This document shows positions 1 to 64,000 of a stretch of DNA of 64,000 nt, in pieces. The stretch is from the NCBI GenBank assembly GCA_902793555.1, contig CADBEF010000008.1, positions 420 to 64,419 on the forward strand. Direction: 5' to 3'. Source of the DNA: an uncultured bacterium. GTDB taxonomy: Bacteria; Verrucomicrobiota; Kiritimatiellia; RFP12; UBA3636. Made by a program: the position numbers and the translations under genes. A model generated the notes under the pieces. The model made no database searches, was not told where the DNA came from, and saw nothing but the letters and a program-made list of their open reading frames with translations. Every line of letters begins with the position of its first letter. Within the stretch, counting starts at the first letter, position 1.

Positions 1-836
1 TGCGCGCCGGCGCGCAGACCGTGACGGGCGACGGCCGCGGCGGGGTGCAGGCCTCGACGCTCTGCTTCCACCTCGACAACGTCGACACCTACGCCTTCGA
101 GCACCAGGGCAGCATCCGCTACGGCAAGGAGCCGCGCTGCATCGACGCGATCGTCGCCTCGCCGAAGTATCCGCGCATCGACGACGACCACGCCTGCGCG
201 AACCTCGTCGGCCCGGCGGCCGTCGGCCTCAACGCCGGGCACCTGCGCGACGTCGACGCCACCGACCCGCGCTCCACGAGCCCCGCCTACCGCGAGGGGC
301 GGCGATTCGCGCGCGAGTTCCGCGACGCGCTCCGCGAGCACTTCCCCGCCGCGTTCGGCAACGCGCGCATTGCGGCGACCGCGCCCGCGCTCGGCATCCG
401 CGAATCGCGCCGCATCGTCGGCGACTACGTCCTCACGCGCGAGGACTACGTCGCGCGGCGGTCGTTCCCGGACGAGATCTCGCGCAACTGCTACTACCTC
501 TCGCGCAACTGCTACTACCTCGACATCCACGACACGCACGCGGACGGCACCGTGCGCCACGACCCCGTCCGGTACGGCCGCGGCGAATCGCACGGCATCC
601 CGTACCGCTGCCTCGTCCCGCGTGGGCTCTCCGACGTGCTCGTCGCGGGCCGCTGCATCTCCACCGACCGCGAGGTCCAGGGCTCGACGCGCGTCATGCC
701 CGACTGCCTCTGCACGGGCGAGGCCGCCGGCCTCGCCGCCGCGATGGCCGCGCGCCTGCCCGTGCCGGACGTCCGAGCGGTCGACGTCTCCGCCCTGCGC
801 GCCACCCTCCGCGACCACGGCGCCTACCTGCCGTAA
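1..836 (+). CDS. FAD-dependent oxidoreductase (PF12831-like), 5'-truncated by window edge
   Basis: In-frame ORF to stop at 834-836. C-terminal motifs 'GIPYRCLVPRG...LVAGRCIS' and 'TGEAAGLAAA' are shared with the two other FAD oxidoreductase paralogs in this window (6315-8102, 59762-61057). GC3-rich codon usage. Confidence 0.8.
   Translation, partial: RAGAQTVTGDGRGGVQASTLCFHLDNVDTYAFEHQGSIRYGKEPRCIDAIVASPKYPRIDDDHACANLVGPAAVGLNAGHLRDVDATDPRSTSPAYREGRRFAREFRDALREHFPAAFGNARIAATAPALGIRESRRIVGDYVLTREDYVARRSFPDEISRNCYYLSRNCYYLDIHDTHADGTVRHDPVRYGRGESHGIPYRCLVPRGLSDVLVAGRCISTDREVQGSTRVMPDCLCTGEAAGLAAAMAARLPVPDVRAVDVSALRATLRDHGAYLP
480..521 (+). repeat. Perfect 21-bp tandem duplication (tcgcgcaactgctactacctc x2), in-frame, encoding SRNCYYL-SRNCYYL
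   Basis: Read directly from the sequence: 480-500 is identical to 501-521. Confidence 0.95.
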
Positions 837-866
837 AACATCCCGCTGGCACGGGGCGCCGCCCCG

Positions 867-875
867 TGGTAGAAT
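867..875 (+). promoter_or_regulatory. Extended -10-like element TGGTAGAAT upstream of the GH94 gene
   Basis: tggtagaat sits 38 nt upstream of ATG 913. The same TGGTAG(A/G/T)(A/T)T motif recurs upstream of several genes in the window. Confidence 0.35.
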
Positions 876-912
876 AACCGCCGTCAACCGGTTTACACGA
901 GGACCCCGCCAC

Positions 913-3384
913 ATGAGATTCGGACACTTCGACGACAAGGCCCGCGAATACGTCATCGAGACGCCGCACACGCCCTACCCCTGGATCAACTACCTCGGCA
1001 ACGAGGACTTCTTCGCGCTCGTGTCGAACACGGCCGGCGGCTACGCGTTCTACAAGGACGCCCGCCTGCGCCGCCTCACGCGCTACCGCTACAACGACGT
1101 CCCGCTGGACGCCAACGGCCGCCACTTCTACGTGAAGGACGGCGACACGGTCTGGAACCCCGGCTTCAAGCCGACGCGCACGCCGCTGGACTTCTACGAG
1201 TGCCGTCACGGCTTCGGCTACACGAGGATCGCCGGCGCGAAGAACGGCGTCCGCGCGGACCTGCTGCTCTTCGTCCCCAACGGCGCCAACGCCGAGGTGC
1301 AGGTGCTGACGCTCAAGAACGAGTCGAAGAAGCGCAAGAGGCTCGTCCTCACGTCGTTCGTCGAGTGGTGCCTCTGGAACGCGCAGGACGACTGCACGAA
1401 CTTCCAGCGCAACTTCTCCACCGGCGAGGTGGAGGTCCTCGGCGGCGCGATCTACCACAAGACCGAATACCGCGAGCGCCGCGACCACTACGCGTTCTAC
1501 TCCGTGAACGCCAGGCCCGACGGCTTCGACACCGACCGCGAGACGTTCCTCGGGCCGGACGCCGGCTACGACGCTCCGCGCGCGGTCCTTTCCGGCAAGG
1601 CCGGCAACTCGGTCGCGGACGGCTGGTCGCCCATCGCCTCGCACCAGCTCAAGGTCGAGCTCGCGCCCGGCGAGAGCAGGTCGTTCGTCTTCGTCCTCGG
1701 CTACGTCGAGGTGCCCGAGAAGGACAAGTGGACGAAGAAGCCCGAGCGCGGGCTCCTCCAGACGAACCCCGCGATGGCCGTCATCAACAAGGCCCCCGCC
1801 CTCGCGCTGCAGAGGCGCTTCTCGACCGTCGCCAAGGCGATGCGCGAGTTCCGCGCGCTCCGCGCGTTCTGGGACGCGCAGCTCTCGCACTTCGCGCTCT
1901 CCGGAACGGGCGACGCGAAGCTCGAGCGCATGGCGCTCTGGAACCAGTACCAGTGCGTCGTCACCTACAACTTCGCGCGCAGCGCGTCCTACTTCGAGAG
2001 CGGCATCGGCCGCGGCATCGGCTTCCGCGACACGTCCCAGGACATGCTCGGCGTCGTGCACCAGATGGCGCCGCGCGCCCGCGCCCGCCTCTTCGACGTC
2101 GCCGCGACGCAGTTCCCGGACGGCTCCGCGTACCACCAGTTCCAGCCGCTCACCAAGCGCGGCAACGCGGACATCGGCTCGAACTTCAACGACGACCCGC
2201 TCTGGCTCGTCCTGGGCGTCGGCGCCTACGTCCGCGAGACGGGCGACGCGGCCTTCCTGAAGGAAATGGTCCCCTTCGACAACTCGCCGACGGACAAGGC
2301 CTCGCTCTACGAGCACCTGCGCCGCTCGTTCCACTACACCGTGGACCACCTCGGCCCGCACGGCCTGCCGCTCATCGGCCGCGCCGACTGGAACGACTGC
2401 CTGAACCTCAACTGCTTCTCGAAGGACCCGAACGACTCGTTCCAGTGCTGCACGAACAAGGACGGCAAGAACGCCGAGTCCGTGATGATCGCGCAGATGT
2501 TCTGCTACGTCGCGCCCGACTACGCCGCGCTCTCGCGCCTCGCCGGCCGCGAGGACGAGGCCGCGTTCGCCGAGCGCGAGGCCGCGAAGATGGAGAAGGC
2601 GATCTGCAAGGCGGGCTGGGACGGCGAATGGTTTCTGCGCGCCTACGACGATTTCGGCCACAGGATCGGCTCGAAGGCGTGCGAGGACGGCAAGATCTTC
2701 ATCGAGACGCAGGGCTTCGGCTCGATGGCGCGCATCGGCGCGGACAAGGGCTACCCGATCCAGGCGCTCGACAGCGTGAAGAAGCACCTCGACACCCCGT
2801 GGGGCATCGTCATCCTCGACCCGCCCTACCGCCGCTACCACCTGGAGCTCGGCGAAGTCTCGTCCTACCCGCCTGGCTACAAGGAGAACGGCGGCGTCTT
2901 CTGCCACAACAACCCGTGGGTCATCGTCGGCGAGGTCGCGAACGGCCGCCCGCAGCGCGCGTGGGAGTACTACGTGAAGATCGCCCCTGCCTACCTCGAA
3001 AATAGGAGCGACGTCCACCGGCTCGAGCCCTACGTCTACGCGCAGATGGTCGCCGGCAAGGCGGCGCGCCGCCACGGCGAGGCGAAGAACAGCTGGCTCA
3101 CCGGCACGGCCGCGTGGAACTTCGTCGCGCTCTCGCAGTGGATCTGCGGCGTGCGGGCCGAGTTCGGCGGGCTGCGCGTCGAGCCGCGGCTCCCGGCGCA
3201 CGTGAGGAAGGCGACGATCGCGCGCGACTGGCGCGGCGTCCGCTACGAGGTCCGCGTCGAGAACCGCCGCAACGACGGCACCGTCCGCCTGGAACTCGTC
3301 TCCGGCAAGGCGACGGTCGAGGGCACGCTCGTCCGCGCCGCGCGCGGCGAGAGGAAGGTCGTCCTCCGCGCCGTCGTCGGCTAG
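913..3384 (+). CDS. GH94 cellobiose/cellodextrin (or chitobiose) phosphorylase
   Basis: N-terminus 'MRFGHFDDKAREYVIETPHTPYPWINYLGNEDFF' is the classic GH94 start. 823 aa, a typical length. The rest of this long ORF upstream of 913 is Arg-rich out-of-frame junk overlapping the first gene. Confidence 0.9.
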   Translation: MRFGHFDDKAREYVIETPHTPYPWINYLGNEDFFALVSNTAGGYAFYKDARLRRLTRYRYNDVPLDANGRHFYVKDGDTVWNPGFKPTRTPLDFYECRHGFGYTRIAGAKNGVRADLLLFVPNGANAEVQVLTLKNESKKRKRLVLTSFVEWCLWNAQDDCTNFQRNFSTGEVEVLGGAIYHKTEYRERRDHYAFYSVNARPDGFDTDRETFLGPDAGYDAPRAVLSGKAGNSVADGWSPIASHQLKVELAPGESRSFVFVLGYVEVPEKDKWTKKPERGLLQTNPAMAVINKAPALALQRRFSTVAKAMREFRALRAFWDAQLSHFALSGTGDAKLERMALWNQYQCVVTYNFARSASYFESGIGRGIGFRDTSQDMLGVVHQMAPRARARLFDVAATQFPDGSAYHQFQPLTKRGNADIGSNFNDDPLWLVLGVGAYVRETGDAAFLKEMVPFDNSPTDKASLYEHLRRSFHYTVDHLGPHGLPLIGRADWNDCLNLNCFSKDPNDSFQCCTNKDGKNAESVMIAQMFCYVAPDYAALSRLAGREDEAAFAEREAAKMEKAICKAGWDGEWFLRAYDDFGHRIGSKACEDGKIFIETQGFGSMARIGADKGYPIQALDSVKKHLDTPWGIVILDPPYRRYHLELGEVSSYPPGYKENGGVFCHNNPWVIVGEVANGRPQRAWEYYVKIAPAYLENRSDVHRLEPYVYAQMVAGKAARRHGEAKNSWLTGTAAWNFVALSQWICGVRAEFGGLRVEPRLPAHVRKATIARDWRGVRYEVRVENRRNDGTVRLELVSGKATVEGTLVRAARGERKVVLRAVVG

Positions 3385-6143
3385 CGCGCCGCGAGCTCGT
3401 AGGCCATCGTCGGGGCGTTCGCGCCCTCGCCGGCGGCGATGCGCGCGGTGAAACGGTAGACGCCGTTCCCGTAGGTCGCGGGGACTTCGCGCAGGCGGGT
3501 GCCGTCCGCGGCGACCGCCCAGACCTTGAGGCCGGGGTTCGCGTTCTTGAGCGAGATCGTCGCCTCGCCCGCGGCGGCGAGGTACATGTCCGTGCACTTG
3601 TCGTTCGTGAACGCGGCGCCGGTGTTGCGGATGTCGGTGACGTGCAGGACGAGGACGCGCTTGGATTGCGCGAGGCGCGCGCCGTCCATCGACGAGGCGG
3701 AGACGGAGCAGAACGCGGTGACGCCCGAGACGGCAAGCGGGCCGGCGGAGAGGTCCGCCTTGCCGACCGAGCAGACGCCCGCCGTGCGCGGCGTGGCGAC
3801 CTGCAGCGTGCCCTTGTCGTGGTCGATCGCGATCTCGCGCGTGTCGGAGACGCCGGCCCTCTTGAACTTGGGGATCAGGTCCTTGTCCGCTTCGGTGTAG
3901 ACCTTGTCGACCGCGACGGCGGGCTTCCGGCCGCCGTCCGCGACGAACGAGCCGATGCGCGTGGTGTAGGCCAGCTGGGTGAACACATGCGGGAAGAGGC
4001 CCTTGGCCCACATGTCGCCGAGGCCGCCGCCGAACGCCTCGCCGGCGGTGACGCCGTAGGCGGCGGTCGCCTTGGCGGGCGAGGCGTCGCGCCGCCCGAA
4101 GAGCAGCGCGACCTGGCGCTCGGTGAGCTGGCCGATCGGGTCGGTCACGATGTCGAAGCCCTTCGCGGGGCACGGCTTGAACATGTTGGCCTGCGAGTGG
4201 CTCCACGCGAAGCGGTAGACGCCGTCCCAGTCCTGCAGCGAGGCGTACGCGCCCATCAGCAGGCCCGCCTCGGCGCGCCACTTCTTCGGGTTGCAGAAGT
4301 TCCACTCCGTCACGGTGAACGGCTTGCCCCACACGCGCGTGGGCGCCATCATGATCGGCGTCGCGTAGGTCGGGTGGCCGCTCTGGATGTCGGCCGTGTT
4401 GTTGATGTGGAACGCGGGCTTGCTGTAGTCGCCCTGCGGGTGGTCGCTGTACTGGTGGTTGTCCACGACCTCGAGCGCCTCGCGCTCGTAGGTCTGCTGC
4501 TGCGTGTCCCACCAGTTGCCGCCGGAGACCAGCGTCCGCACGCCCGCGTCGTGCAGGCGCTTGGCCATGCGGCGGTTCGCGTCCGCCTTCACCTCGTGGA
4601 CGAACTCGGCGAACTCCTTGTGCTTGCCGATGTCCTTCTTTTCGTACTGCGGGTAGCCCTTGCCCTTCGCCCACTCGTTGTACTTGGCGACGTAGACGTC
4701 CGCCGCGCCCCACCAGACGCTCGCGATCGAGTCCTCGTTGAGGAGCGTGACGAAAAGCACGGACGGCTCGTCCTTCCACTTCGCGCCCGTGTAGGGGTTC
4801 ACGTGGTCGAAGATCTCCATCGCGCGCTTGAACCACTGGTCCTCGGCGGGCCTGTGGATCGGGACGATCGCCTTGACGGTGTTGCAGTTGAGCGGCTTGT
4901 CGAAGCCCTCGCACGAGCCGAGGCACCCCATCGCGTAGAGGTCGAACGTGACGTAGATGCCGGCCTTCTTGCACGCCGCGAGGAGGTAGTCGAGGCGGTC
5001 GAGCTGCTCGGGCGAAATCTCCGGATAGGTGCGACGGTTCCAGATGTCGTTCCACTGGTCCTTCGTGATCGTCACGTCGATGTGGTGGAAGCGGATCGTG
5101 TTCCAGCCGCGGGCGACGAAGTCGCGTACGGCGCGGTCGGCCTGCTCCTTCGAGAGGAAGTTCGCGTCGAAGCAGAGGTTGCCGCCGACGAAGCGGTGCG
5201 GCGTCTTCTTCGCGTCCTTCTCGAACACGAAGTGGCCCTCGGGCGAGACGCGCGCGAAGCCGAACTTTCCCGCGGGCGCCTCGCGCGGCGTGACCTTCGA
5301 GAAGTCGAGGATCGAGCCGGGCTTCACGTCGTTCGTCCAGGGGAACGGCACCCACTTGTCGCCGGCCTCCATTTTCGCGGGCGGCGGCGGAAGGTCGAGC
5401 TTCACGACGCCCTTGCCCTTCTTGAGCGAGTCGGCGAACGCGCCGGAGAAATCGAACTCGATCGTCGAGCTCGCCGCGTTCTTCGCGTCCGGGAAGTCGA
5501 TTCGCAGCTCGAAGCGCTCGAGCTTGTCCTTGCGGCCGTCCCACAGGACCGGGTTGCCCTTCGCGACGGCGAGGCGGAACGTCTTGCCGCCGTCCTTCGA
5601 GACGAGCTCGATCGCGCCCTTGTCGCCGACGCCGATCCACTCCTGGCCGTAGTCGACCGGGAGCGGGGCGCCGGAGACCGTGCCGCCGGCGAAGTCGTTC
5701 AGCGCGAGCGGGAAGCGGACGTAGGCGCGCTCGAGCGCCATCGGCTTGCCGTCCTGCGAGGAAATGGTCCAGCGCACGCGCGCCTTGGCGGGGCCGCCCT
5801 TCGAGACGTCGAAGAACTCCTCGCGGATCGCGAGCCCGCGCGAGCCGGCCCAGATCTTGCCGGTGAAGAGCAGTCCGCGTCCGAGCGCGGGGTCGTCGAC
5901 CGACGCCTTCTTGCCCTCCTTCGTCGCGTAGTCCTGCGCCGTGAACTGCCAGCCGGGGCCGAACGCGACGAAGTTCGCGAAGCCCCAGTCGACCTTGTTG
6001 CCGTCGCGAACGATGCCCTGCACCTGCGGCAGGCCGCGCCCCTCGACGGAGATGTTCGCGGGCGTCTCGCCCCGCGCCGCGGGGACCGCGAGCGCCGCGA
6101 GGGCGGCGAGCGGGAAAAGGGATTGGAGGAACGAAGGCTTCAT
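3381..6143 (-). CDS. Secreted glycoside hydrolase, TIM-barrel clan GH-A (GH5-like)
   Basis: Signal peptide 'MKPSFLQSLFPLAALAALAVPAARG'. Candidate catalytic acid 'LLNEDS' (NEP-like) and nucleophile 'VTEWN' (TE-like). RBS-like AGGAGA upstream. Start chosen at the Met preceding the signal peptide (6143) rather than the ORF-track start 6260. Confidence 0.75.
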   Translation of the reverse strand: MKPSFLQSLFPLAALAALAVPAARGETPANISVEGRGLPQVQGIVRDGNKVDWGFANFVAFGPGWQFTAQDYATKEGKKASVDDPALGRGLLFTGKIWAGSRGLAIREEFFDVSKGGPAKARVRWTISSQDGKPMALERAYVRFPLALNDFAGGTVSGAPLPVDYGQEWIGVGDKGAIELVSKDGGKTFRLAVAKGNPVLWDGRKDKLERFELRIDFPDAKNAASSTIEFDFSGAFADSLKKGKGVVKLDLPPPPAKMEAGDKWVPFPWTNDVKPGSILDFSKVTPREAPAGKFGFARVSPEGHFVFEKDAKKTPHRFVGGNLCFDANFLSKEQADRAVRDFVARGWNTIRFHHIDVTITKDQWNDIWNRRTYPEISPEQLDRLDYLLAACKKAGIYVTFDLYAMGCLGSCEGFDKPLNCNTVKAIVPIHRPAEDQWFKRAMEIFDHVNPYTGAKWKDEPSVLFVTLLNEDSIASVWWGAADVYVAKYNEWAKGKGYPQYEKKDIGKHKEFAEFVHEVKADANRRMAKRLHDAGVRTLVSGGNWWDTQQQTYEREALEVVDNHQYSDHPQGDYSKPAFHINNTADIQSGHPTYATPIMMAPTRVWGKPFTVTEWNFCNPKKWRAEAGLLMGAYASLQDWDGVYRFAWSHSQANMFKPCPAKGFDIVTDPIGQLTERQVALLFGRRDASPAKATAAYGVTAGEAFGGGLGDMWAKGLFPHVFTQLAYTTRIGSFVADGGRKPAVAVDKVYTEADKDLIPKFKRAGVSDTREIAIDHDKGTLQVATPRTAGVCSVGKADLSAGPLAVSGVTAFCSVSASSMDGARLAQSKRVLVLHVTDIRNTGAAFTNDKCTDMYLAAAGEATISLKNANPGLKVWAVAADGTRLREVPATYGNGVYRFTARIAAGEGANAPTMAYELAAR

Positions 6144-6195
6144 GGCTGTCTCCTGGAGGTTCCGTGGCGGGCGCGGTTCCGTCCGCACGCCCTTC

Positions 6196-6204
6196 AGTCT
6201 ACCA
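6196..6204 (-). promoter_or_regulatory. -10-like TGGTAGACT (minus strand) for the GH5-like gene
   Basis: Reverse complement of agtctacca. Followed by a ~50-nt leader with AGGAGA RBS before ATG at 6143. Confidence 0.3.
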
Positions 6205-6300
6205 GAACCCTCCGGACGCGTCCATTGATTCCGTGCCGAATGCCGGCAGTTTCCGTGCACGTCGTCCCGAGCGCGCTTGCCGCCCGGATGCGTTCTGCGC

Positions 6301-6306
6301 TAGAAT
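6301..6306 (+). promoter_or_regulatory. -10 hexamer TAGAAT, 8 nt upstream of ATG (leaderless-type promoter)
   Basis: gcgcTAGAATtggcggccATG. The same TAGA(A/C)T-7/8 nt-ATG arrangement is seen at 54919, 59748 and 63027. Confidence 0.45.
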
Positions 6307-6314
6307 TGGCGGCC

Positions 6315-8102
6315 ATGCAGTACCCAACCCAGCGGCTTTCGGCCGACTTCTGCGTCGTGGGCGGCGGCATCGCCGGCCTCTGCGCCGCGCTCGCCGCGGC
6401 GCGCCACGGCGCCAAAACGGTCCTCGTCCAGGACCGCCCGATGCTCGGCGGCAACGCCAGCAGCGAGATCCGCATGCACATCTGCGGCGCGCACGGGCCG
6501 AACCGCCGCGAGACGGGCCTCCTCGAGGAGATCCAGCTCGAGAACCTGCGCTACAACGCGGGCTCGTGCTGGCCCGTCTTCGACTCCGTCCTCTGGGGCC
6601 TCGCCCGCCGCGAGCCGAACCTGTCGCTCCTGCTCGACGCCTCGGTCTGCGCGTGCGAGACGGCGGAGGACCGCTCGATCCGCTCCGTCCGCGCGTGGCA
6701 GGGCACGACGCAGCGCTGGATCGAGGTCGCCGCGCGCCTCTTCGCCGACTGCTCCGGGGACGCCGTCCTCGCGCCGCTCTCCGGCGCCGACTTCCGCGTC
6801 GGCCGCGAGGCGCGCTCCGAATACGGCGAGAGCGAGGCGCCGCCCGAGTCCGACGCCTGCACGATGGGCAACTCGATCCTCCTCCAGGCGATGGAGTTCG
6901 CGACGCCGCAGGACTTCACGCCGCCGCCGTGGGCGATCGACTTCTCCGCGCCGGACATGCGGCGCTGGGTCCTCAACCGCGGCGCCGACCCGACGGACAA
7001 CAACTACTGGTGGATCGAGGTCGGCGGCGCGGACGACTCGATCGGCAACGCGGAGAAGCACCGCGACGAGCTCCTCCCGATCGCCTACGGCGTGTGGGAC
7101 TGGATCAAGAACAAGTGCGAGGAGCGGGAGAAGTTCCGCAACTTCGGGCTCGAATGGGTCGGCTCGCTCCCCGGCAAGCGCGAGAGCCGGCGCTACCTCG
7201 GCGACCACGTGCTCGCGCAGGGCGAGGTGCAGGCCGGCGGCGACTTCCCGGACGTCGTCGCCTACGGCGGCTGGAAGATCGACAACCACTACCCGAAGGG
7301 CTTCTGGCACGACGGCCCCGGCACCAAGTACACCGACTGCCCGAGCCCGTTCGGCATCCCGTACCGCTGCCTCTACTCGCGCAACGTCCCGAACCTGCTC
7401 TTCGCCGGCCGCGACATCAGCTGCACGCATGTCGCCATGAGCGCGACGCGCGTCATGGCGACCTGCGGCCTCTGCGGCCAGGCCGTCGGCACGGCCGCCG
7501 CCATCGCCGCGCGGGAACACGCGGACCCGCGGGACGTCTCGAAGGGCCCTCTCCTCGCGGAGCTGCAGCGCACGCTCCTCGAGGACGACTGCATGCTGCC
7601 GGGACTTCGCCGCGAGGTCCGCGGCCCCTGCGCCGCGGCAAAGCTCGCCGCGACCGCCGGCGACGGCGTGGGGCGCCTGCGCGACGGAATGGACCGCGAC
7701 TGGGACGACGGCGGTCACGGCTGGCGCGCGCCGCTCGGCTCCGCCGCCGAGTACCGTTTCGCCGAGGAGATCGAGCTGCGCGAGGCGCGCATCGTGTTCG
7801 ACAGCCACCTCGACCGCCGCGAGAAGGGCCGTCCGCTGGGCGGCGACGACATCTGCAGCCAGGGGCGATACTACCGCGCGCTCGCGGACAAGCCGCGCGT
7901 CGTCCCGGAAACGCTCGTGCGAGCCTTCCGCATCGACCGGCTCGACGCCGACGGCTCGTGGAAGCCCGAGGCCGAGGTGACGGACAACCACCAGCGCCTC
8001 GTCCGCGTTCCGCTCAACTGCCGCGCCCGCGGCCTCCGCCTCGTCCCGCTCTCCACCTGGGGCGCACCCGACGCGCACGTCTTCGCCTTCGACGCCCGCT
8101 AG
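6315..8102 (+). CDS. FAD-dependent oxidoreductase (PF12831-like)
   Basis: 'FCVVGGGIAGLCAALAAARHGAKTVLVQDRPMLGGN' dinucleotide-binding motif. C-terminal 'GIPYRCLYSRN...LFAGRDIS'. Start chosen at 6315 (TAGAAT-8-ATG); in-frame alternative ATG at 6288. Confidence 0.8.
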   Translation: MQYPTQRLSADFCVVGGGIAGLCAALAAARHGAKTVLVQDRPMLGGNASSEIRMHICGAHGPNRRETGLLEEIQLENLRYNAGSCWPVFDSVLWGLARREPNLSLLLDASVCACETAEDRSIRSVRAWQGTTQRWIEVAARLFADCSGDAVLAPLSGADFRVGREARSEYGESEAPPESDACTMGNSILLQAMEFATPQDFTPPPWAIDFSAPDMRRWVLNRGADPTDNNYWWIEVGGADDSIGNAEKHRDELLPIAYGVWDWIKNKCEEREKFRNFGLEWVGSLPGKRESRRYLGDHVLAQGEVQAGGDFPDVVAYGGWKIDNHYPKGFWHDGPGTKYTDCPSPFGIPYRCLYSRNVPNLLFAGRDISCTHVAMSATRVMATCGLCGQAVGTAAAIAAREHADPRDVSKGPLLAELQRTLLEDDCMLPGLRREVRGPCAAAKLAATAGDGVGRLRDGMDRDWDDGGHGWRAPLGSAAEYRFAEEIELREARIVFDSHLDRREKGRPLGGDDICSQGRYYRALADKPRVVPETLVRAFRIDRLDADGSWKPEAEVTDNHQRLVRVPLNCRARGLRLVPLSTWGAPDAHVFAFDAR

Positions 8103-8111
8103 CGCGTCATT

Positions 8112-8139
8112 CCCGACCATCAAGACCATCCCGACCATG
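8112..8139 (+). repeat. Three 9-bp units (cccgaccat / caagaccat / cccgaccATG) ending in the start codon of the CE4 gene
   Basis: Member of the GACCATNNN leader-repeat family seen at seven gene starts. Confidence 0.85.
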
Positions 8140-8844
8140 AAACTCAAAGTCTGCACCTGCTGGGACGACGGCGTCCTCAACGACGAACGCCTCGTCGGCC
8201 TTCTCCGCAAACACGGCGCCAAGGCGACGTTCAACCTCAACCCCGGCCTCATGTCCGAGACGCGCGGCGTCCGGGAGTGGGCCACCCCGCGTTCGCCGGG
8301 CTGGAGCCATCTGGGCTTCCGCTGCGGCAAGCTCTCGCTGCGAGACATCCCGGAGATCTACGCCGGCTTCCAGCTCGCCTCGCACTGCTGGTGCCACGAG
8401 AACGCCGGCTCGATGCCGGACGACGAGTGGATCGCGAGCGCCATGCGCGCCCGGACGTACCTGGAGGACGCCGTGCAGCGCCCGTGCACCGGCTTCGCGT
8501 GGCCCTGCGGCGTCACCACGCCCGGCACGATCGCGAAGCTGCGCGAGGCGGGCTTCGAGTACGGCCGCACGACGAAGTACGCGGAGGACGTCCTCGCCGA
8601 GAACCCCGAGCCGATGGCGCTCAAGTCGAGCTGCCATTTCCTCTCGCCCGCGTTCTGGCAGCGCTACGACGAAGCGAAGGCGCGTGGCGGGGTCTTCTAC
8701 TTCTGGGGACACAGCTACGAGATCTTCGAGTACGACCCGCTCTGGGACCAGCTCGAGGGCAAGCTCCGCCTCATCGCCGAGGACCCCGACGCCGAATGGA
8801 TCGACGTCGTCGACCTCGCCCGGATGCTGCCGAAGAAGGCCTGA
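8137..8844 (+). CDS. Polysaccharide deacetylase (CE4, NodB-homology)
   Basis: 'VCTCWDDGVLNDERLVGLLRKHGAKATFNL' (TxDDG-type motif), 235 aa. Starts 35 nt after the oxidoreductase stop, so probably co-transcribed. Confidence 0.85.
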   Translation: MKLKVCTCWDDGVLNDERLVGLLRKHGAKATFNLNPGLMSETRGVREWATPRSPGWSHLGFRCGKLSLRDIPEIYAGFQLASHCWCHENAGSMPDDEWIASAMRARTYLEDAVQRPCTGFAWPCGVTTPGTIAKLREAGFEYGRTTKYAEDVLAENPEPMALKSSCHFLSPAFWQRYDEAKARGGVFYFWGHSYEIFEYDPLWDQLEGKLRLIAEDPDAEWIDVVDLARMLPKKA

Positions 8845-8845
8845 C

Positions 8846-8871
8846 GCGCGGGCGCCCCGGCGTCCGCGCGC
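8846..8871. terminator. Possible bidirectional hairpin between convergent genes
   Basis: gcgcgggcgcc cc ggcgtccgcgc: 11-bp imperfect stem with one mismatch. No clear U-tract. Confidence 0.25.
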
Positions 8872-9785
8872 TAGACGATCGGGCCGTGATAGTCGCGCCA
8901 ACCGAGGATCTTGAGCTGCTCCGAGCGGTAGCGCTGCGGGGAGACGCCGAAGCGGCGCCGGAACAGCGCCGCGAAGTAGGCCGGGTTCGGAAAGCCGCAC
9001 GAGACCGCGACCTCCGAAACCGAGCGGGAGTCGAGCACGAGGCCGCGCGCGGCGTTGAGGAGGCGGATCTCGCGCAGGTGCGCCTGCGGCGTGTCGCGGA
9101 AGACGTCCGCCCACCGCCGGAAGAACGTCCGCCGCGACATCCCCGCCGCCCGCGCGAGGTCCTCGAAATTCGTCTCCTGCGCGAAGCCGAGCCGCATCCG
9201 CTCCTCGGCCGCGCGCAGACGCTGCGCGACGGCGTCGCCCGCGTTCACGCCCGGCCGGCGGGCCCGCGGCGCGTTGAGGCGCGAAGCGACGGGCTTCTGC
9301 GCCAGCAGGTTCGCCAGGACGAACCAGCAGGACGAGTCGATCTCGTCCGCCACGCCGCGCTCCGACACGCGCGGGAAGAGCTCGTCCCGCACGAAGTCGA
9401 CGACCTTCCGCAGCCGCGGCGACACGGAGACCCGCATCACGGGCGCCACGAAGTCGACGCCCGCCAGCTCCAGCAGCGGCATCATCGACGGCTGGTAGAT
9501 GAAGAAGAACGACTCCCGCCACGCGGGCGCGTCGTAGTCGTGCCGCACGCCGGGCCGCTGCACCAGCAGATGCGGATAGGTGGTGCGCCAGGGCTTCCCG
9601 TCGAAGCGGTCCGTCGCCGCCGGCTCGTCGGACCGCAGCCGCAGGCAGAACTCGACCCCGCCCTCGTGCCTGCCGTGGTAGTGCGCGTCGCCGCGGTCCA
9701 CCCACCCGACCGTCGAAACCCGGAACGGGAACTCGGTCACGCGCGGCAGCGCGCCGATGTTGAGCCATTGGAGGGGAGCGGACAT
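8871..9785 (-). CDS. AraC-family transcriptional regulator (cupin N-domain + C-terminal AraC HTH)
   Basis: C-terminal 'RRTFFRRWADVFRDTPQAHLREIRLLNAARGL...CGFPNPAYFAALFRRRFGVSPQRYR'. Start set at 'MSAPLQWLNIG' (9785), because the upstream part of the ORF is low-complexity and GC-poor. Confidence 0.8.
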   Translation of the reverse strand: MSAPLQWLNIGALPRVTEFPFRVSTVGWVDRGDAHYHGRHEGGVEFCLRLRSDEPAATDRFDGKPWRTTYPHLLVQRPGVRHDYDAPAWRESFFFIYQPSMMPLLELAGVDFVAPVMRVSVSPRLRKVVDFVRDELFPRVSERGVADEIDSSCWFVLANLLAQKPVASRLNAPRARRPGVNAGDAVAQRLRAAEERMRLGFAQETNFEDLARAAGMSRRTFFRRWADVFRDTPQAHLREIRLLNAARGLVLDSRSVSEVAVSCGFPNPAYFAALFRRRFGVSPQRYRSEQLKILGWRDYHGPIV

Positions 9786-9936
9786 GGGAGGGACGAGGGA
9801 CGAGTGACGAAAGACGGGGGACGAGGGAATCGTGGCGGGGAAAACGTTGGAAATCATACACGCAACGGTTCGGATTGTCACGAAGAATCGGGCAAGCGCC
9901 TGGCACGGATTCAAACAGGAATTGGCACAAAAATGA

Positions 9937-9965
9937 TTGAATTGCACATCGCCATCCACTACTAT
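9937..9965 (+). promoter_or_regulatory. Sigma70-like promoter TTGAAT-17-TACTAT in an AT-rich island
   Basis: ttgaat tgcacatcgccatccac tactat. Located ~110 nt upstream of the GH16 start, in the only AT-rich stretch of this intergenic region. Confidence 0.35.
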
Positions 9966-10014
9966 TAATGCTGTCTTCAGGATGAATTCCGACCATCTGC
10001 CCCCACCCGCACCG

Positions 10015-10055
10015 CATTCATCATTCAGCATTCAGCATTCAGCATTCAGCATTCC
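10015..10055 (+). repeat. Heptanucleotide microsatellite (CATTCAG)4 with partial flanking units
   Basis: cattca t cattcag cattcag cattcag cattcag cattcc. Lies in the 5' leader between the promoter candidate and ATG 10074. Confidence 0.95.
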
Positions 10056-10073
10056 ACTCAAATCCTCCCGACC

Positions 10074-11045
10074 ATGAACCGCATCATCCTCGCCACCCTC
10101 CTCCTCGCCGCTGGCGCGGCGCTCGCCGACGGCGCGCCCGATCCGAAAAAGGACCCTCGCCGCACCTACTCCACCGATGGCTGGGAGCTCGCCTGGAGCG
10201 ACGAGTTCAACGGCGCCGATCCGCTCGGCTACCTCGGGAACTGGCAGCACGAGGTCGGGTTCCTCCGCAACCACGAGCCGCAGTACTACACCAGCAACCG
10301 CGTCGCGAACTGCGTCCAGCGGGACGGCGTCCTCACGATCACGGCGCGCAAGGAGAAGTGGCCCAACCCGCTCTACAAGGACCGCGCGCTCGGCGGCTGG
10401 TACCGCCAGCGCGAGTTCGCGGACTACACATCCGCCGACCTCCAGTCGCGCCGCACGTTCCACTACGGGCGCGTCGAGTTCCGCGCGCAGATGCCCGGCG
10501 GCTGGGGCGCGTGGCCCGCGCTGTGGTTCCTCGGCGACTGCCTCCGCAAGCCAAAGGACGACCCCGAATACTACAACTGGCCCTGCTGCGGCGAAATCGA
10601 CCTCGTGGAGATCTGGGGAAACGCGCCGACCGGCGTCAAGGCCTGCCTGCACTCGTCGAAGATCGGCACGCGCGTGAAACCCAACGAGCAGCACACGGTG
10701 ACGGGCGGCGGCGAATTCCGCGCCAACCAGCCCGGCCAGGAGCCCTGGAACGGCTTCCACACCTACACGCTCGACTGGTACGAGGACCGGCTCTACATGT
10801 TCTACGACGGGCACCTCTACGCCGACGTCAACCTCGCCCGCAGCGACTGGCCGGACGGGCAGAACCCCTTCCGCAAGCCGATGTTCATCATCATGAACCT
10901 CGCCCTCGGCGGCTACGGCAACAAGGTCGTCGACGTGGACACCGTGGACGAGAAGAGCGGCAAGACGATTCCCGCCGCGAAGTTCCCGATGGAGCTGAAG
11001 ATCGACTGGGTGCGGCACTACCGCCGCGCCGGCTCCGCCGATTGA
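10074..11045 (+). CDS. GH16 beta-glucanase (laminarinase/licheninase-like), secreted
   Basis: Signal peptide 'MNRIILATLLLAAGAALA'. GH16 catalytic motif 'CGEIDLVE'. Preceded by 'tcccgaccATG'. Confidence 0.9.
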   Translation: MNRIILATLLLAAGAALADGAPDPKKDPRRTYSTDGWELAWSDEFNGADPLGYLGNWQHEVGFLRNHEPQYYTSNRVANCVQRDGVLTITARKEKWPNPLYKDRALGGWYRQREFADYTSADLQSRRTFHYGRVEFRAQMPGGWGAWPALWFLGDCLRKPKDDPEYYNWPCCGEIDLVEIWGNAPTGVKACLHSSKIGTRVKPNEQHTVTGGGEFRANQPGQEPWNGFHTYTLDWYEDRLYMFYDGHLYADVNLARSDWPDGQNPFRKPMFIIMNLALGGYGNKVVDVDTVDEKSGKTIPAAKFPMELKIDWVRHYRRAGSAD

Positions 11046-11064
11046 CGCCATTTCCATCCCGACC

Positions 11065-12384
11065 ATGAAACGAATCCTCCCGATCCTTCTCGTCCTCGCC
11101 GCCGCGCTCTGCGCCCCGCCCGCCGCCCGCGGCGCGGATCCCGCCGCGCCCTACGTTCCGACCTACGACGCCGAAACGGCGTGGTATTTGGGCGAGCTCG
11201 GCGTCACGAACCTTCTCGACGCCGGCATCACCGGCCGCGGCGTCCGGGTCGGCGTCATCGACTTCGGCATGGGCGACATCGTGACGGGAACGCGCACGAA
11301 CGTGCACTGCGCGGCGAAGGCCGGCCGGTCCCGCAAGGCCATGCACGGCCCGGCCGTCGAGGGCATCGTCGCCTCCGACGTCTACGGCATCGCGCCCGAA
11401 TGCGAGCTCTACGTCTACGACGACGGCGACGGCACCGTCGACGACCTGATCGCCGGCTTCGCCTGGTGCGCCTCGAACGGCTGCCGCGTGATTAACTACT
11501 CGGGCGGCGTCCACCGGTTCTCGCGGGGCGTCGTCGACCTTTCGGAGGAGGACGCCGCCGCGAAGCTGGAGGAGCTCCGCGACGCGGTCCGCGCGGCGAT
11601 GGGCGCGGGGTGCGTCGTCGTCGCGGCGGGCGGCAACGCGCCGAACGAGACGCTGACCTGCCCGCAGGACGTCGAGGGCGTGATCAACGTCGGCGGAATC
11701 ACGCGTTCGCGCCAGTCCGCCGGGCTCAACGACAACTGGTCGAAGGACTTCTGCGCCTTCGGCAAGGACGTGCCGGTCTTCGTCTCGCGCTCCGGCGCGA
11801 CCGGCCGGGAGAGCGGCTCGTCCTTCGCCGCGCCGATGGCGACCGGCCTCATCGCGCTCCTGCTGCAGCAGGAGCCCTCGCTCACGCGCGACGAGATCTA
11901 CGGCATCCTGGAATCCACCTCCGCGAAGCTCGCCGAGGGCCGCTCGAAGATCTACGGCTTCGGCCTCCTCCGGGCCGCGCGGGTCCCGGCGGACTACAAG
12001 CGCCAGGCCGCGTTCGACGCCGAGCGCGCCGCGTTCGTGCGCATGACCTCGGCCGAGCTCCTCAACGAGGGCCTCGGCTGGAACGCCGAGCGCGGCTTCT
12101 ACGAGGCGAAGATGCGTCCCGGCGAGTCGATCCGGCTGGAATACCGGGGCTTCCCCGGGAACGCCACCGACACCAACCTCTACTGGTACTGCGGCAACAT
12201 GCCGACCTTTTCGCCGATCGGCCTCGACCAGGTCCTTTCGATCCCCGCGAAGACGAAGCCCGGCGAGTTCCTCGTCTACGACGCCCGCAACGACGCGCGG
12301 CAGATCGTCTGCCGCCTCCGCGTCGACGTCGTCGCGCCCCCGCCCGCGGACTCGGCGCCCGCCGGCGCACCGTCGAAGCGCTGA
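11065..12384 (+). CDS. Subtilisin-like serine protease (S8), secreted
   Basis: Signal peptide. Asp in 'VGVIDFG', His in 'HGPAVEGIV', Ser in 'GSSFAAPMATG'. Preceded by 'catcccgaccATG'. Confidence 0.9.
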   Translation: MKRILPILLVLAAALCAPPAARGADPAAPYVPTYDAETAWYLGELGVTNLLDAGITGRGVRVGVIDFGMGDIVTGTRTNVHCAAKAGRSRKAMHGPAVEGIVASDVYGIAPECELYVYDDGDGTVDDLIAGFAWCASNGCRVINYSGGVHRFSRGVVDLSEEDAAAKLEELRDAVRAAMGAGCVVVAAGGNAPNETLTCPQDVEGVINVGGITRSRQSAGLNDNWSKDFCAFGKDVPVFVSRSGATGRESGSSFAAPMATGLIALLLQQEPSLTRDEIYGILESTSAKLAEGRSKIYGFGLLRAARVPADYKRQAAFDAERAAFVRMTSAELLNEGLGWNAERGFYEAKMRPGESIRLEYRGFPGNATDTNLYWYCGNMPTFSPIGLDQVLSIPAKTKPGEFLVYDARNDARQIVCRLRVDVVAPPPADSAPAGAPSKR

Positions 12385-12490
12385 TCCCGCCCGACCCACC
12401 GCTGCACGCGGGAATTTGCCTTCCCGCGGCGCGCGGATCCCGCCGAGCGGCCGCCCTTTCGCAATCGCGAATTATCTCTAAATCAAACGA

Positions 12491-12520
12491 TTGACTTGAC
12501 GGGGTGGTCTATGGTAGGAT
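12491..12520 (+). promoter_or_regulatory. Promoter candidate TTGACT/TTGACG ... TGGTAGGAT
   Basis: ttgacttgacggggtggtctatggtaggat, ~50 nt upstream of ATG 12570. AT-richer than the flanks. Confidence 0.35.
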
Positions 12521-12561
12521 TCGCGTTGTCGGACGAACACGCCGCTCTCGGTTTCAACAAG

Positions 12562-12569
12562 CCCCCCCC
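12562..12569 (+). repeat. Homopolymeric C8 tract immediately 5' of the start codon
   Basis: caagccccccccATGgca. Confidence 0.9.
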
Positions 12570-15377
12570 ATGGCACCTGGCTATCCGCTCCTCCGTTCAC
12601 GGTCCGCGCTCGCGGCCGCGCTGGCGCTCGCCGCCGCCAGCGCGCTCGCCGCCGTCCCGGACGTTACCGCCTCGCTCGAGTACGTCGGCAATCCCGCCCT
12701 GCACCGCTGGCCCGCCGACTCCTACATGCGCGGCGCGCTCGACCTGCAGTTCCACCGCGGGACGCTCCTCGTCGGAGGCGGCGAGGTCGAGAACAACCGC
12801 GGCCCCGTCCACGTCTACGGAACCGACCCGGTCACGCTCGACGAGACGTTCGAGTACTCCGCCGGCACCGAGGCACTCGCCAACTGCCGCGTCGCGTCGT
12901 GGGGCGAGCTGCTCGCCCCCTCGCAGGACCCGCGCGAGGGCGACCCGAACAACGGCCACGTCTTCATCCGCGCCGCGGACGGGACCTGGTCGCGCCGCTC
13001 GAGCATCGGCGGCAGCGTCCCCTACAAGGTGGGCAGCTCGACCGGCTCCGTCGCCTCCAACACGCACGTCTGGGACATGGAGGAGTTCGATGGGCGCGTC
13101 TTCTCGGCCAGCTACCAGCTCCATTGGTCGACGAACCGTTTCGCCAATTTCACGAACACCGGCTCGATCACGAACGCGTACCGGCCTTTCTACTACATGC
13201 TCTCGGACGGTGGCTACACGTGGTGGTCGCTGCGCCGCCAGATGCAGCTGCTGCGCTTCTCCGGCGACCTCTACGCGGTCCCGAACGCCCTGGTCCAGCC
13301 GAACTACGCCGTCCAGGATTCGAACAAGTGGTACAACAAGGCCGAGGTTTTCCACTGGAACCCGTCGACGCTGAAGTTCGACGAGGGGCGGCAGGCGATG
13401 TCGACGCTCTTCCCGAACATCTCGTCGAACGACTTCCGGCTCGTCCTCTCGTCCTCGGGCGGCAAGACCTGGGACCCGCTGCCGACCGGCACGTATGACG
13501 CGCTGCTCGTGCGCCTCTGGCACACCACGCCGTTCAAGGACCGCGTGCTCTACGTGGGCTGCTACGACACGCAGGCGGGCGAACCCGCCCTTACCTCCTA
13601 CCCGCTCCCGCTCATGGGCTGCTCGGCGTACGTGCAGACGAAGACGAGCTGGGGGACCACGACCAAGACGCTCAAGGCGGACCGCCTCTCGTTCGACAAC
13701 GACAAGGAGGAGTACCCGTGGGACTTCGCGGTCGTCGGCGACACGTGCTACGCGCTCACGTCGAAGCCGAACGCCTCGACGAAGGTCGTGCGCCACTCGG
13801 TCTGGAAGTCGACGAACGGCACGAGCTTCACGCGCGTCTTCTCGTTCGACTTCCACCAGAACATGATCTCGCTTGACTACCGCGACGGCTGGTTCTGGCT
13901 CGGCGTCGGCGTGAAGAACGCGACGCGGGGCTACGCCTACGACGGCAAGGCAGACGAGTCCGGCGCGGTCTACCGCGTGCGCCTCCCGCAGGAGCCGACG
14001 TCCGTCGAGGCGGTCGATCCGCCCGCGACGCTCGCCGAGGGCGGTTCCGCGTCGATCGCGTTCCGGCTGACCGCGCAGCCGTCGAGCAACCTGACGCTGC
14101 GCGTCGCGGCGCGCGAGCGGCGCGGCGTCTCGCTCGACAAGGACTCGCTCGCGTTCACCACGTCGAACTGGAGCACGCCGCAGACCGTGGCCGTGTCGCT
14201 CGCGAACGACGACGTGGGCGACGATTCGCCAATCGTTGTGCAGTGCGGCGCGTTCGGGGACGACGTCCAGCGCGGCGAGTTCTGCAGCCCCGAGGTGACC
14301 TCCTCCGCCGTGCGGCTCGCGCCCGTCGAGAACGACCTGCCCCCCTCGGTGGTGTCCGAATCCGTCGACGTCGGCCCGACGACGGCCTCCTACCGCGTCG
14401 CGCTCGATTCGTTCGGGGCCGTGAACGGCGTCGCGGCGACGTCCGCGTCGGTCGCGGTACGCGTCTACGCGGACGCCGCGCACGCGACGCTCGCCGGGCA
14501 GGCGTCCGGCACGGTCGGCGAAACGGGCGTCGTTCGGGCGTTCCCCGTGGCCGGCCTTGCGCGCGGGACGCGCTACTGGCTCGTCGCCGAGGTCGCCGCC
14601 GCGCCGGGCGTCGTGCATGTCTTCGAGACGGAGTTCCTCACGCCCATCGCCAACCCGGAGGAGCTCGTTGACCTCATGGACGACACGGACAACCGCGAGC
14701 TCACGCTCTCCAACGCCACGTCCGGTGGCGCGGCCGGCCAGGGCGCCTACGACAACACGAACACGAAGTTCGGCGGCTACAACAAGCCGCCGTGGTTCAT
14801 CTACCAGTTCAAGACGCCGGTCGTCGTCAGCGGGATCGGCGTCTGCTCGTCGGGGGAGTCCGACCCCGACCGGAACCCGACCACGATCCAGCTCTACGGC
14901 GCGAACACGACGAACAAGAACGACTTCGTGCTGCTCTTCTCGCGAACGGGCGAGACGGACTGGACCGCGGGCGAATGGCGCCGCTGGCTCGTCGGGAACG
15001 GGACCGCCTACACCTGCTACAAGTTCCAGATGTCGGCCGCGAGCCAGCACGCCTACATCCGCGAGGTCGAGCTCTACGGCACCGGCGCCGGCGGCGAGCC
15101 TCAGAAGCCCGTTTTCCGCGACGCGGCGGACGGCGGTGCGCTCTCGCTTGCCGGCGACGCGCTTTCGCTGAACCTCGTCGCGTGCGAAGCGGACTGCTGG
15201 TACGCGCCCTTCACCAACGGGACCGTCGCCGGCCCCTACTTCGCCGAGCGTGAGGGCGTCCATCCGGAGACGGACGGCACGCTCTCGTTCTTCGTCGCCG
15301 CAGCCGATTCCGCCAAGTTCGTCGTCGTCGGCGCCTCCCGCAGTCCAATCCACGAAGGGGACTTCGTCATCCCATGA
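12570..15377 (+). CDS. Large secreted protein (935 aa), unknown function; C-terminal region resembles an F5/8-type C (discoidin) module
   Basis: Signal peptide 'MAPGYPLLRSRSALAAALALAAASALAA'. Protein-like composition throughout. Stop overlaps the next start (ATGA). Confidence 0.7.
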   Translation: MAPGYPLLRSRSALAAALALAAASALAAVPDVTASLEYVGNPALHRWPADSYMRGALDLQFHRGTLLVGGGEVENNRGPVHVYGTDPVTLDETFEYSAGTEALANCRVASWGELLAPSQDPREGDPNNGHVFIRAADGTWSRRSSIGGSVPYKVGSSTGSVASNTHVWDMEEFDGRVFSASYQLHWSTNRFANFTNTGSITNAYRPFYYMLSDGGYTWWSLRRQMQLLRFSGDLYAVPNALVQPNYAVQDSNKWYNKAEVFHWNPSTLKFDEGRQAMSTLFPNISSNDFRLVLSSSGGKTWDPLPTGTYDALLVRLWHTTPFKDRVLYVGCYDTQAGEPALTSYPLPLMGCSAYVQTKTSWGTTTKTLKADRLSFDNDKEEYPWDFAVVGDTCYALTSKPNASTKVVRHSVWKSTNGTSFTRVFSFDFHQNMISLDYRDGWFWLGVGVKNATRGYAYDGKADESGAVYRVRLPQEPTSVEAVDPPATLAEGGSASIAFRLTAQPSSNLTLRVAARERRGVSLDKDSLAFTTSNWSTPQTVAVSLANDDVGDDSPIVVQCGAFGDDVQRGEFCSPEVTSSAVRLAPVENDLPPSVVSESVDVGPTTASYRVALDSFGAVNGVAATSASVAVRVYADAAHATLAGQASGTVGETGVVRAFPVAGLARGTRYWLVAEVAAAPGVVHVFETEFLTPIANPEELVDLMDDTDNRELTLSNATSGGAAGQGAYDNTNTKFGGYNKPPWFIYQFKTPVVVSGIGVCSSGESDPDRNPTTIQLYGANTTNKNDFVLLFSRTGETDWTAGEWRRWLVGNGTAYTCYKFQMSAASQHAYIREVELYGTGAGGEPQKPVFRDAADGGALSLAGDALSLNLVACEADCWYAPFTNGTVAGPYFAEREGVHPETDGTLSFFVAAADSAKFVVVGASRSPIHEGDFVIP

Positions 15378-17275
15378 AAAAATCGTTCGCAATCCTGCTT
15401 CTCCTCCCGCTCGCGCTTCAGGCGGCGGAGGTGTCCGTCGAGGACGCCGCGACCGCCGCGCGCGCCTGGGTCGATCGCGGCTACGCGATGGGCAAGCTCC
15501 CCGCCGGGCGCACGGTCGCCGGCGTGGACGAGGTCCAGGACCCCGACACGGGCGCGAAGCTGCTCGTCGCGCGCTTCGCGGGCGGCGGCTTCGTCGTCCT
15601 CTCGGCCGACGACCTCGTCGATCCCGTGATCGCGTTCTCCGAGACCGGGACCGGCCTCGACCTCGACGAGGAGAATCCGTTGTGGGCGCTGCTGCGCGGC
15701 GGCATCGCCGAACGCGAGGCGGAGGCGGGCGTCGTCCGCGGCGACGCCGCCGGCGGCGTTCGGCGCGCCGCCGCCGCGAAGGCGTCCGGCGAGACGGACG
15801 CGCAGCGCAAGTGGGCGGCGCTCCTCGCGCCCCGGACGCGCGCGGCCGGCCAGGGCGTCACGACGCTATCCGACGTGCGCGTCGCGCCGCTCATCCGGTC
15901 GCGCTGGAACCAGCTCACGCACACGCACTCCTCCTCCACCGGGCTTCCGTGCTACAACTACTACACGCCGAACGGCTATCCCTGCGGGTGCGGGGCCACC
16001 TCGTTCGCGCAGGTCATGCGCTACTTCGAGTGGCCGACGAACAACGTCCCGACCAACAAATACTCCGTCGCCGTGGACAACGTGGCCGGATACCGGGCCA
16101 TGATCGGCGGACACTACGACTGGTCCAACATGCCGCTCCATCCCTGGGAGGGCGAGATCACCGAGGCGCAGCGCGAGGCGATCGGCCGCATCTGCCACGA
16201 CACGGGCGTCGTCATGAACATGAAGTACGCCCAGTCCGGCAGCAGCTCCCTCATCGAAAGCGGACGCTACGCCCTCGTGAACGAGTTCGGCTACTCGAAC
16301 GCCGTCTCGCGCCAGAAGATCGACAACAACATCGCGATCCTAAAGCAGTGCATCATCCCCTCGCTCGACGCGAAGACGCCCGCCGTGATCGGCATCCGGG
16401 GCAACGCCGGCGGGCACTTCGTCAACATCGACGGCTACGGCTACTCTGACGGCGACTGGTTCATGCACGTCAACGCCGGCTGGGGCTCGGCGACCAACGT
16501 CTACTCCGACGTCTGGTACTGCCCGCCCGCCCTGAACATGCTGGCGCGGCCGGACTACGTCCTCGAGTTCGAGAAGGTCCAGGACTGCGTCTACAACATC
16601 TTCCCCGAACGCACCGGCTCGATCCTGAGCGGCCGCGTGCTGGACCGCGACGGGCGCCCCGTCGCCCGCGCGACGGTCTCGCTCGACAACGGGGACACGG
16701 TCCTCTCGGACGCGAACGGAATCTACGCGTTCGTCCAGGACGTCTCGGCCGACACGTCCTTCACCGTCACGGCCGCGAAGGGCGGCGTCACGGCGTCCGT
16801 CTCCGCGACGCTCGGCAAGTGCGTGACGGGCGCGACCACCCGCCTGGCCGAATCGCTGTCCCAGAACACCTACCTGTTCGTCATGGCCTATCCCGACTCG
16901 CGCCAGCCCGGAAGCTGCGGCAACTCCTACGACAACGACATCGTCCTGCCGGCGTCCGCGGGCGGGATCCCGCCCGACGAGAACGACATCTTCCGACCCG
17001 AGTTCGCGTCGCTCCCGCAGGACGGCGTCGCGCCGCTCGCGTTCGGCGGGACGCCCACGGCTCCGACGTTCATCGTTTCGGTCGGGAACGCCGTTTCCGG
17101 CGTCTGGTACACCGTCTACGCCTCCGACAACGTGGCGACCGGCTTCGCCGCCGTCCTTTCGACCAACGCGCCCGCGGACGGCGTCCTCTCCATCTCGGTC
17201 GACGCCTCCGATCCGACGAAGTTCCTCCGCGTCAAGCCGTCGCTCGAGCCCGTCCAGCCCGGCACGCCGCTCTGA
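15374..17275 (+). CDS. C10-family cysteine peptidase (streptopain/SpeB-like), secreted
   Basis: 'WNQL...PCYNYYTP...GCGATSFAQVMRYFEWP' (catalytic Cys region) and 'GHFVNIDGY' (His). Signal peptide 'MKKSFAILLLLPLALQAA'. Confidence 0.8.
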   Translation: MKKSFAILLLLPLALQAAEVSVEDAATAARAWVDRGYAMGKLPAGRTVAGVDEVQDPDTGAKLLVARFAGGGFVVLSADDLVDPVIAFSETGTGLDLDEENPLWALLRGGIAEREAEAGVVRGDAAGGVRRAAAAKASGETDAQRKWAALLAPRTRAAGQGVTTLSDVRVAPLIRSRWNQLTHTHSSSTGLPCYNYYTPNGYPCGCGATSFAQVMRYFEWPTNNVPTNKYSVAVDNVAGYRAMIGGHYDWSNMPLHPWEGEITEAQREAIGRICHDTGVVMNMKYAQSGSSSLIESGRYALVNEFGYSNAVSRQKIDNNIAILKQCIIPSLDAKTPAVIGIRGNAGGHFVNIDGYGYSDGDWFMHVNAGWGSATNVYSDVWYCPPALNMLARPDYVLEFEKVQDCVYNIFPERTGSILSGRVLDRDGRPVARATVSLDNGDTVLSDANGIYAFVQDVSADTSFTVTAAKGGVTASVSATLGKCVTGATTRLAESLSQNTYLFVMAYPDSRQPGSCGNSYDNDIVLPASAGGIPPDENDIFRPEFASLPQDGVAPLAFGGTPTAPTFIVSVGNAVSGVWYTVYASDNVATGFAAVLSTNAPADGVLSISVDASDPTKFLRVKPSLEPVQPGTPL

Positions 17276-17288
17276 AGAGATCCCCGCC

Positions 17289-18173
17289 ATGAACGAAACG
17301 ACGACAACGACGACGAACAGCGAGCCCCGGCTCGGATTCTGCTCCTGGCTTCTGCGCGGGCGGAGCCTGCCCGGCACGGTCGCGTTCCTGGCGGAGGCCG
17401 GCTACCGCTCCGTGGCGTTCCTGCAGGACGTGATGGGCGTCCGCGGGAGCGAGCGCGACGAGGCCGCCGCCGCGATCCGCGAGCTCGGATTCTCGATCAC
17501 CTACCACGGCTGCGTGCAGTGGTGGGTGGGACAGGACCAGCGCTTCGACGACGCGAAGGTGCAGGCCATGTTCGAGGACGTCCGCTGGTGGCACGAGAAC
17601 GCGGGCGGCGTCGTGTCGTGCTGCTCGGACCGCGTCGCCGGCCCGACCGAGGAGGGCCCCAACCGCCGCTACCTCGAGGGCGAGACGCGCCGCCTCGCGC
17701 AGCGCGAGCGCGACTTCTTCGAGCCGCTCGGCGTCGGCTACGGCATCGAGAACTGCTTCCACCGGTACTGCCTCCACGAGGAGATGCAGGGGCTCAAGGA
17801 CTCGGTCCCCTCCCCCGCCCCGCATCTCGGCTCGATCCTCGACGTCGGCCACGCGTACGTCCACGTCAACGTCGACCGGACGGACGGCATGTCCTTCGAG
17901 GAGTACCTCGACCGCATCCCCGTCCGCATCTGGGAGCTGCACATCACGGACAACCACGGCTCGGCCGACGAGCACCTCGCCCCCGGCGCGGGCACGCTCG
18001 ACTTCCGCGCGCTGCGACGTGCGATGGACCGCCGCGGCTTCGACGGCCCGATCTCCATGGAGGTCTGCAAGGACGCCGCGCACGGCGACAACTGCTTCGA
18101 CCTCTCGAACCCGACGCACCGCGACGCGATCCGGCGCATGCGCGACGACTTCCTCCAACTCTACGTGCCATGA
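17289..18173 (+). CDS. Sugar phosphate isomerase/epimerase (xylose-isomerase-like TIM barrel)
   Basis: 'LHITDNHGSADEHLAPGAGTLDF' metal-binding region typical of the family. 13 nt after the previous stop. Confidence 0.75.
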   Translation: MNETTTTTTNSEPRLGFCSWLLRGRSLPGTVAFLAEAGYRSVAFLQDVMGVRGSERDEAAAAIRELGFSITYHGCVQWWVGQDQRFDDAKVQAMFEDVRWWHENAGGVVSCCSDRVAGPTEEGPNRRYLEGETRRLAQRERDFFEPLGVGYGIENCFHRYCLHEEMQGLKDSVPSPAPHLGSILDVGHAYVHVNVDRTDGMSFEEYLDRIPVRIWELHITDNHGSADEHLAPGAGTLDFRALRRAMDRRGFDGPISMEVCKDAAHGDNCFDLSNPTHRDAIRRMRDDFLQLYVP

Positions 18174-19366
18174 GAAGAACGATCCTCCCCCTGATTTCCG
18201 CCGCCGCGCTTCTTGCGCCGGCCGCCAACGCCGCGGAACCCGCGGCCGCAACCGCCGAACTTCCCGCCTGGCGCGACGCGCAGGGCGCCGGGCGCGGTGC
18301 GTACACGGTCGCCGTCCTCGGCGACACGCACTTCGACGCGGCGCCGGAGTCGGTCTACCATTCGCACTACGACGAGTCCAACCGCTACGCGAAGGTCCAG
18401 CACGAGGAGTTCCGCCGCAACGGCGAGATGTGGGCCCCCGGCGGACGCTGCCGATCGCTCGTCGCCGCCGGCGCGGCGCTCGCCGCCGCGGACCCCGCCA
18501 CGCGCTTCGTCCTGCAGCTCGGCGACCTCGTGCAGGGCGACTGCTACGACGACGGCGACCACCGCCGGATGCTCGACGACGGCCTGGCCGCCGTCCGCGG
18601 CCCCTTCCCCGCGGGCCTGCCGTTCCTCGCGGTCCTCGGCAACCACGACTACCGCGGCGCCGCCAGCGCGCGCGGCGTCACCCTCCGCTGGTTCGACGAG
18701 CTCCTCTCGCGCGAGACCGGCGCGCCGGTCTCCCTCCCGCTCCTCTCCTTCCGCGTGGACGACGACCGCTGGATCCTCTGCGACTTCGAGACGGTGGACC
18801 TCCTCGCCCTCGCGCGCGAGGTCGAGTCCGACCCGGACGCGCGCTACGTGTTCCTCGTCACGCACGGCCCCCTCACCGCGCCGGACGCGGCGAGCTGGCG
18901 CTGGAGCCTCAGCGGCTGGCCGAACAAGGGCGGCTGCGGGCGCGGCGTCCAGGAGCTCTTCGAGGCGGTCTCGCGCCGCCGCGCCATCGTGCTCTCCGGC
19001 CACATGCACTGGACGGCCTTCTTCCGCAACGAGAATCCGCTCGGCGGCTACACCGAGCTCACCGTCAACTCCGTCTGGAAGTCCGACGAGATCGCCACCG
19101 CCGAACCCGTCAACGACACCCCCGCCCAGTACGGCCTCCGCCGCCGCGACAAGGTGAACGCATGGGACCTCAAGGACTACGACGCCGCGATCGCACGCTA
19201 CAAGGCGGGCCTGAAGGAATACTTCCTCGGCCTCGGCGCGGGCCACTACCGCCTCGAGATCTCCGACGACAAGGTCCTTGCGCGCTTCTATCCCGGCGCC
19301 GCGACCGAGCCCGCGCGCACGTTCGATCTAACCCCAGGCAAGCCGCTTTGCGGCCGTGACGAGTGA
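18170..19366 (+). CDS. Metallophosphoesterase (calcineurin-like), secreted
   Basis: 'VAVLGDTHFD', 'LQLGDLVQGD', 'VLGNHDY' motifs. Signal peptide 'MRRTILPLISAAALLAPAANA'. ATGA overlap with the upstream gene. Confidence 0.85.
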   Translation: MRRTILPLISAAALLAPAANAAEPAAATAELPAWRDAQGAGRGAYTVAVLGDTHFDAAPESVYHSHYDESNRYAKVQHEEFRRNGEMWAPGGRCRSLVAAGAALAAADPATRFVLQLGDLVQGDCYDDGDHRRMLDDGLAAVRGPFPAGLPFLAVLGNHDYRGAASARGVTLRWFDELLSRETGAPVSLPLLSFRVDDDRWILCDFETVDLLALAREVESDPDARYVFLVTHGPLTAPDAASWRWSLSGWPNKGGCGRGVQELFEAVSRRRAIVLSGHMHWTAFFRNENPLGGYTELTVNSVWKSDEIATAEPVNDTPAQYGLRRRDKVNAWDLKDYDAAIARYKAGLKEYFLGLGAGHYRLEISDDKVLARFYPGAATEPARTFDLTPGKPLCGRDE

Positions 19367-19423
19367 AGAGTGAAGAGTGAAGAGTGAAGAGTAAAGAGTG
19401 AAGAGTGAAGAATGAAGAGTGAG
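19361..19423 (+). repeat. Heptanucleotide microsatellite (GAGTGAA)n, 9 units (variants gagtaaa, gaatgaa, gagtgag)
   Basis: Overlaps the TGA stop of the phosphoesterase (19364-19366) and contains the first ATG (19412) of the next gene. Confidence 0.95.
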
Positions 19424-20872
19424 CGGATGGACCCTGACGCGGTCGAGCTCGCCCCGTTGCCGGCGCCGGTCGACTTCGAAAGCGACATGGACCGCCCCGT
19501 CCCGTTCGACGCGGGCGCGACGGTCCACCTCGACTGCCCGGATGCCGCCGCCGCGCCGTGGCTCGCCGCGCACTTCGCCGACTGGTTCGGCGCGCAGGCG
19601 CCGCGCGTCGCCCCCGGCCCCGCGGCGCTCCCGCTGCGCGCGGGCGACGAAGCCTACGCGGTCTCCGCCGACGCCTCCGGCGTCCGTATTGCCGCGCGCT
19701 CCCTCGCGGGCGTCCGCTGGGCGGCGTATTCGCTCCGCCAGCTCGCCATCGCCCGGCGCGGGACGCTGAGGACCGAGGGCCGCCTCCTGCCGACGCTGCG
19801 CATCTCCGACGCGCCGCGCCTCGCGCTGCGCGCCGTGCACCTGTGCTGGTTTCCCGAGACGCGCCCCGAGCGGATCGAGCGGGCGATCCGCCTCGCGGCG
19901 CTGCTGAAGTTCAACTGCGCCATCGTCGAGCCGTGGGGGACGTTCCGGAGCGCGCGGCACCCGTGGTTCGGATGGCCGGACGCCCCCGGCACGCCGGAAG
20001 CGCTCTCCCGGCTCGCCGCGATCGGGTGCGACCTCGGCGTGACGCTGGTTCCGCAGCTCAACGTCTTCGGCCACGCCTCCCTGTCGCGGACCTCGTCCCT
20101 CAAGCACGCGGCGCTCGACCTGCGGCCCGAGTACGAGCCGCTCTTCGAGCCGGGCGGCTGGAACTGGTGCCTCTCGAACCCCGAGGCGCGCCGCGTCCTG
20201 CGCGAGCTCGTCGACGAGATGCACGAGGCCTGCGGGCGGCCGCCGTTCTTCCACCTCGGCTGCGACGAAGCGCAGCCGCCGTCCTGCCCCGCGTGCCGCC
20301 GGCGCCCCTACGGCGAGCTCGTGCGCGAGCACGTCGCGGCGTTCGCCGCCTTCGTGCGGGAGCGCGGCGCCCGGGCGATGGTCTGGCACGACATGCTCCT
20401 CGACCGAGCCGACCCGCGCTGGGCGGGCTTCGTCGCCAGCGGAAGCCCGGCGACCGCGACGCTCGCCGACACGCTCCCGCGGGACGTCGTGGTCTGCGAC
20501 TGGCAATACGCGGACCCCGACCCGAAGCGGCCGCGCAACGACTGGCCGACGCTCGCCCACTTTCTCGGGAAGGGCTTCGCCGTGGCGGGGTGCCCGTGGC
20601 TCAACTTCGCCGCGATGGAGCCGATGGCGGCCTTCCTCGCGGCGCACGGCGGCCTCGGCATGATTGCGACCACCTGGCACCATCTGCACGGCACAGACTG
20701 GCGCGACATCTTCCGCACCGCGGCCTGCGCCGCCTGGGGGACGCCCCCGCGCCCCGTCGCGCCGCAGTTCGACACCGCGTTCGCCGTCGCCCTCCGCCTC
20801 GCCGGCCGCGACGCGGGCATTTCCGGCTACCGCGACACCGGCCTCGACGAGGACCAGATCACCCTGCCATGA
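19412..20872 (+). CDS. GH20-like beta-N-acetylhexosaminidase domain protein
   Basis: 'FFHLGCDEA' resembles the GH20 H-x-G-G-D-E catalytic motif, in a TIM-barrel-like context. Alternative start ATG 19427 (MDPDAV) lies just after the microsatellite. Confidence 0.6.
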   Translation: MKSERMDPDAVELAPLPAPVDFESDMDRPVPFDAGATVHLDCPDAAAAPWLAAHFADWFGAQAPRVAPGPAALPLRAGDEAYAVSADASGVRIAARSLAGVRWAAYSLRQLAIARRGTLRTEGRLLPTLRISDAPRLALRAVHLCWFPETRPERIERAIRLAALLKFNCAIVEPWGTFRSARHPWFGWPDAPGTPEALSRLAAIGCDLGVTLVPQLNVFGHASLSRTSSLKHAALDLRPEYEPLFEPGGWNWCLSNPEARRVLRELVDEMHEACGRPPFFHLGCDEAQPPSCPACRRRPYGELVREHVAAFAAFVRERGARAMVWHDMLLDRADPRWAGFVASGSPATATLADTLPRDVVVCDWQYADPDPKRPRNDWPTLAHFLGKGFAVAGCPWLNFAAMEPMAAFLAAHGGLGMIATTWHHLHGTDWRDIFRTAACAAWGTPPRPVAPQFDTAFAVALRLAGRDAGISGYRDTGLDEDQITLP

Positions 20873-21027
20873 ACCGCGCTCACGCCCTTCCCGGACGAGA
20901 ACGGCCACGCCACGCTGCCCTGCGCCGCGGGCAAGGCCGTGAACGGCTGCTAGGCCGCCGCAACGCCGGCCGCGGCGGCGGGCAAAGCCCGCGCCGCGAG
21001 CCTGGCGTTGCAAAGCCGCGCACGGGC

Positions 21028-21057
21028 TTGACACGCGCGCGCGAAGTTTGGTAGTTT
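21028..21057 (+). promoter_or_regulatory. Sigma70-like promoter TTGACA-18-TAGTTT, followed by a conserved ~80-nt leader and AAGGAG RBS
   Basis: cttgacacgcgcgcgcgaagtttggtagttt. A paralogous copy sits at 32219-32248. Confidence 0.45.
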
Positions 21058-21138
21058 TATCCCCGAAGGGGCGCCCCGGAAGGGACGAACCTCTTTTTAA
21101 AGGCCCGACAATCACACGATTGATACAAGGAGATTCCC

Positions 21139-24100
21139 ATGAAACTGCGATTTCTCCCCGCCGTCGCGATCCTCCTGTCCCTCCTCGCGCCCGCCGCGCG
21201 GGCGGAGGAAGTCACCCTCCCCGCCGGCTACGTGCCCGTCAACCTTGTCACGAACGTCGGCGGCTCCGCCTCCAGCGACACCAAATGCCTGAACAACAAC
21301 AGCTCGTATGGCGTCTCGAGGGCGTTCGACAAGAAATACTACTCCGACGACACGCGTTGGATCGGGCATGGTTCGACCTTTCCGCAGCACGCCGTCTGGA
21401 CCTTCCCGGACCCGACGATCGTGGACACGGTTCGCATCTACAACGCGAGCTACGACGGCGCCAAGCAGTCGCCATCCGATTTCACGATCGCCGGCTCGAA
21501 CGACGGATCGGACTGGACGACGCTCGACACGGAGTCCGGCGTGACGGGCTGGTCGGCCAATAAGTTCCGGACGTTCCAGTTCGTCAACCGAACGCCGTAC
21601 CTGAAGTATCGACTGGAGGTCACGGACGTGCAGGGCCACAGCCGCATGTCGATTTCGGAGATCGAACTGTACCGGGTCAACCAGGCGTCCTTCGACGTCG
21701 TTCCCAGCGGTTCGCCGGCAGTCGGCATCGATTCCTTCTCGACGGACTGGATCCTGGCCGTGGAAGAAGGTTCGACGGCGGACGCGGGGCTCGTCTGGAG
21801 CACGGACGACTCGTTCGCCACGGCCACGACGAATTCGCTCGGCACGGGTCTCGCGGCAGGCACGCGCACGGCGTCGCTCGCCGATCTCGAACCCGCCACG
21901 ACCTACTGGTGGAAGATCTACGCCGACAACGGGACGGACGTCGCCGAATCGACCATCGGTTCGTTCACCACGACCGGTTCGCCCCTGTTCGGCGCCGTGT
22001 CCGCCGCGTCGGACGGAAACGCCGCGTCCTTCTCCGTCGCGCTCGCCGAAGCGGCGCTCGGAAACACGCTCTCCACGTCCGTCTCCGTCCTCTACGGAAC
22101 GGACGGAGAAACCTGGACGGCGCTCCCCCTCGGTTCGTCCGCGACGCCGGCTGCGATGTCGGGAACGCTGGAGAACCTCGACTGGGGCACGACCTACCAG
22201 TGGTTCGCCCTCGCGACGGCGACCATGGAGGGCGGCCGCGTTCTCTCGACCTCGACCTCGACCAATTCCTTCACGACGCTCTGGGATGGCGACCTGTACG
22301 TCTCGAACGGCAACGCGAGCGCCGAGGCCCCGTACTCGACCTGGGCGACCGCGGCGCCGGACATCGCGACGGCGATCTCCCTCGCCACGGACGGCGCGAC
22401 GATCCACGTCGCGCCGGGACGCTACAAGATTTCGACGTCCCTTTCGCTGGCGAAGGCGGTCCGCATCGTCGGCAACGACGCCGATCCGTCCCGCGTCGTC
22501 GTGTCGAACACCGGGGATGTCAGCTATTCCGAACAGAACCACCGGTGCATCCGGATCGACCATGCCGGCGCCGTCGTTTCCGGCCTCGCGTTCGAGAACG
22601 GGAAGGTCTACGGGCAGGGCGGCAACGTCCTGATCGGCTCGAACGGCGGCATGGTCACCAATTGCATCCTCTCCGGCGGTTACGCCCGGAGCGGCACGTC
22701 TTCCGCCGGCGCGAACGTGTCGATCCAGGGCCCCGGACGGGTGACGCACTGCACGATCCTCGGCGGCTGGCAGAACAACTGCACCGGCTGCACGAAAACC
22801 TCCTCCGCCCACGTCGGACACGCGGACGCCCGCATGGAGAACTGCCTCGTCGACGGGTTCCGAGGGTCGGACGTCTCCTCGCAGGCCACAAAGAACGCCT
22901 GCGGAATCTACGTGGAAAAGGGCGTCGCCGCCAACTGCACGGTCGTGAACTGCACGTCGCCGTACACGGAGGCTTCCGGCTTCGCGGGCATCCTGATTCC
23001 GACGAACGACGGCCTGGCGCTGAACTGCGTGTCGGTCGCCAACGCGGACAGCAACGACACCGTCCGCGCGTTCGTTCCGTCGCAGGTTTCCCGGACCTCG
23101 CACTGCGCGTTCGACGCGATCGCCGGCGAGGCGGCCGTTCCGGAGGGCATGGCCGGCGCCGTCGTCGGGACGCCCGAATCGTTCTTCCCGCGTTTCGCGG
23201 ACGACGCCATCGCCGCCATCAAGTACCGACCGGGCCCCTCGAGCCCGCTCCTCGACGCGGGCGAGGACTACGCCCCGATGGCGGCCTTCGACCTCTCCGG
23301 GCAGCAGCCGCGCCGGGTCGGCGCTTCCGTCGACATCGGCTGCTACGAGGACGGGTATCTCGCCATCGAGGCGACGGGCGAGCCGACGGTCGGCCTCGAG
23401 TCGTTCGCGACGGACTTCGTCCTCGGGACGGACGTCCCCGCGGACGTCTGGATCGTCTGGAGCGCGGACGCGTCGTTCGCGGCCGCCTCGACGAACCGGG
23501 TCGCGGAAGGCGCCACGAACGGCGTCCACGAGGCGGCGGTCGGCGGACTCGCGACGGACACGGCCTACTGGTGGAAGCTCGTGGCGACCAACGGCGTCTT
23601 CGCGGTCGAGACCGCGCCGGCGTCGTTCCGGACGCTCGGCGCGCCGGTGATCGGCACCTTGTCCGAAGCCGTCTCCGGCCCGACCGTGACGTTCTCGGTC
23701 GACCTGGCGTCCGTCGCGCGCGACGCGCTCGGAAACGGCATCCGGACGTACGTCACCGTCTTCTGCTCGACGAACGGGACGGACTGGATCGAGCAGTCGC
23801 TCGGCTCCGCGATCCGGGCTCGGACGGTTCTCGGCGCCGCGACCCTTCCCAACGGGGTCTGGACGTGGTACGCCCGCGCCTCCGCCGAGTCCGGCGGACG
23901 GACGTTCGCGGCGGAAAGCGGGACGCGGACGTTCCGCGTCTTCCACAACGCGACGCCGCCGGCCGGCTTCCGCCGCGTCGACGTTGAGATCGCGTACGAC
24001 GGCGAGCCCGCCGAGGACATCCCCGTGCTGCTGCGCCTCTCCGAGGCGATCGAGGGCTTCCGCTACGCGGACGTCGCCAACGACGGCAGGGACTTCCTCT

Positions 24101-26730
24101 TCTCGGACGGCGACGGCAACCGCCTCCCCTTCGAGATCGACACGTGGAACCCGGAGGGCGAATCGCTCGTCTGGGTCCGGCTGCCCGTCTTCGCCGACGG
24201 CGCGACGATCCACCTCGACTACGGCGCCTCGGACGCCGACGGCACCGCGGACGCCGCGGACGTCTGGCGGCGCTATGTCGCCGTCTGGCACATGAACGAA
24301 ATCCGCACGGACGCCGCCACGGGCAGACGCTACACCCCCGACTCCTCCGCGAGCGGCTGGCACGCCTACAAGTCCGTCGAGGCGGATGCCGTGCCCGCGC
24401 CCGTCACCGTCGCGGCCGGCGCCACCGCGCAGCCGACGCCCCCGACCGGCAGGGCGATGAACGTCGCCTTCGGCGCGGGGAAGTCGGATACGTCCGTCGG
24501 CGGCTTCGCGGTCCCCGCGAGCCAGACCGCCTCCACGACGCTGAACGGCCCCGGTTTCACGCTTTCGGCCTTCGTCAACTCGCATCAGGCCGCGAACAAC
24601 GGCCGCTGCCGCGTCATCGCGTTCGGAAACGCCTACAACGACAAGGCAAATCTCGCGGTCGGCAGCGACAGGATCTACAGCATGGGATCCAACAGCCACA
24701 ACAAGACCAATCCGAAGGGCGCGACGGGCTGGGTCCACGCGGCGGCCGTCTTCGGTTCGCCGCGGTCGAAGATCTACGCCGACGGCGTCTGCCTTTCCGG
24801 CAACAACGACGGCAATCCCGACCTCGCGAGTCTCGCGCTCGACAAAGGCATCGGACTCGGCTGCTTCACGGACGGCACGCAAAGCCTCGACGGCTACATC
24901 GACGAGGCGCGCATCCGCAACGCCGCCTCGACCGCTTCGTGGGCCGCCGCCGAGTACGCCGCGATGGCGGACCCGGACGTCGTCCGCTTCGGCGGGGCGC
25001 GCTACCTCGAGATGCCGGTCCTCGAAGCGCCGCCTTCCCTGGCCTGGTACCGGAACGGGTTCGTCCACTCCGCCACCGTCGCCTACGGGCGCGGCGACGT
25101 GCTCCTCGCGACGGTCGACCTGTACGACGGTTCCGCGACCACGAACGCGGCGCACTCGTTCGATTCGGCCGCCTCGCTGCCGCAGGCGCTATCGGAGAAC
25201 GTCGAACTCCCGGAGAACCGGATGTACCGGGGCGTCGCGATTCTGCGCTCGCCGGACGGCTCGGAGGAAGATCTCGCGGCCGCCCGCGAGACGGTCTACT
25301 CCGGATCGATTTCCGTCACGTGGGTCCGGGACGCCGACATCGCGGCGATGACGCCCGCCATCGTCCGGCTTTCCCGCGCGGACACCGAGGCCGCGACCTG
25401 CGCGCCTCTCGAAGTGTCGTTCGCGCTTGCCGGCGAGGCGGTCTCGAAGGGCCTTGTCGAGCCCGTCGCGTCCGCGACGATTCCGGCCGGGGAAAGCTTC
25501 GTCGAGGTCGAGATCCGGCCGATCGCCCGGAGCGTCGTTCCCGGCGACTACCTCGCGACGCTGACGGTCGCGGGGACGAACGTCGCCCGTCCCGGCGCGC
25601 AGGTCGAGTTCGGCGTCCGCAACGCCGGCGCCGACCCCTACGTGCGCTACGTCGCCCCGAACGGCGACGACGGGAACGACGGCGCGCTCGCCACGACCCC
25701 CAAGCGGACCGTCGCCGCGGCCCTCGCCTCGTTCTCCGAGAACGCCCGGTCGGTGCTCTGCACGGTCCGCGTCGCCCCGGGCCTCTACCCGGTCTCCTCG
25801 CCGATCGTGCTCACGAACGCCGTCCGCATCATCGGCGACGACTCCGATCCGTCCCGCGTCGTCGTGTCGAACACGACGAACGTCGACTATTACAACCAAA
25901 ACCACCGGTGCATCCGGATCAACCATGCCGATGCCGTGGTTTCGGGAATGACGTTCGAGAACGGAAAAGACTACGGCAACGGCGGCAACCTCCGCATCGA
26001 CGCGAACGGAGGCATGGTCACCAACTGCATTCTGGTCAACGGTTACACGCGCGAAGGCAGCGATTCCGGCGGCGCGAACGTGGCGATCACGGGCCCCGGA
26101 CTCGTGACGCATTGCCGGATTCTCGGCGGCAGCCAGAACAACTGCAGCGGCTGCAAACGGGTGTCCTCGGTCTGTCTCGAGCATGCGGACGCCCGGATCG
26201 AGAACTGTCTCGTAAGCGGATTCCGGGGAGCGACGGTTTCCACCCAGCCAACCGTGGGATGCGCCGGAATCCTCGTCGACAAAGGAGCCGCGATCAACTG
26301 CATGGTCGTGGATTGCACGTCGCCCTACACGACGGCATCCGGCTTCGCGGGAATCCTGCTGTGGGCGAACGGTCGCGCCGTGGACTGCGTTTCGGTCGGC
26401 AACGTCGACAGCAACGGCACGGTCCGCGCGTTCATGGCGTCGCAGGCGACCCGCGCGATCAACTGCGCGTTCGACGCGATCGCCGGCGAGGCGGTCGTTC
26501 CGGAAGGCATGGTCGGCGCCGTCGTCGGCACGCCCGCGTCGTTCTTCCGCAACTACGCCCGCGGCGACTACCGCCCGCGCAGCGGCGGGCCGCTCGTGAA
26601 CGCCGGCGCGAACTACGAGCCGATGGCGGGCGTCGACCTCTCCGGCGTCCAGCCGCGCAAGGTCGGCTCCCGCGTCGACATCGGATGCTACGAAGCCTTC
26701 GCCGAAACTTCGATCCTGATCCTGAGATGA
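21139..26730 (+). CDS. Giant secreted multidomain protein (1863 aa): discoidin-like N-domain, Ig/FN3-like repeats, two right-handed beta-helix domains, DUF2341-like and LamG-like modules
   Basis: Signal peptide 'MKLRFLPAVAILLSLLAPAARA'. RBS AAGGAG 7 nt upstream of ATG. Beta-helix signature 'NQNHRCIRIDHAGAVVSG...GGMVTNCIL' occurs twice. Ends '...ETSILILR'. Confidence 0.85.
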   Translation: MKLRFLPAVAILLSLLAPAARAEEVTLPAGYVPVNLVTNVGGSASSDTKCLNNNSSYGVSRAFDKKYYSDDTRWIGHGSTFPQHAVWTFPDPTIVDTVRIYNASYDGAKQSPSDFTIAGSNDGSDWTTLDTESGVTGWSANKFRTFQFVNRTPYLKYRLEVTDVQGHSRMSISEIELYRVNQASFDVVPSGSPAVGIDSFSTDWILAVEEGSTADAGLVWSTDDSFATATTNSLGTGLAAGTRTASLADLEPATTYWWKIYADNGTDVAESTIGSFTTTGSPLFGAVSAASDGNAASFSVALAEAALGNTLSTSVSVLYGTDGETWTALPLGSSATPAAMSGTLENLDWGTTYQWFALATATMEGGRVLSTSTSTNSFTTLWDGDLYVSNGNASAEAPYSTWATAAPDIATAISLATDGATIHVAPGRYKISTSLSLAKAVRIVGNDADPSRVVVSNTGDVSYSEQNHRCIRIDHAGAVVSGLAFENGKVYGQGGNVLIGSNGGMVTNCILSGGYARSGTSSAGANVSIQGPGRVTHCTILGGWQNNCTGCTKTSSAHVGHADARMENCLVDGFRGSDVSSQATKNACGIYVEKGVAANCTVVNCTSPYTEASGFAGILIPTNDGLALNCVSVANADSNDTVRAFVPSQVSRTSHCAFDAIAGEAAVPEGMAGAVVGTPESFFPRFADDAIAAIKYRPGPSSPLLDAGEDYAPMAAFDLSGQQPRRVGASVDIGCYEDGYLAIEATGEPTVGLESFATDFVLGTDVPADVWIVWSADASFAAASTNRVAEGATNGVHEAAVGGLATDTAYWWKLVATNGVFAVETAPASFRTLGAPVIGTLSEAVSGPTVTFSVDLASVARDALGNGIRTYVTVFCSTNGTDWIEQSLGSAIRARTVLGAATLPNGVWTWYARASAESGGRTFAAESGTRTFRVFHNATPPAGFRRVDVEIAYDGEPAEDIPVLLRLSEAIEGFRYADVANDGRDFLFSDGDGNRLPFEIDTWNPEGESLVWVRLPVFADGATIHLDYGASDADGTADAADVWRRYVAVWHMNEIRTDAATGRRYTPDSSASGWHAYKSVEADAVPAPVTVAAGATAQPTPPTGRAMNVAFGAGKSDTSVGGFAVPASQTASTTLNGPGFTLSAFVNSHQAANNGRCRVIAFGNAYNDKANLAVGSDRIYSMGSNSHNKTNPKGATGWVHAAAVFGSPRSKIYADGVCLSGNNDGNPDLASLALDKGIGLGCFTDGTQSLDGYIDEARIRNAASTASWAAAEYAAMADPDVVRFGGARYLEMPVLEAPPSLAWYRNGFVHSATVAYGRGDVLLATVDLYDGSATTNAAHSFDSAASLPQALSENVELPENRMYRGVAILRSPDGSEEDLAAARETVYSGSISVTWVRDADIAAMTPAIVRLSRADTEAATCAPLEVSFALAGEAVSKGLVEPVASATIPAGESFVEVEIRPIARSVVPGDYLATLTVAGTNVARPGAQVEFGVRNAGADPYVRYVAPNGDDGNDGALATTPKRTVAAALASFSENARSVLCTVRVAPGLYPVSSPIVLTNAVRIIGDDSDPSRVVVSNTTNVDYYNQNHRCIRINHADAVVSGMTFENGKDYGNGGNLRIDANGGMVTNCILVNGYTREGSDSGGANVAITGPGLVTHCRILGGSQNNCSGCKRVSSVCLEHADARIENCLVSGFRGATVSTQPTVGCAGILVDKGAAINCMVVDCTSPYTTASGFAGILLWANGRAVDCVSVGNVDSNGTVRAFMASQATRAINCAFDAIAGEAVVPEGMVGAVVGTPASFFRNYARGDYRPRSGGPLVNAGANYEPMAGVDLSGVQPRKVGSRVDIGCYEAFAETSILILR

Positions 26731-27869
26731 AAACGCCTGTCCTTTCCGCCGACTTTCCCGGCGGCAACGTCCGCGTCCTCGGCATCGAGGGCGACACCGT
26801 CCACCTCGCGCCCGATCTGCGCGAGACGCAGCGCTTCTGGTTCTTCTGGCGCTTCCGCGCGACGTTCCCGGCCGCGGGGACATGGCGCTTCGAGTTCCCG
26901 GACGGCAATTGCGTCGGGACGCGCGGGCCCGCCGTGCGTCGAGCTGGCGAGCGTGCCTGGCGCTGGCTCTCCGGCGACGCGCTCCACGAGTCCGACCGCG
27001 TCTTCGAGTGGACGTCCGCCGGGACGGAGACGGTCGAGTTCTGCCAGTGCATCCCGTACCAGGGCGCGGACTTCGACGCGTTCGCCGCGTCCTTCGCGGG
27101 CGACCCGCGCGTCACGGTCGCCGAGCTCTGCCGCTCGCGCGCCGGGCGGTCCGTCCCGCTGCTCCGCCTGCGCGAAGGCGAGCCGGCGCAGGCGGTGCTC
27201 TTCACCTGCCGGCACCACGCGCAGGAGTCGATGGCGTCCTTCGCGCTCGAGGGACTGCTCCGCGCGCTCGCGTCGGACGAACCGTGGGCGGCGGCGTTCC
27301 GGGGCGCGTTCGAGGTCCTCGCGGTGCCGTTCGTAGACCGCGACGGCGTCGAGGACGGCACGCAGGGCAAGTTCCGCCTCCCGCACGACCACAACCGCGA
27401 CTACGGCGCGGCGGGCGGGCACCTCTACCCCGAGTGCGCGGCGCTCGAACGGCTCCTCGACGAGCGGCGGCCCGCCGCCGTGCTCGACCTGCACTGCCCC
27501 TACATCCGCGGCGGCGAGACGAACGAGCACGCCTACCTCGTCGGCATCCAGGCGGAGCGCCTGCGGCCCGCGCAGGCCGCCTTCGGCGCGCTGCTCGAGA
27601 GGCGCTGCCCGCCCGAGTCGCCCTACTTCGCCGCGGACACGCTCCCCTTCGGCGCGCTGTGGAACCAGCCGACCGACTTCTCCGGCGGCTCCGGCATGGG
27701 CTTCTCGCGCTGGGCGGCGGCGAAGCCCTGGCCGCGCCTCGCGAGCGGCATCGAAATCCCCTTCGCGAACTTCCGCGAGAAGACCCAGACGCCGGACACA
27801 ATCCGCGCATTCGGCCGCGGCATCGCCGCCGCCCTCGCCGAGTTTCTCGCTACGCCCGCAAGGGGTTGA
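26727..27869 (+). CDS. M14-like zinc hydrolase (carboxypeptidase / AstE-AspA-like fold)
   Basis: 'CRHHAQESMAS' (HxxE zinc motif), 'HDHNRDY', 'LDLHCPYIRGGE'. Start overlaps the giant gene stop (ATGA). No signal peptide. Confidence 0.65.
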   Translation: MKTPVLSADFPGGNVRVLGIEGDTVHLAPDLRETQRFWFFWRFRATFPAAGTWRFEFPDGNCVGTRGPAVRRAGERAWRWLSGDALHESDRVFEWTSAGTETVEFCQCIPYQGADFDAFAASFAGDPRVTVAELCRSRAGRSVPLLRLREGEPAQAVLFTCRHHAQESMASFALEGLLRALASDEPWAAAFRGAFEVLAVPFVDRDGVEDGTQGKFRLPHDHNRDYGAAGGHLYPECAALERLLDERRPAAVLDLHCPYIRGGETNEHAYLVGIQAERLRPAQAAFGALLERRCPPESPYFAADTLPFGALWNQPTDFSGGSGMGFSRWAAAKPWPRLASGIEIPFANFREKTQTPDTIRAFGRGIAAALAEFLATPARG

Positions 27870-27937
27870 CACCACCCCGCCACGCCCCGGGTGGGGTCGC
27901 ATGGCACGGATTCAGCCAAGATTCGGCACGGAAACAA

Positions 27938-27966
27938 TTGCCGCGTGTGCGCGCGTTCGCTATAAT
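27938..27966 (+). promoter_or_regulatory. Sigma70-like promoter TTGCCG-17-TATAAT
   Basis: ttgccg cgtgtgcgcgcgttcgc tataat, ~105 nt upstream of ATG 28071. Confidence 0.5.
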
Positions 27967-28012
27967 CGGTTTCAAACTTGTGGCCCTTCCGCCCTCGTCC
28001 GGCCGTACGCCA

Positions 28013-28073
28013 GCCCAGACCATCCAGACCATACGACCATACGACCATACGACCATCTGACCATCCGACCATG
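28013..28073 (+). repeat. Leader repeat array: seven degenerate 8/9-bp units (cagaccatc cagaccata cgaccata cgaccata cgaccatc tgaccatc cgaccATG) ending in the start codon
   Basis: Preceded by the conserved module 'cggccgtacgccagcccaga', which recurs at 37465-37487. Confidence 0.9.
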
Positions 28074-31000
28074 AAACGCATCCTCCCGCTCCTCCTCGCC
28101 GCCGCGGCCCTGTCCGCCCGCGCCACGGTCCAAGGCACCGACTTCGAAAAGAAGATCGCCTTCACCCCCTCGTCCACCGCGCTCGCGAAGATCGGCGAAA
28201 CGGCTTGGGCGGACTTCCCCGTCCTCGTGCGGCTTCCGGCCGCCGTTTCGTCCCAGTTGCAGAGCGCGAATGGGACCGACCTTTACGTCGAGGATGAGAA
28301 CGAAGTTCCGCTTGCGTTCGAGGTCGAGTCGTTTGACCCGGCCGGCACGACGCTCGTCTGGGTCAAGGTGCCGTCGCTTTCGTCCGCAACGGTGCTCAAC
28401 GTTTTCTTTGGCGGTTCAGCGAACGCCGACAACGACCCGACCGCCGTCTGGTCGAACTACGTCGGCGTGTGGCACTTCCCCGGCTCGGCCGCCGGAACGA
28501 CGACCGTCGCCGACGCGACCGGACACTCGCTCGACGGCACGACGACGGGCACGATTTCGACCTACGCCGGCCCGTTCGGCGGCGACACTCTCCAATGCAC
28601 CGAGAAAATCAACGCGCCGGACTACGATTCGCTGCTCTCCAACGTCGCGCAGTTCAGCGTCTCCGGCTGGTTCAAGGCGCCGAACCAGAGCAACGCGTAC
28701 TTCACGTACGTCTCGAAGAAGGCTGACCTGGCCTGGAACGCCGACAAGGGCTGGTATCTTGAAATGTCCCAAAGCAAGACCAAGGCGAACCTGGTCCTGA
28801 CCGGCTCGAACAACTTCACCATTCCGGACGTTTCGGCGAACTGGAACTACTTCCACCTCGTTTCGGACGGTTCGACGGTGAAGGTCTACATGAACGGCTC
28901 CACGAGCGCATCCAAATCGGTATCCTACAAGGTCAAGGCGAGCAGCAAGGTCTTCCTGATCTGCGGCAAGGACGGCTGCTCCGACGAATACCGCGTCCGC
29001 GCCGGCGCTGCGAGCGCGGCGGAGACCGCGCTCGAATACGCGACGATGGCCGATGCGGCGTTCTTCGACGCCGGCGCGATCGAGTCCGTGGATGCAACGG
29101 CGCAGGTCTTCGAGACGCCGACCGCCGTGCGCAACGCGAACGGCTCGACTACGGTCACGGTCGTCCTCTCCGCCTACAATGGCGACGTGGGCGTGATCTA
29201 CGAGGGCGGCGAGACGCCCGTCACGAACATCGTCGCGAACGCCGCCACGCCCGGCACCTACACGGACACGCCGGCGAATCTGGCGGCGGACACGACCTAC
29301 GCATTCTCCGCCTACGGAAAGAACGCGAACGACACCGAGGTCGTCAAAGCGGGCAACATCTTCTACAACGGCGACCTCTCCGTCACGACGGTCTCGGACG
29401 CGAACGAAAGCGGACTCGTCCCCGGCGTCTTCCGCATCTCGCGCGCCGATTCGGCGCACAACCTTACAGTGACCTACACTGTCGGTGGAACCGCCGTTGC
29501 GGACCAGTCCTACGTCGCGCTTTCCGGCACGGCGACGATTCCGGCCGGCGCAACGTACGTGGACGTGACCGTGACGCCGCTCAACGACCCGACCGTCACG
29601 GAGAACGTGTCGGTTGCGCTTTCTCTTGCGTCCGGACTTTACGGCATCTCGGCATCTGCCGGCACGGCGACGATGACGATCGCGAACCTGAACGCCCCCG
29701 CCGGCTTCAACACGTGGGTCGCGTCCGCGGCAGGCCTTGCGTCCGTCAGCAACAACTGGTCCGCCGGCCACCCGCCGAACGCCTCCGAACACGCTCTCTT
29801 CGACGGTCGCTTTTCTTCGGCGAACTGCGAGTGGGACGCCGCCGCATCTGCAACGGTCGCCTCTTGGACGCAGACGAACGACTACGCCGGCGTGATCACG
29901 CTCAAGACGGTCTATCCCGGCAAGGGCGACTTCCAGTGCCTGACCGTGACAGGGCCGATGGCGGTCATGAGCGGCACCATCACCCACCCGCAGTCGCGGA
30001 CACAGGGCCAGAGTGCGACGGATTACCTGCAGGACCTCCTCGACAACGAGACCTACCGCGTCCGCATCGACGCAGGGTCCCTCGTCATCGGACCGGACGG
30101 CCGGATCGACGCCCTCAACAAGGGCTACTACCATTCCAACACCGGCAGCCACACGTCGCCCGAGCCTTCCCACGGCGGACGTCTCTCCGCGTCCGGGCAG
30201 GCCCCCTACGACGACGTCAAGGAGCCGATCCACATCGGCATGCCCTACAAGCGGGATAGCGGCACCTACTATATCGGCATCGGCGGCGGCGCAATCTATC
30301 TCACGTCGACCGGCGCCATCGTCGTGAACGGCTACATCGGGGCCGACACGGGTTCCGACACGTGGAACCGCGGCTACACGCTCCGCGGCGGCGCGGCGGC
30401 GGGCTCCGTCTATGTCCGCGGCGCCTCCGTCACCGGCTCCGGCACGATCTCCGCAAGCGCGCTGAAGACGGACGAGCAGAAGTACCGCGGCGTGGGCGGT
30501 CGCGTCGCCGTCATCGCCACCTCTTCGACGCCGATCGACTACACGACACTCCAGCTCAAGGCAACGGTCTATCCGTTCAACAACAACAACGGGCAAAGCT
30601 CGACATACGGCGGGTGCGGCACGGTCTTCGTCAAGGACGGCACGATGACGAACGGCGTCCTCATCGTGCGGAATTTCGACCTGACCTTCGCCGAAGACGC
30701 ATCTGGACGCCGGACCGATGTCACGGCCGAAGGCGACTGGACCTTCGATCGGCTCGAGCTGGGAGGAGGGGTGCAGTTGTCCGTTCCCTACGGAACGACC
30801 CTCACGCTCCCCGGCTGGGACTGCGTGACGGCCCCGGCCAACAACACCGGCACCGGAACGCCATCCGGGTTCATCTACCGGGGCGGAACGCTCGACTTCG
30901 GCTCCGCCGCGGAAGTCATGTTCTCCGGCCACTGGTATTTCGCCCCGATTTCGAACTACGTCTTCAACGCGGACGTCTCGCTCGCGGACGGCGCCGCGAT

Positions 31001-32000
31001 CGGCTTCGGCGGGAAATACACGCAAAAGATCGCCAACAACGCTTATCCTGACAAGCTCGACAAGATCCAGTGCACCGTGAACGGCAATCTGACTATCCCG
31101 TACGGGTGCTCCGTCAATGTCAACCAGGCCGGCGCCATGCAGGACAGCCACGGCGTGCCCGCTGACTACCCGCAGGGGGCGCACGGCGGGCGCCGCTCGA
31201 ACACGATGAAGACGATCGGCTCGGCGTTCCATCCCCGGACCTTGCCGCACGGTCAGTCGAACAGCTACGGATGGATCATCCCGGGAGGGGCGGTCGAGCT
31301 CGTAGTCTCAGGGACACTGACCCTCGGCGGCACCATTGAATCGACCGCCTACACTGGGAACGACGGCACCAAGTCCGAGGTCGGCGGCGGATCGATTGAC
31401 ATCACGGCCGGGCGACTTGCGGGCGACGGCTCGATCAAGGCGGGGGCCGTCAAGGACGGCCAGCCGGGCGGCCGCATCGCCATCCATCTGACGGGCGTTG
31501 GTGCAACGTTTGATGATTTCGATGGAGCTGTCAACTGCGCCACGCTGGGAGCTGGCAGCATAGGTTCATGCGGTTCGATCTACATAGAGACTGCAGCAGA
31601 CGGCGATAGGCGCGGAACGGTCATCCTTGACGACAACAACGTGACCTGCACGACCTACACGCCCATCTGCGCGACGGGCTACGAAGCGGATGACGTCGCC
31701 GACTTCCGGCACGCGGATCTCGTCGTCCGGAACCAGGCCAAGGCGCAGGTGGCCGTCGCCGACGACAAAGGGACCTTCACGATGGACAACGTCGAAATCG
31801 ACGAAACCGGCGCGCTCGACCTGTTCGGGAACCGCTTCGTCGTCACGTCCGCGAGGATCGGCGGAAAGAACGTCCATACCGGCACCTACACGGCCGCGCA
31901 GCTCGCCGCGCTCGGCTTCCCGCAGGTCGTCGACACCGACGAGAACGCCGCCGGAACGCTCGTCATCCGCGGCGCGGCGACGGTGCTCATCGTGAAATAG
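28071..32000 (+). CDS. Giant secreted DUF2341/LamG-like protein (1309 aa) with a C-terminal beta-helix-like region
   Basis: Signal peptide 'MKRILPLLLAAAALSARA'. 'VWVKVPSLSSATVLNVFFGG...VGVWHF' DUF2341-like module. Ends '...GAATVLIVK'. Confidence 0.85.
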   Translation: MKRILPLLLAAAALSARATVQGTDFEKKIAFTPSSTALAKIGETAWADFPVLVRLPAAVSSQLQSANGTDLYVEDENEVPLAFEVESFDPAGTTLVWVKVPSLSSATVLNVFFGGSANADNDPTAVWSNYVGVWHFPGSAAGTTTVADATGHSLDGTTTGTISTYAGPFGGDTLQCTEKINAPDYDSLLSNVAQFSVSGWFKAPNQSNAYFTYVSKKADLAWNADKGWYLEMSQSKTKANLVLTGSNNFTIPDVSANWNYFHLVSDGSTVKVYMNGSTSASKSVSYKVKASSKVFLICGKDGCSDEYRVRAGAASAAETALEYATMADAAFFDAGAIESVDATAQVFETPTAVRNANGSTTVTVVLSAYNGDVGVIYEGGETPVTNIVANAATPGTYTDTPANLAADTTYAFSAYGKNANDTEVVKAGNIFYNGDLSVTTVSDANESGLVPGVFRISRADSAHNLTVTYTVGGTAVADQSYVALSGTATIPAGATYVDVTVTPLNDPTVTENVSVALSLASGLYGISASAGTATMTIANLNAPAGFNTWVASAAGLASVSNNWSAGHPPNASEHALFDGRFSSANCEWDAAASATVASWTQTNDYAGVITLKTVYPGKGDFQCLTVTGPMAVMSGTITHPQSRTQGQSATDYLQDLLDNETYRVRIDAGSLVIGPDGRIDALNKGYYHSNTGSHTSPEPSHGGRLSASGQAPYDDVKEPIHIGMPYKRDSGTYYIGIGGGAIYLTSTGAIVVNGYIGADTGSDTWNRGYTLRGGAAAGSVYVRGASVTGSGTISASALKTDEQKYRGVGGRVAVIATSSTPIDYTTLQLKATVYPFNNNNGQSSTYGGCGTVFVKDGTMTNGVLIVRNFDLTFAEDASGRRTDVTAEGDWTFDRLELGGGVQLSVPYGTTLTLPGWDCVTAPANNTGTGTPSGFIYRGGTLDFGSAAEVMFSGHWYFAPISNYVFNADVSLADGAAIGFGGKYTQKIANNAYPDKLDKIQCTVNGNLTIPYGCSVNVNQAGAMQDSHGVPADYPQGAHGGRRSNTMKTIGSAFHPRTLPHGQSNSYGWIIPGGAVELVVSGTLTLGGTIESTAYTGNDGTKSEVGGGSIDITAGRLAGDGSIKAGAVKDGQPGGRIAIHLTGVGATFDDFDGAVNCATLGAGSIGSCGSIYIETAADGDRRGTVILDDNNVTCTTYTPICATGYEADDVADFRHADLVVRNQAKAQVAVADDKGTFTMDNVEIDETGALDLFGNRFVVTSARIGGKNVHTGTYTAAQLAALGFPQVVDTDENAAGTLVIRGAATVLIVK

Positions 32001-32010
32001 CTTCCGTCTT

Positions 32011-32042
32011 CGCCCGGCGCCCGCGTCGGCTTCGGCCGGGCG
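32011..32042 (+). terminator. Hairpin cgcccggc-N16-gccgggcg downstream of the giant gene
   Basis: 8-bp perfect GC stem, 11 nt after the stop. Weak U-tract. Confidence 0.3.
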
Positions 32043-32218
32043 TCGCGGTTCCGTCCGAAGGAAGGACCGACATGGCAGAATCCTCGCAAGTGGCAGCCGC
32101 CGACCACGCGCGCCCCGGGCCCGACTGGCGCGCGGCGGGCGGCCTCTTCCATCTCTTCGAAGCGCTCTGGCGCGGATTCTGCCAGGGTTCGGCGCTGCCA
32201 GGCCTCCGTTTCGCGCGC

Positions 32219-32248
32219 TTGACACGCGCGCGGGGAGTTTGGTAGGTT
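32219..32248 (+). promoter_or_regulatory. Sigma70-like promoter TTGACA-18-TAGGTT (paralog of 21028-21057) plus a conserved leader and GGAG RBS
   Basis: cttgacacgcgcgcggggagtttggtaggtt. The ~110-nt leader is ~75% identical to the leader upstream of 21139. Confidence 0.45.
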
Positions 32249-32327
32249 TCGACCTGAAGGGACGCCCCATCCGGGCGGACCTGCTTTCAAAGCCCGTCAA
32301 TCACCCGGTTGACACGTGGAGATTCCC

Positions 32328-35300
32328 ATGAAACATCCGTTCGCTCTCGTTGCGGCCGCGCTTCTCGCGGGCGCGCTCGTTCTCCCCTCCGCGCGCGCGG
32401 CGGACGCGGACGCCACCGGCCTCGTGCCCACGATCTGGTGGGACTTCGAGACCAAGCCCAGCGCCTCGGGCCTCGCCACGGCGAACAAGGGCGCGACCTA
32501 CCAGGCGGGCGTCACGAACGGCTGGGCCGTTGACACGTCGAAGTTCACGCCGTATTCGCAGGCGAACGGCGCCTTCTCGACGGCCGGCGGCGCCTACACC
32601 GTGTCCCTCGTCATGAACCTCGGGACGACCAAGAACGGCATCACGCTGAACCTCCGCAATGAAACCGGCGAAAGGGACCTGATCGTCCGCCGCGGTTCGA
32701 CCGCGGGCTCGCTCGTCGTCGGCTGCGACGTCTGGAAGGTCGCCACAAGACACAATCTCACGACGACGTTCGAGGACGACTCGACCTACCATCTCGTCTC
32801 CGTCGTCGTGGAGGAGTCTGGCTTCTCGCTCTACGTGGACGGCGAGTTCGTCGGGTCCGAGACGGGCTTCACCCTGTGGACCGCCACGGGCCGCGCCAGC
32901 CGCCTCCAGTTCGGTGCGCACCTCAGCGGCATGCCCTCCGGCGAGGCGAAATACGGCGGCTGCATCGACGACCTGCGCATCCACGACGCGGCGCTCACGC
33001 CCGCGCAGATGAAGCTGATCGCCGCCGAATACGGCCTTGCCTCCATCGATGGCTTCATCGCCGTCGTCCCGTCCGGGGAACCGACGGTCGGAACGGATTC
33101 CTTCCGCGCGCCGTTCGCCCTGCGCGTGCCCGAGGGCGACGCGGCCGAGGCCGCGATCGTCTACGGCACGGACGCCGCGCTGTCGGCCCCGGCCACGAAC
33201 GTCGTCGGTTCGGCGCTGACGGCCGGCAACTACGAGGCGTTGCTTCCCAATCTCGTGTCTGGCACGACCTACTGGTGGAAGATCGTCGCGAGCAACGGCG
33301 TCAACCGGGCCGAGACGGACGTTGCGTCATTCCGCACGCTCGACGTGATCGTCCCGACGGACTACGCCAGGCGCATTCCCGCCGTCCTCTCCGGCTATGC
33401 CGGAACGGATACGCTCACGAATTTCCCCGTTCTCGTGAAGCTCGCGGCGGACGCGCCCATCGGCTTCGACTACGCCGACTGCGCGGAGGATGGCGCGGAC
33501 ATTCGCTTCGCGACTCCGGACGGCACGGTGCTGCCGCACGAGATCGACACGTGGAACACGAACGGCGAGTCGTTCGTCTGGGTGAAGATCCCGGCGATCT
33601 CCGGTACCGCTACGGCGTTCTCGATGTACTACGACGCGCCGGACCCGGCGGCGCTTCCGCCGGTCGATCCGCACGACGTCTGGACCGCGGCCGGGCACCG
33701 CGCCGTGTGGCACTTCGCGACAAACGCGACGGAATCCGCGCAGGGTCTGGTCGCCTCCACGGCCACCGGCACGCCGTCCTACGCGAACGACGGCGCCGTC
33801 GGCAAGTGCTGGCAGAGCGCGGGCGAGGCGTGGTTGCAGTACGCCAACGACGCCTCGTGGAGCGCACTCGGCGCGGGTTCGACGCTCACGATTTCCACCT
33901 GGGCCAAGTTCGACTCCACTTCCTATGGCTACAACCGCATCCTCTCCACGATGTCGACCTGGGAACAGCCGGCCGGCTACGAATTGACCGTCCAGGACGA
34001 CAAGAACGAGATCACCGTCGGATCGAGCGGGAAAAGCCAGTACCAGAAGGTCGTTTCGCCGGGCCCGTCGGACGAGATGGTCTACCTCACGGCCGTCTAC
34101 AACGCCGACCGCTACGCGGACCTCTACGTGAACGGCGTCCGGCAGGAGCACAAGCAGCTCAACGCGGTCGTGCAACCGACGGAGACGATGACGGTCGCCT
34201 GTTTGGCCGGCGGCGGCAACGTCTGGAACGGCTCCCTGGACGAGCTCCGCCTCCACGCGGCCGCCGAATCGGCCGACTGGGTCAAGGCCTGCTACGACAC
34301 GATGGCGACGCCGGCGTCGTTCGTCGCCCTCTCGCCGGCCGAGTCGACCGACCCCGACCTGCCGCGGTTCGGCGCGCTCTCCGCGTCCGATGCGAACGGC
34401 GTCGCAACCTTCACCGCTCCGCTCGCCGTGCCCGGCTACGGCGGCGAAGTCCCGACCTCCGTCTCGGTCTTCTACGGGACGGACGGCGAAACCTGGACGG
34501 AGCTTTCCCTCGGTTCGACGAACGAGGCCGCGACGCTGACCGTCTCGGCGTCCGGGTTCGCGGTCGGCGTCCGGTACCTCTGGTACGCCGTCGCCACCGC
34601 GACGAGCGGCGGCACGCCCAAGACGACGGTCTCCCAGCCGCAGTCGTTCGTCGCCAGGGCCTTCGATCCGACGGGGAACTACAAGTCCTTCACGGCGACC
34701 GTCGTCTGGGACGGCGCGCCCGCGGAGAACCTCCCGTTCCTGCTGCGCATCTCCGAGGGCGGCGTCAACGGCTTCGACTACGACGACGTCACGGCGTCCG
34801 GCCTCGAGATCCTCGACGCGGACGGACAGCTGCTTCCCTTCGAGATCGACACGTGGAACACGAACGGCGAATCGCTCGTCTGGGTCCTCCCGCCCGTCTA
34901 CGAGGACGGTGCGACGGTCACGGTCCGCTACGGCGCCCCGTTCGCCAACGCGCCGCTCCCCGCGACGAACGTCTGGACGGCCTATGTCGCCGTGTGGCAC
35001 ATGAACGAAATCCTCGTGGACGCCGAGTCCGGCAACCACTACACGCCCGATTCCACCGCGAGCGGCTGGCATGCCTTCAAGTCCGACGAGGCGGACGCCG
35101 TTCTGTCGCCTGTGACAACCGCGCCCGGCGCCTCCGCGCATCCGACGCCCCTCACCGGAACGGCGATGAACATCGCCTACGGCGCAGGGAAGTCGAGCTC
35201 GTCCCTCGGCGGCTTCCGCGTCCCGGCGGACCAAACCTCCTCGACCACGCTGGACGGCCCCGGCTTCACGCTCTCCGCCATCGTCAACTCGCAGCAGGCC

Positions 35301-37375
35301 GCCAACGACGGCCGCTGCCGCGTGATCGCCTTCGGAAACGAATACAACGACAGGGCCAACTTCGCGGTCGGCTCCGACAAGATCTACTGCATGGGATCCA
35401 ACTCCCACAACAAGACCAATCCGAAGGGCGCGACGGGCTGGGTCTACGCCGCGGACGTCTTCAACTCGCCGTATTCGAAGATCTACGCCGACGGCGTCTG
35501 CCTTTCCGCCAGCAACGAGGGCAACCCCAACCTCGCTAGCCTCACGCTCGACAAGGGCATCGGCCTCGGCTGCTTTACGGGCGGCAAACAGTGCCTCGAC
35601 GGCTACCTCGACGAGGCGCGCATCCGCAACGCGGCTTCGACCGCCGACTGGATCGCCGCCGAATACCACACGATGGCGGACGGCGCCGTCTCCTTCTCCT
35701 CCGTTTCGTCATCCGACACGTCCGTCCCCGTTCTCGGGACGCCGTCCGTCGCGCGCAACCCGGACGGCTCGTTCACCGTCTCGGTCGCCGTTTCCGAAAA
35801 CGACCCCGCGTCGATCGCCTGCATGATCGGAGGGACCGACTACGCGATGACGCCCGCGAACGCATCGCTCCCAACGACGTATTCCGCCACGGTTTCCGAT
35901 CTCGCGCCCGGCACCTACGTCGCGTCCGTCCATGCGACGGCGACGAGCGGAACGTCCGTTTCCTCGACCTGCCCGGACGCCTTCCACGCCGGAGCGCTGA
36001 CGATCGTAAAGATTTCCGACGCCGACGAAGGCACGCTCTCGCCCGGCGTCTTCCGTGTCTCGCGTGCGGACGCCGATTCCACGAGCCTGCCGGCGCTGAC
36101 GTTCGACGTGGCGTTCTCCGGCCCCGGGCTCGCCGGGATCGCCGATCCGGGGATTTCGGCCGCCACGATCCCCGCCGGCGCGGCGTATGTCGACATCGCC
36201 GTCACGCCCATTCCGAACGATGCCGTGAACGAGAATCTCGAACTCGTCCTGACCGTCTCGGGCGCGCACGTCGGCCAATCCTCCACCGCCTCGCTGACCG
36301 TCGTGAACTCGAGTTTCGACCTGGCGGTCCGCTACGTCGCCACGACCGGCAACGACGCCAACTCCGGCGGCACGCCCGAGTCTCCCAAGAAGACGATCGC
36401 CGCCGCCGTCGCCGCCCTCGGCCCCATCGCGCCGACGCGGACCTGCACCGTCCACGTCGCGCCGGGGCTGTACCCGATCACGTCGCCGATCGTCGTCACG
36501 AACGCGATTTCCGTCATCGGCGATGATTCGGACCCTTCGCGCGTTATCGTATCGAATACAGTGCCAAGTGGCAACGCAAGCCAGGAACATCGGGTGTTTA
36601 TCATTGCGAATGCCGACGCTCTTATAGCCAACCTGACGATGCAGAAGGGCGAAGCCTACAGCCGGAACGGGGGCAACTTCAACATCGGCACGGCTGGCGG
36701 CATGGTTTCCAATTGCGTGGTGGAAGCGGGCTATGCACGCGACAACGGAAAGGCGGCCGGTGCCTGGCTCGATGCGGGCGTCGTCACGCACACGGTCTTC
36801 CGGAAGAACTATTCGAGTGCCGGATCCGTCACCTGGGAGGGCGTTCGTGCGGGGCTTCTCCAGCTCAACGGCCAGGCCCGCGCCGAAAACTGCCTCTTCG
36901 TCCAGAACAACCAGACCGCATCCGTCCGGCTGATCAACGTGCACGGCTCCTCGGTCATGCGCAACTGCACGATCGCCGATTCGTCCCTTTCGAAGACGAA
37001 TGACGCCTGCACGACGTGGTGCGTACTCAACATCGCCTCCGGCGCGACCGTGCAGAATGTCGTGATCGCCGGCGTGACGAACACGATCGACGGCGCGACC
37101 TGCGCGATCACGGGGACCGTCGCGAACTTCCGGAACGGCGCGTTCGACGGCGACGCGACACGGCGGCTTCGTTCTTCCCGCACTACGCGAAGAACGTCCC
37201 CTACGCGATCAAGTACCAACCCAAGGCCGGCGGCCCGCTCTACGACAAGGGCGCCGACTACGCGCCGATGGCCGCGTTCGACCTCTCGGGGACGCAGAAG
37301 CGCAAGATCGCCTCGCATATCGACATCGGCTGCTACGAGGCGAACGGAGCTGCAACGGTGGTCATCGTGAAATGA
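32328..37375 (+). CDS. Giant secreted LamG/DUF2341/beta-helix protein, paralog of 21139-26730. Carries an apparent -1 frameshift near 37155-37170, so it is a possible pseudogene or a sequencing error
   Basis: Signal peptide 'MKHPFALVAAALLAGALVLPSARA'. Main frame runs to ~37160 ('...NGAFDGDAT'). The authentic C-terminus '...ASFFPHYAKNVPYAIKYQPKAGGPLYDKGADYAPMAAFDLSG...GCYEANGAATVVIVK' is in the -1 frame (ORF 37016-37375). Relative to the paralog, a ~45-nt, non-triplet deletion sits at this point. Confidence 0.6.
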
Positions 37376-37458
37376 ACCCCGTCCTTTCCGCGGACTTTCC
37401 CGGCGGCGGCGCGGTGGTGCTCGGCCCCGACGGCGCAACCGTCCGCCTCGCGAACCCA
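37372..37458 (+). pseudogene. Remnant of the M14-like gene 5' end (first ~29 codons: 'MNPVLSADFPGGGAVVLGPDGATVRLA'), fused in-frame to the downstream leader repeat and GH16 gene
   Basis: Nucleotide and protein homology to 26727-26815 ('MKTPVLSADFPGGNVRVLGIEGDTVHLA'). Homology ends at ~37458, where the 'cgtacgccag...gaccatcc' leader module begins. Confidence 0.6.
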
Positions 37459-37483
37459 ACGCCCATCGTTCGGTCGTACGCCA

Positions 37484-37512
37484 GTCCAGACCATCCGGAC
37501 CATCCGACCATG
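37484..37512 (+). repeat. Leader repeat (cagaccatc cggaccatc cgaccATG) ending in the GH16 start codon
   Basis: Same family as 28013-28073, with the same upstream 'cggtcgtacgccagtcca' module. Confidence 0.9.
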
Positions 37513-38406
37513 GACACTTCACTCGACTCCCTCCCCCTCGTCTGCGAAACGGCGGACGCCGTCCCCGGCCACGAGCCGAGCCTGCTGCCGCCCGGGCGGA
37601 AATGGACGCTCGCCTGGAACGACGAGTTCGACGGCGACCGCCTCGACGAGACGAAGTGGCGCTTCCGCACGAACTTCTGGGGCCGCCGCGCGCACTGGTT
37701 CGCGACGCCGGAGGACGGCGCCGTCGAGGTCCGCGACTCGCTCTGCCGGCTCAAGCTCGTGAAGAAGCCCGACGGACAGTTCGTCACGCCGCAGCTGCAG
37801 ACCGGCGAGCTCGTCTGGGACATCCCGCACGAGAAGGAACCGAAGGGCTTCTGGCCGCTCCCGAAGCGCGAGCCGCCGACGTTCATGCACCGCTACGGCT
37901 ACTACGAATGCCGCTGCCGCACGCAGCAGATGCCGGGCTGGTGGACGGCCTTCTGGATGCAGGCGCCGATGCAGGGCTGCTCGCTCGACCCGCGCCGTGC
38001 GGGCATCGAGCACGACATCATGGAGTCGTTCGAGCCGGGGACTCTCATCCCGCACTACTTCCACGCGAACGGCTACGGCGACGACTACGCCCCCTTCCAC
38101 ACGCCCCGCGCGGCGGAGATGAGCGACACGCTCTCGTTCGACAAGGCCGCCTTCCACCGCTTCGGGATGCTCTGGGAGCCCGACGGCTACACGATCTACA
38201 TCGACGGCCGCCAGCACGGCGAGAAGGTCGGCGGCGGACCCGGCGAGGCCGTCTCGCAAACCGAGGAGTTCGTCCTGATCTCCGCCGAGGCGAAGTGGTA
38301 TCGCGACCGCCACATGACCGGCGAGGGCGTCCCTGAGCTCGAGGACGCCTGGCGCGCCGGCGACGCCTTCCTCGTCGACTACGTCCGCGTCTTCGATCCC
38401 GCCTAG
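37510..38406 (+). CDS. GH16 beta-glucanase-like protein (no signal peptide)
   Basis: GH16 catalytic motif 'GIEHDIMES'. 'WTLAWNDEFDGDRLDETKW' N-terminal region is typical of GH16. Start placed at the ATG ending the leader repeat; an in-frame upstream extension to 37372 exists (see the pseudogene remnant). Confidence 0.8.
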   Translation: MDTSLDSLPLVCETADAVPGHEPSLLPPGRKWTLAWNDEFDGDRLDETKWRFRTNFWGRRAHWFATPEDGAVEVRDSLCRLKLVKKPDGQFVTPQLQTGELVWDIPHEKEPKGFWPLPKREPPTFMHRYGYYECRCRTQQMPGWWTAFWMQAPMQGCSLDPRRAGIEHDIMESFEPGTLIPHYFHANGYGDDYAPFHTPRAAEMSDTLSFDKAAFHRFGMLWEPDGYTIYIDGRQHGEKVGGGPGEAVSQTEEFVLISAEAKWYRDRHMTGEGVPELEDAWRAGDAFLVDYVRVFDPA

Positions 38407-38411
38407 GTCTC

Positions 38412-38493
38412 CTAGCCCATCCAGACCATCCCGACCATCCCGACCATCCCGACCATCCCGACTATCCAGACCATCCAGACCATCCCGACCATG
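38412..38493 (+). repeat. Tandem array of nine 9-bp units (consensus GACCATCCC; one 'gactatcca' variant) ending in the ATG of the GH10-like gene
   Basis: cccatccagaccatcccgaccatcccgaccatcccgaccatcccgactatccagaccatccagaccatcccgaccATGccc. Confidence 0.95.
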
Positions 38494-39933
38494 CCCTCCC
38501 CGCTCTCCCCCGCCTACTACGACCGCTGGAACGCCGACGAACAGGCGCGCATCGACGCGGACATCGAGAAATACCGCAAGGCCGACGCGACCGTCGCGCT
38601 CGGTGCCCCCGCCGGCGCCGAGGTGACGGTCGAACAGACCACGCACGCGTTCCGCTTCGGCGCGCACACGTTCAACTTCGACCAGCTCGGCTCGCACGAG
38701 CGCAACGAGCGCTACAAGGCGCTCTGGAACGGCGCCTTCGCCGACGGCGCGCTCTTCAACTCCGGCACCATCGCGTTCTACTGGCGCCCGTTCGAGCCCG
38801 TCGAGGGCAAGATGCGCTTCGACCCCGCCCCCGAGGACTCGGAGGACTGGTGGAACGCCTGCCCCGACCCGAAGGAGCAGCGCTTCTGGCGCCGCCCGCC
38901 GAGCGAGCCCGTCGTGCGCTTCCTGGAGGACAAGGGCGCCTGGCGCCACGGCCACCCGCTCGTCTGGTCCAACCACGAATGGCACTATCCGGACTGGCTC
39001 ATGGCGAAGCTCCCCAAGGAGATCATGGCCGAGATGCTCACGGACGACCGTTCCGGCGTCTCGATCATGAAGCAGCCGATGGAGACGGTCCTCAAGCGGC
39101 TCCCCGCGGACTTCCCCGCCCAGGTCGAGTCCGCGCACCGCCGCCGCATCGAGGCCATCGCCGCGCGCTACGCCGACCGCGTGGACAGCTGGGACGTCTG
39201 CAACGAGAGCGCGAACGACTGGACCGCCGGCCGGCTCGTCCGCGGCGCCCCGCTCTCCCGCAGCTACCGCTTCTCGTGGCTGCCCGGCGACTACTGCCAC
39301 TGGGCCTTCCGCGAGTGCATGCGCCTCTTCCCCGCGAAGAGCGTCCTCTCGATCAACGACTACCAGCTCGACGCCGACTACGCCGAGCAGACGCGCGACC
39401 AGCTCGCCCGCGGCGACAAGATCGACCTGCAGGGCATGCAGATGCACCTGTTCAACCCCGCGGACTGCGAGGCGATCGCGCAGGGGAAGATCGAGCTGCG
39501 CTCGCCGGCGCACGTCCGCTCGCAGATCGCCGCCGCGCACGCGCGCCCCGGCCTGCCGATCCACCTCTCCGAGATCACGATCTCCGCGCCCGGCGGCGAC
39601 GAGCGCGGCGAGGTCGTCCAGGCCGAGATCGCCCGCAACCTCTACCGCCTGTGGTTCTCGCTGCCGGACATGGTGGCCATCACCTGGTGGAACGTCGTCG
39701 ACGACTGCGGCGCGCCCGGCGAGCCGTCCGTCTCGGGGCTCTTCCGCCGCGACATGACGCCGAAGAAGGCCTTCTTCGCGCTCGACCGCCTGATCAACGA
39801 CGAGTGGCGCACGCGCCTCACGGCGAAGGCCGACGCCACCGGCGCCGTCGCCTTCCGCGGCTTCCGCGGCTCCTACCGCCTCTCCTGGCGCGACGCCTCC
39901 GGCGCGTCCTGCGAAGCAACCACATCCATCTAG
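38491..39933 (+). CDS. GH10-like glycoside hydrolase (clan GH-A), xylanase-type motifs
   Basis: 'WDVCNE' (catalytic acid motif WDVVNE-like) and 'HLSEITISA' (nucleophile ITE-like). No signal peptide. Confidence 0.7.
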   Translation: MPSPLSPAYYDRWNADEQARIDADIEKYRKADATVALGAPAGAEVTVEQTTHAFRFGAHTFNFDQLGSHERNERYKALWNGAFADGALFNSGTIAFYWRPFEPVEGKMRFDPAPEDSEDWWNACPDPKEQRFWRRPPSEPVVRFLEDKGAWRHGHPLVWSNHEWHYPDWLMAKLPKEIMAEMLTDDRSGVSIMKQPMETVLKRLPADFPAQVESAHRRRIEAIAARYADRVDSWDVCNESANDWTAGRLVRGAPLSRSYRFSWLPGDYCHWAFRECMRLFPAKSVLSINDYQLDADYAEQTRDQLARGDKIDLQGMQMHLFNPADCEAIAQGKIELRSPAHVRSQIAAAHARPGLPIHLSEITISAPGGDERGEVVQAEIARNLYRLWFSLPDMVAITWWNVVDDCGAPGEPSVSGLFRRDMTPKKAFFALDRLINDEWRTRLTAKADATGAVAFRGFRGSYRLSWRDASGASCEATTSI

Positions 39934-39975
39934 ACCAACCCGACCATCAAGACCATCTAGACCATCTAGACCATG
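39934..39975 (+). repeat. Leader repeat (ccgaccatc aagaccatc tagaccatc tagaccATG) ending in the GH2 start codon
   Basis: Same 9-bp family. Contains in-frame TAG codons, so it is not translated from upstream. Confidence 0.9.
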
Positions 39976-41649
39976 GACCCTCTTTCCCTGAACGGCTCCT
40001 GGGCCTTCCGATTCGAGGAGGGCGCCCTCCTCGCCGACGCCGCCCGCCCCGACTTCGAGCCCGCCTGCACGATCGCCGTGCCCGCGTGCTTCGATACGCT
40101 CCCGGACTGGTACCTCCGGCGAGGCGTCGGCCTCTACCGGCGCACGTTCCGCCTCGACCGCGACGTCCCCGCCGCGTGGCTCCGCGTGGACGGGATGGGG
40201 CTCGTCGGAGCCTTCTGGATCGACGGCCGCCCGATCGGCGAAAGCGCCCTCCCCTACTCCACCCTGCGCATCCCGACCGGACCGCTCGCCGCCGGCGAGC
40301 ACGTGCTCGCCGCCGCGCTCGGCAACCGGCTCGACGAGCCGCGCCTCGCGCTCGCCAAGCCCTACTACGACTTCTACCTCCACGGCGGCTTCTACCACGG
40401 CGTCTCGCTCGTCTTCGACGACCGGTCCCTCCGAGTCCGCACGCGCGACATCCGCGACGGCACCGTCGAGATCGAGGTCGTGAACGTCCCGAAGCCCGAC
40501 TTCGGCGCGACGCTTCTCTTCGACGGCCGCAACGCCGTCTCCGCGTCCTTCCGCGGCGGCCGCGCGACCGTCCGCGTCCCGGACTTCCGCCTCTGGTCAC
40601 CGAATTCTCCGAACCTCCACACCGTGGAGCTTGTCGACCATCCCGACCATCCAGACCATCCGACCATCCAGACCAAGTTCGGCATCCGCGCCATCGAGGC
40701 CCGCGCCGGCCGCATCCTCCTCAACGGCGAGCCGATCTTCCTCAAGGGCGCGAACCGCCACGAGGCGCACCCGACCTTCGGCGCGGCGACGCCCGAGGCG
40801 GTGATGCTCGCCGACATCCAGAACCTCAAGGCGCTCGGCGCGAACTTCGTCCGCGGCGCGCACTACCCGCAGGCGGAGCGCTTCCTGGACCTCTGCGACG
40901 AGAACGGCCTCCTCGTCTGGGAGGAGACGCTCGGCTGGGGCAACGGCACGCCGTGGAACGACCCCGCGAAGAAGGAGTTCGCGAACCCCGACTTCCTCGC
41001 GGACAACCTCGCACAGGCGCGGCTGATGGTCGAAAAGTCGTTCAACCACCCGTCCGTGGTCCTCTTCGGCTTCCTCAACGAGTTCGCGAGCGACACGCCC
41101 GACGGCAAGGCCGTCGCCGACCGGATCGTCGCGCAGATCCGCTCCTACGACTCCGGCCGGCTCGTCACCTTCGCGTGCAACCACAACGCGAGCGACATCG
41201 CCAACGAGGCCACGGACGTCGTCTCCTTCAACACCTACCCGGGCTGGATCGGTTCGCAGCCCGGCACGCCGGAGCATCTGCAGGAACTGATGGAGAAGGA
41301 CCTCGCGGGCATCGTCGCGTACTTCCGCTCGAAGTGGCCGGGCAAGCCCATCCTCGTCTCCGAAATGGGCGCGTGCGGCGAATACGGCCGCCACGACGCG
41401 GCCGCGGCGCAGTGGACCGAGGAGTTCGAGGCCGAGTACCTCGCGGACGCCGCGCGCGCCGTCGCCGCGCGTCCGGAGATCTGCGGCTTCACGATCTGGC
41501 AGCTCGCCGACTGCCGCAGCTTCCACCGCGGCGGCGCGGACGTCCGCTGCAAGCCCTTCGCGGAGAACCTCGCCGGGATCTACGACGGCTACCGCCGCCC
41601 GAAGCTCCCCGTCGTCGCCGCCGTCAAGGCCGCCTTTCGTGCCGGCTAG
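39973..41649 (+). CDS. GH2-family glycoside hydrolase (beta-glucuronidase/beta-galactosidase/beta-mannosidase-like)
   Basis: 'LKGANRHE', 'NHPSVVLFGFLNE' (acid/base) and 'ILVSEMGA' (nucleophile). Contains the in-frame DHP repeat insert at 40636-40672. Confidence 0.85.
   Translation: MDPLSLNGSWAFRFEEGALLADAARPDFEPACTIAVPACFDTLPDWYLRRGVGLYRRTFRLDRDVPAAWLRVDGMGLVGAFWIDGRPIGESALPYSTLRIPTGPLAAGEHVLAAALGNRLDEPRLALAKPYYDFYLHGGFYHGVSLVFDDRSLRVRTRDIRDGTVEIEVVNVPKPDFGATLLFDGRNAVSASFRGGRATVRVPDFRLWSPNSPNLHTVELVDHPDHPDHPTIQTKFGIRAIEARAGRILLNGEPIFLKGANRHEAHPTFGAATPEAVMLADIQNLKALGANFVRGAHYPQAERFLDLCDENGLLVWEETLGWGNGTPWNDPAKKEFANPDFLADNLAQARLMVEKSFNHPSVVLFGFLNEFASDTPDGKAVADRIVAQIRSYDSGRLVTFACNHNASDIANEATDVVSFNTYPGWIGSQPGTPEHLQELMEKDLAGIVAYFRSKWPGKPILVSEMGACGEYGRHDAAAAQWTEEFEAEYLADAARAVAARPEICGFTIWQLADCRSFHRGGADVRCKPFAENLAGIYDGYRRPKLPVVAAVKAAFRAG
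40636..40672 (+). repeat. In-frame intragenic copy of the GACCATCCN 9-bp repeat, encoding 'DHPDHPDHPT' in a GH2 inter-domain loop
   Basis: gtcgaccatcccgaccatccagaccatccgaccatccag. The same DNA unit forms the upstream leaders. Confidence 0.9.
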
Positions 41650-44600
41650 GGGGCGGGATCGAAGCGGAAGGCGCCCCACAGGCGCGGCTCCACGCCGGCC
41701 TGCGAGGGGCGGTCGCTCATGAGCGAGGTGGCCTTGTTGCTCCAGTAGTCGCGGCGCACCGCCGTGGCGCCGGCGGGGTCGCCGTTCACGCGGCCCACGT
41801 CGGCGCGCGTCTCCGCGGGCGCCTTCTTCCAGCCGAGCACTTCGAAGGGGATCACCGCGCGCACGGTCCAGAGCCCGCCCTTCTCGATCCAGGTCGTCAC
41901 GCGCGGCTCCACCGCAACCGAGGAGGCGGCAATCTTCCCGACCGGCGACTCGAAGACATGGCGCGCGCAGGGCGGCGTGGAGGGGTTGTCGTAGTCGTAC
42001 TTCACGCACACGGCCTTGCCGCCCATCTCGGCGAAGAGCAGGCGGACGTCGCCGCGCGCGGGGCCCTTGCGCGCGGGGTCGGCCTTCTTCGCGGTCTGTA
42101 GCATGAGGTCCCACGCGCCGCCCGTCTCGAAGAGCGTGGCGGGGTCCGTCCCCTTGTTCGCCATCGAGGAGCCGTTCGGGCGGCAGGTGTAGGCGAAGTA
42201 GAGGTTCGCGCCGTCGTGCTGCAGGCGGAAGAGGTCGCCGTTCGGGCCCTTCTCGAGAACGCCCACGTCCCACACGGCCTTCGGCGGACGGCCGTTCGCG
42301 TCGAGCGTCTGGCGCGGCATCGAGCGGATCTGCAGCGTCGGGCGCGTGCCGGCGGCGGCCTCGCGGTCGGCCTTGCGGCGCGCGTCCTCGGCGAGCGTCC
42401 TGGCGGTCACGCGGAAGCGGCCGGGACGGAGGCGGCGCGCCTTCTCGAGGCCGCCGATCTCGATGATGGAGGCGTGGGTCTTGCCGCACACCATCGCGAG
42501 GGCGTCGCGGCCGTCGAACTTCGTGCGCTGGAACTCGCCGAGGAAGTGCTCGTCCTGCATCGAGGTCCTCTTGAGCGTGTCGGAGTCCGGGATCTCGGGC
42601 TGCGTCCACGGCAGGCCGCAGCGCTGGTCCTGCATGAGCTGCGCGAGGAAGATCCCGTCCGCGGTCATGAGGTAGGCGCAGCCGAGGTTGGAGTTGAAGC
42701 AGACGACCTCGCCGACGTCGTCGTTGAGGCGCACGGAGCCCCAGAAGCGCGTCGTTCCGATGAGCTCGCCGAGGCGGCGGCCGCTCTCGGTCGTATCGTG
42801 GCTGTCGTGCAGCGACGGCCAGCGGTTGCGGTAGCGGAAGAGGACCTTCCCGTCGGGCGCGATGGACATGAGCGGCTTGGAGAGCGTGAGGATGTTGCCC
42901 GCTTCGTCGACCAGATGCGAGCTTGCGAAGCGCCCTTGGTGGTGCGCGGCGACGAACGGCGGGTGGAGCGGTTCGCCGAGGTGCCCGTAGACGGGATACC
43001 CCTTGTCGGTGAAGCGCACGGGGGTGAACTTCACGATGCCGTTGCCGTCGCAGCCGAACGCGATCTCGAAGTTCTCGTTCACGCGGTTCACCCAGCCCGT
43101 GCCGAGTCCCGTGACGTGCTCGTCGATCACGCACTCGTCCTCGGTCATCGCGCCGTCGTCGTTGAGGTCGGTCCACGAGAACGAGACCTTCTTCCCCTTG
43201 TATTCGGGCAGGTTGAAGCCGAGGAAGTCGCCGTTGCCCCACGCGGCGACGGCGCGCGCGTGGCCGTCCTCGTAGACGTAGAGGACGTTGCCGCCGTTGC
43301 CCATCACGTTCTGCTGGTCCGTGAACCAGAGCCTCCCGCGGGCACGAAAGGCGTAGGTCGGCGTGCCGCCCCACGGGCCGCACGGGGGCGTGCGCGGACG
43401 GAAGAAGATGCGCGCCGGGCGGTACTTGCCGTCCGGGCCGCGGTGCAGCTCCAGGTAGCCCCAGAACGCGCGGTCGGCGTCGTCCGGGTCGATCGTCCCG
43501 CCGCCGCCGTAGTTCGTGGGCCCGACGACCGACTTCTCGCAGTGCCCGGTGTCGACGTTCCACACGCCGACGCGCTTGGGCTGCTGGCTCTGCTCGCAGA
43601 TCCAGAGGCGGCCGTCCGGGCCGAACTCGATGCCGAACGGGTCCTCGAGCGTGTCCTCGTCCCACGGCCCGACCGGCCGCCGCCCGCCCTTGCCGAGCGT
43701 GCGGAGCGGCTTCGCGTCGGGACCGTAGACGGTCACGACGTGCCGCCCGCAGTCGCCGACCGCGAAGACGCCGTCCTCGCGGATCGCGAGGCCGCCGGGG
43801 TTTTCCGCGGCGTCGCGCAGGACGGTCTCGACCGCCTTCGTGGCGGGGTTCACGCGCACGACGTCCTTGTCGCTCCAGAGCAGGAGCTTCTTGTCCGGGG
43901 TGCGGCGGATCTGGCCGGCCTTCGGGACAGGGATGGTGTCGATCGGCTTGTCCACGACGGCGCCGGGCGCCTCGGAGAAGTCCCAGACCTGGATCTCGTC
44001 GTCCTTCGTGAAGTACGCGCGGCCGTCGATTACGGCGAAGGAGTTGCCCGCGGCCTTCGTGTTCACGTTGGCCGTCGCGTTCGAGCGCGAGTCGACCTTG
44101 CGCACGCCGTTCTTGAAGCCGTAGTAGAAGTCGCCGTCGGACGCGGACGTGAACGGCGTGTTGAACACCCACTGGCGCGTGCCCCAGAGCTTGTTCAGGT
44201 CCTTGTCGCACTTGATGAGCCCGTGCGCGGCCTCGCACATCGCGGTGATGTACATGAACTCGCCGACGCGGACGATGGACTTGGGCGCGAAGTGGTCGGC
44301 CGTCCACCCGCCGGTGCCGGCGGGCGTGTGCCAGGGCGTGGCGCCGTCGGGCAGCGGCGTCGGGTAGAAGCAACCCCGCCACGTCAGCGTGTGCTCGGGG
44401 ACCCAAACCGCCTTGTAGGTGTATTCGCCCTCGGGCGCGCGGGCGCCGTCGTCCGGGCCGGTGAGGTCCCAGTCCACGTACTGCCGCCCCTTTTCGAGCG
44501 GCTCGGGGCTGATCGCGTTGCCGACCACCTCGCCGGCCGCGTTGCGGATCTGGAGCGAGACGTAGCCGCGCTCCGGCACCTCGACCGGGATGTCGATCGC

Positions 44601-44744
44601 GCCGGCGGCGAGCGCCGCGAGCGCGAAGAGGGGGGCGAGGAAGCGGCCCCGCCCGAGCTGCGCGGGGCTGCCGCCCCGCTCCGCCGGCCGGGCGGGGCCG
44701 GGGACTGCGGACGGGTAGGAGCGAGGATGGGTTTTTGAGTTCAT
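41646..44744 (-). CDS. Secreted protein of unknown function (1032 aa), paralog of 54932-58555
   Basis: Internal signal-like 'FLAPLFALAALAAGA' after a 33-aa N-terminal extension. Shared C-terminal region with the 54932 protein ('GANLYF...DLMLQ...' versus 'NLYAMGDTVDFQL...'). Stop overlaps the GH2 stop (CTAG). Confidence 0.7.
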   Translation of the reverse strand: MNSKTHPRSYPSAVPGPARPAERGGSPAQLGRGRFLAPLFALAALAAGAIDIPVEVPERGYVSLQIRNAAGEVVGNAISPEPLEKGRQYVDWDLTGPDDGARAPEGEYTYKAVWVPEHTLTWRGCFYPTPLPDGATPWHTPAGTGGWTADHFAPKSIVRVGEFMYITAMCEAAHGLIKCDKDLNKLWGTRQWVFNTPFTSASDGDFYYGFKNGVRKVDSRSNATANVNTKAAGNSFAVIDGRAYFTKDDEIQVWDFSEAPGAVVDKPIDTIPVPKAGQIRRTPDKKLLLWSDKDVVRVNPATKAVETVLRDAAENPGGLAIREDGVFAVGDCGRHVVTVYGPDAKPLRTLGKGGRRPVGPWDEDTLEDPFGIEFGPDGRLWICEQSQQPKRVGVWNVDTGHCEKSVVGPTNYGGGGTIDPDDADRAFWGYLELHRGPDGKYRPARIFFRPRTPPCGPWGGTPTYAFRARGRLWFTDQQNVMGNGGNVLYVYEDGHARAVAAWGNGDFLGFNLPEYKGKKVSFSWTDLNDDGAMTEDECVIDEHVTGLGTGWVNRVNENFEIAFGCDGNGIVKFTPVRFTDKGYPVYGHLGEPLHPPFVAAHHQGRFASSHLVDEAGNILTLSKPLMSIAPDGKVLFRYRNRWPSLHDSHDTTESGRRLGELIGTTRFWGSVRLNDDVGEVVCFNSNLGCAYLMTADGIFLAQLMQDQRCGLPWTQPEIPDSDTLKRTSMQDEHFLGEFQRTKFDGRDALAMVCGKTHASIIEIGGLEKARRLRPGRFRVTARTLAEDARRKADREAAAGTRPTLQIRSMPRQTLDANGRPPKAVWDVGVLEKGPNGDLFRLQHDGANLYFAYTCRPNGSSMANKGTDPATLFETGGAWDLMLQTAKKADPARKGPARGDVRLLFAEMGGKAVCVKYDYDNPSTPPCARHVFESPVGKIAASSVAVEPRVTTWIEKGGLWTVRAVIPFEVLGWKKAPAETRADVGRVNGDPAGATAVRRDYWSNKATSLMSDRPSQAGVEPRLWGAFRFDPAP
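44652..44700 (+). repeat. Copy 1 of the ~45-bp palindromic element (cgagctgcgcggggc-tgcc-gccccgctccgccggccgggcgggg)
   Basis: Inverted repeat GCGGGGC/GCCCCGC. Lies inside the first ~95 nt of the minus-strand gene 44744. Confidence 0.8.
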
Positions 44745-44793
44745 CGTCGGATGCGTTTTGTTGCAGTGATTTCAAGCGCCCGGCGCGGCGGCG

Positions 44794-47553
44794 TCAGCCG
44801 CGCAGTTCGGGCCCGACCTGCCGCGGCGTCGGCGGCGGGCCCTCGAGGTACTCGATCTCGCACTCGTTCGCGCCGTCGTCGCGGACCGTGCAGCCTTCGC
44901 CGAGCCACGCGCGGCGGAAGATGAAGTGTCGGCAACCCCTGAGGTCGAAGTCCGTGTCCGTCCACGTGCCGCCCTCGAACATCGCGCCGTCGGCGAGCCT
45001 CACCGCGAGCCGCCCGCCGGGCGGCGGCGCGAACTTCGCTCCCTGGTCGGCCAGGAAGACCTGGCCGGGCCCGAGCTCGATCGCGCCGCGCAGCACCACG
45101 GTCTTCTCGCCCTCGTTCACGAAGACGGCGCCGTGCTCCGCGAGCGAGGCGCGGATCTCCGCCTCGGCCTCGGGGCGTCCCTCCGGCACGACCGGGTACT
45201 CGCACCCGCGGCCGTAGGAGAGCTCCACGTCGCGCAGCGCGTCGGCGACGCGCCGCTCGCGCTCGTGGCGCGCCGCGGTTTCCGCGTCGGGACTGCCCTT
45301 CGCGAGCGAGACCACGCGCCGCAGCTGCGCCATCTGCACGGGGTTGCAGTACCCGAGTTCGTGCACGAAGCCCACGTCGAAGCACACGCTCGCGCCGAGC
45401 GGCAGCACGCGCCGGAGCCAGTCGACCCAGACGTCGTCCGTGTGCCGCACGTCGGTCCAGCCCCACATGCCGCCCAGATAGGTGAGCGAGAACCACTGGC
45501 GGCCGAGCGCCTCGCGGCCGTCGCACGGCAGGCGCATCGGGTTCGTGGACTCGCCGGCGGTGAAGTCGCAGCCGGCCCACACGTCGTGGCGGGCCTCGCC
45601 GGGGCAGCGGAATTCATGGAAGAGCGTGCCGAGCTCGCGGCCCTCCTTGCGCTCCATGCCGAGCACCCAGCGGAAGCCGTGGTCGTAGTCGACGATCCGC
45701 TTCGCGAAGGCGCAGACCGCGTCCGGGTTGCCGCGACGCGCGGCGGCCCGGATCGCGAGTGTCTCGCGGTCGCCGGCGAAGCCGGGGCCGCCGGCGCCGT
45801 CGAACCACCAGGCGTGGACGTCGCGCCCGTAGCGCTCGCTCCATTCGCCGATCACCTCGCACCAGTTCGCGAGCCCCTCGGGCGTGTCGGTGCAGTCCGA
45901 GCGGCCGTCGAGGGAAGGGACGTACCCCATTCTCTCGCAGTCCTCCGGCGCGCGGGCGGGGGCGCGGCACGGCAGGTAGAGGCAGAACTTGATCCCCGTG
46001 CCGCGCAGCGCCTCGATCATCTCGCGAGGAAGGTCGCGTCCGTTGCAGGCCGCCGTGGCGATCCCGCGCTGCCGCCGCGTGATGCGCTCGTAGGTCGCGT
46101 TCGGGGCGATGTAGGTGCCGGCGTTCTGGCCGAGCGTGAGGAAGAAGTAGTCCACGCCGGCCGCGACGAGGTCGCGCTTCATCCGCTCCACGTCGAACTT
46201 GCGCGCCTCGCGGCTCGCGATGCCCGGCCAGTAGTGGACGAACGCGCCGACCTTGCCGGCCATCCAGTCGGTCTCCGGCGGCGGCGCGGGACGGTGCGCG
46301 CGCCGCGCCGCGCGGTTCTCCTCGAGGTAGGCGCCCGCGAGGGCGCCCCAGAAGAACTCGGAGACGTTCGGCGTGTCGTAGTCGTAGAAGAGGAGCGTCT
46401 TCTCGATCTCCTCCTCGTAGCACGGGTCGCCCGTCGCAGCGCAGATCGCCGCGGCGCAGAGCGGGTTCGTCATCGTGTGCCGCTCGAACCACTTGCGCAC
46501 GCCGAGCAGCTCCGTCCGCGGCGAGGCCGCGAACGAGACCGAGACGTCCTGGTCCGTGTGCGGATGCCACGGATAGCCCTCGCGCCAGTTGGCGTAGCGG
46601 AACTCGGCCTTTTTATTGTCGTATCCCGCGCGGTCGGCCATGAAGGGCGCGGTGCGCGCGGCGAAGTCGCGGAAGCCCGCGCGGTAGACCGCTCTCCACT
46701 CGGGGTCCTCCTCGAGGGCGATGAGATCCCGGAGCGCCATCGCGACGGAAACGTAGATCCAGTGTCCGTCCGTGCGCCCGGCCTTGTCCTTCTCGCAGTC
46801 GGCGAGCCCCTTCGCCATCCGGTCGCGCACGGCGGCGCGCTCGGAGCGGTAGAGCTCGAGCCAATGCGCGTCGCCCGTCATTTCGTGGAGGGCGCGCAGG
46901 GTGAAGAGGAACCGCGCAACCTCGTAGTACGGCAGGACGACGTCCCTGAGCCCGCCGCGGTTCTGCCCCTTGAAGAGGCCGTCGCACGGGCACCACCAGC
47001 CGTTGGCCTCGAGCGCGCGGGCGATCTCGGCGCAGCGCGCGGCGATCTTCGCCTGGAGCGCGGGCTCGGCGAATGGCGCGCGCCAGTAGCTCCAGAGGCC
47101 GATCAGCCACGGCGTGGTCTGGTCGTTGGAGCCGCAGGGCCAGTGCGAGCGGCCGTCCTCGAGCACGCAGCGCGCGATGAAGCCGGGCACGTCCGAGACC
47201 TCGGAGAGCTTGAGCAGGCCCTCGGCGAGGCGCTTCGCGAGCGCCGCGTCGCCGCGCTGCACCACGGCGGGCATCCACTGGCCGGTGAACATCGCGCCGT
47301 TCTCGACCGGCGTCCACCAGCCCATCGCGTTGGGAAACGCGCGCGCCGCCTCCTCGGGGGTCGGCATCGGGCCGACATAGTCGAGCAGCAGCCCGGGGCC
47401 GTAGACGAACTCTCGCGCGAGCCGCGCGTGGGCCTGGTCCATCGCCGAAGCGAGGGAGGCGTGACCGCCCGGGCCGAGCGGGGCACTTGCCCCGCTCGCC
47501 GGGCGGTCAGGACCGGGGGTGGAAGATGCTTTGGCCGGAGTTTTGGTTTTCAT
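44794..47553 (-). CDS. Putative two-domain glycoside hydrolase-like protein (six-hairpin-like N-region + TIM-barrel-like C-region), 919 aa
   Basis: Long protein-like ORF; family assignment uncertain ('AWWFDGAGG', 'DYFFLTLGQNAGTY'). In-frame alternative start at 47442 (MDQAHARL). Confidence 0.6.
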   Translation of the reverse strand: MKTKTPAKASSTPGPDRPASGASAPLGPGGHASLASAMDQAHARLAREFVYGPGLLLDYVGPMPTPEEAARAFPNAMGWWTPVENGAMFTGQWMPAVVQRGDAALAKRLAEGLLKLSEVSDVPGFIARCVLEDGRSHWPCGSNDQTTPWLIGLWSYWRAPFAEPALQAKIAARCAEIARALEANGWWCPCDGLFKGQNRGGLRDVVLPYYEVARFLFTLRALHEMTGDAHWLELYRSERAAVRDRMAKGLADCEKDKAGRTDGHWIYVSVAMALRDLIALEEDPEWRAVYRAGFRDFAARTAPFMADRAGYDNKKAEFRYANWREGYPWHPHTDQDVSVSFAASPRTELLGVRKWFERHTMTNPLCAAAICAATGDPCYEEEIEKTLLFYDYDTPNVSEFFWGALAGAYLEENRAARRAHRPAPPPETDWMAGKVGAFVHYWPGIASREARKFDVERMKRDLVAAGVDYFFLTLGQNAGTYIAPNATYERITRRQRGIATAACNGRDLPREMIEALRGTGIKFCLYLPCRAPARAPEDCERMGYVPSLDGRSDCTDTPEGLANWCEVIGEWSERYGRDVHAWWFDGAGGPGFAGDRETLAIRAAARRGNPDAVCAFAKRIVDYDHGFRWVLGMERKEGRELGTLFHEFRCPGEARHDVWAGCDFTAGESTNPMRLPCDGREALGRQWFSLTYLGGMWGWTDVRHTDDVWVDWLRRVLPLGASVCFDVGFVHELGYCNPVQMAQLRRVVSLAKGSPDAETAARHERERRVADALRDVELSYGRGCEYPVVPEGRPEAEAEIRASLAEHGAVFVNEGEKTVVLRGAIELGPGQVFLADQGAKFAPPPGGRLAVRLADGAMFEGGTWTDTDFDLRGCRHFIFRRAWLGEGCTVRDDGANECEIEYLEGPPPTPRQVGPELRG
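47476..47514 (+). repeat. Copy 2 of the palindromic element: perfect 9-bp inverted repeat gagcggggc-acttg-ccccgctc followed by gccgggcggtcaggacc
   Basis: Read directly from the sequence. Within the first 80 nt of minus-strand gene 47553. Confidence 0.9.
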
Positions 47554-47623
47554 CGCAGGGTTTTCTGAGACGGTGATCCTACGTGCCCGGTAAGCGGGAG
47601 TGTGGCCCCGCGCAACTCGGGCG

Positions 47624-48850
47624 CTACCACGCCGCCGGGATCTTCAGCGTCTCGCCGCCCTTCATCGCGGAAAGGTGCGCGTAGACGCCCGCAAGCGTGG
47701 TGTCGAGCGCGGTCCTGAGGTCCACGCAGACCTTGTGCCCCGGCACGAGGATGCCGCGCAGGAAGTCGTCGGTGAGGTAGCTGTGCGAGCCGCCGTGGCC
47801 GCCGGCGTCCACGCCGGGCGGAAGCGGCGGCTTGGCGAGGTCCATCTCCGCGACCTCGGCGTCGAACCAGCCGCGGTAGCCGCCCTTCTCGGGCACGTAG
47901 CAGCCCTTGTTGCCGAAGATGCGGCCGATCTCGCCGCCGAAGGCCGGGACGTCCCACGCCACGAGCATGCGCGCGGTGGAGCCGTCCTCGCAGCGCATCA
48001 TGGCGAACTCGCTGCCGTAGGGGTTGGCATAGCGGTTGTTCTCCGGCTTGTAGTGGGTCTTGAGCGACGGCACCCCGGAGCACGCGACCTCGACGAAGCG
48101 CTTGTGCGTGACGCAGGTGTAGAAGGCGTTGGAGTGGGTCGGGTAGTACTGCGGCGGGCAGCCCTCGCGCCACTTGCCGAAGCTGCCGCACATCACCGAG
48201 TCGAGGTCGTTGCCGTCCGGGTGGTAGTATTCACCCTCGGTGTAGACGACGTCGCCGAGCATGCCGGCCTCGTAGAGCTTGCGCATGGCGTAGCCCTCGG
48301 GGCGGAACGCGGTGGTCTCGTTCATCATGTAGAGCCTCCCGCTCGCCTTCACGGCGTCCACGAGCTTCGGCACCATCTCGAGCTGGTCCGCGCCGAAGAA
48401 GGCCGGCACGGCGCTCGCGACGTGCAGGCCGTGCTCGAGGGCCATGATCGCGAGGCGCACGTGGCTCGGCGCGTCGGTCGCGATGTAGACCGCCTCGACC
48501 CGGTCCTCCTCCGCGTGCTTCAGCAGCTCCTCGAACGTCGGGTAGCGGTTCTTCGCGCGGGTGCGCTCCTGCAGCTTGAGGCAAAGGTCCGGATCGAGGT
48601 CGGAGACCGCGACCACCTCGGCGTTGGGATGCTGCTGGTAGCCGAACTGCGAGCCGAAGGAGCAGACCCCTTCGCCCACGATGGCGACGCGCACGCGACG
48701 TTCGGAGAACGGCTGCCAGACCGCGCTGGCGTTCGCGCCGGCGTCGGTTTCCTCGAAGCCCTGGATCCGCGCGAGCTGCGCGGGGCTCGCGCCCCGCTCC
48801 GCCGCGCTATCAGGACCATGATCGGGATGGGTTTCGGGATTCGTTTTCAT
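47624..48850 (-). CDS. Gfo/Idh/MocA-family NAD(P)-dependent oxidoreductase
   Basis: Rossmann N-terminus 'VRVAIVGEGVCSFGSQFGYQQHPNAEVVAVSD'. True start may lie downstream of the annotated ATG, because the first ~50 codons contain the palindromic element. Confidence 0.75.
   Translation of the reverse strand: MKTNPETHPDHGPDSAAERGASPAQLARIQGFEETDAGANASAVWQPFSERRVRVAIVGEGVCSFGSQFGYQQHPNAEVVAVSDLDPDLCLKLQERTRAKNRYPTFEELLKHAEEDRVEAVYIATDAPSHVRLAIMALEHGLHVASAVPAFFGADQLEMVPKLVDAVKASGRLYMMNETTAFRPEGYAMRKLYEAGMLGDVVYTEGEYYHPDGNDLDSVMCGSFGKWREGCPPQYYPTHSNAFYTCVTHKRFVEVACSGVPSLKTHYKPENNRYANPYGSEFAMMRCEDGSTARMLVAWDVPAFGGEIGRIFGNKGCYVPEKGGYRGWFDAEVAEMDLAKPPLPPGVDAGGHGGSHSYLTDDFLRGILVPGHKVCVDLRTALDTTLAGVYAHLSAMKGGETLKIPAAW
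48773..48817 (+). repeat. Copy 3 of the palindromic element (gagctgcgcggggc-tcgc-gccccgctccgccgcgctatcaggacc)
   Basis: Near-identical to copy 1 over ~35 nt. Within the first 80 nt of minus-strand gene 48850. Confidence 0.9.
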
Positions 48851-48892
48851 GGTGGAGGTATCGATGGTTGGGATGTCCTTGGGAAGACGCCG

Positions 48893-48901
48893 TAGATTCT
48901 A
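48893..48901 (-). promoter_or_regulatory. -10-like TGGTAGAAT (minus strand), ~45 nt upstream of ATG 48850
   Basis: Reverse complement of attctacca, in an AT-rich island at 48890-48990. Confidence 0.35.
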
Positions 48902-49000
48902 CCATCGCCACGCATACGGCGCAAGGGATAATTCAGCCATAATACGCAGAATCTTTCGCTCGAAAAACGAATGATCTTGAGCGAGGCGCCCGCCCCGATC

Positions 49001-49140
49001 GGCGGGATTCGGGTTTCGGGAGACGGGTTTCGCGGCGGGTTTCGGCGCGGCGCCGTCGCGCCGCGGGCGGGTTTCGCGAAACCCGAAACCCGAGTCCCGC
49101 GGCGAATCCCGAAATCCGAATCCCGAATCCCGAAATTGCA
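49001..49140. repeat. Imperfect long inverted repeat built from GGGTTTC / GGGATTC heptamers, centred on the 16-bp palindrome gggtttcgcgaaaccc. The right arm is (CGAATCC)-like x5
   Basis: gggattcgggtttcggg...gggtttcgcgaaacccgaaaccc...gaatcccgaaatccgaatcccgaatcccgaaa. Confidence 0.85.
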
Positions 49141-49171
49141 GGCGGGGTGCGGCGACTGCCGCACCCCGCCA
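49141..49171 (-). terminator. Rho-independent terminator candidate for the giant minus-strand gene
   Basis: Perfect 13-bp stem ggcggggtgcggc / gccgcaccccgcc with a 4-nt loop. Starts ~19 nt after the stop (49190-49192). On the transcript it is followed by the U-rich stretch 'ugcaauuucgggauucgg'. Confidence 0.45.
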
Positions 49172-49189
49172 CGACGCACGATGGCGCGC

Positions 49190-52100
49190 CTACTTCACGA
49201 TCAGCACGGTCGCCTGCGGCGGCGGGCGGTACCAGATCTGCGTGATCTGCGCGGCGGTCTTGCCGGCGGCCTCGATTGCCGCGGCGTCGGCGTAGGCGTT
49301 GCCGTCCGCGTCCTTGAAGAAGAAGCCGCAGTAGTTCGGGCGAACGTCCTCGAAGCGGACGTTCGCCGCGTTCACGCCGCCCGGCGACTGCAAGAGCTGG
49401 ATGCCGTACTTGCCCGAGACCGAGGCCAGGCCGGGGCTCTCCTTCGGCACGCGGAGCGTCATCTTCGCGTCGTTCGCGTTGTTCGGGAACTTGTTGGAGC
49501 CGCTCGTGAACCGCACTGGCACCGCCGTGTAGCCGCCGACCGGGACCACGAACTCGAACACGTTCGTGCTCGTCGCGTATTTGAGCTGCAGCCACTGCGG
49601 CGTGAACACCGAACCCGCGCCGACGAGCCGGACCATCGTTCCATTGACGGAACTCCAGGTGTCGGGCTCGAGCTTGCCGGCGGTCACGGTGCCGCCGTCG
49701 ATTTCGAGGACGGGCGGTGGCGCGGCGGAGCCGCCGGAAAGGCCGCCCGCATTGAGCGTTGCGCCGTCCTCGACGCGGACCTTCGTGCCCGGGTAGCTCA
49801 ACTTAAAGCCGTTGAACTGCGCCGTCGTCCCCCCTGTCAGGGTGATGGTGAAGTTTTCGCCGTTCTCGTCCGCAGCGGACGCGCCAACACCTTGGATGTT
49901 GTCGAGGTACACGTTGCAATCGTCGAAGACAAGGCGCGTGCCGGCCCCCGTGTTGGCGAGGGCGTACGCCCGGAACTTGGCCGCGGCGACAGTCTTGTCC
50001 TCGGAGATGAAGACGAGATTGGTGTTCATTCCACCGACGTCCAGGGCCGAAACCCACCACCATGTCGCGTTGCCATAGCGTGTGGTCCCCTGCGTCTCCG
50101 GGATCGTCACGACGATCGGGTCGTCGCCCGCGGCCGTGGCGAAGAGCGCCGTGGAGCCGAAGACAGGATAGCCCTCGTAGCCGGTTGGGGCAAGGCTGCC
50201 CGCCGCCGTGAGCTGCCAGTTCGCGGGAACGTTCCACACGCCGGCGCTGCCGCCGATCCACGTGTAGGTGGAGTTGTCCTGGAGCTCGAAGGCCTTGTTG
50301 TAGAAGACGTTGCTCCCCGCGACATTCACGTTCGGCCAGTTGGTGGTCGCGCTTTCCGCCGTGCCGTTCACGAGCATGAGCGAGTAGTAGACCTTCGTGC
50401 CCCACGGCGAATCGGGGAAGGTGGCCGTGAGCGAATACGTTCCCGGCTCCGAGACAACCACGGAATCGGCGATGGTGTTCTCGCTGTTCCAGTTGCTGCC
50501 CGTCATCAGGTAGAGGGTCGTCGTGCCGACGCCGAGGCTCGTGACCGGTACCGTCGCGATGAGAGACTTGCCGTCGGGCGTGAAGGTCGCCCTGGCGGTG
50601 TTCCACGCGGACGCGCCGGCGGCGGTCGTGAAGGTCGCGACGGCGGAGTCGACGCCGACGGGCGTCGCGGCGTTGTTCGTCGCGGTGGCGTAGAAGGTGT
50701 AGGCCGTCTCGGGAGCGAGCCCGGTGACCGCGACGGCGAGGTTCGTGCGGCCGGTCGCCGTGCCGGCCGGGATCGTCCGCGTCTCGCCGCCGCCGGAGAG
50801 GACGAACCACACCTGCGCCGAGGTCGCGTCCGCGCCGGGCGCGTTGAGGACCGCGGAGAGGGTCGCGCTGTCGCCGGAGATGGCGGATGCGTCGGGATCG
50901 CCGAGGAAGGCGAATGCCGCCGCGATCGAACCTTCGCCGGCCCAGTCGAGCGAGACCGTGGCGGACCAGGTGACCGCGTCGCCTTTCTGCGTGTAGAAGC
51001 GCACGAAGCGCGTGTCCGCCGCGATGGCGACGAGGTAGTCGTTCGTCACCGCCGTCGCCGGGAGCGACGACGCGACGAGGCTGCCGCCCTCCCAGTCCGC
51101 CGGGTCGTTCCCGCCGTCCGTCGCGCCGTAGACGTAGCGCAGCACGCTCGACTCGCCGGGGAAGGCCTCGCCCAGCGCGACCTTCGCGGAGAGGAGCGTG
51201 CCGTCGCGCACCGCCGAGAGGACGGACACCGCGCGCGTGGGCGCCTCCGTGATAAAGAGCGAGCCGTCGCCCGGATCGACCGCCTCCTGCCACTCCGCGT
51301 CGGCCGCCGCCGGCGCGGACGCGCCGCTTGCCAGCGCGATGTAGCGCATCTTGGGGTAAAGAATCGATGTCGTCGGCTCCGCCCCCGCGCCGCCGCTGTT
51401 GTTCCAGCCCGCGAAGACGACGCGGTAATAGCCGGTCTCGGCGATGGCGAAGGGGCCGACGGCCTTCCAGCCGCCGTAGCCGCCGAACTGCGAGGCCGTG
51501 CGTTTCGCCTCCCAGTTTGCGTCGCCGTTGTCGACCCACACGTAGCCCGCGTCGTCGGCCGAGGCGCCGAACCAGTAGTCCTTGCCGCCCTCCATGTACA
51601 TGTAGCCCGCGTAGCCGAAGCCGACGTTGTTGCCCCATGTGAAGGACGTTCCGTCGACCGACGTCCAGATGTCGTGGTTGTTTCCGGAGGACCGCATCGC
51701 GAGCGGACCGAGCGTGACGACGCCGGACGCGGCAATGTCCCAGCTTGCCGCGGCGTCGGCGGGAAGGTTTGCGTCGTTGACCGCAATTGCCTGGTAGAGG
51801 CCCGGCGAGCCGGCGCCGGCATCGGAGAGCGTCGAGAACGCGGCGAGAGCGGAATCCACGCCAGCGCCAAGATTGTTCGTGGCCGTCAGGTAGGCGGTCC
51901 AGTCCGCGCCCGGCTGTAGGCCGGAAACAGTCGCCTCGATGACCTTCGGCTCCGTCGCCGGAGCAAGCGGGTAGGCGCGCGTCTGGCCGAAGCCGGTGAC
52001 GACAACCCAGAGGTTCGCGGACGTCGCATTGTCGCCAATCCCCTTGAGACGCGCCGAAATGGTCGCGCCCGTCGCCGAGACGGACGAAACGGACGGCGTT

Positions 52101-54550
52101 CCGAACTCGAACGACATGACGGCAGCGGCTTCCTCCACGTCGCCGAAGGAGACGTAGTTCGCCCTCGCCATCGTCGCGTATTCCGCCGCCATCCAATCGT
52201 CCGAGGAGGTCACGCGGCGGATGCGGATTTCGTCGAGGCCTCCGGTGAGGGGGTTGACGGTGCCGCTGCCGCCCATGCCGCCGAGGGTCAGGGCCTCGGT
52301 CGGCGTGACGACCGCGTTCAGCGTCTTCTCGTTTTTCTTGTCGCCGTCGTCGTAGAACTTCACCGCGGTTCCCAACCAGGTGCCCGCAAAGTGCTTCCAC
52401 GCGGTGTTCGGCCCGGTCGCGATGTCCGTCTGGAACTGGCTCTGGTTGGATGACCCGACCGTGATCTTGGTGTAGCTGTTCTGGAGCGTGATTTCGTAGC
52501 CGGCCGGCTTGCTCCAGTCGGACATGCACGAGACCATGCGCGTGAAGCCCGCGTTCCCCGTGACGCGCGCCCAGAAGGAGACGGTGAGCGCCGGGCCGTC
52601 GCCGAGCGTCGTCCACGCGGGATCGGGGGCGTAGCGCAGGTCGGACGAGCCGTCGAGCCAGAGCGTCTTGCCGACCGGGCCGGGATAACCGGCATTGCCG
52701 TCGTAGGTCGGCGTGCCGCGCATCGCGGTGGGGACGAGGTTCGTCACGGACTCCGCGTTGCTGCCGCTGAAGTGCCAGACGGCGTTGTATCCGGCGCGCG
52801 TCCAGACCTCGCGCGCGGCGGGCGAATCCTCGACGCTGCCCGCGTCGTTCGCCCAGTGCATCGTGATCGTCGTCGAAGAGGAGAAGGACGGCACCGAGAC
52901 CCAGATGAGCGATTCGCCAGCCGTGTTCCACGTGTCGGCCTCGAAGGGAAGGACGGCATCGTATCCGTCCGTGAACCAGAGGTGCGCGGCAGTCGGGCAG
53001 TCCTCGTAGAGGAAGCCCTCGGGCGCGTCATTGGCAAGGCGCACGAGGACGGGGAAGTTCTCAAGGGGCGTCGCAGGCGCGGACGGGAAGGAAAGCTCGC
53101 ACTCGTAGATGCCTGTTCCGGTCGGAATCCGCTTCGTCTTGAACGACGCCGTGGCGGAGTCCGCGCCGGCCGAGAGGTTGTTCGTCGCGGTGAACCAGCA
53201 GGTGTAGGTCGTCTGCTCGGCAAGGTTCTCGAGCGTGGCCGAGAGCGCCGAGGGTTCGACGCTCTTCGTGCCGAGGGCGATGCGGTTCGTCGTGGCGCCG
53301 CCGTCCGTATAGACAAGCCAGACGTCGGCCGAGGTCGCGCCTTCGCCGAGCGTGCGCAGCTCGCCCGTGACGAGCGCATTCGTCGGCGTCACGTCCGAGA
53401 CGGCGACCGCGCCGAAGCGTAGCACCTCGACGCCGGTCTCCACCTCGCCGAAGGAGACATAGTTCGCCGTCGTCACGGTCTTGTATTCCTCGGCGATCCA
53501 GTCGGCGGTCGAGGCGACGTTGCGGATGCGGATTTCGTCGAGATTGCCGCCGAAGGTCTGCGTATGGTCTGTAAAGGTGCCGAGGCCGATGCCGTTCACA
53601 AGCGTCTTTGACACATTCCAGCCGCTCTTTCCGAGGGCGCGTGACGCTCCACCGACATAGCCGACCGGAACGGAAGCGTAAACGCCGGCGACATGCCGCC
53701 AGTCATTGGCTGACAGACCATCGGAGTAGTTGAACTCCTTGTGATCGCCGCCGTTCATGACATAGCTCCGTGTTGTGGAGGCAGTCATGTTACCCAGAAC
53801 ATTGTAGTCGCTACTAAAGGCGACTGCGCGGTCGTCACCCGTCGAGTAGCATGCCTCGAAGAAGGAGATCGTGAAGCCGTTGGCGCCGATGGTCGTTGCG
53901 GACGTGCTGGCAGAGGGGACGATGAAGCCGCCGACGATGCGGTTTCCGCCCGATGTATTGTCGTTACGAATTGTCATGCCGCAGCCGGTGGGTGCGGCAG
54001 ATGCGGCCTGCCACGCCGTGGCGTCGGTCGTCTTCACCGGATATGCATCGCTCTCACTCCCCTTGTAGGCGTTCCAGCCGCTCGCGGAGGCGTCGGGGGT
54101 GTAGTGGAGGCCGTTGTCTTCGAGAATCTCGTTCATGTGCCAGACGCCGACGTAGTTCGCGAGCGACCACACCTGCGACGACGCGGGCTGGCCCGCCGGC
54201 GCGCCGCTGGCGTCCCAGTGCATCGTGATTTTCGCGGAGGATGAGAGCGAGGGGACGGAGACCCAGACGAGCGACGTGCCTTCATCGTCCCACGTATCGA
54301 CGTCGCAGGGAATCGCGTCGTCGTTCGCGTCCGTGAACCAGAGGCAGCCGCCAGTGGGACAGTCCGTGTAGGAGAAGCCCGTGGGGGCGCCCTCGGCGAG
54401 GCGCACGAGGACGGGGAAGTTTGCGAGCGCGGTCGATGGCGCGGACGGGAACGAGAGTTCGCACGTGAGATCGGCGAGCGCGGGCGCGGCGAGAAGCGCG
54501 AGCGCCGCGGCGAGCGCATGGGGAAAGAGGGGACGGGATTCGGATTTCAT
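49190..54550 (-). CDS. Giant secreted protein (1786 aa): two tandem DUF2341/LamG/FN3 units, a PA14-like module and a beta-helix-like C-region
   Basis: Signal peptide 'MKSESRPLFPHALAAALALLAAPALA'. DUF2341-like 'FPVLVRLAEGAPTGFSYTDC...LVWVSVPSLSS' present twice. Ends '...QATVLIVK'. RBS GGAAAGGA upstream. Confidence 0.85.
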   Translation of the reverse strand: MKSESRPLFPHALAAALALLAAPALADLTCELSFPSAPSTALANFPVLVRLAEGAPTGFSYTDCPTGGCLWFTDANDDAIPCDVDTWDDEGTSLVWVSVPSLSSSAKITMHWDASGAPAGQPASSQVWSLANYVGVWHMNEILEDNGLHYTPDASASGWNAYKGSESDAYPVKTTDATAWQAASAAPTGCGMTIRNDNTSGGNRIVGGFIVPSASTSATTIGANGFTISFFEACYSTGDDRAVAFSSDYNVLGNMTASTTRSYVMNGGDHKEFNYSDGLSANDWRHVAGVYASVPVGYVGGASRALGKSGWNVSKTLVNGIGLGTFTDHTQTFGGNLDEIRIRNVASTADWIAEEYKTVTTANYVSFGEVETGVEVLRFGAVAVSDVTPTNALVTGELRTLGEGATSADVWLVYTDGGATTNRIALGTKSVEPSALSATLENLAEQTTYTCWFTATNNLSAGADSATASFKTKRIPTGTGIYECELSFPSAPATPLENFPVLVRLANDAPEGFLYEDCPTAAHLWFTDGYDAVLPFEADTWNTAGESLIWVSVPSFSSSTTITMHWANDAGSVEDSPAAREVWTRAGYNAVWHFSGSNAESVTNLVPTAMRGTPTYDGNAGYPGPVGKTLWLDGSSDLRYAPDPAWTTLGDGPALTVSFWARVTGNAGFTRMVSCMSDWSKPAGYEITLQNSYTKITVGSSNQSQFQTDIATGPNTAWKHFAGTWLGTAVKFYDDGDKKNEKTLNAVVTPTEALTLGGMGGSGTVNPLTGGLDEIRIRRVTSSDDWMAAEYATMARANYVSFGDVEEAAAVMSFEFGTPSVSSVSATGATISARLKGIGDNATSANLWVVVTGFGQTRAYPLAPATEPKVIEATVSGLQPGADWTAYLTATNNLGAGVDSALAAFSTLSDAGAGSPGLYQAIAVNDANLPADAAASWDIAASGVVTLGPLAMRSSGNNHDIWTSVDGTSFTWGNNVGFGYAGYMYMEGGKDYWFGASADDAGYVWVDNGDANWEAKRTASQFGGYGGWKAVGPFAIAETGYYRVVFAGWNNSGGAGAEPTTSILYPKMRYIALASGASAPAAADAEWQEAVDPGDGSLFITEAPTRAVSVLSAVRDGTLLSAKVALGEAFPGESSVLRYVYGATDGGNDPADWEGGSLVASSLPATAVTNDYLVAIAADTRFVRFYTQKGDAVTWSATVSLDWAGEGSIAAAFAFLGDPDASAISGDSATLSAVLNAPGADATSAQVWFVLSGGGETRTIPAGTATGRTNLAVAVTGLAPETAYTFYATATNNAATPVGVDSAVATFTTAAGASAWNTARATFTPDGKSLIATVPVTSLGVGTTTLYLMTGSNWNSENTIADSVVVSEPGTYSLTATFPDSPWGTKVYYSLMLVNGTAESATTNWPNVNVAGSNVFYNKAFELQDNSTYTWIGGSAGVWNVPANWQLTAAGSLAPTGYEGYPVFGSTALFATAAGDDPIVVTIPETQGTTRYGNATWWWVSALDVGGMNTNLVFISEDKTVAAAKFRAYALANTGAGTRLVFDDCNVYLDNIQGVGASAADENGENFTITLTGGTTAQFNGFKLSYPGTKVRVEDGATLNAGGLSGGSAAPPPVLEIDGGTVTAGKLEPDTWSSVNGTMVRLVGAGSVFTPQWLQLKYATSTNVFEFVVPVGGYTAVPVRFTSGSNKFPNNANDAKMTLRVPKESPGLASVSGKYGIQLLQSPGGVNAANVRFEDVRPNYCGFFFKDADGNAYADAAAIEAAGKTAAQITQIWYRPPPQATVLIVK

Positions 54551-54610
54551 GGCGGATTCCTTTCCGTGGGCCCGGGGTCGTCAGGGTACACTCCGGGTCC
54601 GGCAATGGAA

Positions 54611-54639
54611 ATTTTAGCACACGCGGGCGCGCCGCGCAA
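54611..54639 (-). promoter_or_regulatory. Sigma70-like promoter (minus strand) TTGCGC-17-TGTGCTAAAAT (extended -10) in an AT-rich island
   Basis: Reverse complement of gcgcaa...attttagcaca. ~60-nt leader with GGAAAGGA RBS before ATG 54550. Confidence 0.4.
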
Positions 54640-54706
54640 GGGTGGATTTGCGCAGATTACGCACAAATTTTCGCCTAAAAAACGAATACGACCAAACTGC
54701 CCCCCC

Positions 54707-54846
54707 CTGCCCCGCTCACCGGCCGCTCAGGACCAGAAAGCGGAATAGCCACGCAGTGCGAAGAAGCATACGGGACCTTTCCTCACAGCGGTCCTGAGTG
54801 CCCGGCGAGCGGGGAGGCGGGGAGGGGGCCCCGCGGAGCTCGGGCA
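54707..54846. repeat. Inverted pair of palindromic-element arms (54707-54732 plus orientation; 54789-54846 minus orientation) flanking a ~55-bp spacer. MITE-like or long-hairpin structure
   Basis: gccccgctcaccggccgctcaggacc ... ggtcctgagtgcccggcgagcggggaggcggggagggggccccgcggagctcg. A C8 homopolymer sits at 54698-54705. Confidence 0.8.
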
Positions 54847-54918
54847 CATTCGCTTTCCGGGCGAAGGAATCTGCGCATTCCGCCCGCTTCTCCCTTGACC
54901 CGCCGCGCACCGCTCGGG

Positions 54919-54924
54919 TAGAAT
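54919..54924 (+). promoter_or_regulatory. -10 TAGAAT, 7 nt upstream of ATG 54932 (leaderless-type)
   Basis: gggTAGAATgggccccATGaaaacc. Confidence 0.45.
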
Positions 54925-54931
54925 GGGCCCC

Positions 54932-57900
54932 ATGAAAACCCTGCCTTTCCTTCTCCTCGCCGCGGCGGCGCTCGCCGCCGGCGCCACCGAGACCGAGAAC
55001 GTCGACTTCCGCATCGTCCGCGCGCCGGGCGCGGTGGCGGTCGACGCGGAGTTCGCCGACTGGAACCTCGCCGGCTCGATCTTCTGCTGCCCCGACGTGG
55101 AGTCGTTCCGCTCGAGCTACGGCGTCTGGATCGCGGCAATGTTCGACAAGGACAACCTCTACTTCCTTTTCCGCTGGCTCGACCAGACGCCCATGAACAA
55201 CCCCGGCCTCGCGGGGAGCGACTACCCCTGGCAGGGCGACTGCATGCAGGCCCGCCTCGCGACGAGCCCCCAGTCGCGCACGGTCTGGAACGACCTGCGC
55301 CACAACACCGACACGTCGCGGCTGCCGATGAAGTTCGCGCACTTCGACCTGTGGCGCGACCGGGACGGCGTCGCCGCCGCCGGCGCGACGCTCGCGAAGG
55401 ACGCCCAGCCGAAGGGCGACGACATGGTGCCGCGCGGCGTGAAGGAGGCGTTCCGCGAGGTCGCCGGCGGCTACGTGCAGGAGGTCGCGATCCCGTGGTC
55501 GCTGATCTGCGACGGCGCCTACCGCCCCGCCGCCGGCGATTTCCTGCTGCTCACGTTCGAGCCGAACTACCGCACCACCGGCGACCAGCGCCTCACGACG
55601 AAGGACTTCTTCCGCAAGGGCGTGCAGCCCGACCGCGCGATGACCTTCATGCGCCCCGACGTGTGGGGCCGCGCCGAGTTCGTCGACCGCCTCGGCGCGC
55701 CGCAGCCGCTGCGCCTCGCCGACGGCCGCACGCTCCCCGTCTCGATGAAGGACGGCGTCCCCGAGGTGGACTGGCGCTCGCTCAAGACCGCGGCGGAGAA
55801 ACCCGGCTTCCTGCCGATCCGCTTCACGCTCGACGAGCCCGGCGAGGTGTCGGTCGTCGTGAAGAACGCCGCGGGCGAGGCCGTCGCGTGGCCGCTCTCC
55901 GCGCAACCGCTCCCGGCGGGCGCGCACGAATTCTTCTGGAACGGCCTTTCGGCCTGCTTCGACTCGCACGTCGGCGAGCCGGTCCCCGCCGGCCGCTACA
56001 CGTGGGAGGGCCTCGTCCGCAAGCCGCTCCACCTCGAGCTGGAGGGCTGGGCGCACGGCGCCGGCCCGAACCCCTACGACGTCGCCGGCGGCGGCTGGGG
56101 CGGCGACCACGGCGACCCGTGCGCCGTGGCGTGCGACGCGGAGCGCGTCTACCTCGGCTGGGAGCGCGCGGAGGCGGGCTGGGCGGTCGTCGCGACGGAC
56201 TACGACGGCAACCTGCTCTGGCACCACAAGCGCGGCGGCTTCGGCACGGCGCGCGCGCTCGCCGCGGACCGCGCGGGGCACCTCTACGTCTACGACGCCG
56301 GCCAGGGCAACGTCGTCTACCGCCTTGACGCGGCGACGGGCCGCTACGACAACTTCCCCGGCACGAAGAGCGGCGAGTTCTCGCTCGAGCCGCACGGCCT
56401 CGGCGAGGCCCGGCGGATGCGCTTCGCGGACGGCCGCCTGGAGCTCGCCTTCGAGAAGGAGGTCGTGTCCGTCGCGGTCGCGAACCTCAAGGACGTGAAG
56501 CGCCGGCCCGCGAAGCCCGAGGACCTCGCCGCGCGCGCCGTCGCGCCGGACGGCACCGTCTACGCGGCGACCGGCGCGCCCGACCACCGCATCCTCGTCT
56601 CGAAGGACGGCCGCGAGGTGCGCCGCATCGGCCGGCAGGGCGGGCGCCGCCTCTCCGGAAAGTGGGACCCCGACGGCGTCTACAACGTCGCGGACCTCGC
56701 GCTCGACGACGCGGGCTTCCTGTGGGTCGCGGAGAAAGACTCGATGCCGCGCCGCGTCTCGAAGTGGAACGCCGCGACGGGCGCGCTTGCGGGCGAGTTC
56801 TTCGGCGCGACCGTCTACGGCGCGCTCGGCGGCGCGGTCTGCCCGAGCGATCCGCACATCGTCGTGGGGCAGGGCTGCGAATGGCGGCTCGACGGCACGT
56901 CGCCCCGCGCGAAGTGCGTCGGCACCGTCGCCCGCGACGCCGGATGGGGCTGCTCGCGCTTCGGGCGCGGCCCGAAGGGCGAAACCTACCTCGCCGTGGC
57001 GGGATGGTGGATGGGCGGCGGCGGCAACGGCGTCGTGAAGATCTTCCAGCGCCTCGGCGAGGCCGACTGGCGCCTGCGCGCCACGATCTCGCAGAGCGGC
57101 AAGGGCTTCCGCGCGTGGGCCGACGAGAACGGCGACGCCACGGAGCAGCCGAACGAGGTTCGCGACGGCTCCGGCCTCGACATCGGCTCGTGGATCACCG
57201 GCTGGTACATGACGATGAACCCGGCGATGACGTGGTTCTCCGGGCGCTACGTCATCCCCGTGGCGGGGTGGACGGCATGCGGCGCGCCGATCTACGACCC
57301 GGCCAAGGTCGTGCGCATGTCCGACGAGGCCGCGAAGCACGCGGGTGGCATGGGCGCCACGGCGGGCGTCGTCTCGGAGGACGGCCGCTTCGCCATCTAC
57401 AACGCGCAGTACAACACCCAGCACTCCGCCTCGCCGTGCTACGAGGTCGCGACCGGGCGCCGCGTCTTCGCCTACCCGAACTGCTACGTCGGCGTCCACG
57501 GCGGCCACTCCGCGCCGTCCGCGCGGCGCGGGCTGATCCGCGCGGCCTACGACTTCATCGGCACCGCGAAGTTCCCCGAACCGCTCGGCAACGTCTTCGC
57601 GATCGGAACGGACAAGGGCGAGTGGCACCTCCTCAACGACAAGGGGCTCTACGTCGGGCGGCTCTTCGAGCCCGACCCGATGCGCGTCGAGTGGCCGGCC
57701 GAGTTCCGCGTCGGGACGCGCCTCGACCGCACGCCGCCCGGACAGGGCTCGGAGGACTTCGGCGGGTCGATGACGCGCGCCGACGACGGCTCGCTCCACG
57801 TGCTCTTCGGCAAGACCGCGTTCATCGTCGCAAAGGTCACGGGCCTCGAGTCCGCGAAGGCCCTGCCCGGCGGTGCAATCGACGTGAAGCCCGCCGACGT

Positions 57901-58555
57901 CGAAACCGCGAAGGGCTTCGCCGCGAAGCTGCGCTCCGGCGCGCTGCGCTCGCCCACCTGCGACTTCATGCCCGAGGAGGACGAGGTCGCCGCCGAGTCA
58001 GCGCCGTTCACCGCGACCGCGCGCTGCGAAGGCGGACGCGTCCGCTTCGAATTCGACGTCACCGACCGCACCCCGTGGGTGAACGGCGCGAGCGACTTCC
58101 GCAACCTGTACGCGATGGGCGACACGGTCGACTTCCAGCTCGCCGACGCCAACGGCGACCTGCGCCTTTCCGTCGGCCCGCTCGGTGGCGGCACCGCCGC
58201 CGCGCTCTACAAGCAGACGAGCCGGGGCGAGAAGGCGCCGCACACGTTCTACTCCGGCGTGTACCGCGACGGCGTCACGTGGGACCTCGTGAAGGAGATC
58301 CCCGTGGAGGCCGCGGTCGAGAAGCGCGCGGACGGCTACCGGATCGTCTTCTCCGTCGCCGAGAAGGACCTCGGGCTCGCCGCGCCGCTCGCCGGCCGCG
58401 CCGCGAAGGGCGACTTCGGCGTCACCTTCGGCGACGCCGCGGGCAAGGACACCGTGCTGCGCGCGTTCCGGTTCGACAAGGCCGCCGGCATCGTCTCCGA
58501 CGAGGTCGAGGAGCTCAAAATCCATCCCGCCAACTGGGGCGACCTGCAATTCTGA
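54932..58555 (+). CDS. Large secreted protein of unknown function (1207 aa), paralog of 41646-44744
   Basis: Signal peptide 'MKTLPFLLLAAAALAAGA'. The upstream in-frame ATG 54923 overlaps the -10 hexamer and is unlikely to be used. Confidence 0.75.
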   Translation: MKTLPFLLLAAAALAAGATETENVDFRIVRAPGAVAVDAEFADWNLAGSIFCCPDVESFRSSYGVWIAAMFDKDNLYFLFRWLDQTPMNNPGLAGSDYPWQGDCMQARLATSPQSRTVWNDLRHNTDTSRLPMKFAHFDLWRDRDGVAAAGATLAKDAQPKGDDMVPRGVKEAFREVAGGYVQEVAIPWSLICDGAYRPAAGDFLLLTFEPNYRTTGDQRLTTKDFFRKGVQPDRAMTFMRPDVWGRAEFVDRLGAPQPLRLADGRTLPVSMKDGVPEVDWRSLKTAAEKPGFLPIRFTLDEPGEVSVVVKNAAGEAVAWPLSAQPLPAGAHEFFWNGLSACFDSHVGEPVPAGRYTWEGLVRKPLHLELEGWAHGAGPNPYDVAGGGWGGDHGDPCAVACDAERVYLGWERAEAGWAVVATDYDGNLLWHHKRGGFGTARALAADRAGHLYVYDAGQGNVVYRLDAATGRYDNFPGTKSGEFSLEPHGLGEARRMRFADGRLELAFEKEVVSVAVANLKDVKRRPAKPEDLAARAVAPDGTVYAATGAPDHRILVSKDGREVRRIGRQGGRRLSGKWDPDGVYNVADLALDDAGFLWVAEKDSMPRRVSKWNAATGALAGEFFGATVYGALGGAVCPSDPHIVVGQGCEWRLDGTSPRAKCVGTVARDAGWGCSRFGRGPKGETYLAVAGWWMGGGGNGVVKIFQRLGEADWRLRATISQSGKGFRAWADENGDATEQPNEVRDGSGLDIGSWITGWYMTMNPAMTWFSGRYVIPVAGWTACGAPIYDPAKVVRMSDEAAKHAGGMGATAGVVSEDGRFAIYNAQYNTQHSASPCYEVATGRRVFAYPNCYVGVHGGHSAPSARRGLIRAAYDFIGTAKFPEPLGNVFAIGTDKGEWHLLNDKGLYVGRLFEPDPMRVEWPAEFRVGTRLDRTPPGQGSEDFGGSMTRADDGSLHVLFGKTAFIVAKVTGLESAKALPGGAIDVKPADVETAKGFAAKLRSGALRSPTCDFMPEEDEVAAESAPFTATARCEGGRVRFEFDVTDRTPWVNGASDFRNLYAMGDTVDFQLADANGDLRLSVGPLGGGTAAALYKQTSRGEKAPHTFYSGVYRDGVTWDLVKEIPVEAAVEKRADGYRIVFSVAEKDLGLAAPLAGRAAKGDFGVTFGDAAGKDTVLRAFRFDKAAGIVSDEVEELKIHPANWGDLQF

Positions 58556-58563
58556 ACGGACCG

Positions 58564-59727
58564 ATGAAAAACCGCAACATCTTCCTCCTGTCATCGTCCG
58601 GACCGTCCGAACTCGGGGCGATCGCGGCCGGCGTCATCGTGCAGCGCGAAGCGGCGGACTGGCGGCTGCACACGCTGCCCGAGCCCGCGAGCCGGCCGCA
58701 GCTCGCCCGCCTCCTCCGGGCGAAGCCGGACGGCTGCATCGTGCACTGCGGGCAGCACGGGAGCCGGTTCCGGGAAGCGGACTTCGGGCGCATCCCCGTC
58801 GTGTGGATGGACCGCGACCCGGCGGAGCTCGGCCCGCGCGCGCTGTGCGTCGTGCAGGACTCGAGGCCGGCCGGACGCCTCGCCGCGCGGGAGCTGCTGC
58901 GCTACGCGGACCTGGCCGTCTTCGCCTTCGCGGACCGGGCGGAGCCGGCGTTCTGGGCGGACGAACGCCGCGACGCCTTCCGCGACGAGATCGTCGCGGC
59001 GGGGCGCCCCTACCGCGAGTTCCGCGACCGGAACGCGCGGCAGCGCCGCCGCCGGCTGGCGGCGTTCCTCGCCGCGCTGCCGCGCCCGGCGGGCGTCTTC
59101 TGCGCCAACGACGGCATCGCCGGGGAAGTGCTGGAGGCGGCCGCCGCGCTCGGCATCCCGATGCCGGACGAACTGGCGGTCGTGGGCGTGGACGACACCG
59201 AGATGTTCTGCGAACAGCAGGAGCCGACGCTCACGAGCGTGCGGCCGCCGTTCGTCGCCGCGGGGCGAGCCGCCGCGCAGCTGCTCGCGCGCCGGCTCGC
59301 GAACCCGCGCATGGGCGGCGCCGTCGCGACGTTCGAGGCGACCGAGATCACGCGGCGGCAGTCCACGCGGCGCATCGAGGTGCGCGGCGCGCGCTTCGGC
59401 CGGGCGATGGAGCTGATCCGGCGCGGCGCCGCGGCGGGCGTGGGCGTGGACGACGTCGCCGCCGCGCTGGGCTGCTCGCGGCGCTCGGCGGAGATCCGCT
59501 TCCGCAAGTGGGCCGGGACGACCGTCCTGGGCGCGATCCACGCCGCGCGCGTGGACCTCGCCAAGCGCCTCCTCGCGGAGGGGGCGGTCCGCGTAGGCGA
59601 CCTCCCGTCGCGCTGCGGCTTCAAGTCCGCCTCCACCTTCCGCCGCGTCTTCACGGCCGTCGCCGGCCTTTCCCCGCTCGCCTACGCGAAGAAGGCCCGG
59701 ACCTCCTCGCGGCCCCGGGGCGCTTGA
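58564..59727 (+). CDS. XylR-like regulator: periplasmic-binding-protein-like sugar-binding domain + AraC-type HTH
   Basis: C-terminal 'GCSRRSAEIRFRKWAGTTVLGAIHAARVDLAKRLL...CGFKSASTFRRVFTAVAGLSPLAYAKK'. 8 nt after the upstream stop. Confidence 0.8.
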   Translation: MKNRNIFLLSSSGPSELGAIAAGVIVQREAADWRLHTLPEPASRPQLARLLRAKPDGCIVHCGQHGSRFREADFGRIPVVWMDRDPAELGPRALCVVQDSRPAGRLAARELLRYADLAVFAFADRAEPAFWADERRDAFRDEIVAAGRPYREFRDRNARQRRRRLAAFLAALPRPAGVFCANDGIAGEVLEAAAALGIPMPDELAVVGVDDTEMFCEQQEPTLTSVRPPFVAAGRAAAQLLARRLANPRMGGAVATFEATEITRRQSTRRIEVRGARFGRAMELIRRGAAAGVGVDDVAAALGCSRRSAEIRFRKWAGTTVLGAIHAARVDLAKRLLAEGAVRVGDLPSRCGFKSASTFRRVFTAVAGLSPLAYAKKARTSSRPRGA

Positions 59728-59753
59728 CCCGGGAGTTTGCGGTCGGGTAGAAT
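59724..59753 (+). promoter_or_regulatory. Promoter TTGACC-18-TAGAAT with ATG 8 nt downstream (leaderless-type). Overlaps the 3' end of the regulator gene
   Basis: ttgacc cgggagtttgcggtcggg tagaat ccttgccg ATGaaaacg. Confidence 0.5.
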
Positions 59754-59761
59754 CCTTGCCG

Positions 59762-61057
59762 ATGAAAACGAACGATCTCGCCTTCGATCTCGTCGTCGCC
59801 GGCGGCGGCCTCGCCGGCTGCGCCGCCGCGATCGCCGCCGCGCGCCGCGGCCTCTCCGTCCTCCTCGCCGAGCGCGAGGCCGCACTCGGCGGCGCGCCCG
59901 TCGGCAACCTCGTGATGCCGTTCATGTGGTGGCGCACCCACGTGCCGAAAGCGGGCGGCGCGCCCGGCGAAACCGAGGAGATCGACCTGGTGCGCGGCTT
60001 CTTCCTCGAGCTGGTCGAGCGCCTCCAGGCGATGGACGGCATGGAGACCGGCCGCGACTGCTGTGCGCCCTTCTCCGAACCCTACATGCGCGTCGCCCTC
60101 GACCGCCTCTGCGCCGAGGCCGGCGTGAAGGTCCTCTTCCACGCCGCGCTCGCGGGCGTCGAGAAAGAGGGCGCCCGCATCGCCGCCGCGACCTTCGCGT
60201 GCAAGGGCGGGCTCGTCCGCGCCGAGGCGCCGCTCTTCGTCGACGCCACCGGCGACGCCGACCTCGTCGCGATGGCGGGCGTCCCGTTCCGCGTCGGGCG
60301 CGAGGCCGACGGCCTCTGCCAGCCGATGACGCTCTGCTTCCGCGTCTCTGGCGTGAAGGACGGCGTCGACTGGAAAGCCGTCAACGCGCGCTGGCGGGAG
60401 GCGCAGGCGGCGGGCCGCCTCGCCAACCCGCGCGAGAACGTGCTCGTGTTCCGCCCGATGGAGCCGGGGACGGTCCACTTCAACTCCACGCGCGTCGTGA
60501 AGCTCTCGCCCGTCGATCCGTGGGCGCGATCCCGCGCCGAGGCCGTCGCGCGCGAGCAGATGCTCGAGCTCTTCGGCTTCCTGCGGGCGGAGTTCCCGGA
60601 GCACTTCGGCGCGTCCCGCATCTCCGCCGCCGCGCCCGCCGCGGGCGTTCGCGAGAGCCGGATGCTCGAGGGGAGGCACGTCCTCACGGCGGACGACCTG
60701 CTCGCCTGCACGCGCTTCCCGGACGCGATCGCCGCGGGCAACTACGACATCGACATCCACAGCCCGGACGGCTCCGGCACGAGCCACCACTACTTCGACC
60801 AGGGCCAGTGGTACACGATCCCCTACCGCTCGCTGCTGCCGCGCGAGGGCGGCGACAACCTGCTCGTCGCGGGCCGCTGCATCTCCGCCACGCACGAGGC
60901 GCAGGCCTCGATCCGCATCATGCCGATCGTGACCGCGATCGGCCAGGCGGCCGGCACGGCCGCCGCGCTCGCGCGCCGGGCCGGCGTCCTCCCGCCGGAC
61001 GTGGACGTCGGCGCGCTCCGCGACGCGCTCCGCGGCGACGGCGCGTTCCTCGGCTGA
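59762..61057 (+). CDS. FAD-dependent oxidoreductase (PF12831-like), third paralog
   Basis: 'DLVVAGGGLAGCAAAIAAARRGLSVLLAERE'. C-terminal 'TIPYRSLLPREGGDNLLVAGRCIS'. ATG chosen 8 nt after TAGAAT; the upstream TTG at 59756 is less likely. Confidence 0.8.
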   Translation: MKTNDLAFDLVVAGGGLAGCAAAIAAARRGLSVLLAEREAALGGAPVGNLVMPFMWWRTHVPKAGGAPGETEEIDLVRGFFLELVERLQAMDGMETGRDCCAPFSEPYMRVALDRLCAEAGVKVLFHAALAGVEKEGARIAAATFACKGGLVRAEAPLFVDATGDADLVAMAGVPFRVGREADGLCQPMTLCFRVSGVKDGVDWKAVNARWREAQAAGRLANPRENVLVFRPMEPGTVHFNSTRVVKLSPVDPWARSRAEAVAREQMLELFGFLRAEFPEHFGASRISAAAPAAGVRESRMLEGRHVLTADDLLACTRFPDAIAAGNYDIDIHSPDGSGTSHHYFDQGQWYTIPYRSLLPREGGDNLLVAGRCISATHEAQASIRIMPIVTAIGQAAGTAAALARRAGVLPPDVDVGALRDALRGDGAFLG

Positions 61058-61170
61058 CCGGCCGCCGCGTCCCGGAGAAGCGCCGTTCCGCGCGCGCCGC
61101 CTCGCGTCCGAGTGCGTCGGCGGATGGCATGGCCCGAAGGACGGCACGCCATTCGCGGCGGTGCAACGCG

Positions 61171-62881
61171 CTACGGCGCGGGCTCGAGCATGAGGTCCCG
61201 GAACCGGGCGATGTTCTCCGGCGTGAAGCCGAGGTCGAGGACGTAGGCCTCGACGCGCTCGTTGATCGTGTCTCCGGGCCAGCGGTCGAAACCGCGCACG
61301 AGCTTGAAGAAGAGCTTCTCGTGGTTGAAGTGCGGCGAGGGGTTCCAGAACGCCGTCGCCTCCCAGTCGAGGTAGAGCTGCTCCTCCTCCACGCCGAGCA
61401 GCGCGTTGAGGATGAACGCGACGGCGCCGGTGCGGTCCTGGCCCGCGATGCAGTGGAAGTCGATCGGATAGTTCTCCGGATCGAGGAACACGCGGAAGAC
61501 CTTCGCGAACGCCTTCCGCCCCCCCTCGTCCTGCATGCCGCCGTAGGCGGAGGACGAGACGTTGACCGCAGGTCGACGTCGGTCTTCACGCCGAGCGTCC
61601 CGAGCCAGCGGTCGCGGTTCTCGTCGTTGATGCGCGTCGTGCCGGGCTGGCGGCACTTGAGGACGTGGAAGAGCTGGTCGAGTCGGTATCGCGCGTTGTC
61701 GGCGAGCGTCTGCAGCAGCGTCGCGACGGGAACGGCGGGGGACGTCTTGCAGCACCAGCGCCAGCCGCCGGAACCGGGCTTCAGGACGACGGCGAGGAGG
61801 TTCGGGCCCTTGCGGACGCGGACGGGGAAGGCGAAGTTGTCGGCGCCGATCGGCTTCCTGTCGTTGCCTTCCCGACGGTCGAAGACGAGCTCCCCGTTCA
61901 CGTACAGCGTCCAGTACCAGTCGGCCCCGCAGCCGAGCGAAAGCCAGCCGTCGCCGGAGGCGTCGACCACGGCGAACAGCACGGCGGGGCCGACCGCCTT
62001 CGCGCGGCCGTGGATGTACCAGTCGCCGCTTTCGTTCTTGGAAAGGGCTTCGGCCGGGGTGCCGCAGAACGTCGCCGGAATCTCGCGCAGCGCGGCGAGC
62101 GCGGCCCCGCCGTCCGCGTCGAAGGCGGCCTGCGCGGGACGGAACAGCGCCCACTGCGGGGGCAGCTCGCCGGAGACGAGCTCAAGCCGCGCCGAGCCCG
62201 CGAGCTCGGCGCGCAGGCGCACGACCTCGTTGGAAAGCGCGGCCTCCTGCGCGAGGAGCGCGGCGGGGTCGGCCGCCTCCGCGAGCAGCTCCTCGCGGGT
62301 GTAGAAGACGTCGGAGGCGTTGCTGTTGAGCCCGGCGGAGCGGTAGACGAGGCCCTGCCGGACGCGGCGGCCGCCGAGGCCGACGCGCCCGCCGAGGTCG
62401 CGGACGTTCGCGGCGCGCGGTCCTCGGTGCGGAAGGTCCCGGTCGCGGCCGCGTGCCCGAAGGCGTTCGCGTGGACCGTCCATTCGTACTCGCGCGCGAT
62501 CTCGAGGTTGTCGACCTCGACGGACGTCCCGACCGTGTCCGCGCGGAAGACGGGGGTGCCGTCGGGCCGGCGGCGCACCTCGACCGTGTAGACGGTGCGT
62601 GCGCCGCCGGTCGCGTCGCCGCCGTCCCATTCGAGGCGGACCGCGGCCGGGCGGCACCCGGCCGTCTTGCGGAGCTCCGCGCGGAACGCCTCGTTGGAGT
62701 AGGCCGCGATGCGCTCCTCGTGCGGCATCGAGAGGAACGCCCTCTGCCGCTCGTTGAGGAGCGGAACGACCGCGCCCTCGGCGGGCGCGACGAGGCGCGG
62801 CGGCGCAGGCGGCTGCGCGGCGGTGGAGAGAAGGGCCGAGCCGACCAGCGCGGCGGCGAGCAGGAGGTGCGTGCGTTTCAT
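61171..62881 (-). pseudogene. Secreted protein with a C-terminal protein-tyrosine-phosphatase-fold domain (Y_phosphatase3-like, CX5R P-loop 'HCIAGQDRTG'), split across three reading frames (two frameshifts)
   Basis: Frame 1, 62881 to ~62410: signal peptide 'MKRTHLLLAAALVGSALL' plus an N-domain. Frame 2, ~62405 to ~61565: 'NVRDLGGRVGLGG...LVYRSAGL' and 'DVDLRS'. Frame 3, ~61560 to 61171: 'FHCIAGQDRTGAVAFILN'. Promoter TTGACA-17-TATCCT-8-ATG lies upstream. Confidence 0.55.
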
Positions 62882-62954
62882 GGCGCCGTAGGATACGGGA
62901 CGGCGCCGGTCGTGTCAACGAAAACGCAAGCCCGCGGGCGCCCCGTCGGGAATC

Positions 62955-62965
62955 GGGGGGGGGGG
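62955..62965 (+). repeat. Homopolymeric G11 tract in a divergent promoter region
   Basis: aatcgggggggggggcggcg. Sits between the -35 elements of the minus-strand phosphatase-like gene and the plus-strand isomerase gene. Confidence 0.9.
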
Positions 62966-63002
62966 CGGCGAAGCCGCGAGATCCGGACGATGCGGGGCGC
63001 CG

Positions 63003-63032
63003 TTGACGCGACACGCAGCGAACTGCTAGACT
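63003..63032 (+). promoter_or_regulatory. Promoter TTGACG-18-TAGACT with ATG 7 nt downstream (leaderless-type)
   Basis: ttgacg cgacacgcagcgaactgc tagact tggcccc ATGaaacga. Confidence 0.5.
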
Positions 63033-63039
63033 TGGCCCC

Positions 63040-63954
63040 ATGAAACGAACCGCGCGTCCCGCCCTCCAGCTCTACTCCATCCGCGACTACATCGCCGCAA
63101 ACGGCCTGCCGCGCGCCCTCGAGGAGGTCGCCGGGCTCGGCTACGAGGGCGTCGAGTTCGCGGGGTACTGGGGCTTTTCCGCGCCCGAGCTGGCGAGGAT
63201 GCTCGCCGACGCCGGCCTCGTCGCGTGCGGCACGCACGTCGACCGGTCGGCCTTCTCGCCGGAGAGGGTCGCCGAGACCTGCGGCTTCGAGCGCGCCTAC
63301 GGCAACTCGCTCGTCGTCTGCCCCGGCGGCGGCAACATGCCGCCCGGCGTCGACTGGGGCCATCCCGACGCGCCGCCCTCGGCGGAGATCGACGACTTCG
63401 TGAAGCGCCTCTGCGACGACTACAACCGGGCCGCCGCCGACTGCGCGCGCCACGGCTGCCGCGTCGGCCTCCACAACCACGCATGGGAGTTCGCCGTCAG
63501 GATGACGGACGGCACGACGTTCTGGGACTACTTCCTCCGGAACACCGACCCGGCCGTGGCGATGGAGCAGGACGTGGGCTGGACGGTCGCCGCGGGCGTC
63601 GACCCCGCCGCGCAGTACCGTGCCTATCCGCACCGCTCGCTGACGCTCCACGCCAAGGAGAACGGCCGCGACGACGATCCGTCCTTCGACGCGATCCTCG
63701 GCCGCCCCGGCGCCTCGCGCGGCGTCGACTGGGGCGCGGTCCTCGCCGCCGCCGCCGCGGACGGCGTCGAGTGGCTCGTCGTCGAGTGCGAGAAGCGCTG
63801 CGACGGCCTCGTCGCCGCCGCGGGCTCCCTCGAGTTCCTCCGGGGCGTCGCCCCCTCCCCACGCGGCGCGAGCACGTGTCGCGGGACGAATGCCGCTCCG
63901 AGCGGAACCGTTGCCACGCGCGGCGGGCGGTCGCGTCGCGACGCGCCGCGCTAG
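63040..63954 (+). CDS. Sugar phosphate isomerase/epimerase (xylose-isomerase-like TIM barrel)
   Basis: 'GYEGVEF', 'GLHNHAWEF', 'WLVVECE' family-typical motifs. C-terminal ~40 aa are low-complexity, so the true stop may be earlier. Confidence 0.7.
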   Translation: MKRTARPALQLYSIRDYIAANGLPRALEEVAGLGYEGVEFAGYWGFSAPELARMLADAGLVACGTHVDRSAFSPERVAETCGFERAYGNSLVVCPGGGNMPPGVDWGHPDAPPSAEIDDFVKRLCDDYNRAAADCARHGCRVGLHNHAWEFAVRMTDGTTFWDYFLRNTDPAVAMEQDVGWTVAAGVDPAAQYRAYPHRSLTLHAKENGRDDDPSFDAILGRPGASRGVDWGAVLAAAAADGVEWLVVECEKRCDGLVAAAGSLEFLRGVAPSPRGASTCRGTNAAPSGTVATRGGRSRRDAPR

Positions 63955-64000
63955 CGCAGGAGCGCGAGCGGGCCGAGAAGGCCTTCGGGCGGGATCGGCA

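What the first reader, a model, noticed from the sequence alone, without database searches (positions are those of the whole stretch)
26680..26815. Shared C-terminal tail [ST][IV]L[IV][VL][KR]-COOH on four giant proteins, with a translationally coupled M14-like hydrolase
The four giant proteins end ...ETSILILR, ...GAATVLIVK, ...GAATVVIVK and (minus strand) ...QATVLIVK. None of the smaller proteins has this tail. It is too short to match known sorting tags (PEP-CTERM, LPXTG, T9SS CTD). An M14-like gene overlaps the stop of one giant gene by ATGA, and a remnant of the same coupling follows another. M14 carboxypeptidase-B-type enzymes remove C-terminal Lys/Arg. This may be a novel C-terminal recognition and processing signal. 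The hypothesis is speculative.
Basis: partly seen in the sequence, partly recalled or inferred. Interest (0 to 1): 0.7.

Follow-up and report, generated by a model that had tools for sequence, protein, structure and literature searches.

The report
Short C-terminal tag on Kiritimatiellia exported proteins
Four huge exported proteins in this window end in the same seven-residue hydrophobic tail, which also ends hundreds of otherwise unrelated proteins of the phylum Kiritimatiellota; it looks like an undescribed targeting or docking tag, and the neighbouring M14 peptidase has no evident role in it.

Summary
All four giants carry the tail. In the window, g3 reaches it only across a 28-nt frameshifting deletion, but g3 is intact in a sister assembly.

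In 391 retrieved relatives the consensus is G-[T/F/L]-x-[I/L]-[I/L/F]-[V/L/I]-[R/K]-COOH. It is found 165 times at the exact C-terminus and 16 times internally (7 expected by shuffling). It follows at least eight unrelated upstream contexts. It occurs on proteins of about 380 to 3100 aa, with or without DUF2341/LamG, and almost all have Sec signal peptides. Every named carrier is Kiritimatiellia. AlphaFold2 models of two families leave the tail unstructured next to confidently folded β-rich domains. No known sorting-signal model matches it.

The M14 link fails. The enzyme is of the cytosolic-carboxypeptidase type and has no signal peptide. Its family is widespread without tail-bearing neighbours. 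The second "coupling" is a duplicated junction.

Best reading: a modular β-strand tag that a common receptor recognises in trans. The closest mechanistic precedent is the PilY1/MshQ C-terminal strand that docks onto pilus-tip pilins. The receptor is unidentified.

The parts
21139..26730 (+). g1: 1863-aa exported giant with an SPI-type signal peptide (MKLRFLPAVAILLSLLAPAARA). It has F5/8-type-C, DUF2341 and β-helix segments and two choice-of-anchor-Q modules. It ends …DIGCYEAFAETSILILR. Tail codons are 26710-26727.
26727..27869 (+). M14-like gene (380 aa) whose ATG overlaps the g1 stop (ATGA). It is of the cytosolic-carboxypeptidase type: an N-terminal β-sandwich region plus HxxE, NRD and DLH motifs. 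It has no signal peptide. It is a neighbour of the tail system, not a demonstrated part of it.
28071..32000 (+). g2: 1309-aa exported DUF2341/LamG/β-helix protein ending …GTLVIRGAATVLIVK. Tail codons are 31980-31997.
32328..37375 (+). g3: DUF2341/LamG giant. In the window it is frameshifted by a 28-nt deletion after 37158, and it also lacks 33 nt in frame after 32491. In sister assembly L001 it is intact (1702 aa) and ends …DIGCYEANGAATVVIVK. Tail codons are 37355-37372.
37372..38406 (+). Chimeric gene (344 aa). The first 27 codons copy the N-terminus of the M14-like gene, including the ATGA overlap; the rest is a GH16 domain. It is the product of a segmental duplication of the g1/M14 junction.
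49190..54550 (-). g4: 1786-aa exported DUF2341/LamG/FN3 giant ending …ITQIWYRPPPQATVLIVK. Tail codons are 49193-49210.

Best explanation
The tail is a modular C-terminal β-strand tag found so far only in Kiritimatiellia. Its consensus is G(-7)-[T/F/L]-x-[I/L]-[I/L/F]-[V/L/I]-[R/K]-COOH, joined to the last folded domain by a linker of about 4-5 residues. It sits on a large subset of Sec-exported β-helix, lectin-like and adhesin-like proteins encoded in glycan-utilisation loci.

**Shown**
- It is strictly C-terminal and independent of the upstream domain.
- Positions -2, -4 and -6 are always hydrophobic, and the last residue is nearly always basic.
- It is not part of the monomer fold in the AlphaFold2 models.

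**Inferred**
- It works in trans. It would add as a β-strand to a pocket or sheet edge of one common receptor that also reads the free, basic C-terminus.
- This would direct the carriers across the outer membrane or hold them on it, that is, it would act as a sorting or anchoring signal.
- The most concrete receptor candidate is a GspK/PilK-type minor pseudopilin of the type II secretion / type IV filament machinery. T2SS is the only outer-membrane protein-secretion route listed for the one cultured Kiritimatiella examined here. The analogy is the extreme C-terminal strand of PilC/PilY1 and MshQ. This candidate is scored separately below.

The overlapping M14-like gene is an incidental, recently duplicated neighbour.
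For: - **Position:** the strict 7-mer occurs 165 times at the C-terminus and 16 times internally in 391 proteins (549,379 residues); 7 are expected by shuffling.
- **Conservation within families:** it is conserved in homologues of g2 and g4 down to ~30% identity. It is present in 133 of 148 retrieved ≤50%-identity representatives of the g1 C-terminal module under a strict tail test; among the 143 that carry the G[CA]xE motif, 135 pass a looser test.
- **Modularity:** it follows at least 8 unrelated contexts, for example …IWYRPPPQA-, …VVxGGG-, …DIGCYExxxx-, …VTVTKKGNAG-, …FWGYKDTGRG-.
- **Domain independence:** unbiased carriers have no DUF2341 or LamG.
- **Export:** 201 of 208 carriers have an N-terminal hydrophobic signal-like segment.
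- **Structure:** AlphaFold2 models of the last 450 aa of g2 and g4 give the final 10 residues a pLDDT of 66 and 50 with no secondary structure. The 30-50 residues before them score 92 or more.
- **Taxonomy:** a genome-wide scan of 185,579 species for DNA encoding GFSIIVR-stop gave 40 hits. Of these, 36 lie in ORFs under 70 aa (chance). The 4 at the ends of ORFs of ≥448 aa are 3 Kiritimatiellia MAGs and one probably misbinned contig. Every named homologue is Kiritimatiellia.
- **Position of a sorting signal:** in g1 and g3 the tail sits 10 residues after a choice-of-anchor-Q module. That domain family is named for preceding varied sorting signals.
- **Many carriers per locus:** 4 in this 64-kb window and 5 in 24 kb of L126, as with PEP-CTERM or T9SS cargo.
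- **Precedent for a short terminal docking strand:** Ellison et al. 2026, PMC12918778.
Against: - No receptor, processing enzyme or secretion gene was found next to tail genes in ~190 kb of flanking Kiritimatiellia DNA; the neighbours are glycoside hydrolases, esterases and regulators.
- Nothing here shows localisation, cleavage or binding.
- A low pLDDT can also mean that AlphaFold2 failed to place a strand that does pack in cis.
- The fixed 11-12-residue spacing after DIGCYE could reflect a structural role.
- Per-genome counts and the absence of the tail from cytoplasmic proteins could not be measured, because no complete proteome was available.
- The taxonomic restriction rests on one heptapeptide scan and about a dozen named proteins.
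Confidence: 0.5

Rival explanations
1. **Type IV filament / T2SS tip-docking strand** (a specific version of the best explanation). The tail inserts between GspK/PilK-like and GspJ/PilJ-like minor pseudopilins, as the last ~6-12 residues of PilC/PilY1 and MshQ do. The giants would then be interchangeable tip adhesins or cargo of a pseudopilus.
For: - PMC12918778 reports experiments showing that the PilC/PilY1 C-terminal strand is needed for pilus assembly. It also reports AlphaFold modelling that places that strand, and the extreme C-terminus of the ~1200-aa MshQ, deep in the minor-pilin complex. A strand buried on both faces fits a run of non-alternating hydrophobic residues.
- DUF2341, present in all four giants, has repeatedly been tied to type IV pilus loci and tip adhesins (PMC4858521, PMC10133366, PMC11809585).
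- The genome-based list of protein translocation/secretion systems for Kiritimatiella glycovorans names Sec, Tat and a T2SS (PMC5148204).
- The tail is free in the monomer models.
Against: - No ORF with a prepilin motif occurs in ~190 kb around tail genes, whereas pilY1 and mshQ sit next to minor-pilin genes.
- There are many carriers per locus rather than one per pilus system.
- Eight unbiased carriers lack DUF2341.
- There is no PilY1-type β-propeller; the C-terminal domains gave only weak, non-significant fold-search hits, mostly to β-helix proteins.
- The cis strand at the C-terminus of E. coli GspK is not similar in sequence.
Confidence: 0.15
2. **Structural or self-association element.** The tail would be the last β-strand of a hairpin that caps the terminal domain in cis. 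Alternatively it would pair between molecules to build fibres or a surface layer, with no dedicated receptor.
For: - Every context reads as a β-strand, a 4-8-residue G/N/P/K turn, and then the tail.
- The distance from DIGCYE to the end is 11-12 residues in 129 of 143 representatives.
- Amphipathic variants keep only the -2/-4/-6 face hydrophobic.
Against: - Two AlphaFold2 models with a mean pLDDT above 82 do not pair it.
- The same sequence pattern follows non-homologous domains, which a purely local packing role does not require.
- The strict need for the extreme C-terminus and a basic last residue points to recognition of a terminus.
Confidence: 0.15
3. **β-signal-like strand.** The tail would be read by the BAM/TAM machinery or by a partner β-barrel, tethering the passenger-like β-helix proteins to the outer membrane.
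For: - G-x-x-Φ-x-Φ followed by one residue resembles the bacterial and mitochondrial β-signal consensus (my own knowledge of that consensus).
- The nearest, non-significant, fold-search hits of the g2 model are autotransporter passengers.
Against: - The terminal residue is basic, not aromatic.
- The hydrophobic register is shifted by one position.
- The carriers have no barrel domain.
- No Kiritimatiellia outer-membrane proteins were available for comparison.
Confidence: 0.08
4. **The reader's model.** The translationally coupled M14-like carboxypeptidase removes the terminal Lys/Arg as a maturation step.
For: - The ATGA overlap is real.
- The enzyme keeps HxxE, NRD and DLH motifs and could be active.
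- One 77%-identical relative also lies downstream of a tail gene.
Against: - It has no signal peptide and its closest solved relatives are cytosolic-type M14 enzymes, while the substrates are exported.
- 79 of 80 homologue loci have no tail gene upstream, including an 84%-identical one.
- No M14 gene lies near the other tail genes examined.
- The second junction is a duplication, not an independent event.
- W, Q and L occur as the terminal residue.
Confidence: 0.03

Closest known systems
Extreme C-terminal β-strand of the PilC/PilY1 and MshQ tip adhesins of type IV filaments (Ellison et al. 2026, PMC12918778)
   Same: Both are very short (~6-12 aa) strands at the exact C-terminus of large Sec-exported adhesin-like proteins with variable N-terminal parts. 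In that system the strand acts in trans by β-strand complementation. DUF2341 has been linked to pilus-associated proteins.
   Different: Here there are many carriers per locus, no adjacent minor-pilin genes, no β-propeller, and a shared sequence consensus that ends in R/K. The partner is unknown.
Tripartite C-terminal sorting signals processed by sortase, exosortase or rhombosortase (LPXTG, PEP-CTERM, GlyGly-CTERM)
   Same: All are lineage-restricted C-terminal tags shared by dozens of otherwise unrelated exported proteins. They have a small-residue motif, then a hydrophobic stretch, then basic residue(s). They sit after choice-of-anchor domains.
   Different: The hydrophobic stretch here is 5-6 residues, not a ~20-residue transmembrane helix. 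There is a single basic residue. There is no PEP, LPXTG or GG signature and no HMM match, so an intramembrane processing enzyme is unlikely.
Type IX secretion C-terminal domain (CTD)
   Same: It is a C-terminal signal on many large β-helix, lectin or adhesin cargo proteins of glycan-degrading bacteria, recognised after Sec export.
   Different: The CTD is a folded β-sandwich of ~70-100 aa. The tail is 7 residues and unstructured in the models. T9SS is not reported for this phylum.
C-terminal β-signal of outer-membrane β-barrel proteins
   Same: It is also a terminal β-strand with a glycine a few residues upstream and hydrophobic positions, read by β-augmentation.
   Different: The β-signal ends in an aromatic residue and belongs to a barrel. 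Here the end is basic and no barrel is present.
M14D cytosolic carboxypeptidase-like proteins (PDB 3l2n, 4b6z, 3k2k), for the neighbouring gene
   Same: They share the N-terminal β-sandwich region, the HxxE zinc motif and the lack of a signal peptide.
   Different: The match is divergent (Pfam PF00246 scores only 22.5 bits). The substrate is unknown and there is no conserved link to tail genes.

Membership tests
PEP-CTERM / exosortase signal | A PEP motif, a ~20-residue transmembrane helix and an Arg-rich cluster; matched by the NCBIfam/TIGRFAM model | tested here: not met
   No NCBIfam hit on the last 150 aa of any giant at E≤10. The tail has 5-6 hydrophobic residues and one basic residue.
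LPXTG / sortase signal | An LPXTG motif, a transmembrane helix and a basic tail | tested here: not met
   The C-termini lack such a motif and helix.
GlyGly-CTERM / rhombosortase signal | A Gly-Gly motif followed by a transmembrane helix and basic residues | tested here: not met
   G(-7), and often GGG, is present, but no membrane-spanning stretch follows. There is no HMM hit.
T9SS C-terminal domain | A folded 70-100-aa β-sandwich CTD recognised by Pfam/NCBIfam models | tested here: not met
   No CTD model matched. The conserved element is 7 residues and unstructured in the AlphaFold2 models.
Outer-membrane protein β-signal | A terminal aromatic residue at the end of a β-barrel domain | tested here: not met
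   The terminal residue is R/K in 191 of 208 carriers and W in only 8. The models show β-rich domains whose only fold-search hits are weak ones to β-helix proteins, not barrels.
Type IV filament tip adhesin (PilC/PilY1/MshQ type) | An extreme C-terminal short β-strand that is free in the monomer | tested here: met
   The element is strictly terminal and unpaired in two AlphaFold2 models.
Type IV filament tip adhesin (PilC/PilY1/MshQ type) | The gene lies in an operon with minor pilin genes (pilVWX/mshDOP type) | tested here: not met
   No ORF with a prepilin motif in the window or in 11 Kiritimatiellia loci. The neighbours are glycan-utilisation genes.
Type IV filament tip adhesin (PilC/PilY1/MshQ type) | The strand complements the β-sheet of a PilK/GspK-family pilin | not testable with these tools
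   No Kiritimatiellia pseudopilin sequences were in hand, and only single-chain prediction of window sequences is allowed.
Type IV filament tip adhesin (PilC/PilY1/MshQ type) | A C-terminal PilY1 β-propeller (for PilC/PilY1 proper) | tested here: not met
   No Pfam PilC/PilY1 domain. The fold searches gave only weak, non-significant hits, mostly to β-helix proteins.
Choice-of-anchor Q domain proteins (NCBIfam NF041518) | A match to NF041518 above the cut-off of 25 bits | tested here: met
   g1 residues 698-737 score 36.6 bits. The C-terminal copies of g1 and g3 are below threshold at 22.4 and 18.1 bits, and end 10 residues before the C-terminus.
M14 metallocarboxypeptidase (neighbouring gene) | The HxxE…H zinc ligands and the carboxypeptidase fold | tested here: met
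   PF00246 scores 22.5 bits against a cut-off of 21.6. phmmer finds 3l2n at E=1.6e-8. HHAQE, HNRD and DLH motifs are present in the sequence.
Carboxypeptidase-B-type processing enzyme for the tail | It shares a compartment with the exported substrates (signal peptide), and its linkage to them is conserved | tested here: not met
   It has no signal peptide. Linkage is absent in 79 of 80 homologue loci.
Carboxypeptidase-B-type processing enzyme for the tail | A specificity pocket for basic C-terminal residues | not tested
   The alignment to solved M14 enzymes covers only the N-terminal 240 residues, so the specificity residues were not mapped.

The most novel reading that the evidence does not exclude
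The tail defines a previously unrecognised protein-sorting or surface-display system of Kiritimatiellota. The signal would be a 7-residue, transmembrane-less C-terminal tag, read through its free basic C-terminus by a dedicated receptor. That receptor could be the pseudopilus tip of the T2SS, which would make the secretion machine a platform for exchangeable display of glycan-binding giants. The system would route a substantial share of the phylum's large extracellular proteins.
Probability: 0.35. Interest if true: 0.85.

Novelty: new variant of a known kind. Interest (0 to 1): 0.7.

Why it matters
Kiritimatiellota are major degraders of sulfated and other complex glycans in guts, sediments and oceans. 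How they export and hold their very large extracellular proteins is not known; for the one cultured species whose genome paper was read here, only Sec, Tat and a T2SS are listed.

A phylum-wide tag of a few residues would have three uses:
- It would give a simple sequence rule for predicting the surface and secreted proteome from metagenomes.
- It would give a handle, in the form of a peptide bait and phylogenetic profiling, for finding the machinery.
- If it docks on pseudopilus tips, it would extend the newly described β-strand-complementation principle of type IV filaments from a single adhesin to a whole cargo family.

The result also removes a tempting but wrong functional link to the M14 peptidase.

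Tried and rejected
- **M14 processing.** Rejected on compartment, lack of conserved synteny and a duplicated junction.
- **Chance or simple paralogy.** Rejected. The motif is ~14,000-fold enriched at C-termini and follows non-homologous domains.
- **Known sorting domains.** No Pfam or NCBIfam hit, even at E≤10.
- **Restriction to DUF2341/LamG or to giant proteins.** Rejected.
- **Pilin genes near tail genes.** None found.
- **MshQ relationship.** A tblastn search of plasmids returned only DUF2341/MotA-TolQ-ExbB-type hits and no MshQ. Uninformative.
- **E. coli GspK C-terminus.** No sequence similarity to the tail.
- **Fold searches of both C-terminal models.** Only weak, non-significant hits, mostly to β-helix proteins (autotransporter passengers, tailspikes, tāpirin).
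- **Profile search with the DIGCYE+tail module.** It returned mostly short fragments and added only one relevant organism name, a Kiritimatiellia choice-of-anchor Q protein.
- **Cluster look-up for taxonomy.** Only one of ten clusters was named, as Kiritimatiellia.
- **P0198, a homologue with a transmembrane helix plus RRRKK in place of the tail.** It is 99% identical to P0160 for 1060 aa and then diverges abruptly. It may be a chimeric assembly, so it was not used as evidence.
- **Literature searches.** Searches for Kiritimatiellia with sorting signal, DUF2341, LamG or secretion signal found no description of the tail.


Full report
**1. What is in the window**

The window has 69.6% G+C, and GC3 filtering leaves about 25 real genes. 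They form a glycan- and protein-utilisation region:
- glycoside hydrolases GH94, GH16, GH20, GH10 and GH2;
- a polysaccharide deacetylase;
- S8 and C10 peptidases;
- an AraC-family regulator.

Four very large genes carry SPI-type signal peptides:
- g1, 21139-26730 (+), 1863 aa;
- g2, 28071-32000 (+), 1309 aa;
- g3, 32328-37375 (+);
- g4, 49190-54550 (−), 1786 aa.

All four have DUF2341. g2, g3 and g4 also have LamG, and g1 has F5/8-type-C and choice-of-anchor-Q modules. Homologues that carry a source name are all from Kiritimatiellia.

**2.

A six-frame scan for [STA][IVL]x4[KR]-stop finds exactly four sites, at the ends of the four giants.

In the window g3 reaches its tail only in a second frame. 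Compared with a sister metagenome assembly (L001, otherwise 99-100% identical), the window lacks 33 nt after 32491 and 28 nt after 37158. In L001, g3 is an intact 1702-aa protein ending GAATVVIVK.

Within 18,676 residues of window proteins it occurs only at the C-termini. The ATGA overlap at 26727-26730 is real.

**3. The tail is a widespread, modular, strictly terminal element**

*Conservation in relatives.* Searches with g2 and g4 returned 237 proteins, and about 208-217 of them end in the tail. Most of those without it are evidently truncated or frameshifted fragments.

*Consensus* (counts out of 208):

| Position | Residues (count) |
|---|---|
| −7 | G (133) |
| −6 | T / F / L |
| −5 | variable, mostly hydrophobic |
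| −4 | I / L / V |
| −3 | I / L / F |
| −2 | V / L / I |
| −1 | R (159), K (32), W (8), Q (7), L (2) |

*Upstream contexts.* The tail follows at least eight unrelated sequences:
- …ITQIWYRPPPQA-
- …LVVxGGG-
- …DIGCYExxxx-
- …YAVTVTKKGNAG-
- …FRFWGYKDTGRG-
- …VVIRVKKFDKIG-
- …LLDLTGxxPR-
- …SASxAxSAxxG-

*The g1 C-terminal module.* A full HMMER search of 1.84 billion cluster representatives with the last 300 aa of g1 gave 921 hits at E≤0.001.
- Of the 148 newly retrieved among the best 150, 133 end in the tail under a strict test.
- Among the 143 that carry the G[CA]xE motif, 135 pass a looser test.
- In 129 of those 143, the C-terminus lies exactly 11-12 residues after the DIGCYE motif.

*Terminal versus internal.* Across all 391 retrieved proteins (549,379 residues), the strict 7-mer is C-terminal 165 times and internal 16 times, against 7 expected from shuffles.

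*Variants.* Amphipathic variants such as …ELCIRLR and …KLHISIR keep positions −2, −4 and −6 hydrophobic and keep the terminal R. This is the signature of a β-strand with one obligatorily buried face.

*Size and domains.* Carriers range from about 380 to over 3100 aa. Eight carriers found without reference to homology have no DUF2341 or LamG. Of 208 carriers, 201 have an N-terminal hydrophobic signal-like segment.

*Other exported proteins lack it.* Signal-peptide-bearing glycoside hydrolases and esterases in the same loci do not have the tail. It therefore marks a subset of exported proteins.

*Density.* Carriers are common in these loci: 4 in this window and 5 in 24 kb of L126.

**4. Taxonomic restriction**

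All 185,579 GTDB species genomes were scanned for DNA encoding GFSIIVR-stop. The scan gave 40 hits, about the number expected by chance (my estimate was ~80).
- 36 hits lie in ORFs shorter than 70 aa.
- 4 hits terminate ORFs of 448 aa or more. Three are Kiritimatiellia MAGs. The fourth is a 51%-GC contig binned as Lachnospira hominis that carries two tandem tail proteins, and it is probably misbinned.

In 522 kb of unrelated metagenomic loci (1031 ORFs of ≥150 aa), the only tail match was a close relative of g1.

**5. Structure**

| Model (last 450 aa) | Mean pLDDT | pLDDT of final 10 residues | Secondary structure of final 10 | Preceding residues |
|---|---|---|---|---|
| g2 (46-sequence alignment) | 82.8 | 66 | none | ≥94 over the previous 80 residues |
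| g4 (32-sequence alignment) | 86.8 | 50 | none | 92-95 over the previous 30 residues |

Both models are β-rich. The tail is therefore not predicted to be part of the monomer fold. Fold searches gave only weak, non-significant hits, mostly to β-helix proteins, and no β-propeller.

**6. Known signals**

Neither Pfam nor NCBIfam (June 2026) matches any sorting domain on the last 150 residues, even at E≤10. The only hits are sub-threshold choice-of-anchor-Q matches in g1 and g3, which end 10 residues before the C-terminus. That domain family is named for preceding varied C-terminal anchors, so the tail occupies the position of a sorting signal.

With 5-6 hydrophobic residues the tail cannot span a membrane. 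This excludes the sortase, exosortase and rhombosortase type of signal as defined. Full-text searches found no description of the tail.

**7. The M14 hypothesis**

- *Type of enzyme.* The 380-aa protein matches Pfam M14 marginally (22.5 bits). Its closest solved relatives are bacterial cytosolic-carboxypeptidase-like structures (3l2n, E=1.6e-8; 4b6z; 3k2k), and the match includes their N-terminal β-sandwich region.
- *Active-site motifs and localisation.* It keeps HxxE, NRD and DLH motifs but has no signal peptide.
- *Distribution.* Its family is widespread: 466 confirmed relatives in metagenomes with 41-73% G+C.
- *Synteny.* Among the best 80 loci, only L004 (77% identity) has a tail gene upstream, and there the genes are 65 nt apart with no overlap. 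L002 (84% identity) has a different upstream gene. No M14 gene lies near the other tail genes examined.
- *The "remnant coupling" after g3.* It is homologous DNA, ~80% identical from the end of the giant gene through the ATGA and the first ~80 nt of the downstream gene. The sequence then switches to a GH16 gene. This is one duplication event, not independent evidence.
- *Terminal residues.* W, Q or L at the last position in some subfamilies also argue against Lys/Arg-specific trimming.

**8. Mechanism**

*Shown.* The tail is a strictly terminal, domain-independent, β-strand-like element on exported proteins, so far seen only in Kiritimatiellia, and it is free in the monomer models.

*Inferred.* A common receptor recognises it in trans by β-augmentation and reads the free basic terminus. 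This would serve export across the outer membrane or retention on it.

*Closest mechanistic precedent.* Ellison et al. 2026 (PMC12918778) report the following.
- By AlphaFold modelling, this peptide complements the β-sheet of the PilK/GspK-family minor pilin and lies in a groove of PilJ, deeply buried.
- The ~1200-aa MshQ is predicted to dock in the same way.

*Points in favour of such a receptor here.* DUF2341 has repeatedly been linked to type IV pilus loci (PMC4858521, PMC10133366, PMC11809585). The genome paper for Kiritimatiella glycovorans lists Sec, Tat and a T2SS as its protein translocation and secretion systems (PMC5148204).

*Points against.* No pilin genes flank tail genes in ~190 kb. 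There are many carriers per locus. Many carriers lack DUF2341. There is no PilY1-type propeller.

*Weighting.* I give the generic trans-acting tag 0.5 and the pseudopilus-tip version 0.15. A structural or self-association role gets 0.15, a β-signal-like role 0.08, and M14 processing 0.03.

**9. Verdict**

It is best classed as a new variant of the known kind "C-terminal sorting/docking tag". It is unusually short and has no transmembrane segment, and its partner remains to be found.

Noticed in passing
window 32491/32492 and 37158/37159 (compare L001 15766-15799 and 20466-20494): Relative to a sister assembly, the window lacks 33 nt (in frame) and 28 nt (frameshifting) within g3. In this sequence g3 is therefore either a pseudogene or an assembly variant that loses its tail.
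   Followed up: yes
window 22451-23348 vs 25814-26693; 23998-24972 vs 34710-35681: g1 contains an internal repeat of ~900 nt (77% identity). It also shares a ~980-nt segment at 81% identity with g3. This indicates recent duplication and recombination among the giant genes.
   Followed up: partly
window 37372-38406: This is a chimeric ORF. The first 27 codons copy the N-terminus of the M14-like gene, and the rest is a GH16 domain. As annotated it has no signal peptide.
   Followed up: yes
L113 445-4949 (contig CAVCJC010000033.1, labelled Lachnospira hominis): Two tandem ~750-aa signal-peptide proteins both end …RVGSAGF[AS]IIVR, on a 51%-GC contig. It is probably a Kiritimatiellia contig misbinned into a Lachnospira genome.
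   Followed up: partly
P0198 vs P0160 (relatives of g4): The two proteins are 99% identical for 1060 aa and then diverge. P0160 ends in the tail, while P0198 ends in a transmembrane helix plus RRRKK. This is either a natural anchor swap or a chimeric assembly.
   Followed up: partly
P0178, P0199-P0201, P0204, P0205, P0207, P0209 (relatives of g4 with the Gly_rich_2 domain); L124 10001-15805: This subfamily ends …TM[IL][IL]VW, with Trp in place of Arg/Lys at the terminus. It may be a second specificity class of the tag.
   Followed up: no
L126 1-21214: Five tail-bearing proteins lie in 24 kb. Their domain contents differ (F5/8-type-C, Flg_new_2, or no Pfam domain). They are interleaved with GH28, a cellulase and a deacetylase.
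   Followed up: partly
window 11065-12384 and 15374-17275; L122 5465-8932: Secreted S8 and C10 peptidases lie close to tail-bearing giants in two unrelated loci. This may be coincidental, but they are the only exported proteases seen near tail genes.
   Followed up: no
L002-L081: The M14-like family (cytosolic-carboxypeptidase-like, no signal peptide) is common in sediment, soil and gut metagenomes across 41-73% G+C. Its substrate is unknown.
   Followed up: partly

What the first reader, a model, noticed from the sequence alone, without database searches (positions are those of the whole stretch)
37372..37512. Rearrangement junction: M14-gene remnant fused to a portable leader module and GH16 gene
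The stretch 37372-37458 is homologous at DNA and protein level to the first ~29 codons of the M14-like gene at 26727 (MNPVLSADFPGGG... versus MKTPVLSADFPGGN...). In both copies this ATG overlaps the stop of a giant gene (ATGA). In copy B homology stops at ~37458 and switches to 'cggtcgtacgccagtccagaccatccggaccatccgaccATG'. That is the same module found upstream of the giant gene at 28071 ('cggccgtacgccagcccagaccatccagaccat...'). So one copy has lost the M14 body, promoter and giant gene 2. This leaves an in-frame M14-Nterm::DHP-leader::GH16 fusion ORF (37372-38406), translationally coupled to the giant gene.
Basis: seen in the sequence. Interest (0 to 1): 0.75.

Follow-up and report, generated by a model that had tools for sequence, protein, structure and literature searches.

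The report
Gene stub at a rearrangement scar
A 27-29 codon leftover of a carboxypeptidase-like gene sits between a giant surface-protein gene and a glycoside hydrolase (GH16) gene in a rumen Kiritimatiellae genome. It marks the edge of a 9.6 kb strain-specific block, and the annotated "fusion protein" is most likely a gene-calling artefact, not a new enzyme.

Summary
Window 37372-37452 matches the 5' end of the M14-like gene at 26727 (alignment score 74 against a null of 17-19, null maximum 39). Window 37459-37511 matches the 5'-UTR and leader upstream of giant gene 2 (about 88% identity).

- All close GH16 homologues, including proteins 93-96% identical, start at the internal ATG 37510. None has the 46-residue extension. 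All three frames are stop-free across the stub, so being in frame is a one-in-three accident.
- In close relatives (RUG10674 and 12 metagenome contigs of two further strain types), an intact M14 gene abuts the same leader and GH16. The stub therefore lies at the right edge of a 9.6 kb block (27864-37485: promoter, giant gene 2, giant gene 3, stub) that splits an M14-GH16-GH10 operon in this strain only.
- The stub is not a decayed copy of the resident M14. Its middle resembles a more distant M14 lineage.
- Whether the block was inserted here or deleted in the relatives is unresolved.
- In this window a 28 bp deletion frameshifts giant gene 3. The ATGA overlap holds only in the homologous frame and in sister contigs.

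The more interesting by-product is the leader: variable tandem arrays of 8-9 nt units (GACCATCC plus 0-1 further base) that end in the start codon and act as recombination sites.

The parts
37228..37375 (+). 3' tail of giant gene 3, read in the homologous frame (...DIGCYEANGAATVVIVK*, stop TGA 37373-37375). It is paralogous to the tail of giant gene 1 (26583-26730).
   Evidence: blastn; frame translations; orthologue tails
37158..37159 (+). Site of a 28 bp deletion relative to sister contig L001. It shifts the frame of giant gene 3, so the long ORF in this window ends at TGA 37368-37370.
   Evidence: called as 1680 aa in the 86 kb source contig against 1702 aa in two other contigs
37372..37452 (+). 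Stub of an M14-like (cytosolic-carboxypeptidase-like) gene: the first ~27 codons, whose ATG forms ATGA with the stop of the homologous giant-gene frame.
37453..37458 (+). Novel joint (AACCCA). M14 homology has ended and leader homology has not yet begun.
   Evidence: alignments
37459..37484 (+). u': a 26 nt piece of transcribed 5'-UTR, homologous to 27989-28014 upstream of giant gene 2. The promoter itself is absent here.
   Evidence: absent from all other loci fetched
37485..37509 (+). Leader array, about 3 units of GACCATCC plus 0-1 further base, running into the ATG (...GACCATG). Identical in relatives L003 and L172, where homology with the window resumes at 37486.
37510..38406 (+). GH16 gene proper (298 aa), with the EHDIME motif. 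The start is shared with all close homologues.
26727..27869 (+). Intact resident M14-like gene (380 aa). Its ATG overlaps the stop of giant gene 1 as ATGA. This is the reference copy for the stub.
27864..37485 (+). Strain-specific 9.6 kb block, absent from RUG10674, L172-type and L179-type relatives. It holds a predicted hairpin, a promoter (27938-27966), u (27989-28014), a leader array (28018-28070), giant gene 2 (28071-32000), the promoter of giant gene 3, giant gene 3, the stub and u'.

Best explanation
Window 37372-37509 is a non-coding rearrangement scar, not the N-terminus of a fusion enzyme. It has three pieces.
- The first ~27 codons of a second, divergent M14-like gene ("M14b"). It was once translationally coupled to giant gene 3 by an ATGA overlap, in the way the intact M14 is coupled to giant gene 1.
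- A novel joint (37453-37458) to the last 26 nt of a 5'-UTR whose promoter was lost.
- A short tandem-repeat leader array whose last unit supplies the real GH16 start codon at 37510.

The joint is best explained by a deletion that removed the M14b body and the promoter part of a downstream leader. This step is inferred.

The scar now forms the right edge of a 9.6 kb block (27864-37485). That block interrupts an M14-leader-GH16-leader-GH10 operon which is intact in close relatives. This step is shown.

GH16 is expected to be made from ATG 37510, on a transcript that starts at the promoter of giant gene 3 or further upstream. The leader array gives it an unstructured initiation region. Ribosomes ending giant gene 3 could occasionally restart at 37372 and make a 46-residue-longer GH16, but nothing indicates this form is selected. 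These last points are inferred.
For: **Homology on both sides of the joint**
- Far above chance.
- The stub covers only the first 27-29 residues of a 380-aa protein. That protein matches bacterial M14 carboxypeptidase structures 3L2N, 4B6Z and 3K2K from residue 6 onwards and Pfam PF00246 at residues 128-213.

**GH16 start**
- The closest homologues start at the residue encoded by 37510.
- The 298-aa form occurs on many contigs.
- All three frames are open across the stub.

**Relatives**
- L003 (RUG10674, 94-97% nucleotide identity) runs from the M14 3' end through TAGAC into the same leader and GH16.
- Seven contigs of the L172 type and five of the L179 type carry GH16. Those reaching far enough upstream show an M14 of 378 aa, then an 18-26 nt leader, GH16 and GH10. 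Three short contigs show only a partial, unidentified upstream ORF.
- M14-GH16 adjacency also occurs in distant genomes L005 and L054.

**Promoter and leader**
- There is no promoter-like site in 37372-37509. The homologous copy has TTGCCG-17-TATAAT at 27938-27966.
- Other genes carrying such arrays start exactly at ...GACCATG.
- Array leaders fold weakly: 0 to -7 kcal/mol for positions -40 to +20, against -20.9 +/- 6.4 for background.

**Origin of the stub**
- Its middle (VVLGPDGATVRL) matches a more distant M14 lineage (L083: VVLGRDGATVRL), not the resident M14 (RVLGIEGDTVHL). It therefore comes from a different M14 copy.

**Not an assembly artefact**
- The junction is present in three independently assembled contigs of 86, 47.6 and 40.5 kb.
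Against: - No transcript or protein data exist, so a minor or even major extended GH16 isoform cannot be excluded.
- The ORF is in frame. In sister contigs it overlaps the stop of giant gene 3 as ATGA, which is a good arrangement for coupling.
- No genome with an intact M14b downstream of giant gene 3 was found. Four orthologues (77-83% amino-acid identity) are followed by other genes. The deletion step is therefore inferred, not observed.
- The GH16 leader is short (3 units) and its initiation region is more structured (-14.4 kcal/mol) than the other array leaders.
- The polarity of the 9.6 kb difference is unresolved. The four-taxon GH16 tree is unresolved, with bootstrap support of 46% against 40% for the two placements.
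Confidence: 0.75

Rival explanations
1. A tandemly duplicated unit (giant gene, M14, promoter, leader) lost its M14 body, promoter and giant gene 2 in place. This created a functional, translationally coupled fusion protein of M14 N-terminus, leader peptide and GH16.
For: - Both homologies are real.
- The ORF is in frame and has been called as a 344-aa protein in public data.
- The ATGA overlap is present in sister contigs.
- The order M14 then U is repeated as stub then u'.
Against: - No homologue carries the extension, and proteins 93-96% identical start at 37510.
- All frames are open, so being in frame is a one-in-three chance.
- Relatives show the resident M14 directly upstream of GH16, with no promoter module between them.
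- The extension carries no recognisable signal peptide or domain (one search finds only GH16).
Confidence: 0.12
2. The stub is kept as a functional upstream coupling ORF. It hands ribosomes from giant gene 3 on to GH16, compensating for the lost promoter or ribosome entry site.
For: - ATGA or a one-base gap to the giant-gene stop.
- An analogous case exists in L172. There giant gene 1 is reduced to an in-frame 22-codon mini-ORF that still overlaps the M14 start by ATGA.
Against: - There is no sequence variation among the three contigs on which to test selection.
- The array leader alone serves other genes.
- The frameshifting 28 bp deletion upstream is tolerated in the window strain.
Confidence: 0.1
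3. The junction is an assembly chimera, formed through the short repeated leader.
For: The leader repeats occur at several gene starts.
Against: - The same junction is found in three contigs from separate assemblies.
- The shared repeat is about 50 nt, shorter than the final k-mer implied by the k141 contig names.
- The joint lies outside the repeat, between the stub and u'.
Confidence: 0.02

Closest known systems
Gene remnants (truncated pseudogene fragments) at indel or rearrangement boundaries in bacterial accessory loci
   Same: - A short 5' fragment of a gene, with its original upstream context kept.
- An abrupt switch of homology at a novel joint.
- Presence or absence polymorphism among close strains.
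   Different: - The fragment happens to be in frame with the next gene, so it has been annotated as part of it.
- The joint lands in a repeat-array leader that is itself a recombination substrate.
Intergenic TAACTGA heptamer direct repeats upstream of start codons in marine Beggiatoaceae, some Cyanobacteria and Bacteroidetes (MacGregor 2015, PMC4679880)
   Same: - Sense-oriented tandem short repeats lying within a few nucleotides of start codons.
- Occasional copies inside ORFs.
- A proposed role in translation.
[quoted passage not shown]
   Different: - Different unit (GACCATCC plus 0-1 further base, 8-9 nt; other units also occur) and different phylum (Kiritimatiellae).
- Here the last unit contains the ATG itself.
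- Arrays fill whole intercistronic spacers.
- Copy number varies between strains, and arrays demonstrably mediate a deletion (GH2 in L172 and L179).
Translational coupling through overlapping stop and start codons (ATGA)
   Same: The M14 start overlaps the stop of giant gene 1. The stub keeps the same overlap with giant gene 3 in the homologous frame.
   Different: In copy B the downstream cistron is only a stub that runs on into another gene. In this window the overlap is offset by a frameshift upstream.

Membership tests
Peptidase M14 (cytosolic-carboxypeptidase-like subfamily): the stub at 37372-37452 | Complete N-terminal beta-sandwich domain plus the zinc carboxypeptidase catalytic domain | tested here: not met
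   Only residues 1-27 align with M14 homologues. Pfam finds no M14 domain in the 344-aa ORF. It is a fragment, not a member.
Peptidase M14 (cytosolic-carboxypeptidase-like subfamily): the intact gene at 26727-27869 | Significant match to the M14 profile and to solved M14 structures, including the N-terminal domain | tested here: met
   PF00246 scores 22.5 bits against a cut-off of 21.6. PDB 3L2N gives E 1.6e-08 over residues 6-228, and 4B6Z and 3K2K also match. Catalytic residues were not checked.
Glycoside hydrolase family 16: 37510-38406 | GH16 profile match and the ExDxxE catalytic motif | tested here: met
   PF00722 scores 37.2 bits against a cut-off of 22. The motif EHDIME is present in the translation. 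1691 homologues were found.
Fusion or extended-GH16 protein family | The N-terminal extension is conserved in homologues | tested here: not met
   Homologues cover only residues ~47-344 of the ORF. Their N-termini are either the same MDTSLDSLPLVC start or unrelated signal peptides.
Start-codon-proximal tandem repeat leaders (TAACTGA-type class) | Sense-oriented tandem short repeats ending within a few nucleotides of start codons of many genes | tested here: met
   A screen found 20 candidate arrays abutting an ATG of an ORF of at least 100 aa, in the window and close relatives. A few are chance ORFs on the opposite strand. 16 of 20 GACCAT-type arrays end in ATG.
Start-codon-proximal tandem repeat leaders (TAACTGA-type class) | Repeat unit TAACTGA | tested here: not met
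   Units here are GACCATCC plus 0-1 further base, GTGAAGA, TCCCTCG and GAATGCT. Same kind of element, different family.
Any curated RNA family (Rfam 15) | Match at the gathering threshold | tested here: not met
   No hits in the whole window.

The most novel reading that the evidence does not exclude
In this Kiritimatiellae clade, tandem arrays of 8-9 nt units (GACCATCC plus 0-1 further base) may be a lineage-specific translation-initiation device. They are Shine-Dalgarno-free and unstructured, and their last unit carries the ATG. Because they sit in front of many genes, they may also serve as portable recombination sites through which gene cassettes are inserted, deleted and re-headed. Giant surface-protein genes and glycoside hydrolase genes would be among those cassettes. 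On this reading the scar at 37372-37509 is one fossil of such array-mediated shuffling.
Probability: 0.35. Interest if true: 0.6.

Novelty: new member of a known kind. Interest (0 to 1): 0.35.

Why it matters
**Practical.** The 344-aa "GH16" in public protein collections is probably mis-started by 46 codons. The stub should be annotated as a pseudogene fragment.

**Biological.**
- The locus shows how fast polysaccharide-degradation and surface-protein loci of rumen Kiritimatiellae are remodelled. Two multi-kilobase blocks are present or absent between strains that are 94-97% identical.
- One giant gene exists as 1863 aa, 746 aa and a 22-codon mini-ORF.
- One glycoside hydrolase gene (GH2) has been cut down between two repeat arrays.

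**Follow-up.** The repeat-array leaders are the part worth pursuing. They suggest an undescribed way of starting translation in a 70% GC genome, and a built-in substrate for operon shuffling.

Tried and rejected
- **Chance similarity.** Rejected by the shuffle and background tests.
- **Assembly chimera.** Rejected: three independent contigs carry the junction, and the joint lies outside the repeat.
- **Stub as an in-place decayed copy of the resident M14.** Rejected. The stub is 78-80% identical to the M14 5' ends of the window and L179 over 82 nt (64/82 and 66/82). Orthologous M14 genes of these strains are 94-96% identical. The middle of the stub matches another M14 lineage.
None found.
- **Polarising insertion against deletion.**
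  - The GH16 tree of window, L003, L172 and L179, rooted with L163, L165 and L166, is unresolved.
  - More distant GH16 orthologues have unrelated upstream genes.
  - Neighbours downstream of M14 homologues vary.
  - Orthologues of giant gene 3 have varied downstream genes.
  - GC3 of giant genes 2 and 3 (0.86-0.90) is below the backbone genes (0.94-0.98), but giant gene 1 is also low at 0.91. Composition is therefore not decisive.
- **Junction sequence.** Relatives carry TAGAC between M14 and the array, and this is not found at either window boundary. That mildly favours insertion with a small target loss, but a 2 nt indel plus one substitution could also derive it from the window's TTGAC.
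- **Rfam.** No hit.
- **Literature.** Searches for Kiritimatiellae leader repeats found nothing relevant. Two searches failed on term syntax.

Full report
**Setting.** The window is about 70% GC. It comes from an 86 kb contig of an uncultured rumen Kiritimatiellae bacterium. Gene order around the finding:

| Feature | Coordinates | Notes |
|---|---|---|
| Giant gene 1 (G1) | 21139-26730 | 1863 aa |
| M14-like gene | 26727-27869 | 380 aa; ATG overlaps the G1 stop as ATGA |
| Intergenic region | 27870-28070 | sigma-70-like promoter at 27938-27966, then a tandem-repeat leader |
| Giant gene 2 (G2) | 28071-32000 | |
| Giant gene 3 (G3) | 32328 to ~37375 | has its own promoter and 5'-UTR |
| The finding | 37372-37509 | |
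| GH16 | 37510-38406 | |
| GH10 | 38491-39933 | |
| GH2 | 39973-41649 | |

- One blastn alignment joins 26583-26810 to 37228-37452 (71%, E 8e-27). It crosses the giant-gene stop codon into the first ~27 codons of M14.
- The M14 part alone scores 74. Nulls give 17-19 (sd ~3.3, maximum 39).
- From 37459 the homology switches to 27989-28040 (about 88%), the transcribed part of the G2 leader.
- The 22-mer core of that leader is found only at these two window sites. Among 170 loci fetched from elsewhere it occurs only in L001 and L002, two overlapping stretches of one sister contig (k141_515630) of the same strain.
- The joint lies at 37453-37458.

**One correction.** In this window the long G3 ORF ends at TGA 37368-37370, not in the ATGA.
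- The homologous C-terminal frame (...DIGCYEANGAATVVIVK*) does end at 37373-37375.
- It is reached only after a frameshift, caused by a 28 bp deletion at 37158/9 relative to the 99.7% identical contig L001.
- G3 is 1702 aa in two sister contigs and 1680 aa in the source contig.

**Is the fusion ORF a real protein?** Probably not.
- The search with the 344-aa ORF returned 1691 GH16 homologues. The closest cover only residues ~47-344.
- Proteins 78-85% identical begin MSTTQLESLPLVC or METLEQLPLVC.
- Cluster members 93-96% identical begin MDTSLDSLPLVC or MDTPLDSLPLVC. That is the methionine at 37510, giving 298 aa.
- In another strain a gene caller also ran through the leader array, giving 323 aa that begin MQEPDRTTIPTIPAMDTPL. 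Stop-free arrays are easily absorbed into ORF calls.
- All three frames are open over 37376-37509, so being in frame is a one-in-three event.
- ATG 37372 has no array. Its initiation region is more structured (-16.5 kcal/mol) than the array-led starts, which fold at 0 to -7 except for GH16's own short leader at -14.4.
- Restart after G3 termination is mechanistically possible and cannot be excluded without expression data.

**What do relatives show?**
- RUG10674 (L003, 94-97% nucleotide identity) reads M14 3' end (matching window 27636-27861), then AAGTAGAC, then CCAGACCATCCGGACCATCCGACCATG, then GH16, GH10 and GH2.
- Seven contigs from different samples (L172-L178) carry a GH16 that is 94.6% identical. 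Six of them carry M14 (378 aa), a 26 nt leader, GH16 and GH10; L175 breaks off inside an uncharacterised 172-aa ORF at the GH10 position. L178 has only a partial, unidentified ORF upstream.
- Five more contigs (L179-L183) carry a GH16 that is 93.6% identical. L179 and L180 show the same order with an 18 nt leader. L181-L183 are too short to show an identified M14.
- Homology with the window breaks at 27861-27863 and resumes at 37486-37495.
- The window strain therefore carries a 9.6 kb block (27864-37485) inside an otherwise contiguous M14-GH16-GH10 operon. The finding is the right-hand end of that block.
- M14-GH16 adjacency recurs in a distant Kiritimatiellae MAG (L005) and in a Bacillota MAG (L054). 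The pair is therefore an old, probably functional unit.

**Where does the stub come from?** It is not a copy of the resident M14.
- The first 36 nt are 35/36 identical to the L179 M14 start. The next 34 nt are only 20/34.
- In that middle stretch the peptide (AVVLGPDGATVRL) matches M14 genes of a more distant lineage (L083: IVVLGRDGATVRL).
- G3's own tail is orthologous to the tails of G3 orthologues (77-85% identity).
- The stub is best read as the 5' end of a second giant-gene-coupled M14 ("M14b").
- No genome with G3 followed by an intact M14b was found. Four G3 orthologues (77-83% amino-acid identity) are followed by Peptidase_C10 genes (two of them), a polysaccharide deacetylase gene, or a leader array plus another giant gene.

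**How did the joint arise?**
- The order M14, promoter U, u, array in copy A is mirrored by stub, u', array in copy B.
- The simplest origin of the joint is a deletion from M14b codon ~28 to 26 nt before the array. It would have removed the gene body and the promoter. This is inferred.
- Two histories fit the comparison with relatives.
  - (a) The block, already carrying the scar, was inserted between the M14 stop and the GH16 array, with the right crossover inside the array.
  - (b) The block is ancestral and was deleted once in the common ancestor of RUG10674, L172 and L179.
- The GH16 tree does not resolve whether the window is sister to the other three or nested among them (46% against 40% bootstrap).
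- For (a): relatives carry TAGAC at the junction. This is a normal array-type unit containing the stop codon, as at the GH10/GH2 junction, and it is absent from both window boundaries. Also, no G2 or G3 protein at 90% identity or above was found outside the window strain.
- For (b): the relatives show repeated erosion of this locus.
- I put (a) at about 55% and (b) at about 45%.

**The leader.**
- Arrays of 8-9 nt units (GACCATCC plus 0-1 further base) precede ATGs at 8137, 28071, 37510, 38491 and 39973. They always end in ...GACCATG.
- The same is seen in L003, L166, L168, L171, L172 and L179, in sense orientation on either strand.
- Copy number varies between strains. The GH10 leader has 8.4 units in the window and L172, against 7.4 in L003 and L179; L001 is one unit shorter than the window. 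The GH2 leader has 5.4 against 9.7 units.
- Most array-led initiation regions are almost unstructured: 0 to -7 kcal/mol, against a background of -20.9 +/- 6.4. The short GH16 leader is the exception at -14.4.
- G1 and G3 instead have GGAG-type sites.
- An in-frame array lies inside GH2 (40635-40675, encoding DHPDHPDHPTIQT). RUG10674 has a different repeat, (CTCGTCA)n, at the same place.
- L172 and L179 lost GH2 codons 1-221. L172 12414-12451 matches both arrays, as expected if recombination between the upstream and internal arrays removed them.
- The arrays are therefore both leaders and recombination substrates.
- The closest published analogue is the TAACTGA repeats upstream of start codons in Beggiatoaceae (PMC4679880).
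- Rfam has no match.

**Verdict.** The fusion-gene reading is unlikely. The feature is an ordinary gene remnant at the edge of a strain-specific block. The repeat-array leaders it exposes are the more interesting lead.

Noticed in passing
window 8115-8139, 28018-28073, 37485-37512, 38417-38493, 39917-39975; also L003, L166, L168, L171, L172, L179: Sense-oriented tandem arrays of 8-9 nt units (GACCATCC plus 0-1 further base) fill intercistronic spacers and end exactly in the start codon (...GACCATG). Copy number differs between near-identical strains. Most such initiation regions are predicted to be almost unstructured; the short GH16 leader is the exception.
   Followed up: partly
window 19356-19422 (+); 9788-9828 and 10014-10054 (genes on the - strand); 49003-49135: Other tandem heptamer arrays also abut candidate start codons of long ORFs: (GTGAAGA)x9.6, (TCCCTCG)n and (GAATGCT)n. 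The first lies before the GH20 start. In (GAATGCT)n every unit contains an ATG. The arrays at 49003-49135 (units CGGGATT and CGAAACC) were not checked against gene starts.
   Followed up: no
window 40635-40675 (inside GH2, 39973-41649); L003 3421-3525; L172 12414-12519; L179 12405-12510: An in-frame leader-type array sits inside GH2, between the immunoglobulin-like domain and the TIM barrel. RUG10674 has a different repeat, (CTCGTCA)n, at the same site. L172 and L179 lost the GH2 N-terminus, apparently by recombination between the upstream and internal arrays, leaving a remnant (a 33-aa ORF is called in L179).
   Followed up: partly
window 37158/37159: A 28 bp deletion relative to sister contigs frameshifts the last ~70 codons of giant gene 3. 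This gives 1680 aa against 1702 aa, with an arginine-rich out-of-frame tail. It could be a real strain variant or an assembly error.
   Followed up: partly
window 21139-26730; L179 6609-8849; L172 8770-8841: Giant gene 1 exists in three sizes among close strains, and all keep the ATGA overlap with M14. The sizes are 1863 aa, 746 aa (an internal deletion between repeated beta-helix regions) and a 22-codon in-frame mini-ORF with a TTG start.
   Followed up: partly
window ~26550-26738: The last ~180 nt of giant gene 1 plus the first 3 codons of M14 form a divergent patch. The L179 and L172 tails are closer to the window's giant gene 3 tail (77-85%) than to the window's giant gene 1 tail (68-72%). 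This suggests gene conversion among giant-gene tails.
   Followed up: partly
window 41650-59714: A second block of about 18 kb lies between GH2 and an FAD-oxidoreductase gene. It is absent from RUG10674, L172 and L179, which all rejoin the window at 59715-59718.
   Followed up: no
L005 7758-9878; L054 8886-10801: An M14-like gene lies directly upstream of GH16 in a distant Kiritimatiellae MAG and in a Bacillota MAG. This points to a conserved functional pairing of unknown meaning.
   Followed up: no
GH16 homologues P0001-P0004 and P0081 against P0008-P0079: The closest GH16 clade, including the window protein, has no signal peptide. More distant homologues (60-75% identity) carry clear N-terminal signal peptides.
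   Followed up: no
window 26640-26730, 37290-37375; L167-L171 giant-gene ends: All giant proteins end in a shared ...DIGCYE motif followed by a short hydrophobic stretch and K or R. There is a weak, below-cut-off match to the NCBIfam choice-of-anchor Q domain. This may be a C-terminal sorting signal.
   Followed up: no

What the first reader, a model, noticed from the sequence alone, without database searches (positions are those of the whole stretch)
38412..38493. Start-codon-terminated tandem 9-bp 'GACCATCCC' leader repeats at seven gene starts
Directly upstream of ATG in seven genes, the last 9-bp unit supplies the start codon (...cccgaccATG). The genes are CE4 (8112-8139), GH16 (10062-10076), S8 (11050-11067), giant gene (28013-28073), GH16b (37484-37512), GH10 (38412-38493, nine units) and GH2 (39934-39975). 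The unit is 9 bp, so copy-number change keeps the reading frame; translated it would read Asp-His-Pro. Most of these genes have no Shine-Dalgarno sequence. This pattern is not a feature of known translation-initiation signals. It could be a translational enhancer, a binding array for a regulator or sRNA, or a frame-neutral phase-variable leader. It is the most distinctive signal in the window.
Basis: seen in the sequence. Interest (0 to 1): 0.9.

Follow-up and report, generated by a model that had tools for sequence, protein, structure and literature searches.

The report
Tandem-repeat leaders abutting start codons
In this uncultured rumen Kiritimatiellae bacterium and its relatives, many genes are preceded by short G-poor tandem repeats (mostly GACCATCNN) whose last unit supplies the ATG; these tracts are predicted to be almost structure-free in a 70% G+C genome, vary in copy number even between near-identical strains, and most likely act as Shine-Dalgarno-independent ribosome landing zones.

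Summary
Five genes carry true GACCAT tandem arrays of 3-9 units that end exactly in GACCATG. Two more (GH16, S8) carry a single such unit. An eighth array lies inside the GH2 reading frame.

The same arrays occur in independent rumen assemblies of GC-rich Kiritimatiellae, before kinase-, dehydrogenase- and epimerase-like genes. They always lie on the sense strand and are usually phase-locked to the ATG. Copy number differs at orthologous starts (3 vs 9, 5 vs 6). One unit differs between strains separated by one SNP in 5.7 kb.

At the GH10 start, relatives carry other units (AACCATCNN, CTTCAACCN) or a non-repetitive G-free leader. What is conserved is G depletion, A at -3, no upstream ATG and no SD. 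Repeat leaders fold at -0.4 to -5 kcal/mol, against -35.5 for background windows.

Best reading (about 0.5): structure-free, SD-independent initiation leaders, built and resized by slippage of the start-proximal sequence. Rivals are tolerated STRR-like repeats, a specific GACCAUC-binding factor, Rho loading sites and phase variation. No transcript or translation data exist.

The parts
38415..38493 (+). GH10 leader: 9 units (GCCCATcca, GACCATccc x4, GACTATcca, GACCATcca, GACCATccc, GACCATG). It fills the whole 84-nt GH16b-GH10 spacer.
   Evidence: (TRF period 9, 8.4 copies, score 124). A near-identical strain, L254, has 8 units.
39924..39975 (+). GH2 leader: about 5-6 units (ATCCATcta, GACCAAccc, GACCATcaa, GACCATcta x2, GACCATG). 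The GH10 stop TAG lies in the first unit. There are three TAGs in frame with the ATG.
40636..40672 (+). Array inside the GH2 ORF, translated as DHPDHPDHPTIQT. It lies in the loop between the beta-sandwich and the TIM barrel.
   Evidence: It is conserved in L199 and replaced by (CGTCACT)x9 in L255.
37489..37512 (+). GH16b leader: 3 units (GACCATccg, GACCATcc, GACCATG).
   Evidence: The orthologues have 4 units (L138) and 2 units (L255).
37372..37488 (+). Remnant of the 5' end of an M14-like gene (paralogue of the gene at 26727) plus the shared flank CGTACGCCAGYCCAGACC. It is in frame with GH16b.
28018..28073 (+). Leader of the 1309-aa LamG-type gene: 7 units, mostly 8 bp (GACCATac), ending in GACCATG followed by a signal peptide.
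   Evidence: (period 8).
27938..27966 (+). Promoter-like TTGCCG-17-TATAAT. It would place the 28018-28070 array inside a 5' UTR of about 100 nt.
   Evidence: consensus match only.
8115..8139 (+). CE4 leader: 3 units (GACCATcaa, GACCATccc, GACCATG) in a 34-nt intercistronic spacer.
   Evidence: the gene upstream ends at 8102.
10066..10076 (+). GH16 start: a single unit CCCGACCATG.
11053..11067 (+). S8 protease start: TCCATCCCGACCATG, about 1.5 units. The orthologue in L246 has 2 full units.
10014..10054 (+). GCATTCA x5.9, 20 nt upstream of the GH16 ATG, in the AraC/GH16 divergent spacer.
9786..9828 (-). AraC leader: C/T-rich heptamers (CGTCCCT/CGTCACT) x about 6, ending 3 nt before the ATG at 9785.
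19356..19422 (+). GTGAAGA x9.6, C-free, running across the GH20 ATG (19412). The orthologue in L246 has 6.7 copies.

Best explanation
The arrays are 5'-leader or intercistronic mRNA segments that give the start codon a structure-free, Shine-Dalgarno-independent ribosome landing zone in a 70% G+C genome.

Each unit (GACCAUC + 2 variable nt) reiterates the local start context: A at -3, CC at -2/-1, and AUC where the real site has AUG. It carries only one G per 8-9 nt and no AUG. An array therefore cannot pair with itself and offers no competing start.

The arrays arise and change length by replication slippage of the sequence immediately 5' of the ATG. This explains why the last unit is in phase with the ATG and supplies it. 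It would also let leader length, and possibly expression, be retuned quickly.

Other unit families (AACCATCNN, CTTCAACCN, CGTCCCT, GCATTCA, GTGAAGA) and non-repetitive G-free leaders are alternative solutions to the same requirement.

Shown here: position, phase, strand, composition, predicted lack of structure, copy-number polymorphism and unit turnover. Inferred: that the tract is transcribed, that it raises initiation, and that selection rather than tolerance maintains it.
For: 1. Anchoring. In the window, 5 of 6 multi-unit arrays end in GACCATG at the first ATG of a long ORF. In contigs of the same lineage (tetranucleotide r >= 0.95 to the window, or short orthologous contigs), about 25 arrays end in (G/A)ACCATG plus an ORF, 3 end within 6-34 nt of the ATG, and about 5 are elsewhere. 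This is my tally from the listings.

2. Always on the sense strand of the downstream gene.

3. Inside the presumed mRNA. Promoter-like boxes lie upstream of arrays at window 27938-27966 and in L155, where TTGCCT-17-TACAAT is followed by an 18-unit array and then GGCCATG plus a signal peptide. Other arrays fill spacers of 34-84 nt between same-strand genes.

4. No SD in any of the seven leaders, whereas other genes in the window have GGAG-type SDs.

5. Predicted folding of -60..+30 windows. Background is -35.5 +/- 7.2 kcal/mol. GH10 is -0.4, the 1309-aa gene -1.8, GH20 -4.7, GH16 -5.0 and AraC -5.1.

6. Random genomic 7-9-mers made into 63-nt arrays fold at a median of -20 to -23 kcal/mol, and only 8-11% reach >= -1. 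Of the 12 observed units, 7 give 0.0 and 10 give >= -3.6.

7. Census of 119.6 kb of protein-anchored lineage DNA. Of 23 arrays, 13 end within 28 nt of a start or overlap it. All 13 have sense-strand G <= 0.15 or C <= 0.06.

8. Orthologous GH10 leaders: GACCATCCN x9 (window), x8 (L254), x2 (L246), AACCATCNN x7 (L243), a decayed array (L255), CTTCAACCN x4 at 96.6% nt identity (L249), and a 47-nt G-free non-repeat leader (L252).

9. Slippage-type polymorphism. Exactly one unit differs between strains separated by 1 SNP in 5.7 kb. Other orthologous starts show 3 vs 9 units at 97.7% identity, 5 vs 6 and 8 vs 10.

10. 8-bp units are common in leaders, so the tract is not constrained as coding.

11. 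A at -3, depletion of AUG and low structure are the published positive determinants in SD-poor bacteria (PMC6847099). C/A-rich enhancers are known in enterics (PMC3879156).
Against: - There are no transcript, ribosome-profiling or reporter data for any of these genes.
- Folding values are predictions, and any G-poor sequence is unstructured by construction.
- The core GACCATC is far better conserved than a purely compositional requirement needs. Position 7 is C in 92% of 9-bp units, while positions 8 and 9 vary. The core also recurs at dozens of unrelated genes.
- Pure GACCATCTA arrays are predicted to fold (-18.4 kcal/mol).
- Arrays of the same families also occur inside ORFs as linkers (GH2, L037), and a few are not next to any start (L180, L181 second array).
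- Cultured Kiritimatiellae are reported to use SD at about 63% of genes (PMC10783764), so SD-independent initiation is not the default for the class.
Confidence: 0.5

Rival explanations
1. Tolerated or selfish dispersed short tandem repeats, like the cyanobacterial STRR heptamers. The lineage has a high rate of minisatellite formation. A few unit families spread or arise repeatedly and survive only where they do no harm: leaders, spacers and protein loops. They have no function of their own.
For: - Several unrelated unit families share the same distribution.
- The same families appear in a tolerant protein loop of GH2: GACCAT 9-mers in the window and CGTCACT heptamers in L255, while many relatives have no insert.
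- Units are replaced quickly at one site.
- Some arrays decay (L255 GH10 leader).
- STRR repeats of unknown function are described in cyanobacteria (PMC2670836).
Against: - Random units would mostly be strongly structured, yet the observed ones are almost all structure-free.
- Arrays are strand-specific and phase-locked to the ATG in about 80% of cases.
- When the repeat is lost, the orthologous leader stays G-free (L252).
- In the census, 13 of 23 arrays lie in the roughly 2% of sequence just upstream of starts.
Confidence: 0.2
2. A sequence-specific recognition array. GACCAUC units would be bound by a lineage-specific RNA-binding protein, an sRNA with AUGGUC repeats, or a segment of the ribosome. 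The array would act as a multivalent recruitment or repression site.
For: - The heptamer GACCATC is conserved over 315 units in 38 arrays, while the two following bases and the spacing (8 or 9) vary.
- The same core recurs at many unrelated genes and in several species.
- Orientation is strict.
Against: - Orthologues replace the unit by AACCAT, CTTCAACC or a non-repeat leader without losing the gene.
- Copy number ranges from 1 to at least 21, with no preferred valency.
- No partner was identified, and there is no Rfam family in the window.
- Core conservation is partly built into how units were collected.
- The 16S rRNA of the lineage could not be retrieved, so complementarity could not be tested.
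Confidence: 0.15
3. Rho-utilisation (rut) sites. Long C-rich, G-poor, unstructured untranslated RNA would load Rho, so transcription of the downstream gene would depend on efficient ribosome loading (attenuation or polarity control).
For: The long arrays are 60-190 nt with about 0.5 C, about 0.11 G and no predicted structure. From general knowledge, that matches the C>G, unstructured character of rut sites.
Against: - Many sites have only 1-3 units, too short to be rut sites.
- The co-occurring GTGAAGA family is C-free.
- Phase-locking to the ATG has no role in Rho loading.
- Arrays precede housekeeping-type genes.
Confidence: 0.08
4. Contingency (phase-variable) loci. High-frequency gain and loss of units would switch or grade expression of surface and glycan-degrading genes within a population.
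For: A one-unit difference between strains that differ by one SNP in 5.7 kb. Different copy numbers at orthologous starts.
Against: - The tracts lie between the -10 box and the ATG, or between cistrons, not in promoter spacers or ORFs. A unit change therefore alters neither frame nor -35/-10 spacing.
- Copy numbers are identical in independent assemblies of the same strain: L001/L002 and the window, and L126/L239. L130 and L153 (96.8% nt identity) also both carry 3 units.
- The arrays are not restricted to surface or CAZyme genes.
Confidence: 0.07

Closest known systems
SD-independent initiation regions of SD-poor bacteria (Kozak-like A-3, low structure, AUG depletion; Baez et al. 2019, PMC6847099)
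   Same: There is no SD. A is at -3 in every GACCATG start. No other ATG lies in the leader. Predicted structure around the start is very low.
   Different: Here the region is built of reiterated 7-9-nt units that include the start context itself. It is C-rich rather than A-rich. It coexists in the same genome with ordinary SD genes. No functional data exist.
C/A-rich (ACA) translational enhancers of enteric mRNAs, the targets of the GcvB sRNA (Yang et al. 2014, PMC3879156); also the G-less repeat-containing TMV Omega leader (my recollection, not checked here)
   Same: These are G-poor C/A-rich sequences upstream of the start that raise initiation. Their effect is additive over several motif copies and tolerant of position.
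   Different: The ACA trinucleotide is absent from GACCATCCN units. The enteric enhancers act together with an SD. No sRNA partner is known here.
Cyanobacterial STRR (short tandemly repeated repetitive) heptamers (as cited in PMC2670836)
   Same: A few families of 7-bp tandem repeats are dispersed through non-coding regions next to genes. Their function is unknown, and translational coupling or transcript stability have been proposed.
   Different: STRR tracts are described as hairpin-forming. The arrays here are predicted to be structure-free, are phase-locked to the ATG, and occur in a different phylum.
Simple-sequence contingency loci of host-adapted bacteria (general knowledge)
   Same: Slippage-prone tandem repeats next to gene starts, with copy-number differences between very close strains.
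   Different: The tract lies neither in the ORF nor in the promoter spacer, so an on/off mechanism is not apparent. The genes include housekeeping-type ones.
Tandem repeats of Borg extrachromosomal elements (PMC9879509, abstract only)
   Same: Pervasive, rapidly evolving, independently arising short tandem repeats. Within ORFs they create low-complexity or disordered protein segments, as in the GH2 linker here.
   Different: Those repeats belong to archaeal extrachromosomal elements. Start-codon phase-locking and G depletion are not mentioned in the abstract, which is all I read.

Membership tests
Shine-Dalgarno ribosome-binding site | A purine-rich tract complementary to the CCUCC of 16S rRNA, 4-12 nt upstream of the start. 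| tested here: not met
   No GGAG/GAGG/AGGA occurs in the 30 nt upstream of any of the seven starts. Other genes in the window do have one, e.g. aaggagattcccATG.
Kozak-like / unstructured initiation region of SD-poor bacteria (PMC6847099) | Adenine at -3. | tested here: met
   All seven starts read GACCATG. Lineage arrays end in (G/A)ACCATG.
Kozak-like / unstructured initiation region of SD-poor bacteria (PMC6847099) | Low mRNA secondary structure around the start. | tested here: met
   Predicted MFE of -60..+30 is -0.4 to -5 kcal/mol for long repeat leaders, against -35.5 +/- 7.2 for background. This is prediction only.
Kozak-like / unstructured initiation region of SD-poor bacteria (PMC6847099) | Depletion of AUG near the true start. 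| tested here: met
   Upstream units read ATC or ATA. G follows CAT almost only in the unit that carries the start.
Kozak-like / unstructured initiation region of SD-poor bacteria (PMC6847099) | A measured effect on translation efficiency. | not testable with these tools
   No ribosome profiling or reporters exist for this uncultured lineage.
C/A-rich ACA enhancer / GcvB target (PMC3879156) | ACA trinucleotides upstream of the start. | tested here: not met
   GACCATCCN and GACCATAC units contain no ACA, although C+A is about 0.7-0.76.
C/A-rich ACA enhancer / GcvB target (PMC3879156) | A G/U-rich sRNA that pairs with the element. | not tested
   No candidate was found. Rfam gave no hit in the window, and the rest of the genome is not available.
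Phase-variable contingency locus | Copy-number polymorphism between closely related strains. | tested here: met
   8 vs 9 units with one SNP in 5.7 kb. 3 vs 9 units at 97.7% identity.
Phase-variable contingency locus | A unit change shifts the reading frame or the -35/-10 spacing. | tested here: not met
   The arrays lie between promoter-like boxes and the ATG, or between cistrons.
Phase-variable contingency locus | High-frequency switching within a population. | not testable with these tools
   Only assembled contigs are available, not reads.
Cyanobacterial STRR repeats (PMC2670836) | Families of about 7-bp tandem repeats dispersed in non-coding DNA near genes. | tested here: met
   Heptamer families CGTCCCT, GCATTCA and GTGAAGA occur alongside the 8/9-bp GACCAT family.
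Cyanobacterial STRR repeats (PMC2670836) | Ability to form a hairpin. | tested here: not met
   Leader arrays are predicted to be unstructured. Only the inverted heptamer arrays at 49003-49135 could pair.
Rho utilisation (rut) site | At least about 60-80 nt of C-rich, G-poor, unstructured untranslated RNA. | tested here: inconclusive
   This is met by the GH10 and 1309-aa leaders and by the L155 array. It is not met by the 1-3-unit sites or by the C-free GTGAAGA leaders.

The most novel reading that the evidence does not exclude
GACCAUC units may be reiterated pseudo-start sites: the true start context with the near-cognate AUC in place of AUG. The initiation machinery, or a lineage-specific factor, would recognise them sequence-specifically, making the array a multivalent ribosome-recruiting antenna that feeds the adjacent AUG. 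That would be a new class of bacterial initiation signal.

A related possibility is that the few unit families are laid down by an active repeat-generating process. This would explain why the same families appear both in leaders and at one protein-loop hotspot in GH2.
Probability: 0.2. Interest if true: 0.85.

Novelty: new variant of a known kind. Interest (0 to 1): 0.62.

Why it matters
If the arrays do promote initiation, they show how a 70% G+C bacterium can solve the problem of start-codon accessibility without a Shine-Dalgarno sequence. It would do so by growing structure-free leaders through slippage of the start context.

They would also provide a natural allelic series (0, 1, 2, 3, 8, 9 or more than 18 units, or a different unit, at the same gene) for testing how leader length and composition tune translation.

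There are practical consequences for annotating rumen Kiritimatiellae MAGs. Gene callers run several starts through the arrays: P0013, P0012 and P0010 carry false N-terminal extensions such as TISTIQTIQTIPTIPTIST. The arrays are also sites of recombination and deletion between gene cassettes and of hypervariable protein linkers. Finally, they could serve as strain-typing markers.

Tried and rejected
1. Scan of genome contigs for GACCATN3GACCATN3GACCAT. Most hits were His/Asp-rich coding repeats from all phyla, and only three contigs (L037, L091, L121) were relevant.

2. Scan of metagenome contigs. The useful subset was recognised by G+C and tetranucleotide similarity.

3. Exact look-up of the GH10 protein failed. 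The near-identical strain in the collection differs from the window at one base inside the GH10 ORF (38876), which may be why; I did not check the codon.

4. Rfam found nothing in the window.

5. Translation of the array as an N-terminal extension: rejected. In-frame TAGs occur in the GH2 leader, 8-bp units are common, and stops precede the arrays.

6. Promoter or DNA operator array: considered unlikely. Orientation is strictly sense, the arrays are phase-locked to the ATG, and they sit in 19-84-nt spacers between same-strand genes. It is not excluded.

7. CAZyme regulon signal: rejected.

8. Pairing with the 16S 3' tail or 5' end: considered from memory of E. coli 16S only. I saw no convincing complementarity, and it cannot be tested without the lineage's rRNA.

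9. A mobile leader cassette. The flank CGTACGCCAGYCCAGACC is shared only by the GH16b and 1309-aa leaders and by L246. A segmental duplication explains it, and it is not a general feature.

10. Literature searches for GACCAT or start-codon tandem repeats and for Kiritimatiellae initiation found no description of this feature.

Full report
**Observation.** At 38415-38493 nine units (GCCCATcca, GACCATccc x4, GACTATcca, GACCATcca, GACCATccc) run into GACCATG, and the ATG at 38491 opens a 480-aa GH10 gene. Tandem Repeats Finder reports period 9, 8.4 copies, score 124.

The same construction ends at the ATGs of five genes:
- CE4 (8137), 3 units.
- A 1309-aa LamG-type secreted protein (28071), 7 units, mostly 8 bp.
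- GH16b (37510), 3 units.
- GH10 (38491), 9 units.
- GH2 (39973), 4-5 units.

GH16 (10074) and the S8 protease (11065) have a single CCCGACCATG.

GACCATCCC with up to one mismatch occurs 37 times against 18.0 +/- 4.5 in shuffles. GACCAT occurs 38 times on the + strand and 13 on the - strand. Seven of the eight + strand GACCATG heptamers sit on a gene start. None of the seven leaders has an SD-like purine tract. Other genes in the window do have one, for example aaggagattcccATG at 21139.

**Corrections to the description.**
- Units are 8 or 9 bp (232 and 32 of 277 spacings in the lineage) and the consensus is GACCATC + 2 variable bases.
- In the frame of the ATG the tract reads Thr-Ile-Pro/Gln, not Asp-His-Pro.
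- An eighth array lies inside the GH2 ORF (40636-40672). There it is read as DHPDHPDHPTIQT, just before the TIM barrel.
- Other tandem-repeat families sit at other starts in the window:
  - C/T-rich heptamers CGTCCCT end 3 nt before the AraC ATG on the minus strand (9786-9828).
  - GCATTCA x5.9 lies 20 nt before GH16.
  - GTGAAGA x9.6 runs across the GH20 ATG.

**Source and distribution.** The closest named homologues of GH10 and GH2 are from Kiritimatiellae MAGs. Contigs carrying identical or near-identical genes come from rumen metagenome assemblies. Each nevertheless contained a subset of 0.67-0.74 G+C contigs whose tetranucleotide usage matches the window at r >= 0.95.

In that subset the arrays are on the sense strand of a downstream ORF. 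By my tally from the listings, about 25 end in (G/A)ACCATG plus an ORF, three end 6-34 nt before the ATG, and about five are elsewhere.

The genes are not only CAZymes. Judging from N-terminal sequences alone, they include a cytidylate-kinase-like gene (MNKVICIDGPAGSGK), an isopropylmalate/isocitrate-dehydrogenase-like gene (MKTYNIAVIPGDGTG), a GDP-fucose-synthase-like gene, SDRs and an epimerase-like gene. An array also lies in the spacer before an acyl-carrier-protein-like gene.

**Are the arrays in the mRNA?** This is inferred, not shown.
- A TTGCCG-17-TATAAT match lies at 27938-27966, about 50 nt upstream of the 1309-aa gene's array.
- In L155, a TTGCCT-17-TACAAT match is followed after about 30 nt by an 18-unit array. 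The array ends in GGCCATG and a signal peptide.
- Elsewhere the arrays fill the entire 34-84-nt spacers between same-strand genes.

**Dynamics.** L254 differs from the window by one SNP in 5.7 kb and by exactly one GACCATCCC unit in the GH10 leader, 8 against 9. Other orthologous starts also differ:

| Start | Copy numbers | Nucleotide identity |
|---|---|---|
| Kinase-like gene | 3 vs 9 units | 97.7% |
| SDR | 5 vs 6 units | 90% |
| Dehydrogenase-like gene | 8 vs 10 units | 88% |
| GH16b | 2, 3 and 4 units | |
| S8 | 1 vs 2 units | |
| GH20 (GTGAAGA) | 9.6 vs 6.7 copies | |

Independent assemblies of the same strain agree in copy number. The tracts are therefore labile but not chaotic.

**Unit turnover: the most informative result.** At the GH10 start, relatives carry the following:
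- GACCATCCN x9, x8 or x2.
- AACCATCNN x7 (L243).
- A decayed array (L255).
- A different unit, CTTCAACCN x4, ending in caaccATG. This is in a contig 96.6% identical in the coding sequence (L249).
- A non-repetitive 47-nt leader without a single G, downstream of a TAGTACAAT box (L252/L253).
- In lower-G+C relatives, purine-rich leaders without repeats (L251, L247).

What persists is G depletion next to the start and an (R)ACCATG or CCCATG context. The repeat unit does not persist.

**Structure.**
- Predicted MFE of -60..+30 windows is -35.5 +/- 7.2 kcal/mol for random positions in the window.
- It averages -11 for the seven GACCATG genes and -17 for the other starts.
- It is -0.4 for GH10, -1.8 for the 1309-aa gene, -4.7 for GH20, -5.0 for GH16 and -5.1 for AraC.
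- This is not a trivial property of tandem repeats. Random genomic 7-9-mers reiterated to 63 nt fold at a median of -20 to -23 kcal/mol, and only 8-11% reach >= -1. Of the 12 observed units, 7 give 0.0 and 10 give >= -3.6.
- In a census of 119.6 kb of lineage DNA reached through proteins rather than through the repeat pattern, 13 of 23 arrays (period 6-12, at least 3 copies) end within 28 nt of an annotated start or overlap it. All 13 are depleted in G (<= 0.15) or, for GTGAAGA, in C (<= 0.06) on the sense strand.

**Interpretation.** The best-supported reading is that these tracts are structure-free, SD-independent initiation leaders.
- They combine the three determinants found experimentally in SD-poor bacteria: A at -3, little structure, and no competing AUG (PMC6847099).
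- They resemble the additive C/A-rich enhancers of enteric mRNAs, although they lack the ACA motif (PMC3879156).
- Their phase-lock to the ATG follows naturally if arrays grow by tandem duplication of the 8-9 nt ending in the AT of the start codon. Every upstream copy is then followed by the C that begins the next unit, and only the last copy is followed by G.
- Slippage then provides quick changes in leader length.

I put this at about 0.5, because nothing about transcription or translation has been measured.

**Observations that do not fit a purely compositional model.**
- The heptamer GACCATC is much better conserved than the two bases that follow it, and it recurs at many unrelated genes. 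Part of this conservation comes from how the units were collected.
- The same unit families appear inside ORFs. L037 has a membrane anchor followed by SSDHPEHPDHPDHPDHPDHP.
- The GH2 interdomain loop is a hotspot. It carries GACCAT 9-mers in the window, P0122, P0123 and L199. It carries DHQ repeats in P0126. In L255, which is 94% identical, it carries (CGTCACT)x9.3, the AraC-leader family. P0125, P0129, P0131 and P0136 have TRHxSPVTRH-type segments there, and many relatives have no insert.
- A 21-unit array in L180 is not next to a recognisable start.

These points keep three rivals alive:
- Tolerated STRR-like dispersed repeats (0.2; compare PMC2670836).
- A specific GACCAUC-binding factor or RNA (0.15).
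- An active repeat-generating process, which is included in the novel case.

Two further rivals are weaker. Rho loading sites (0.08) fit the long C-rich arrays but not the 1-3-unit sites or the C-free family. Classical phase variation (0.07) fits the polymorphism but not the position of the tracts.

**Comparison with known systems.** This is not an SD site: the defining feature was tested and not met. It meets the testable features of Kozak-like, unstructured initiation regions. It shares its distribution and unit size with cyanobacterial STRR repeats but not their hairpin-forming character. It shares slippage polymorphism with contingency loci but not their switching geometry. Searches of the paper library found no description of start-codon-terminated tandem repeats, nor any account of this feature in Kiritimatiellae. 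One survey reports that about 63% of genes in cultured Kiritimatiellae have an SD (PMC10783764). I therefore rate it a new variant of a known kind.

**Limits.**
- Both large pattern scans were truncated, so lineage-wide frequencies are not known.
- Lineage membership of short contigs rests on composition and orthology.
- Gene starts are those of automated callers or my own curation.
- Gene functions in relatives are read from N-terminal sequences only.
- Copy numbers come from short-read assemblies. The longest arrays (over 150 nt) may be collapsed.
- The 16S rRNA of the lineage could not be obtained.

Noticed in passing
window 40636-40672; alignment A1 columns about 240-292; L255 4917-4981; L199: The loop between the beta-sandwich and the TIM barrel of GH2 is a hotspot for in-frame tandem-repeat insertions of different families in close relatives. 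These are GACCAT 9-mers (DHP...), DHQ repeats, and CGTCACT heptamers read in all three frames (SPVTRHS...). Many relatives have no insert.
   Followed up: partly
window 37372-37488 compared with 26727-26830; L246 4634-4762: The first ~100 nt of an M14-like gene (MKTPVLSADFPGGN...), together with its ATGA-overlapped start, are duplicated upstream of GH16b. They are fused through CGTACGCCAGYCCAGACC and the array, in frame with GH16b. In L246 the same remnant sits directly before GH10, and the 1309-aa gene, the 1684-aa gene and GH16b are missing. This suggests deletion or recombination at or near the arrays.
   Followed up: partly
window 49003-49135: Heptamer arrays (TTCGGGA/TTTCGGG) are followed by their reverse complement (CGAAACC/CCCGAAA). 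This makes a long potential hairpin between the 3' end of the 1786-aa gene and the promoter region of the 408-aa gene on the minus strand. It may be a terminator built from tandem repeats.
   Followed up: no
window 39931-39972; 38404-38415; L255 2711-2771; L233; L243 4454-4504: Many units are GACCATCTA or AACCATCTA. They place TAG or TAA stops every 9 nt, often in frame with the stop codon of the upstream gene, giving runs of two to five tandem stops. In GH2 they are also in frame with the downstream ATG. They may be back-up stops or termination-reinitiation sites.
   Followed up: no
window 19356-19422; L246 548-594: The C-free GTGAAGA heptamer array spans the GH20 start codon; the ATG replaces the GTG of one unit. 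Copy number is 9.6 in the window and 6.7 in the orthologue.
   Followed up: partly
proteins P0010, P0012, P0013: Automated gene callers extend GH10 orthologues upstream through the arrays. This gives false N-terminal extensions such as MGERQAMVLTISTIQTIQTIPTIPTIST.
   Followed up: yes
L181 2170-2310: The spacer between an SDR (FabG-like) gene and an acyl-carrier-protein-like gene contains GAATGCT repeats and GACCAT 8-mers. These are followed by caaaacaacaacaacccccaacccaaacc and an SD-like aaggaaacaagccATG. This is a long G-poor C/A leader before a gene that is usually highly expressed.
   Followed up: no
window 21100-21141 and 32290-32330: The two giant DUF2341/LamG genes share nearly identical upstream regions (cccgNcaatcacNcgNttgaNacNNggagattcccATGaaa) with a clear SD. 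SD-type and repeat-type leaders therefore coexist in one gene cluster, and the cluster contains a segmental duplication.
   Followed up: partly
L137, L146, L152, L206, L212 (contigs named Ga0126342_*, G+C 0.41-0.47): Unrelated low-G+C contigs carry GACCATCCC arrays that are followed each time by TTATCCACGATGTTGATCCAGGATCG. They look like a separate repeat-associated element.
   Followed up: no
L247 5430-5470 and 11440-11497; L246 16020-16056; L139: More distant or neighbouring genes use further G-poor unit families directly before the ATG: CGACTAA, CGCACTA and CCCTTCAAC. L139 has CCTGAGA, which is not G-poor.
   Followed up: partly
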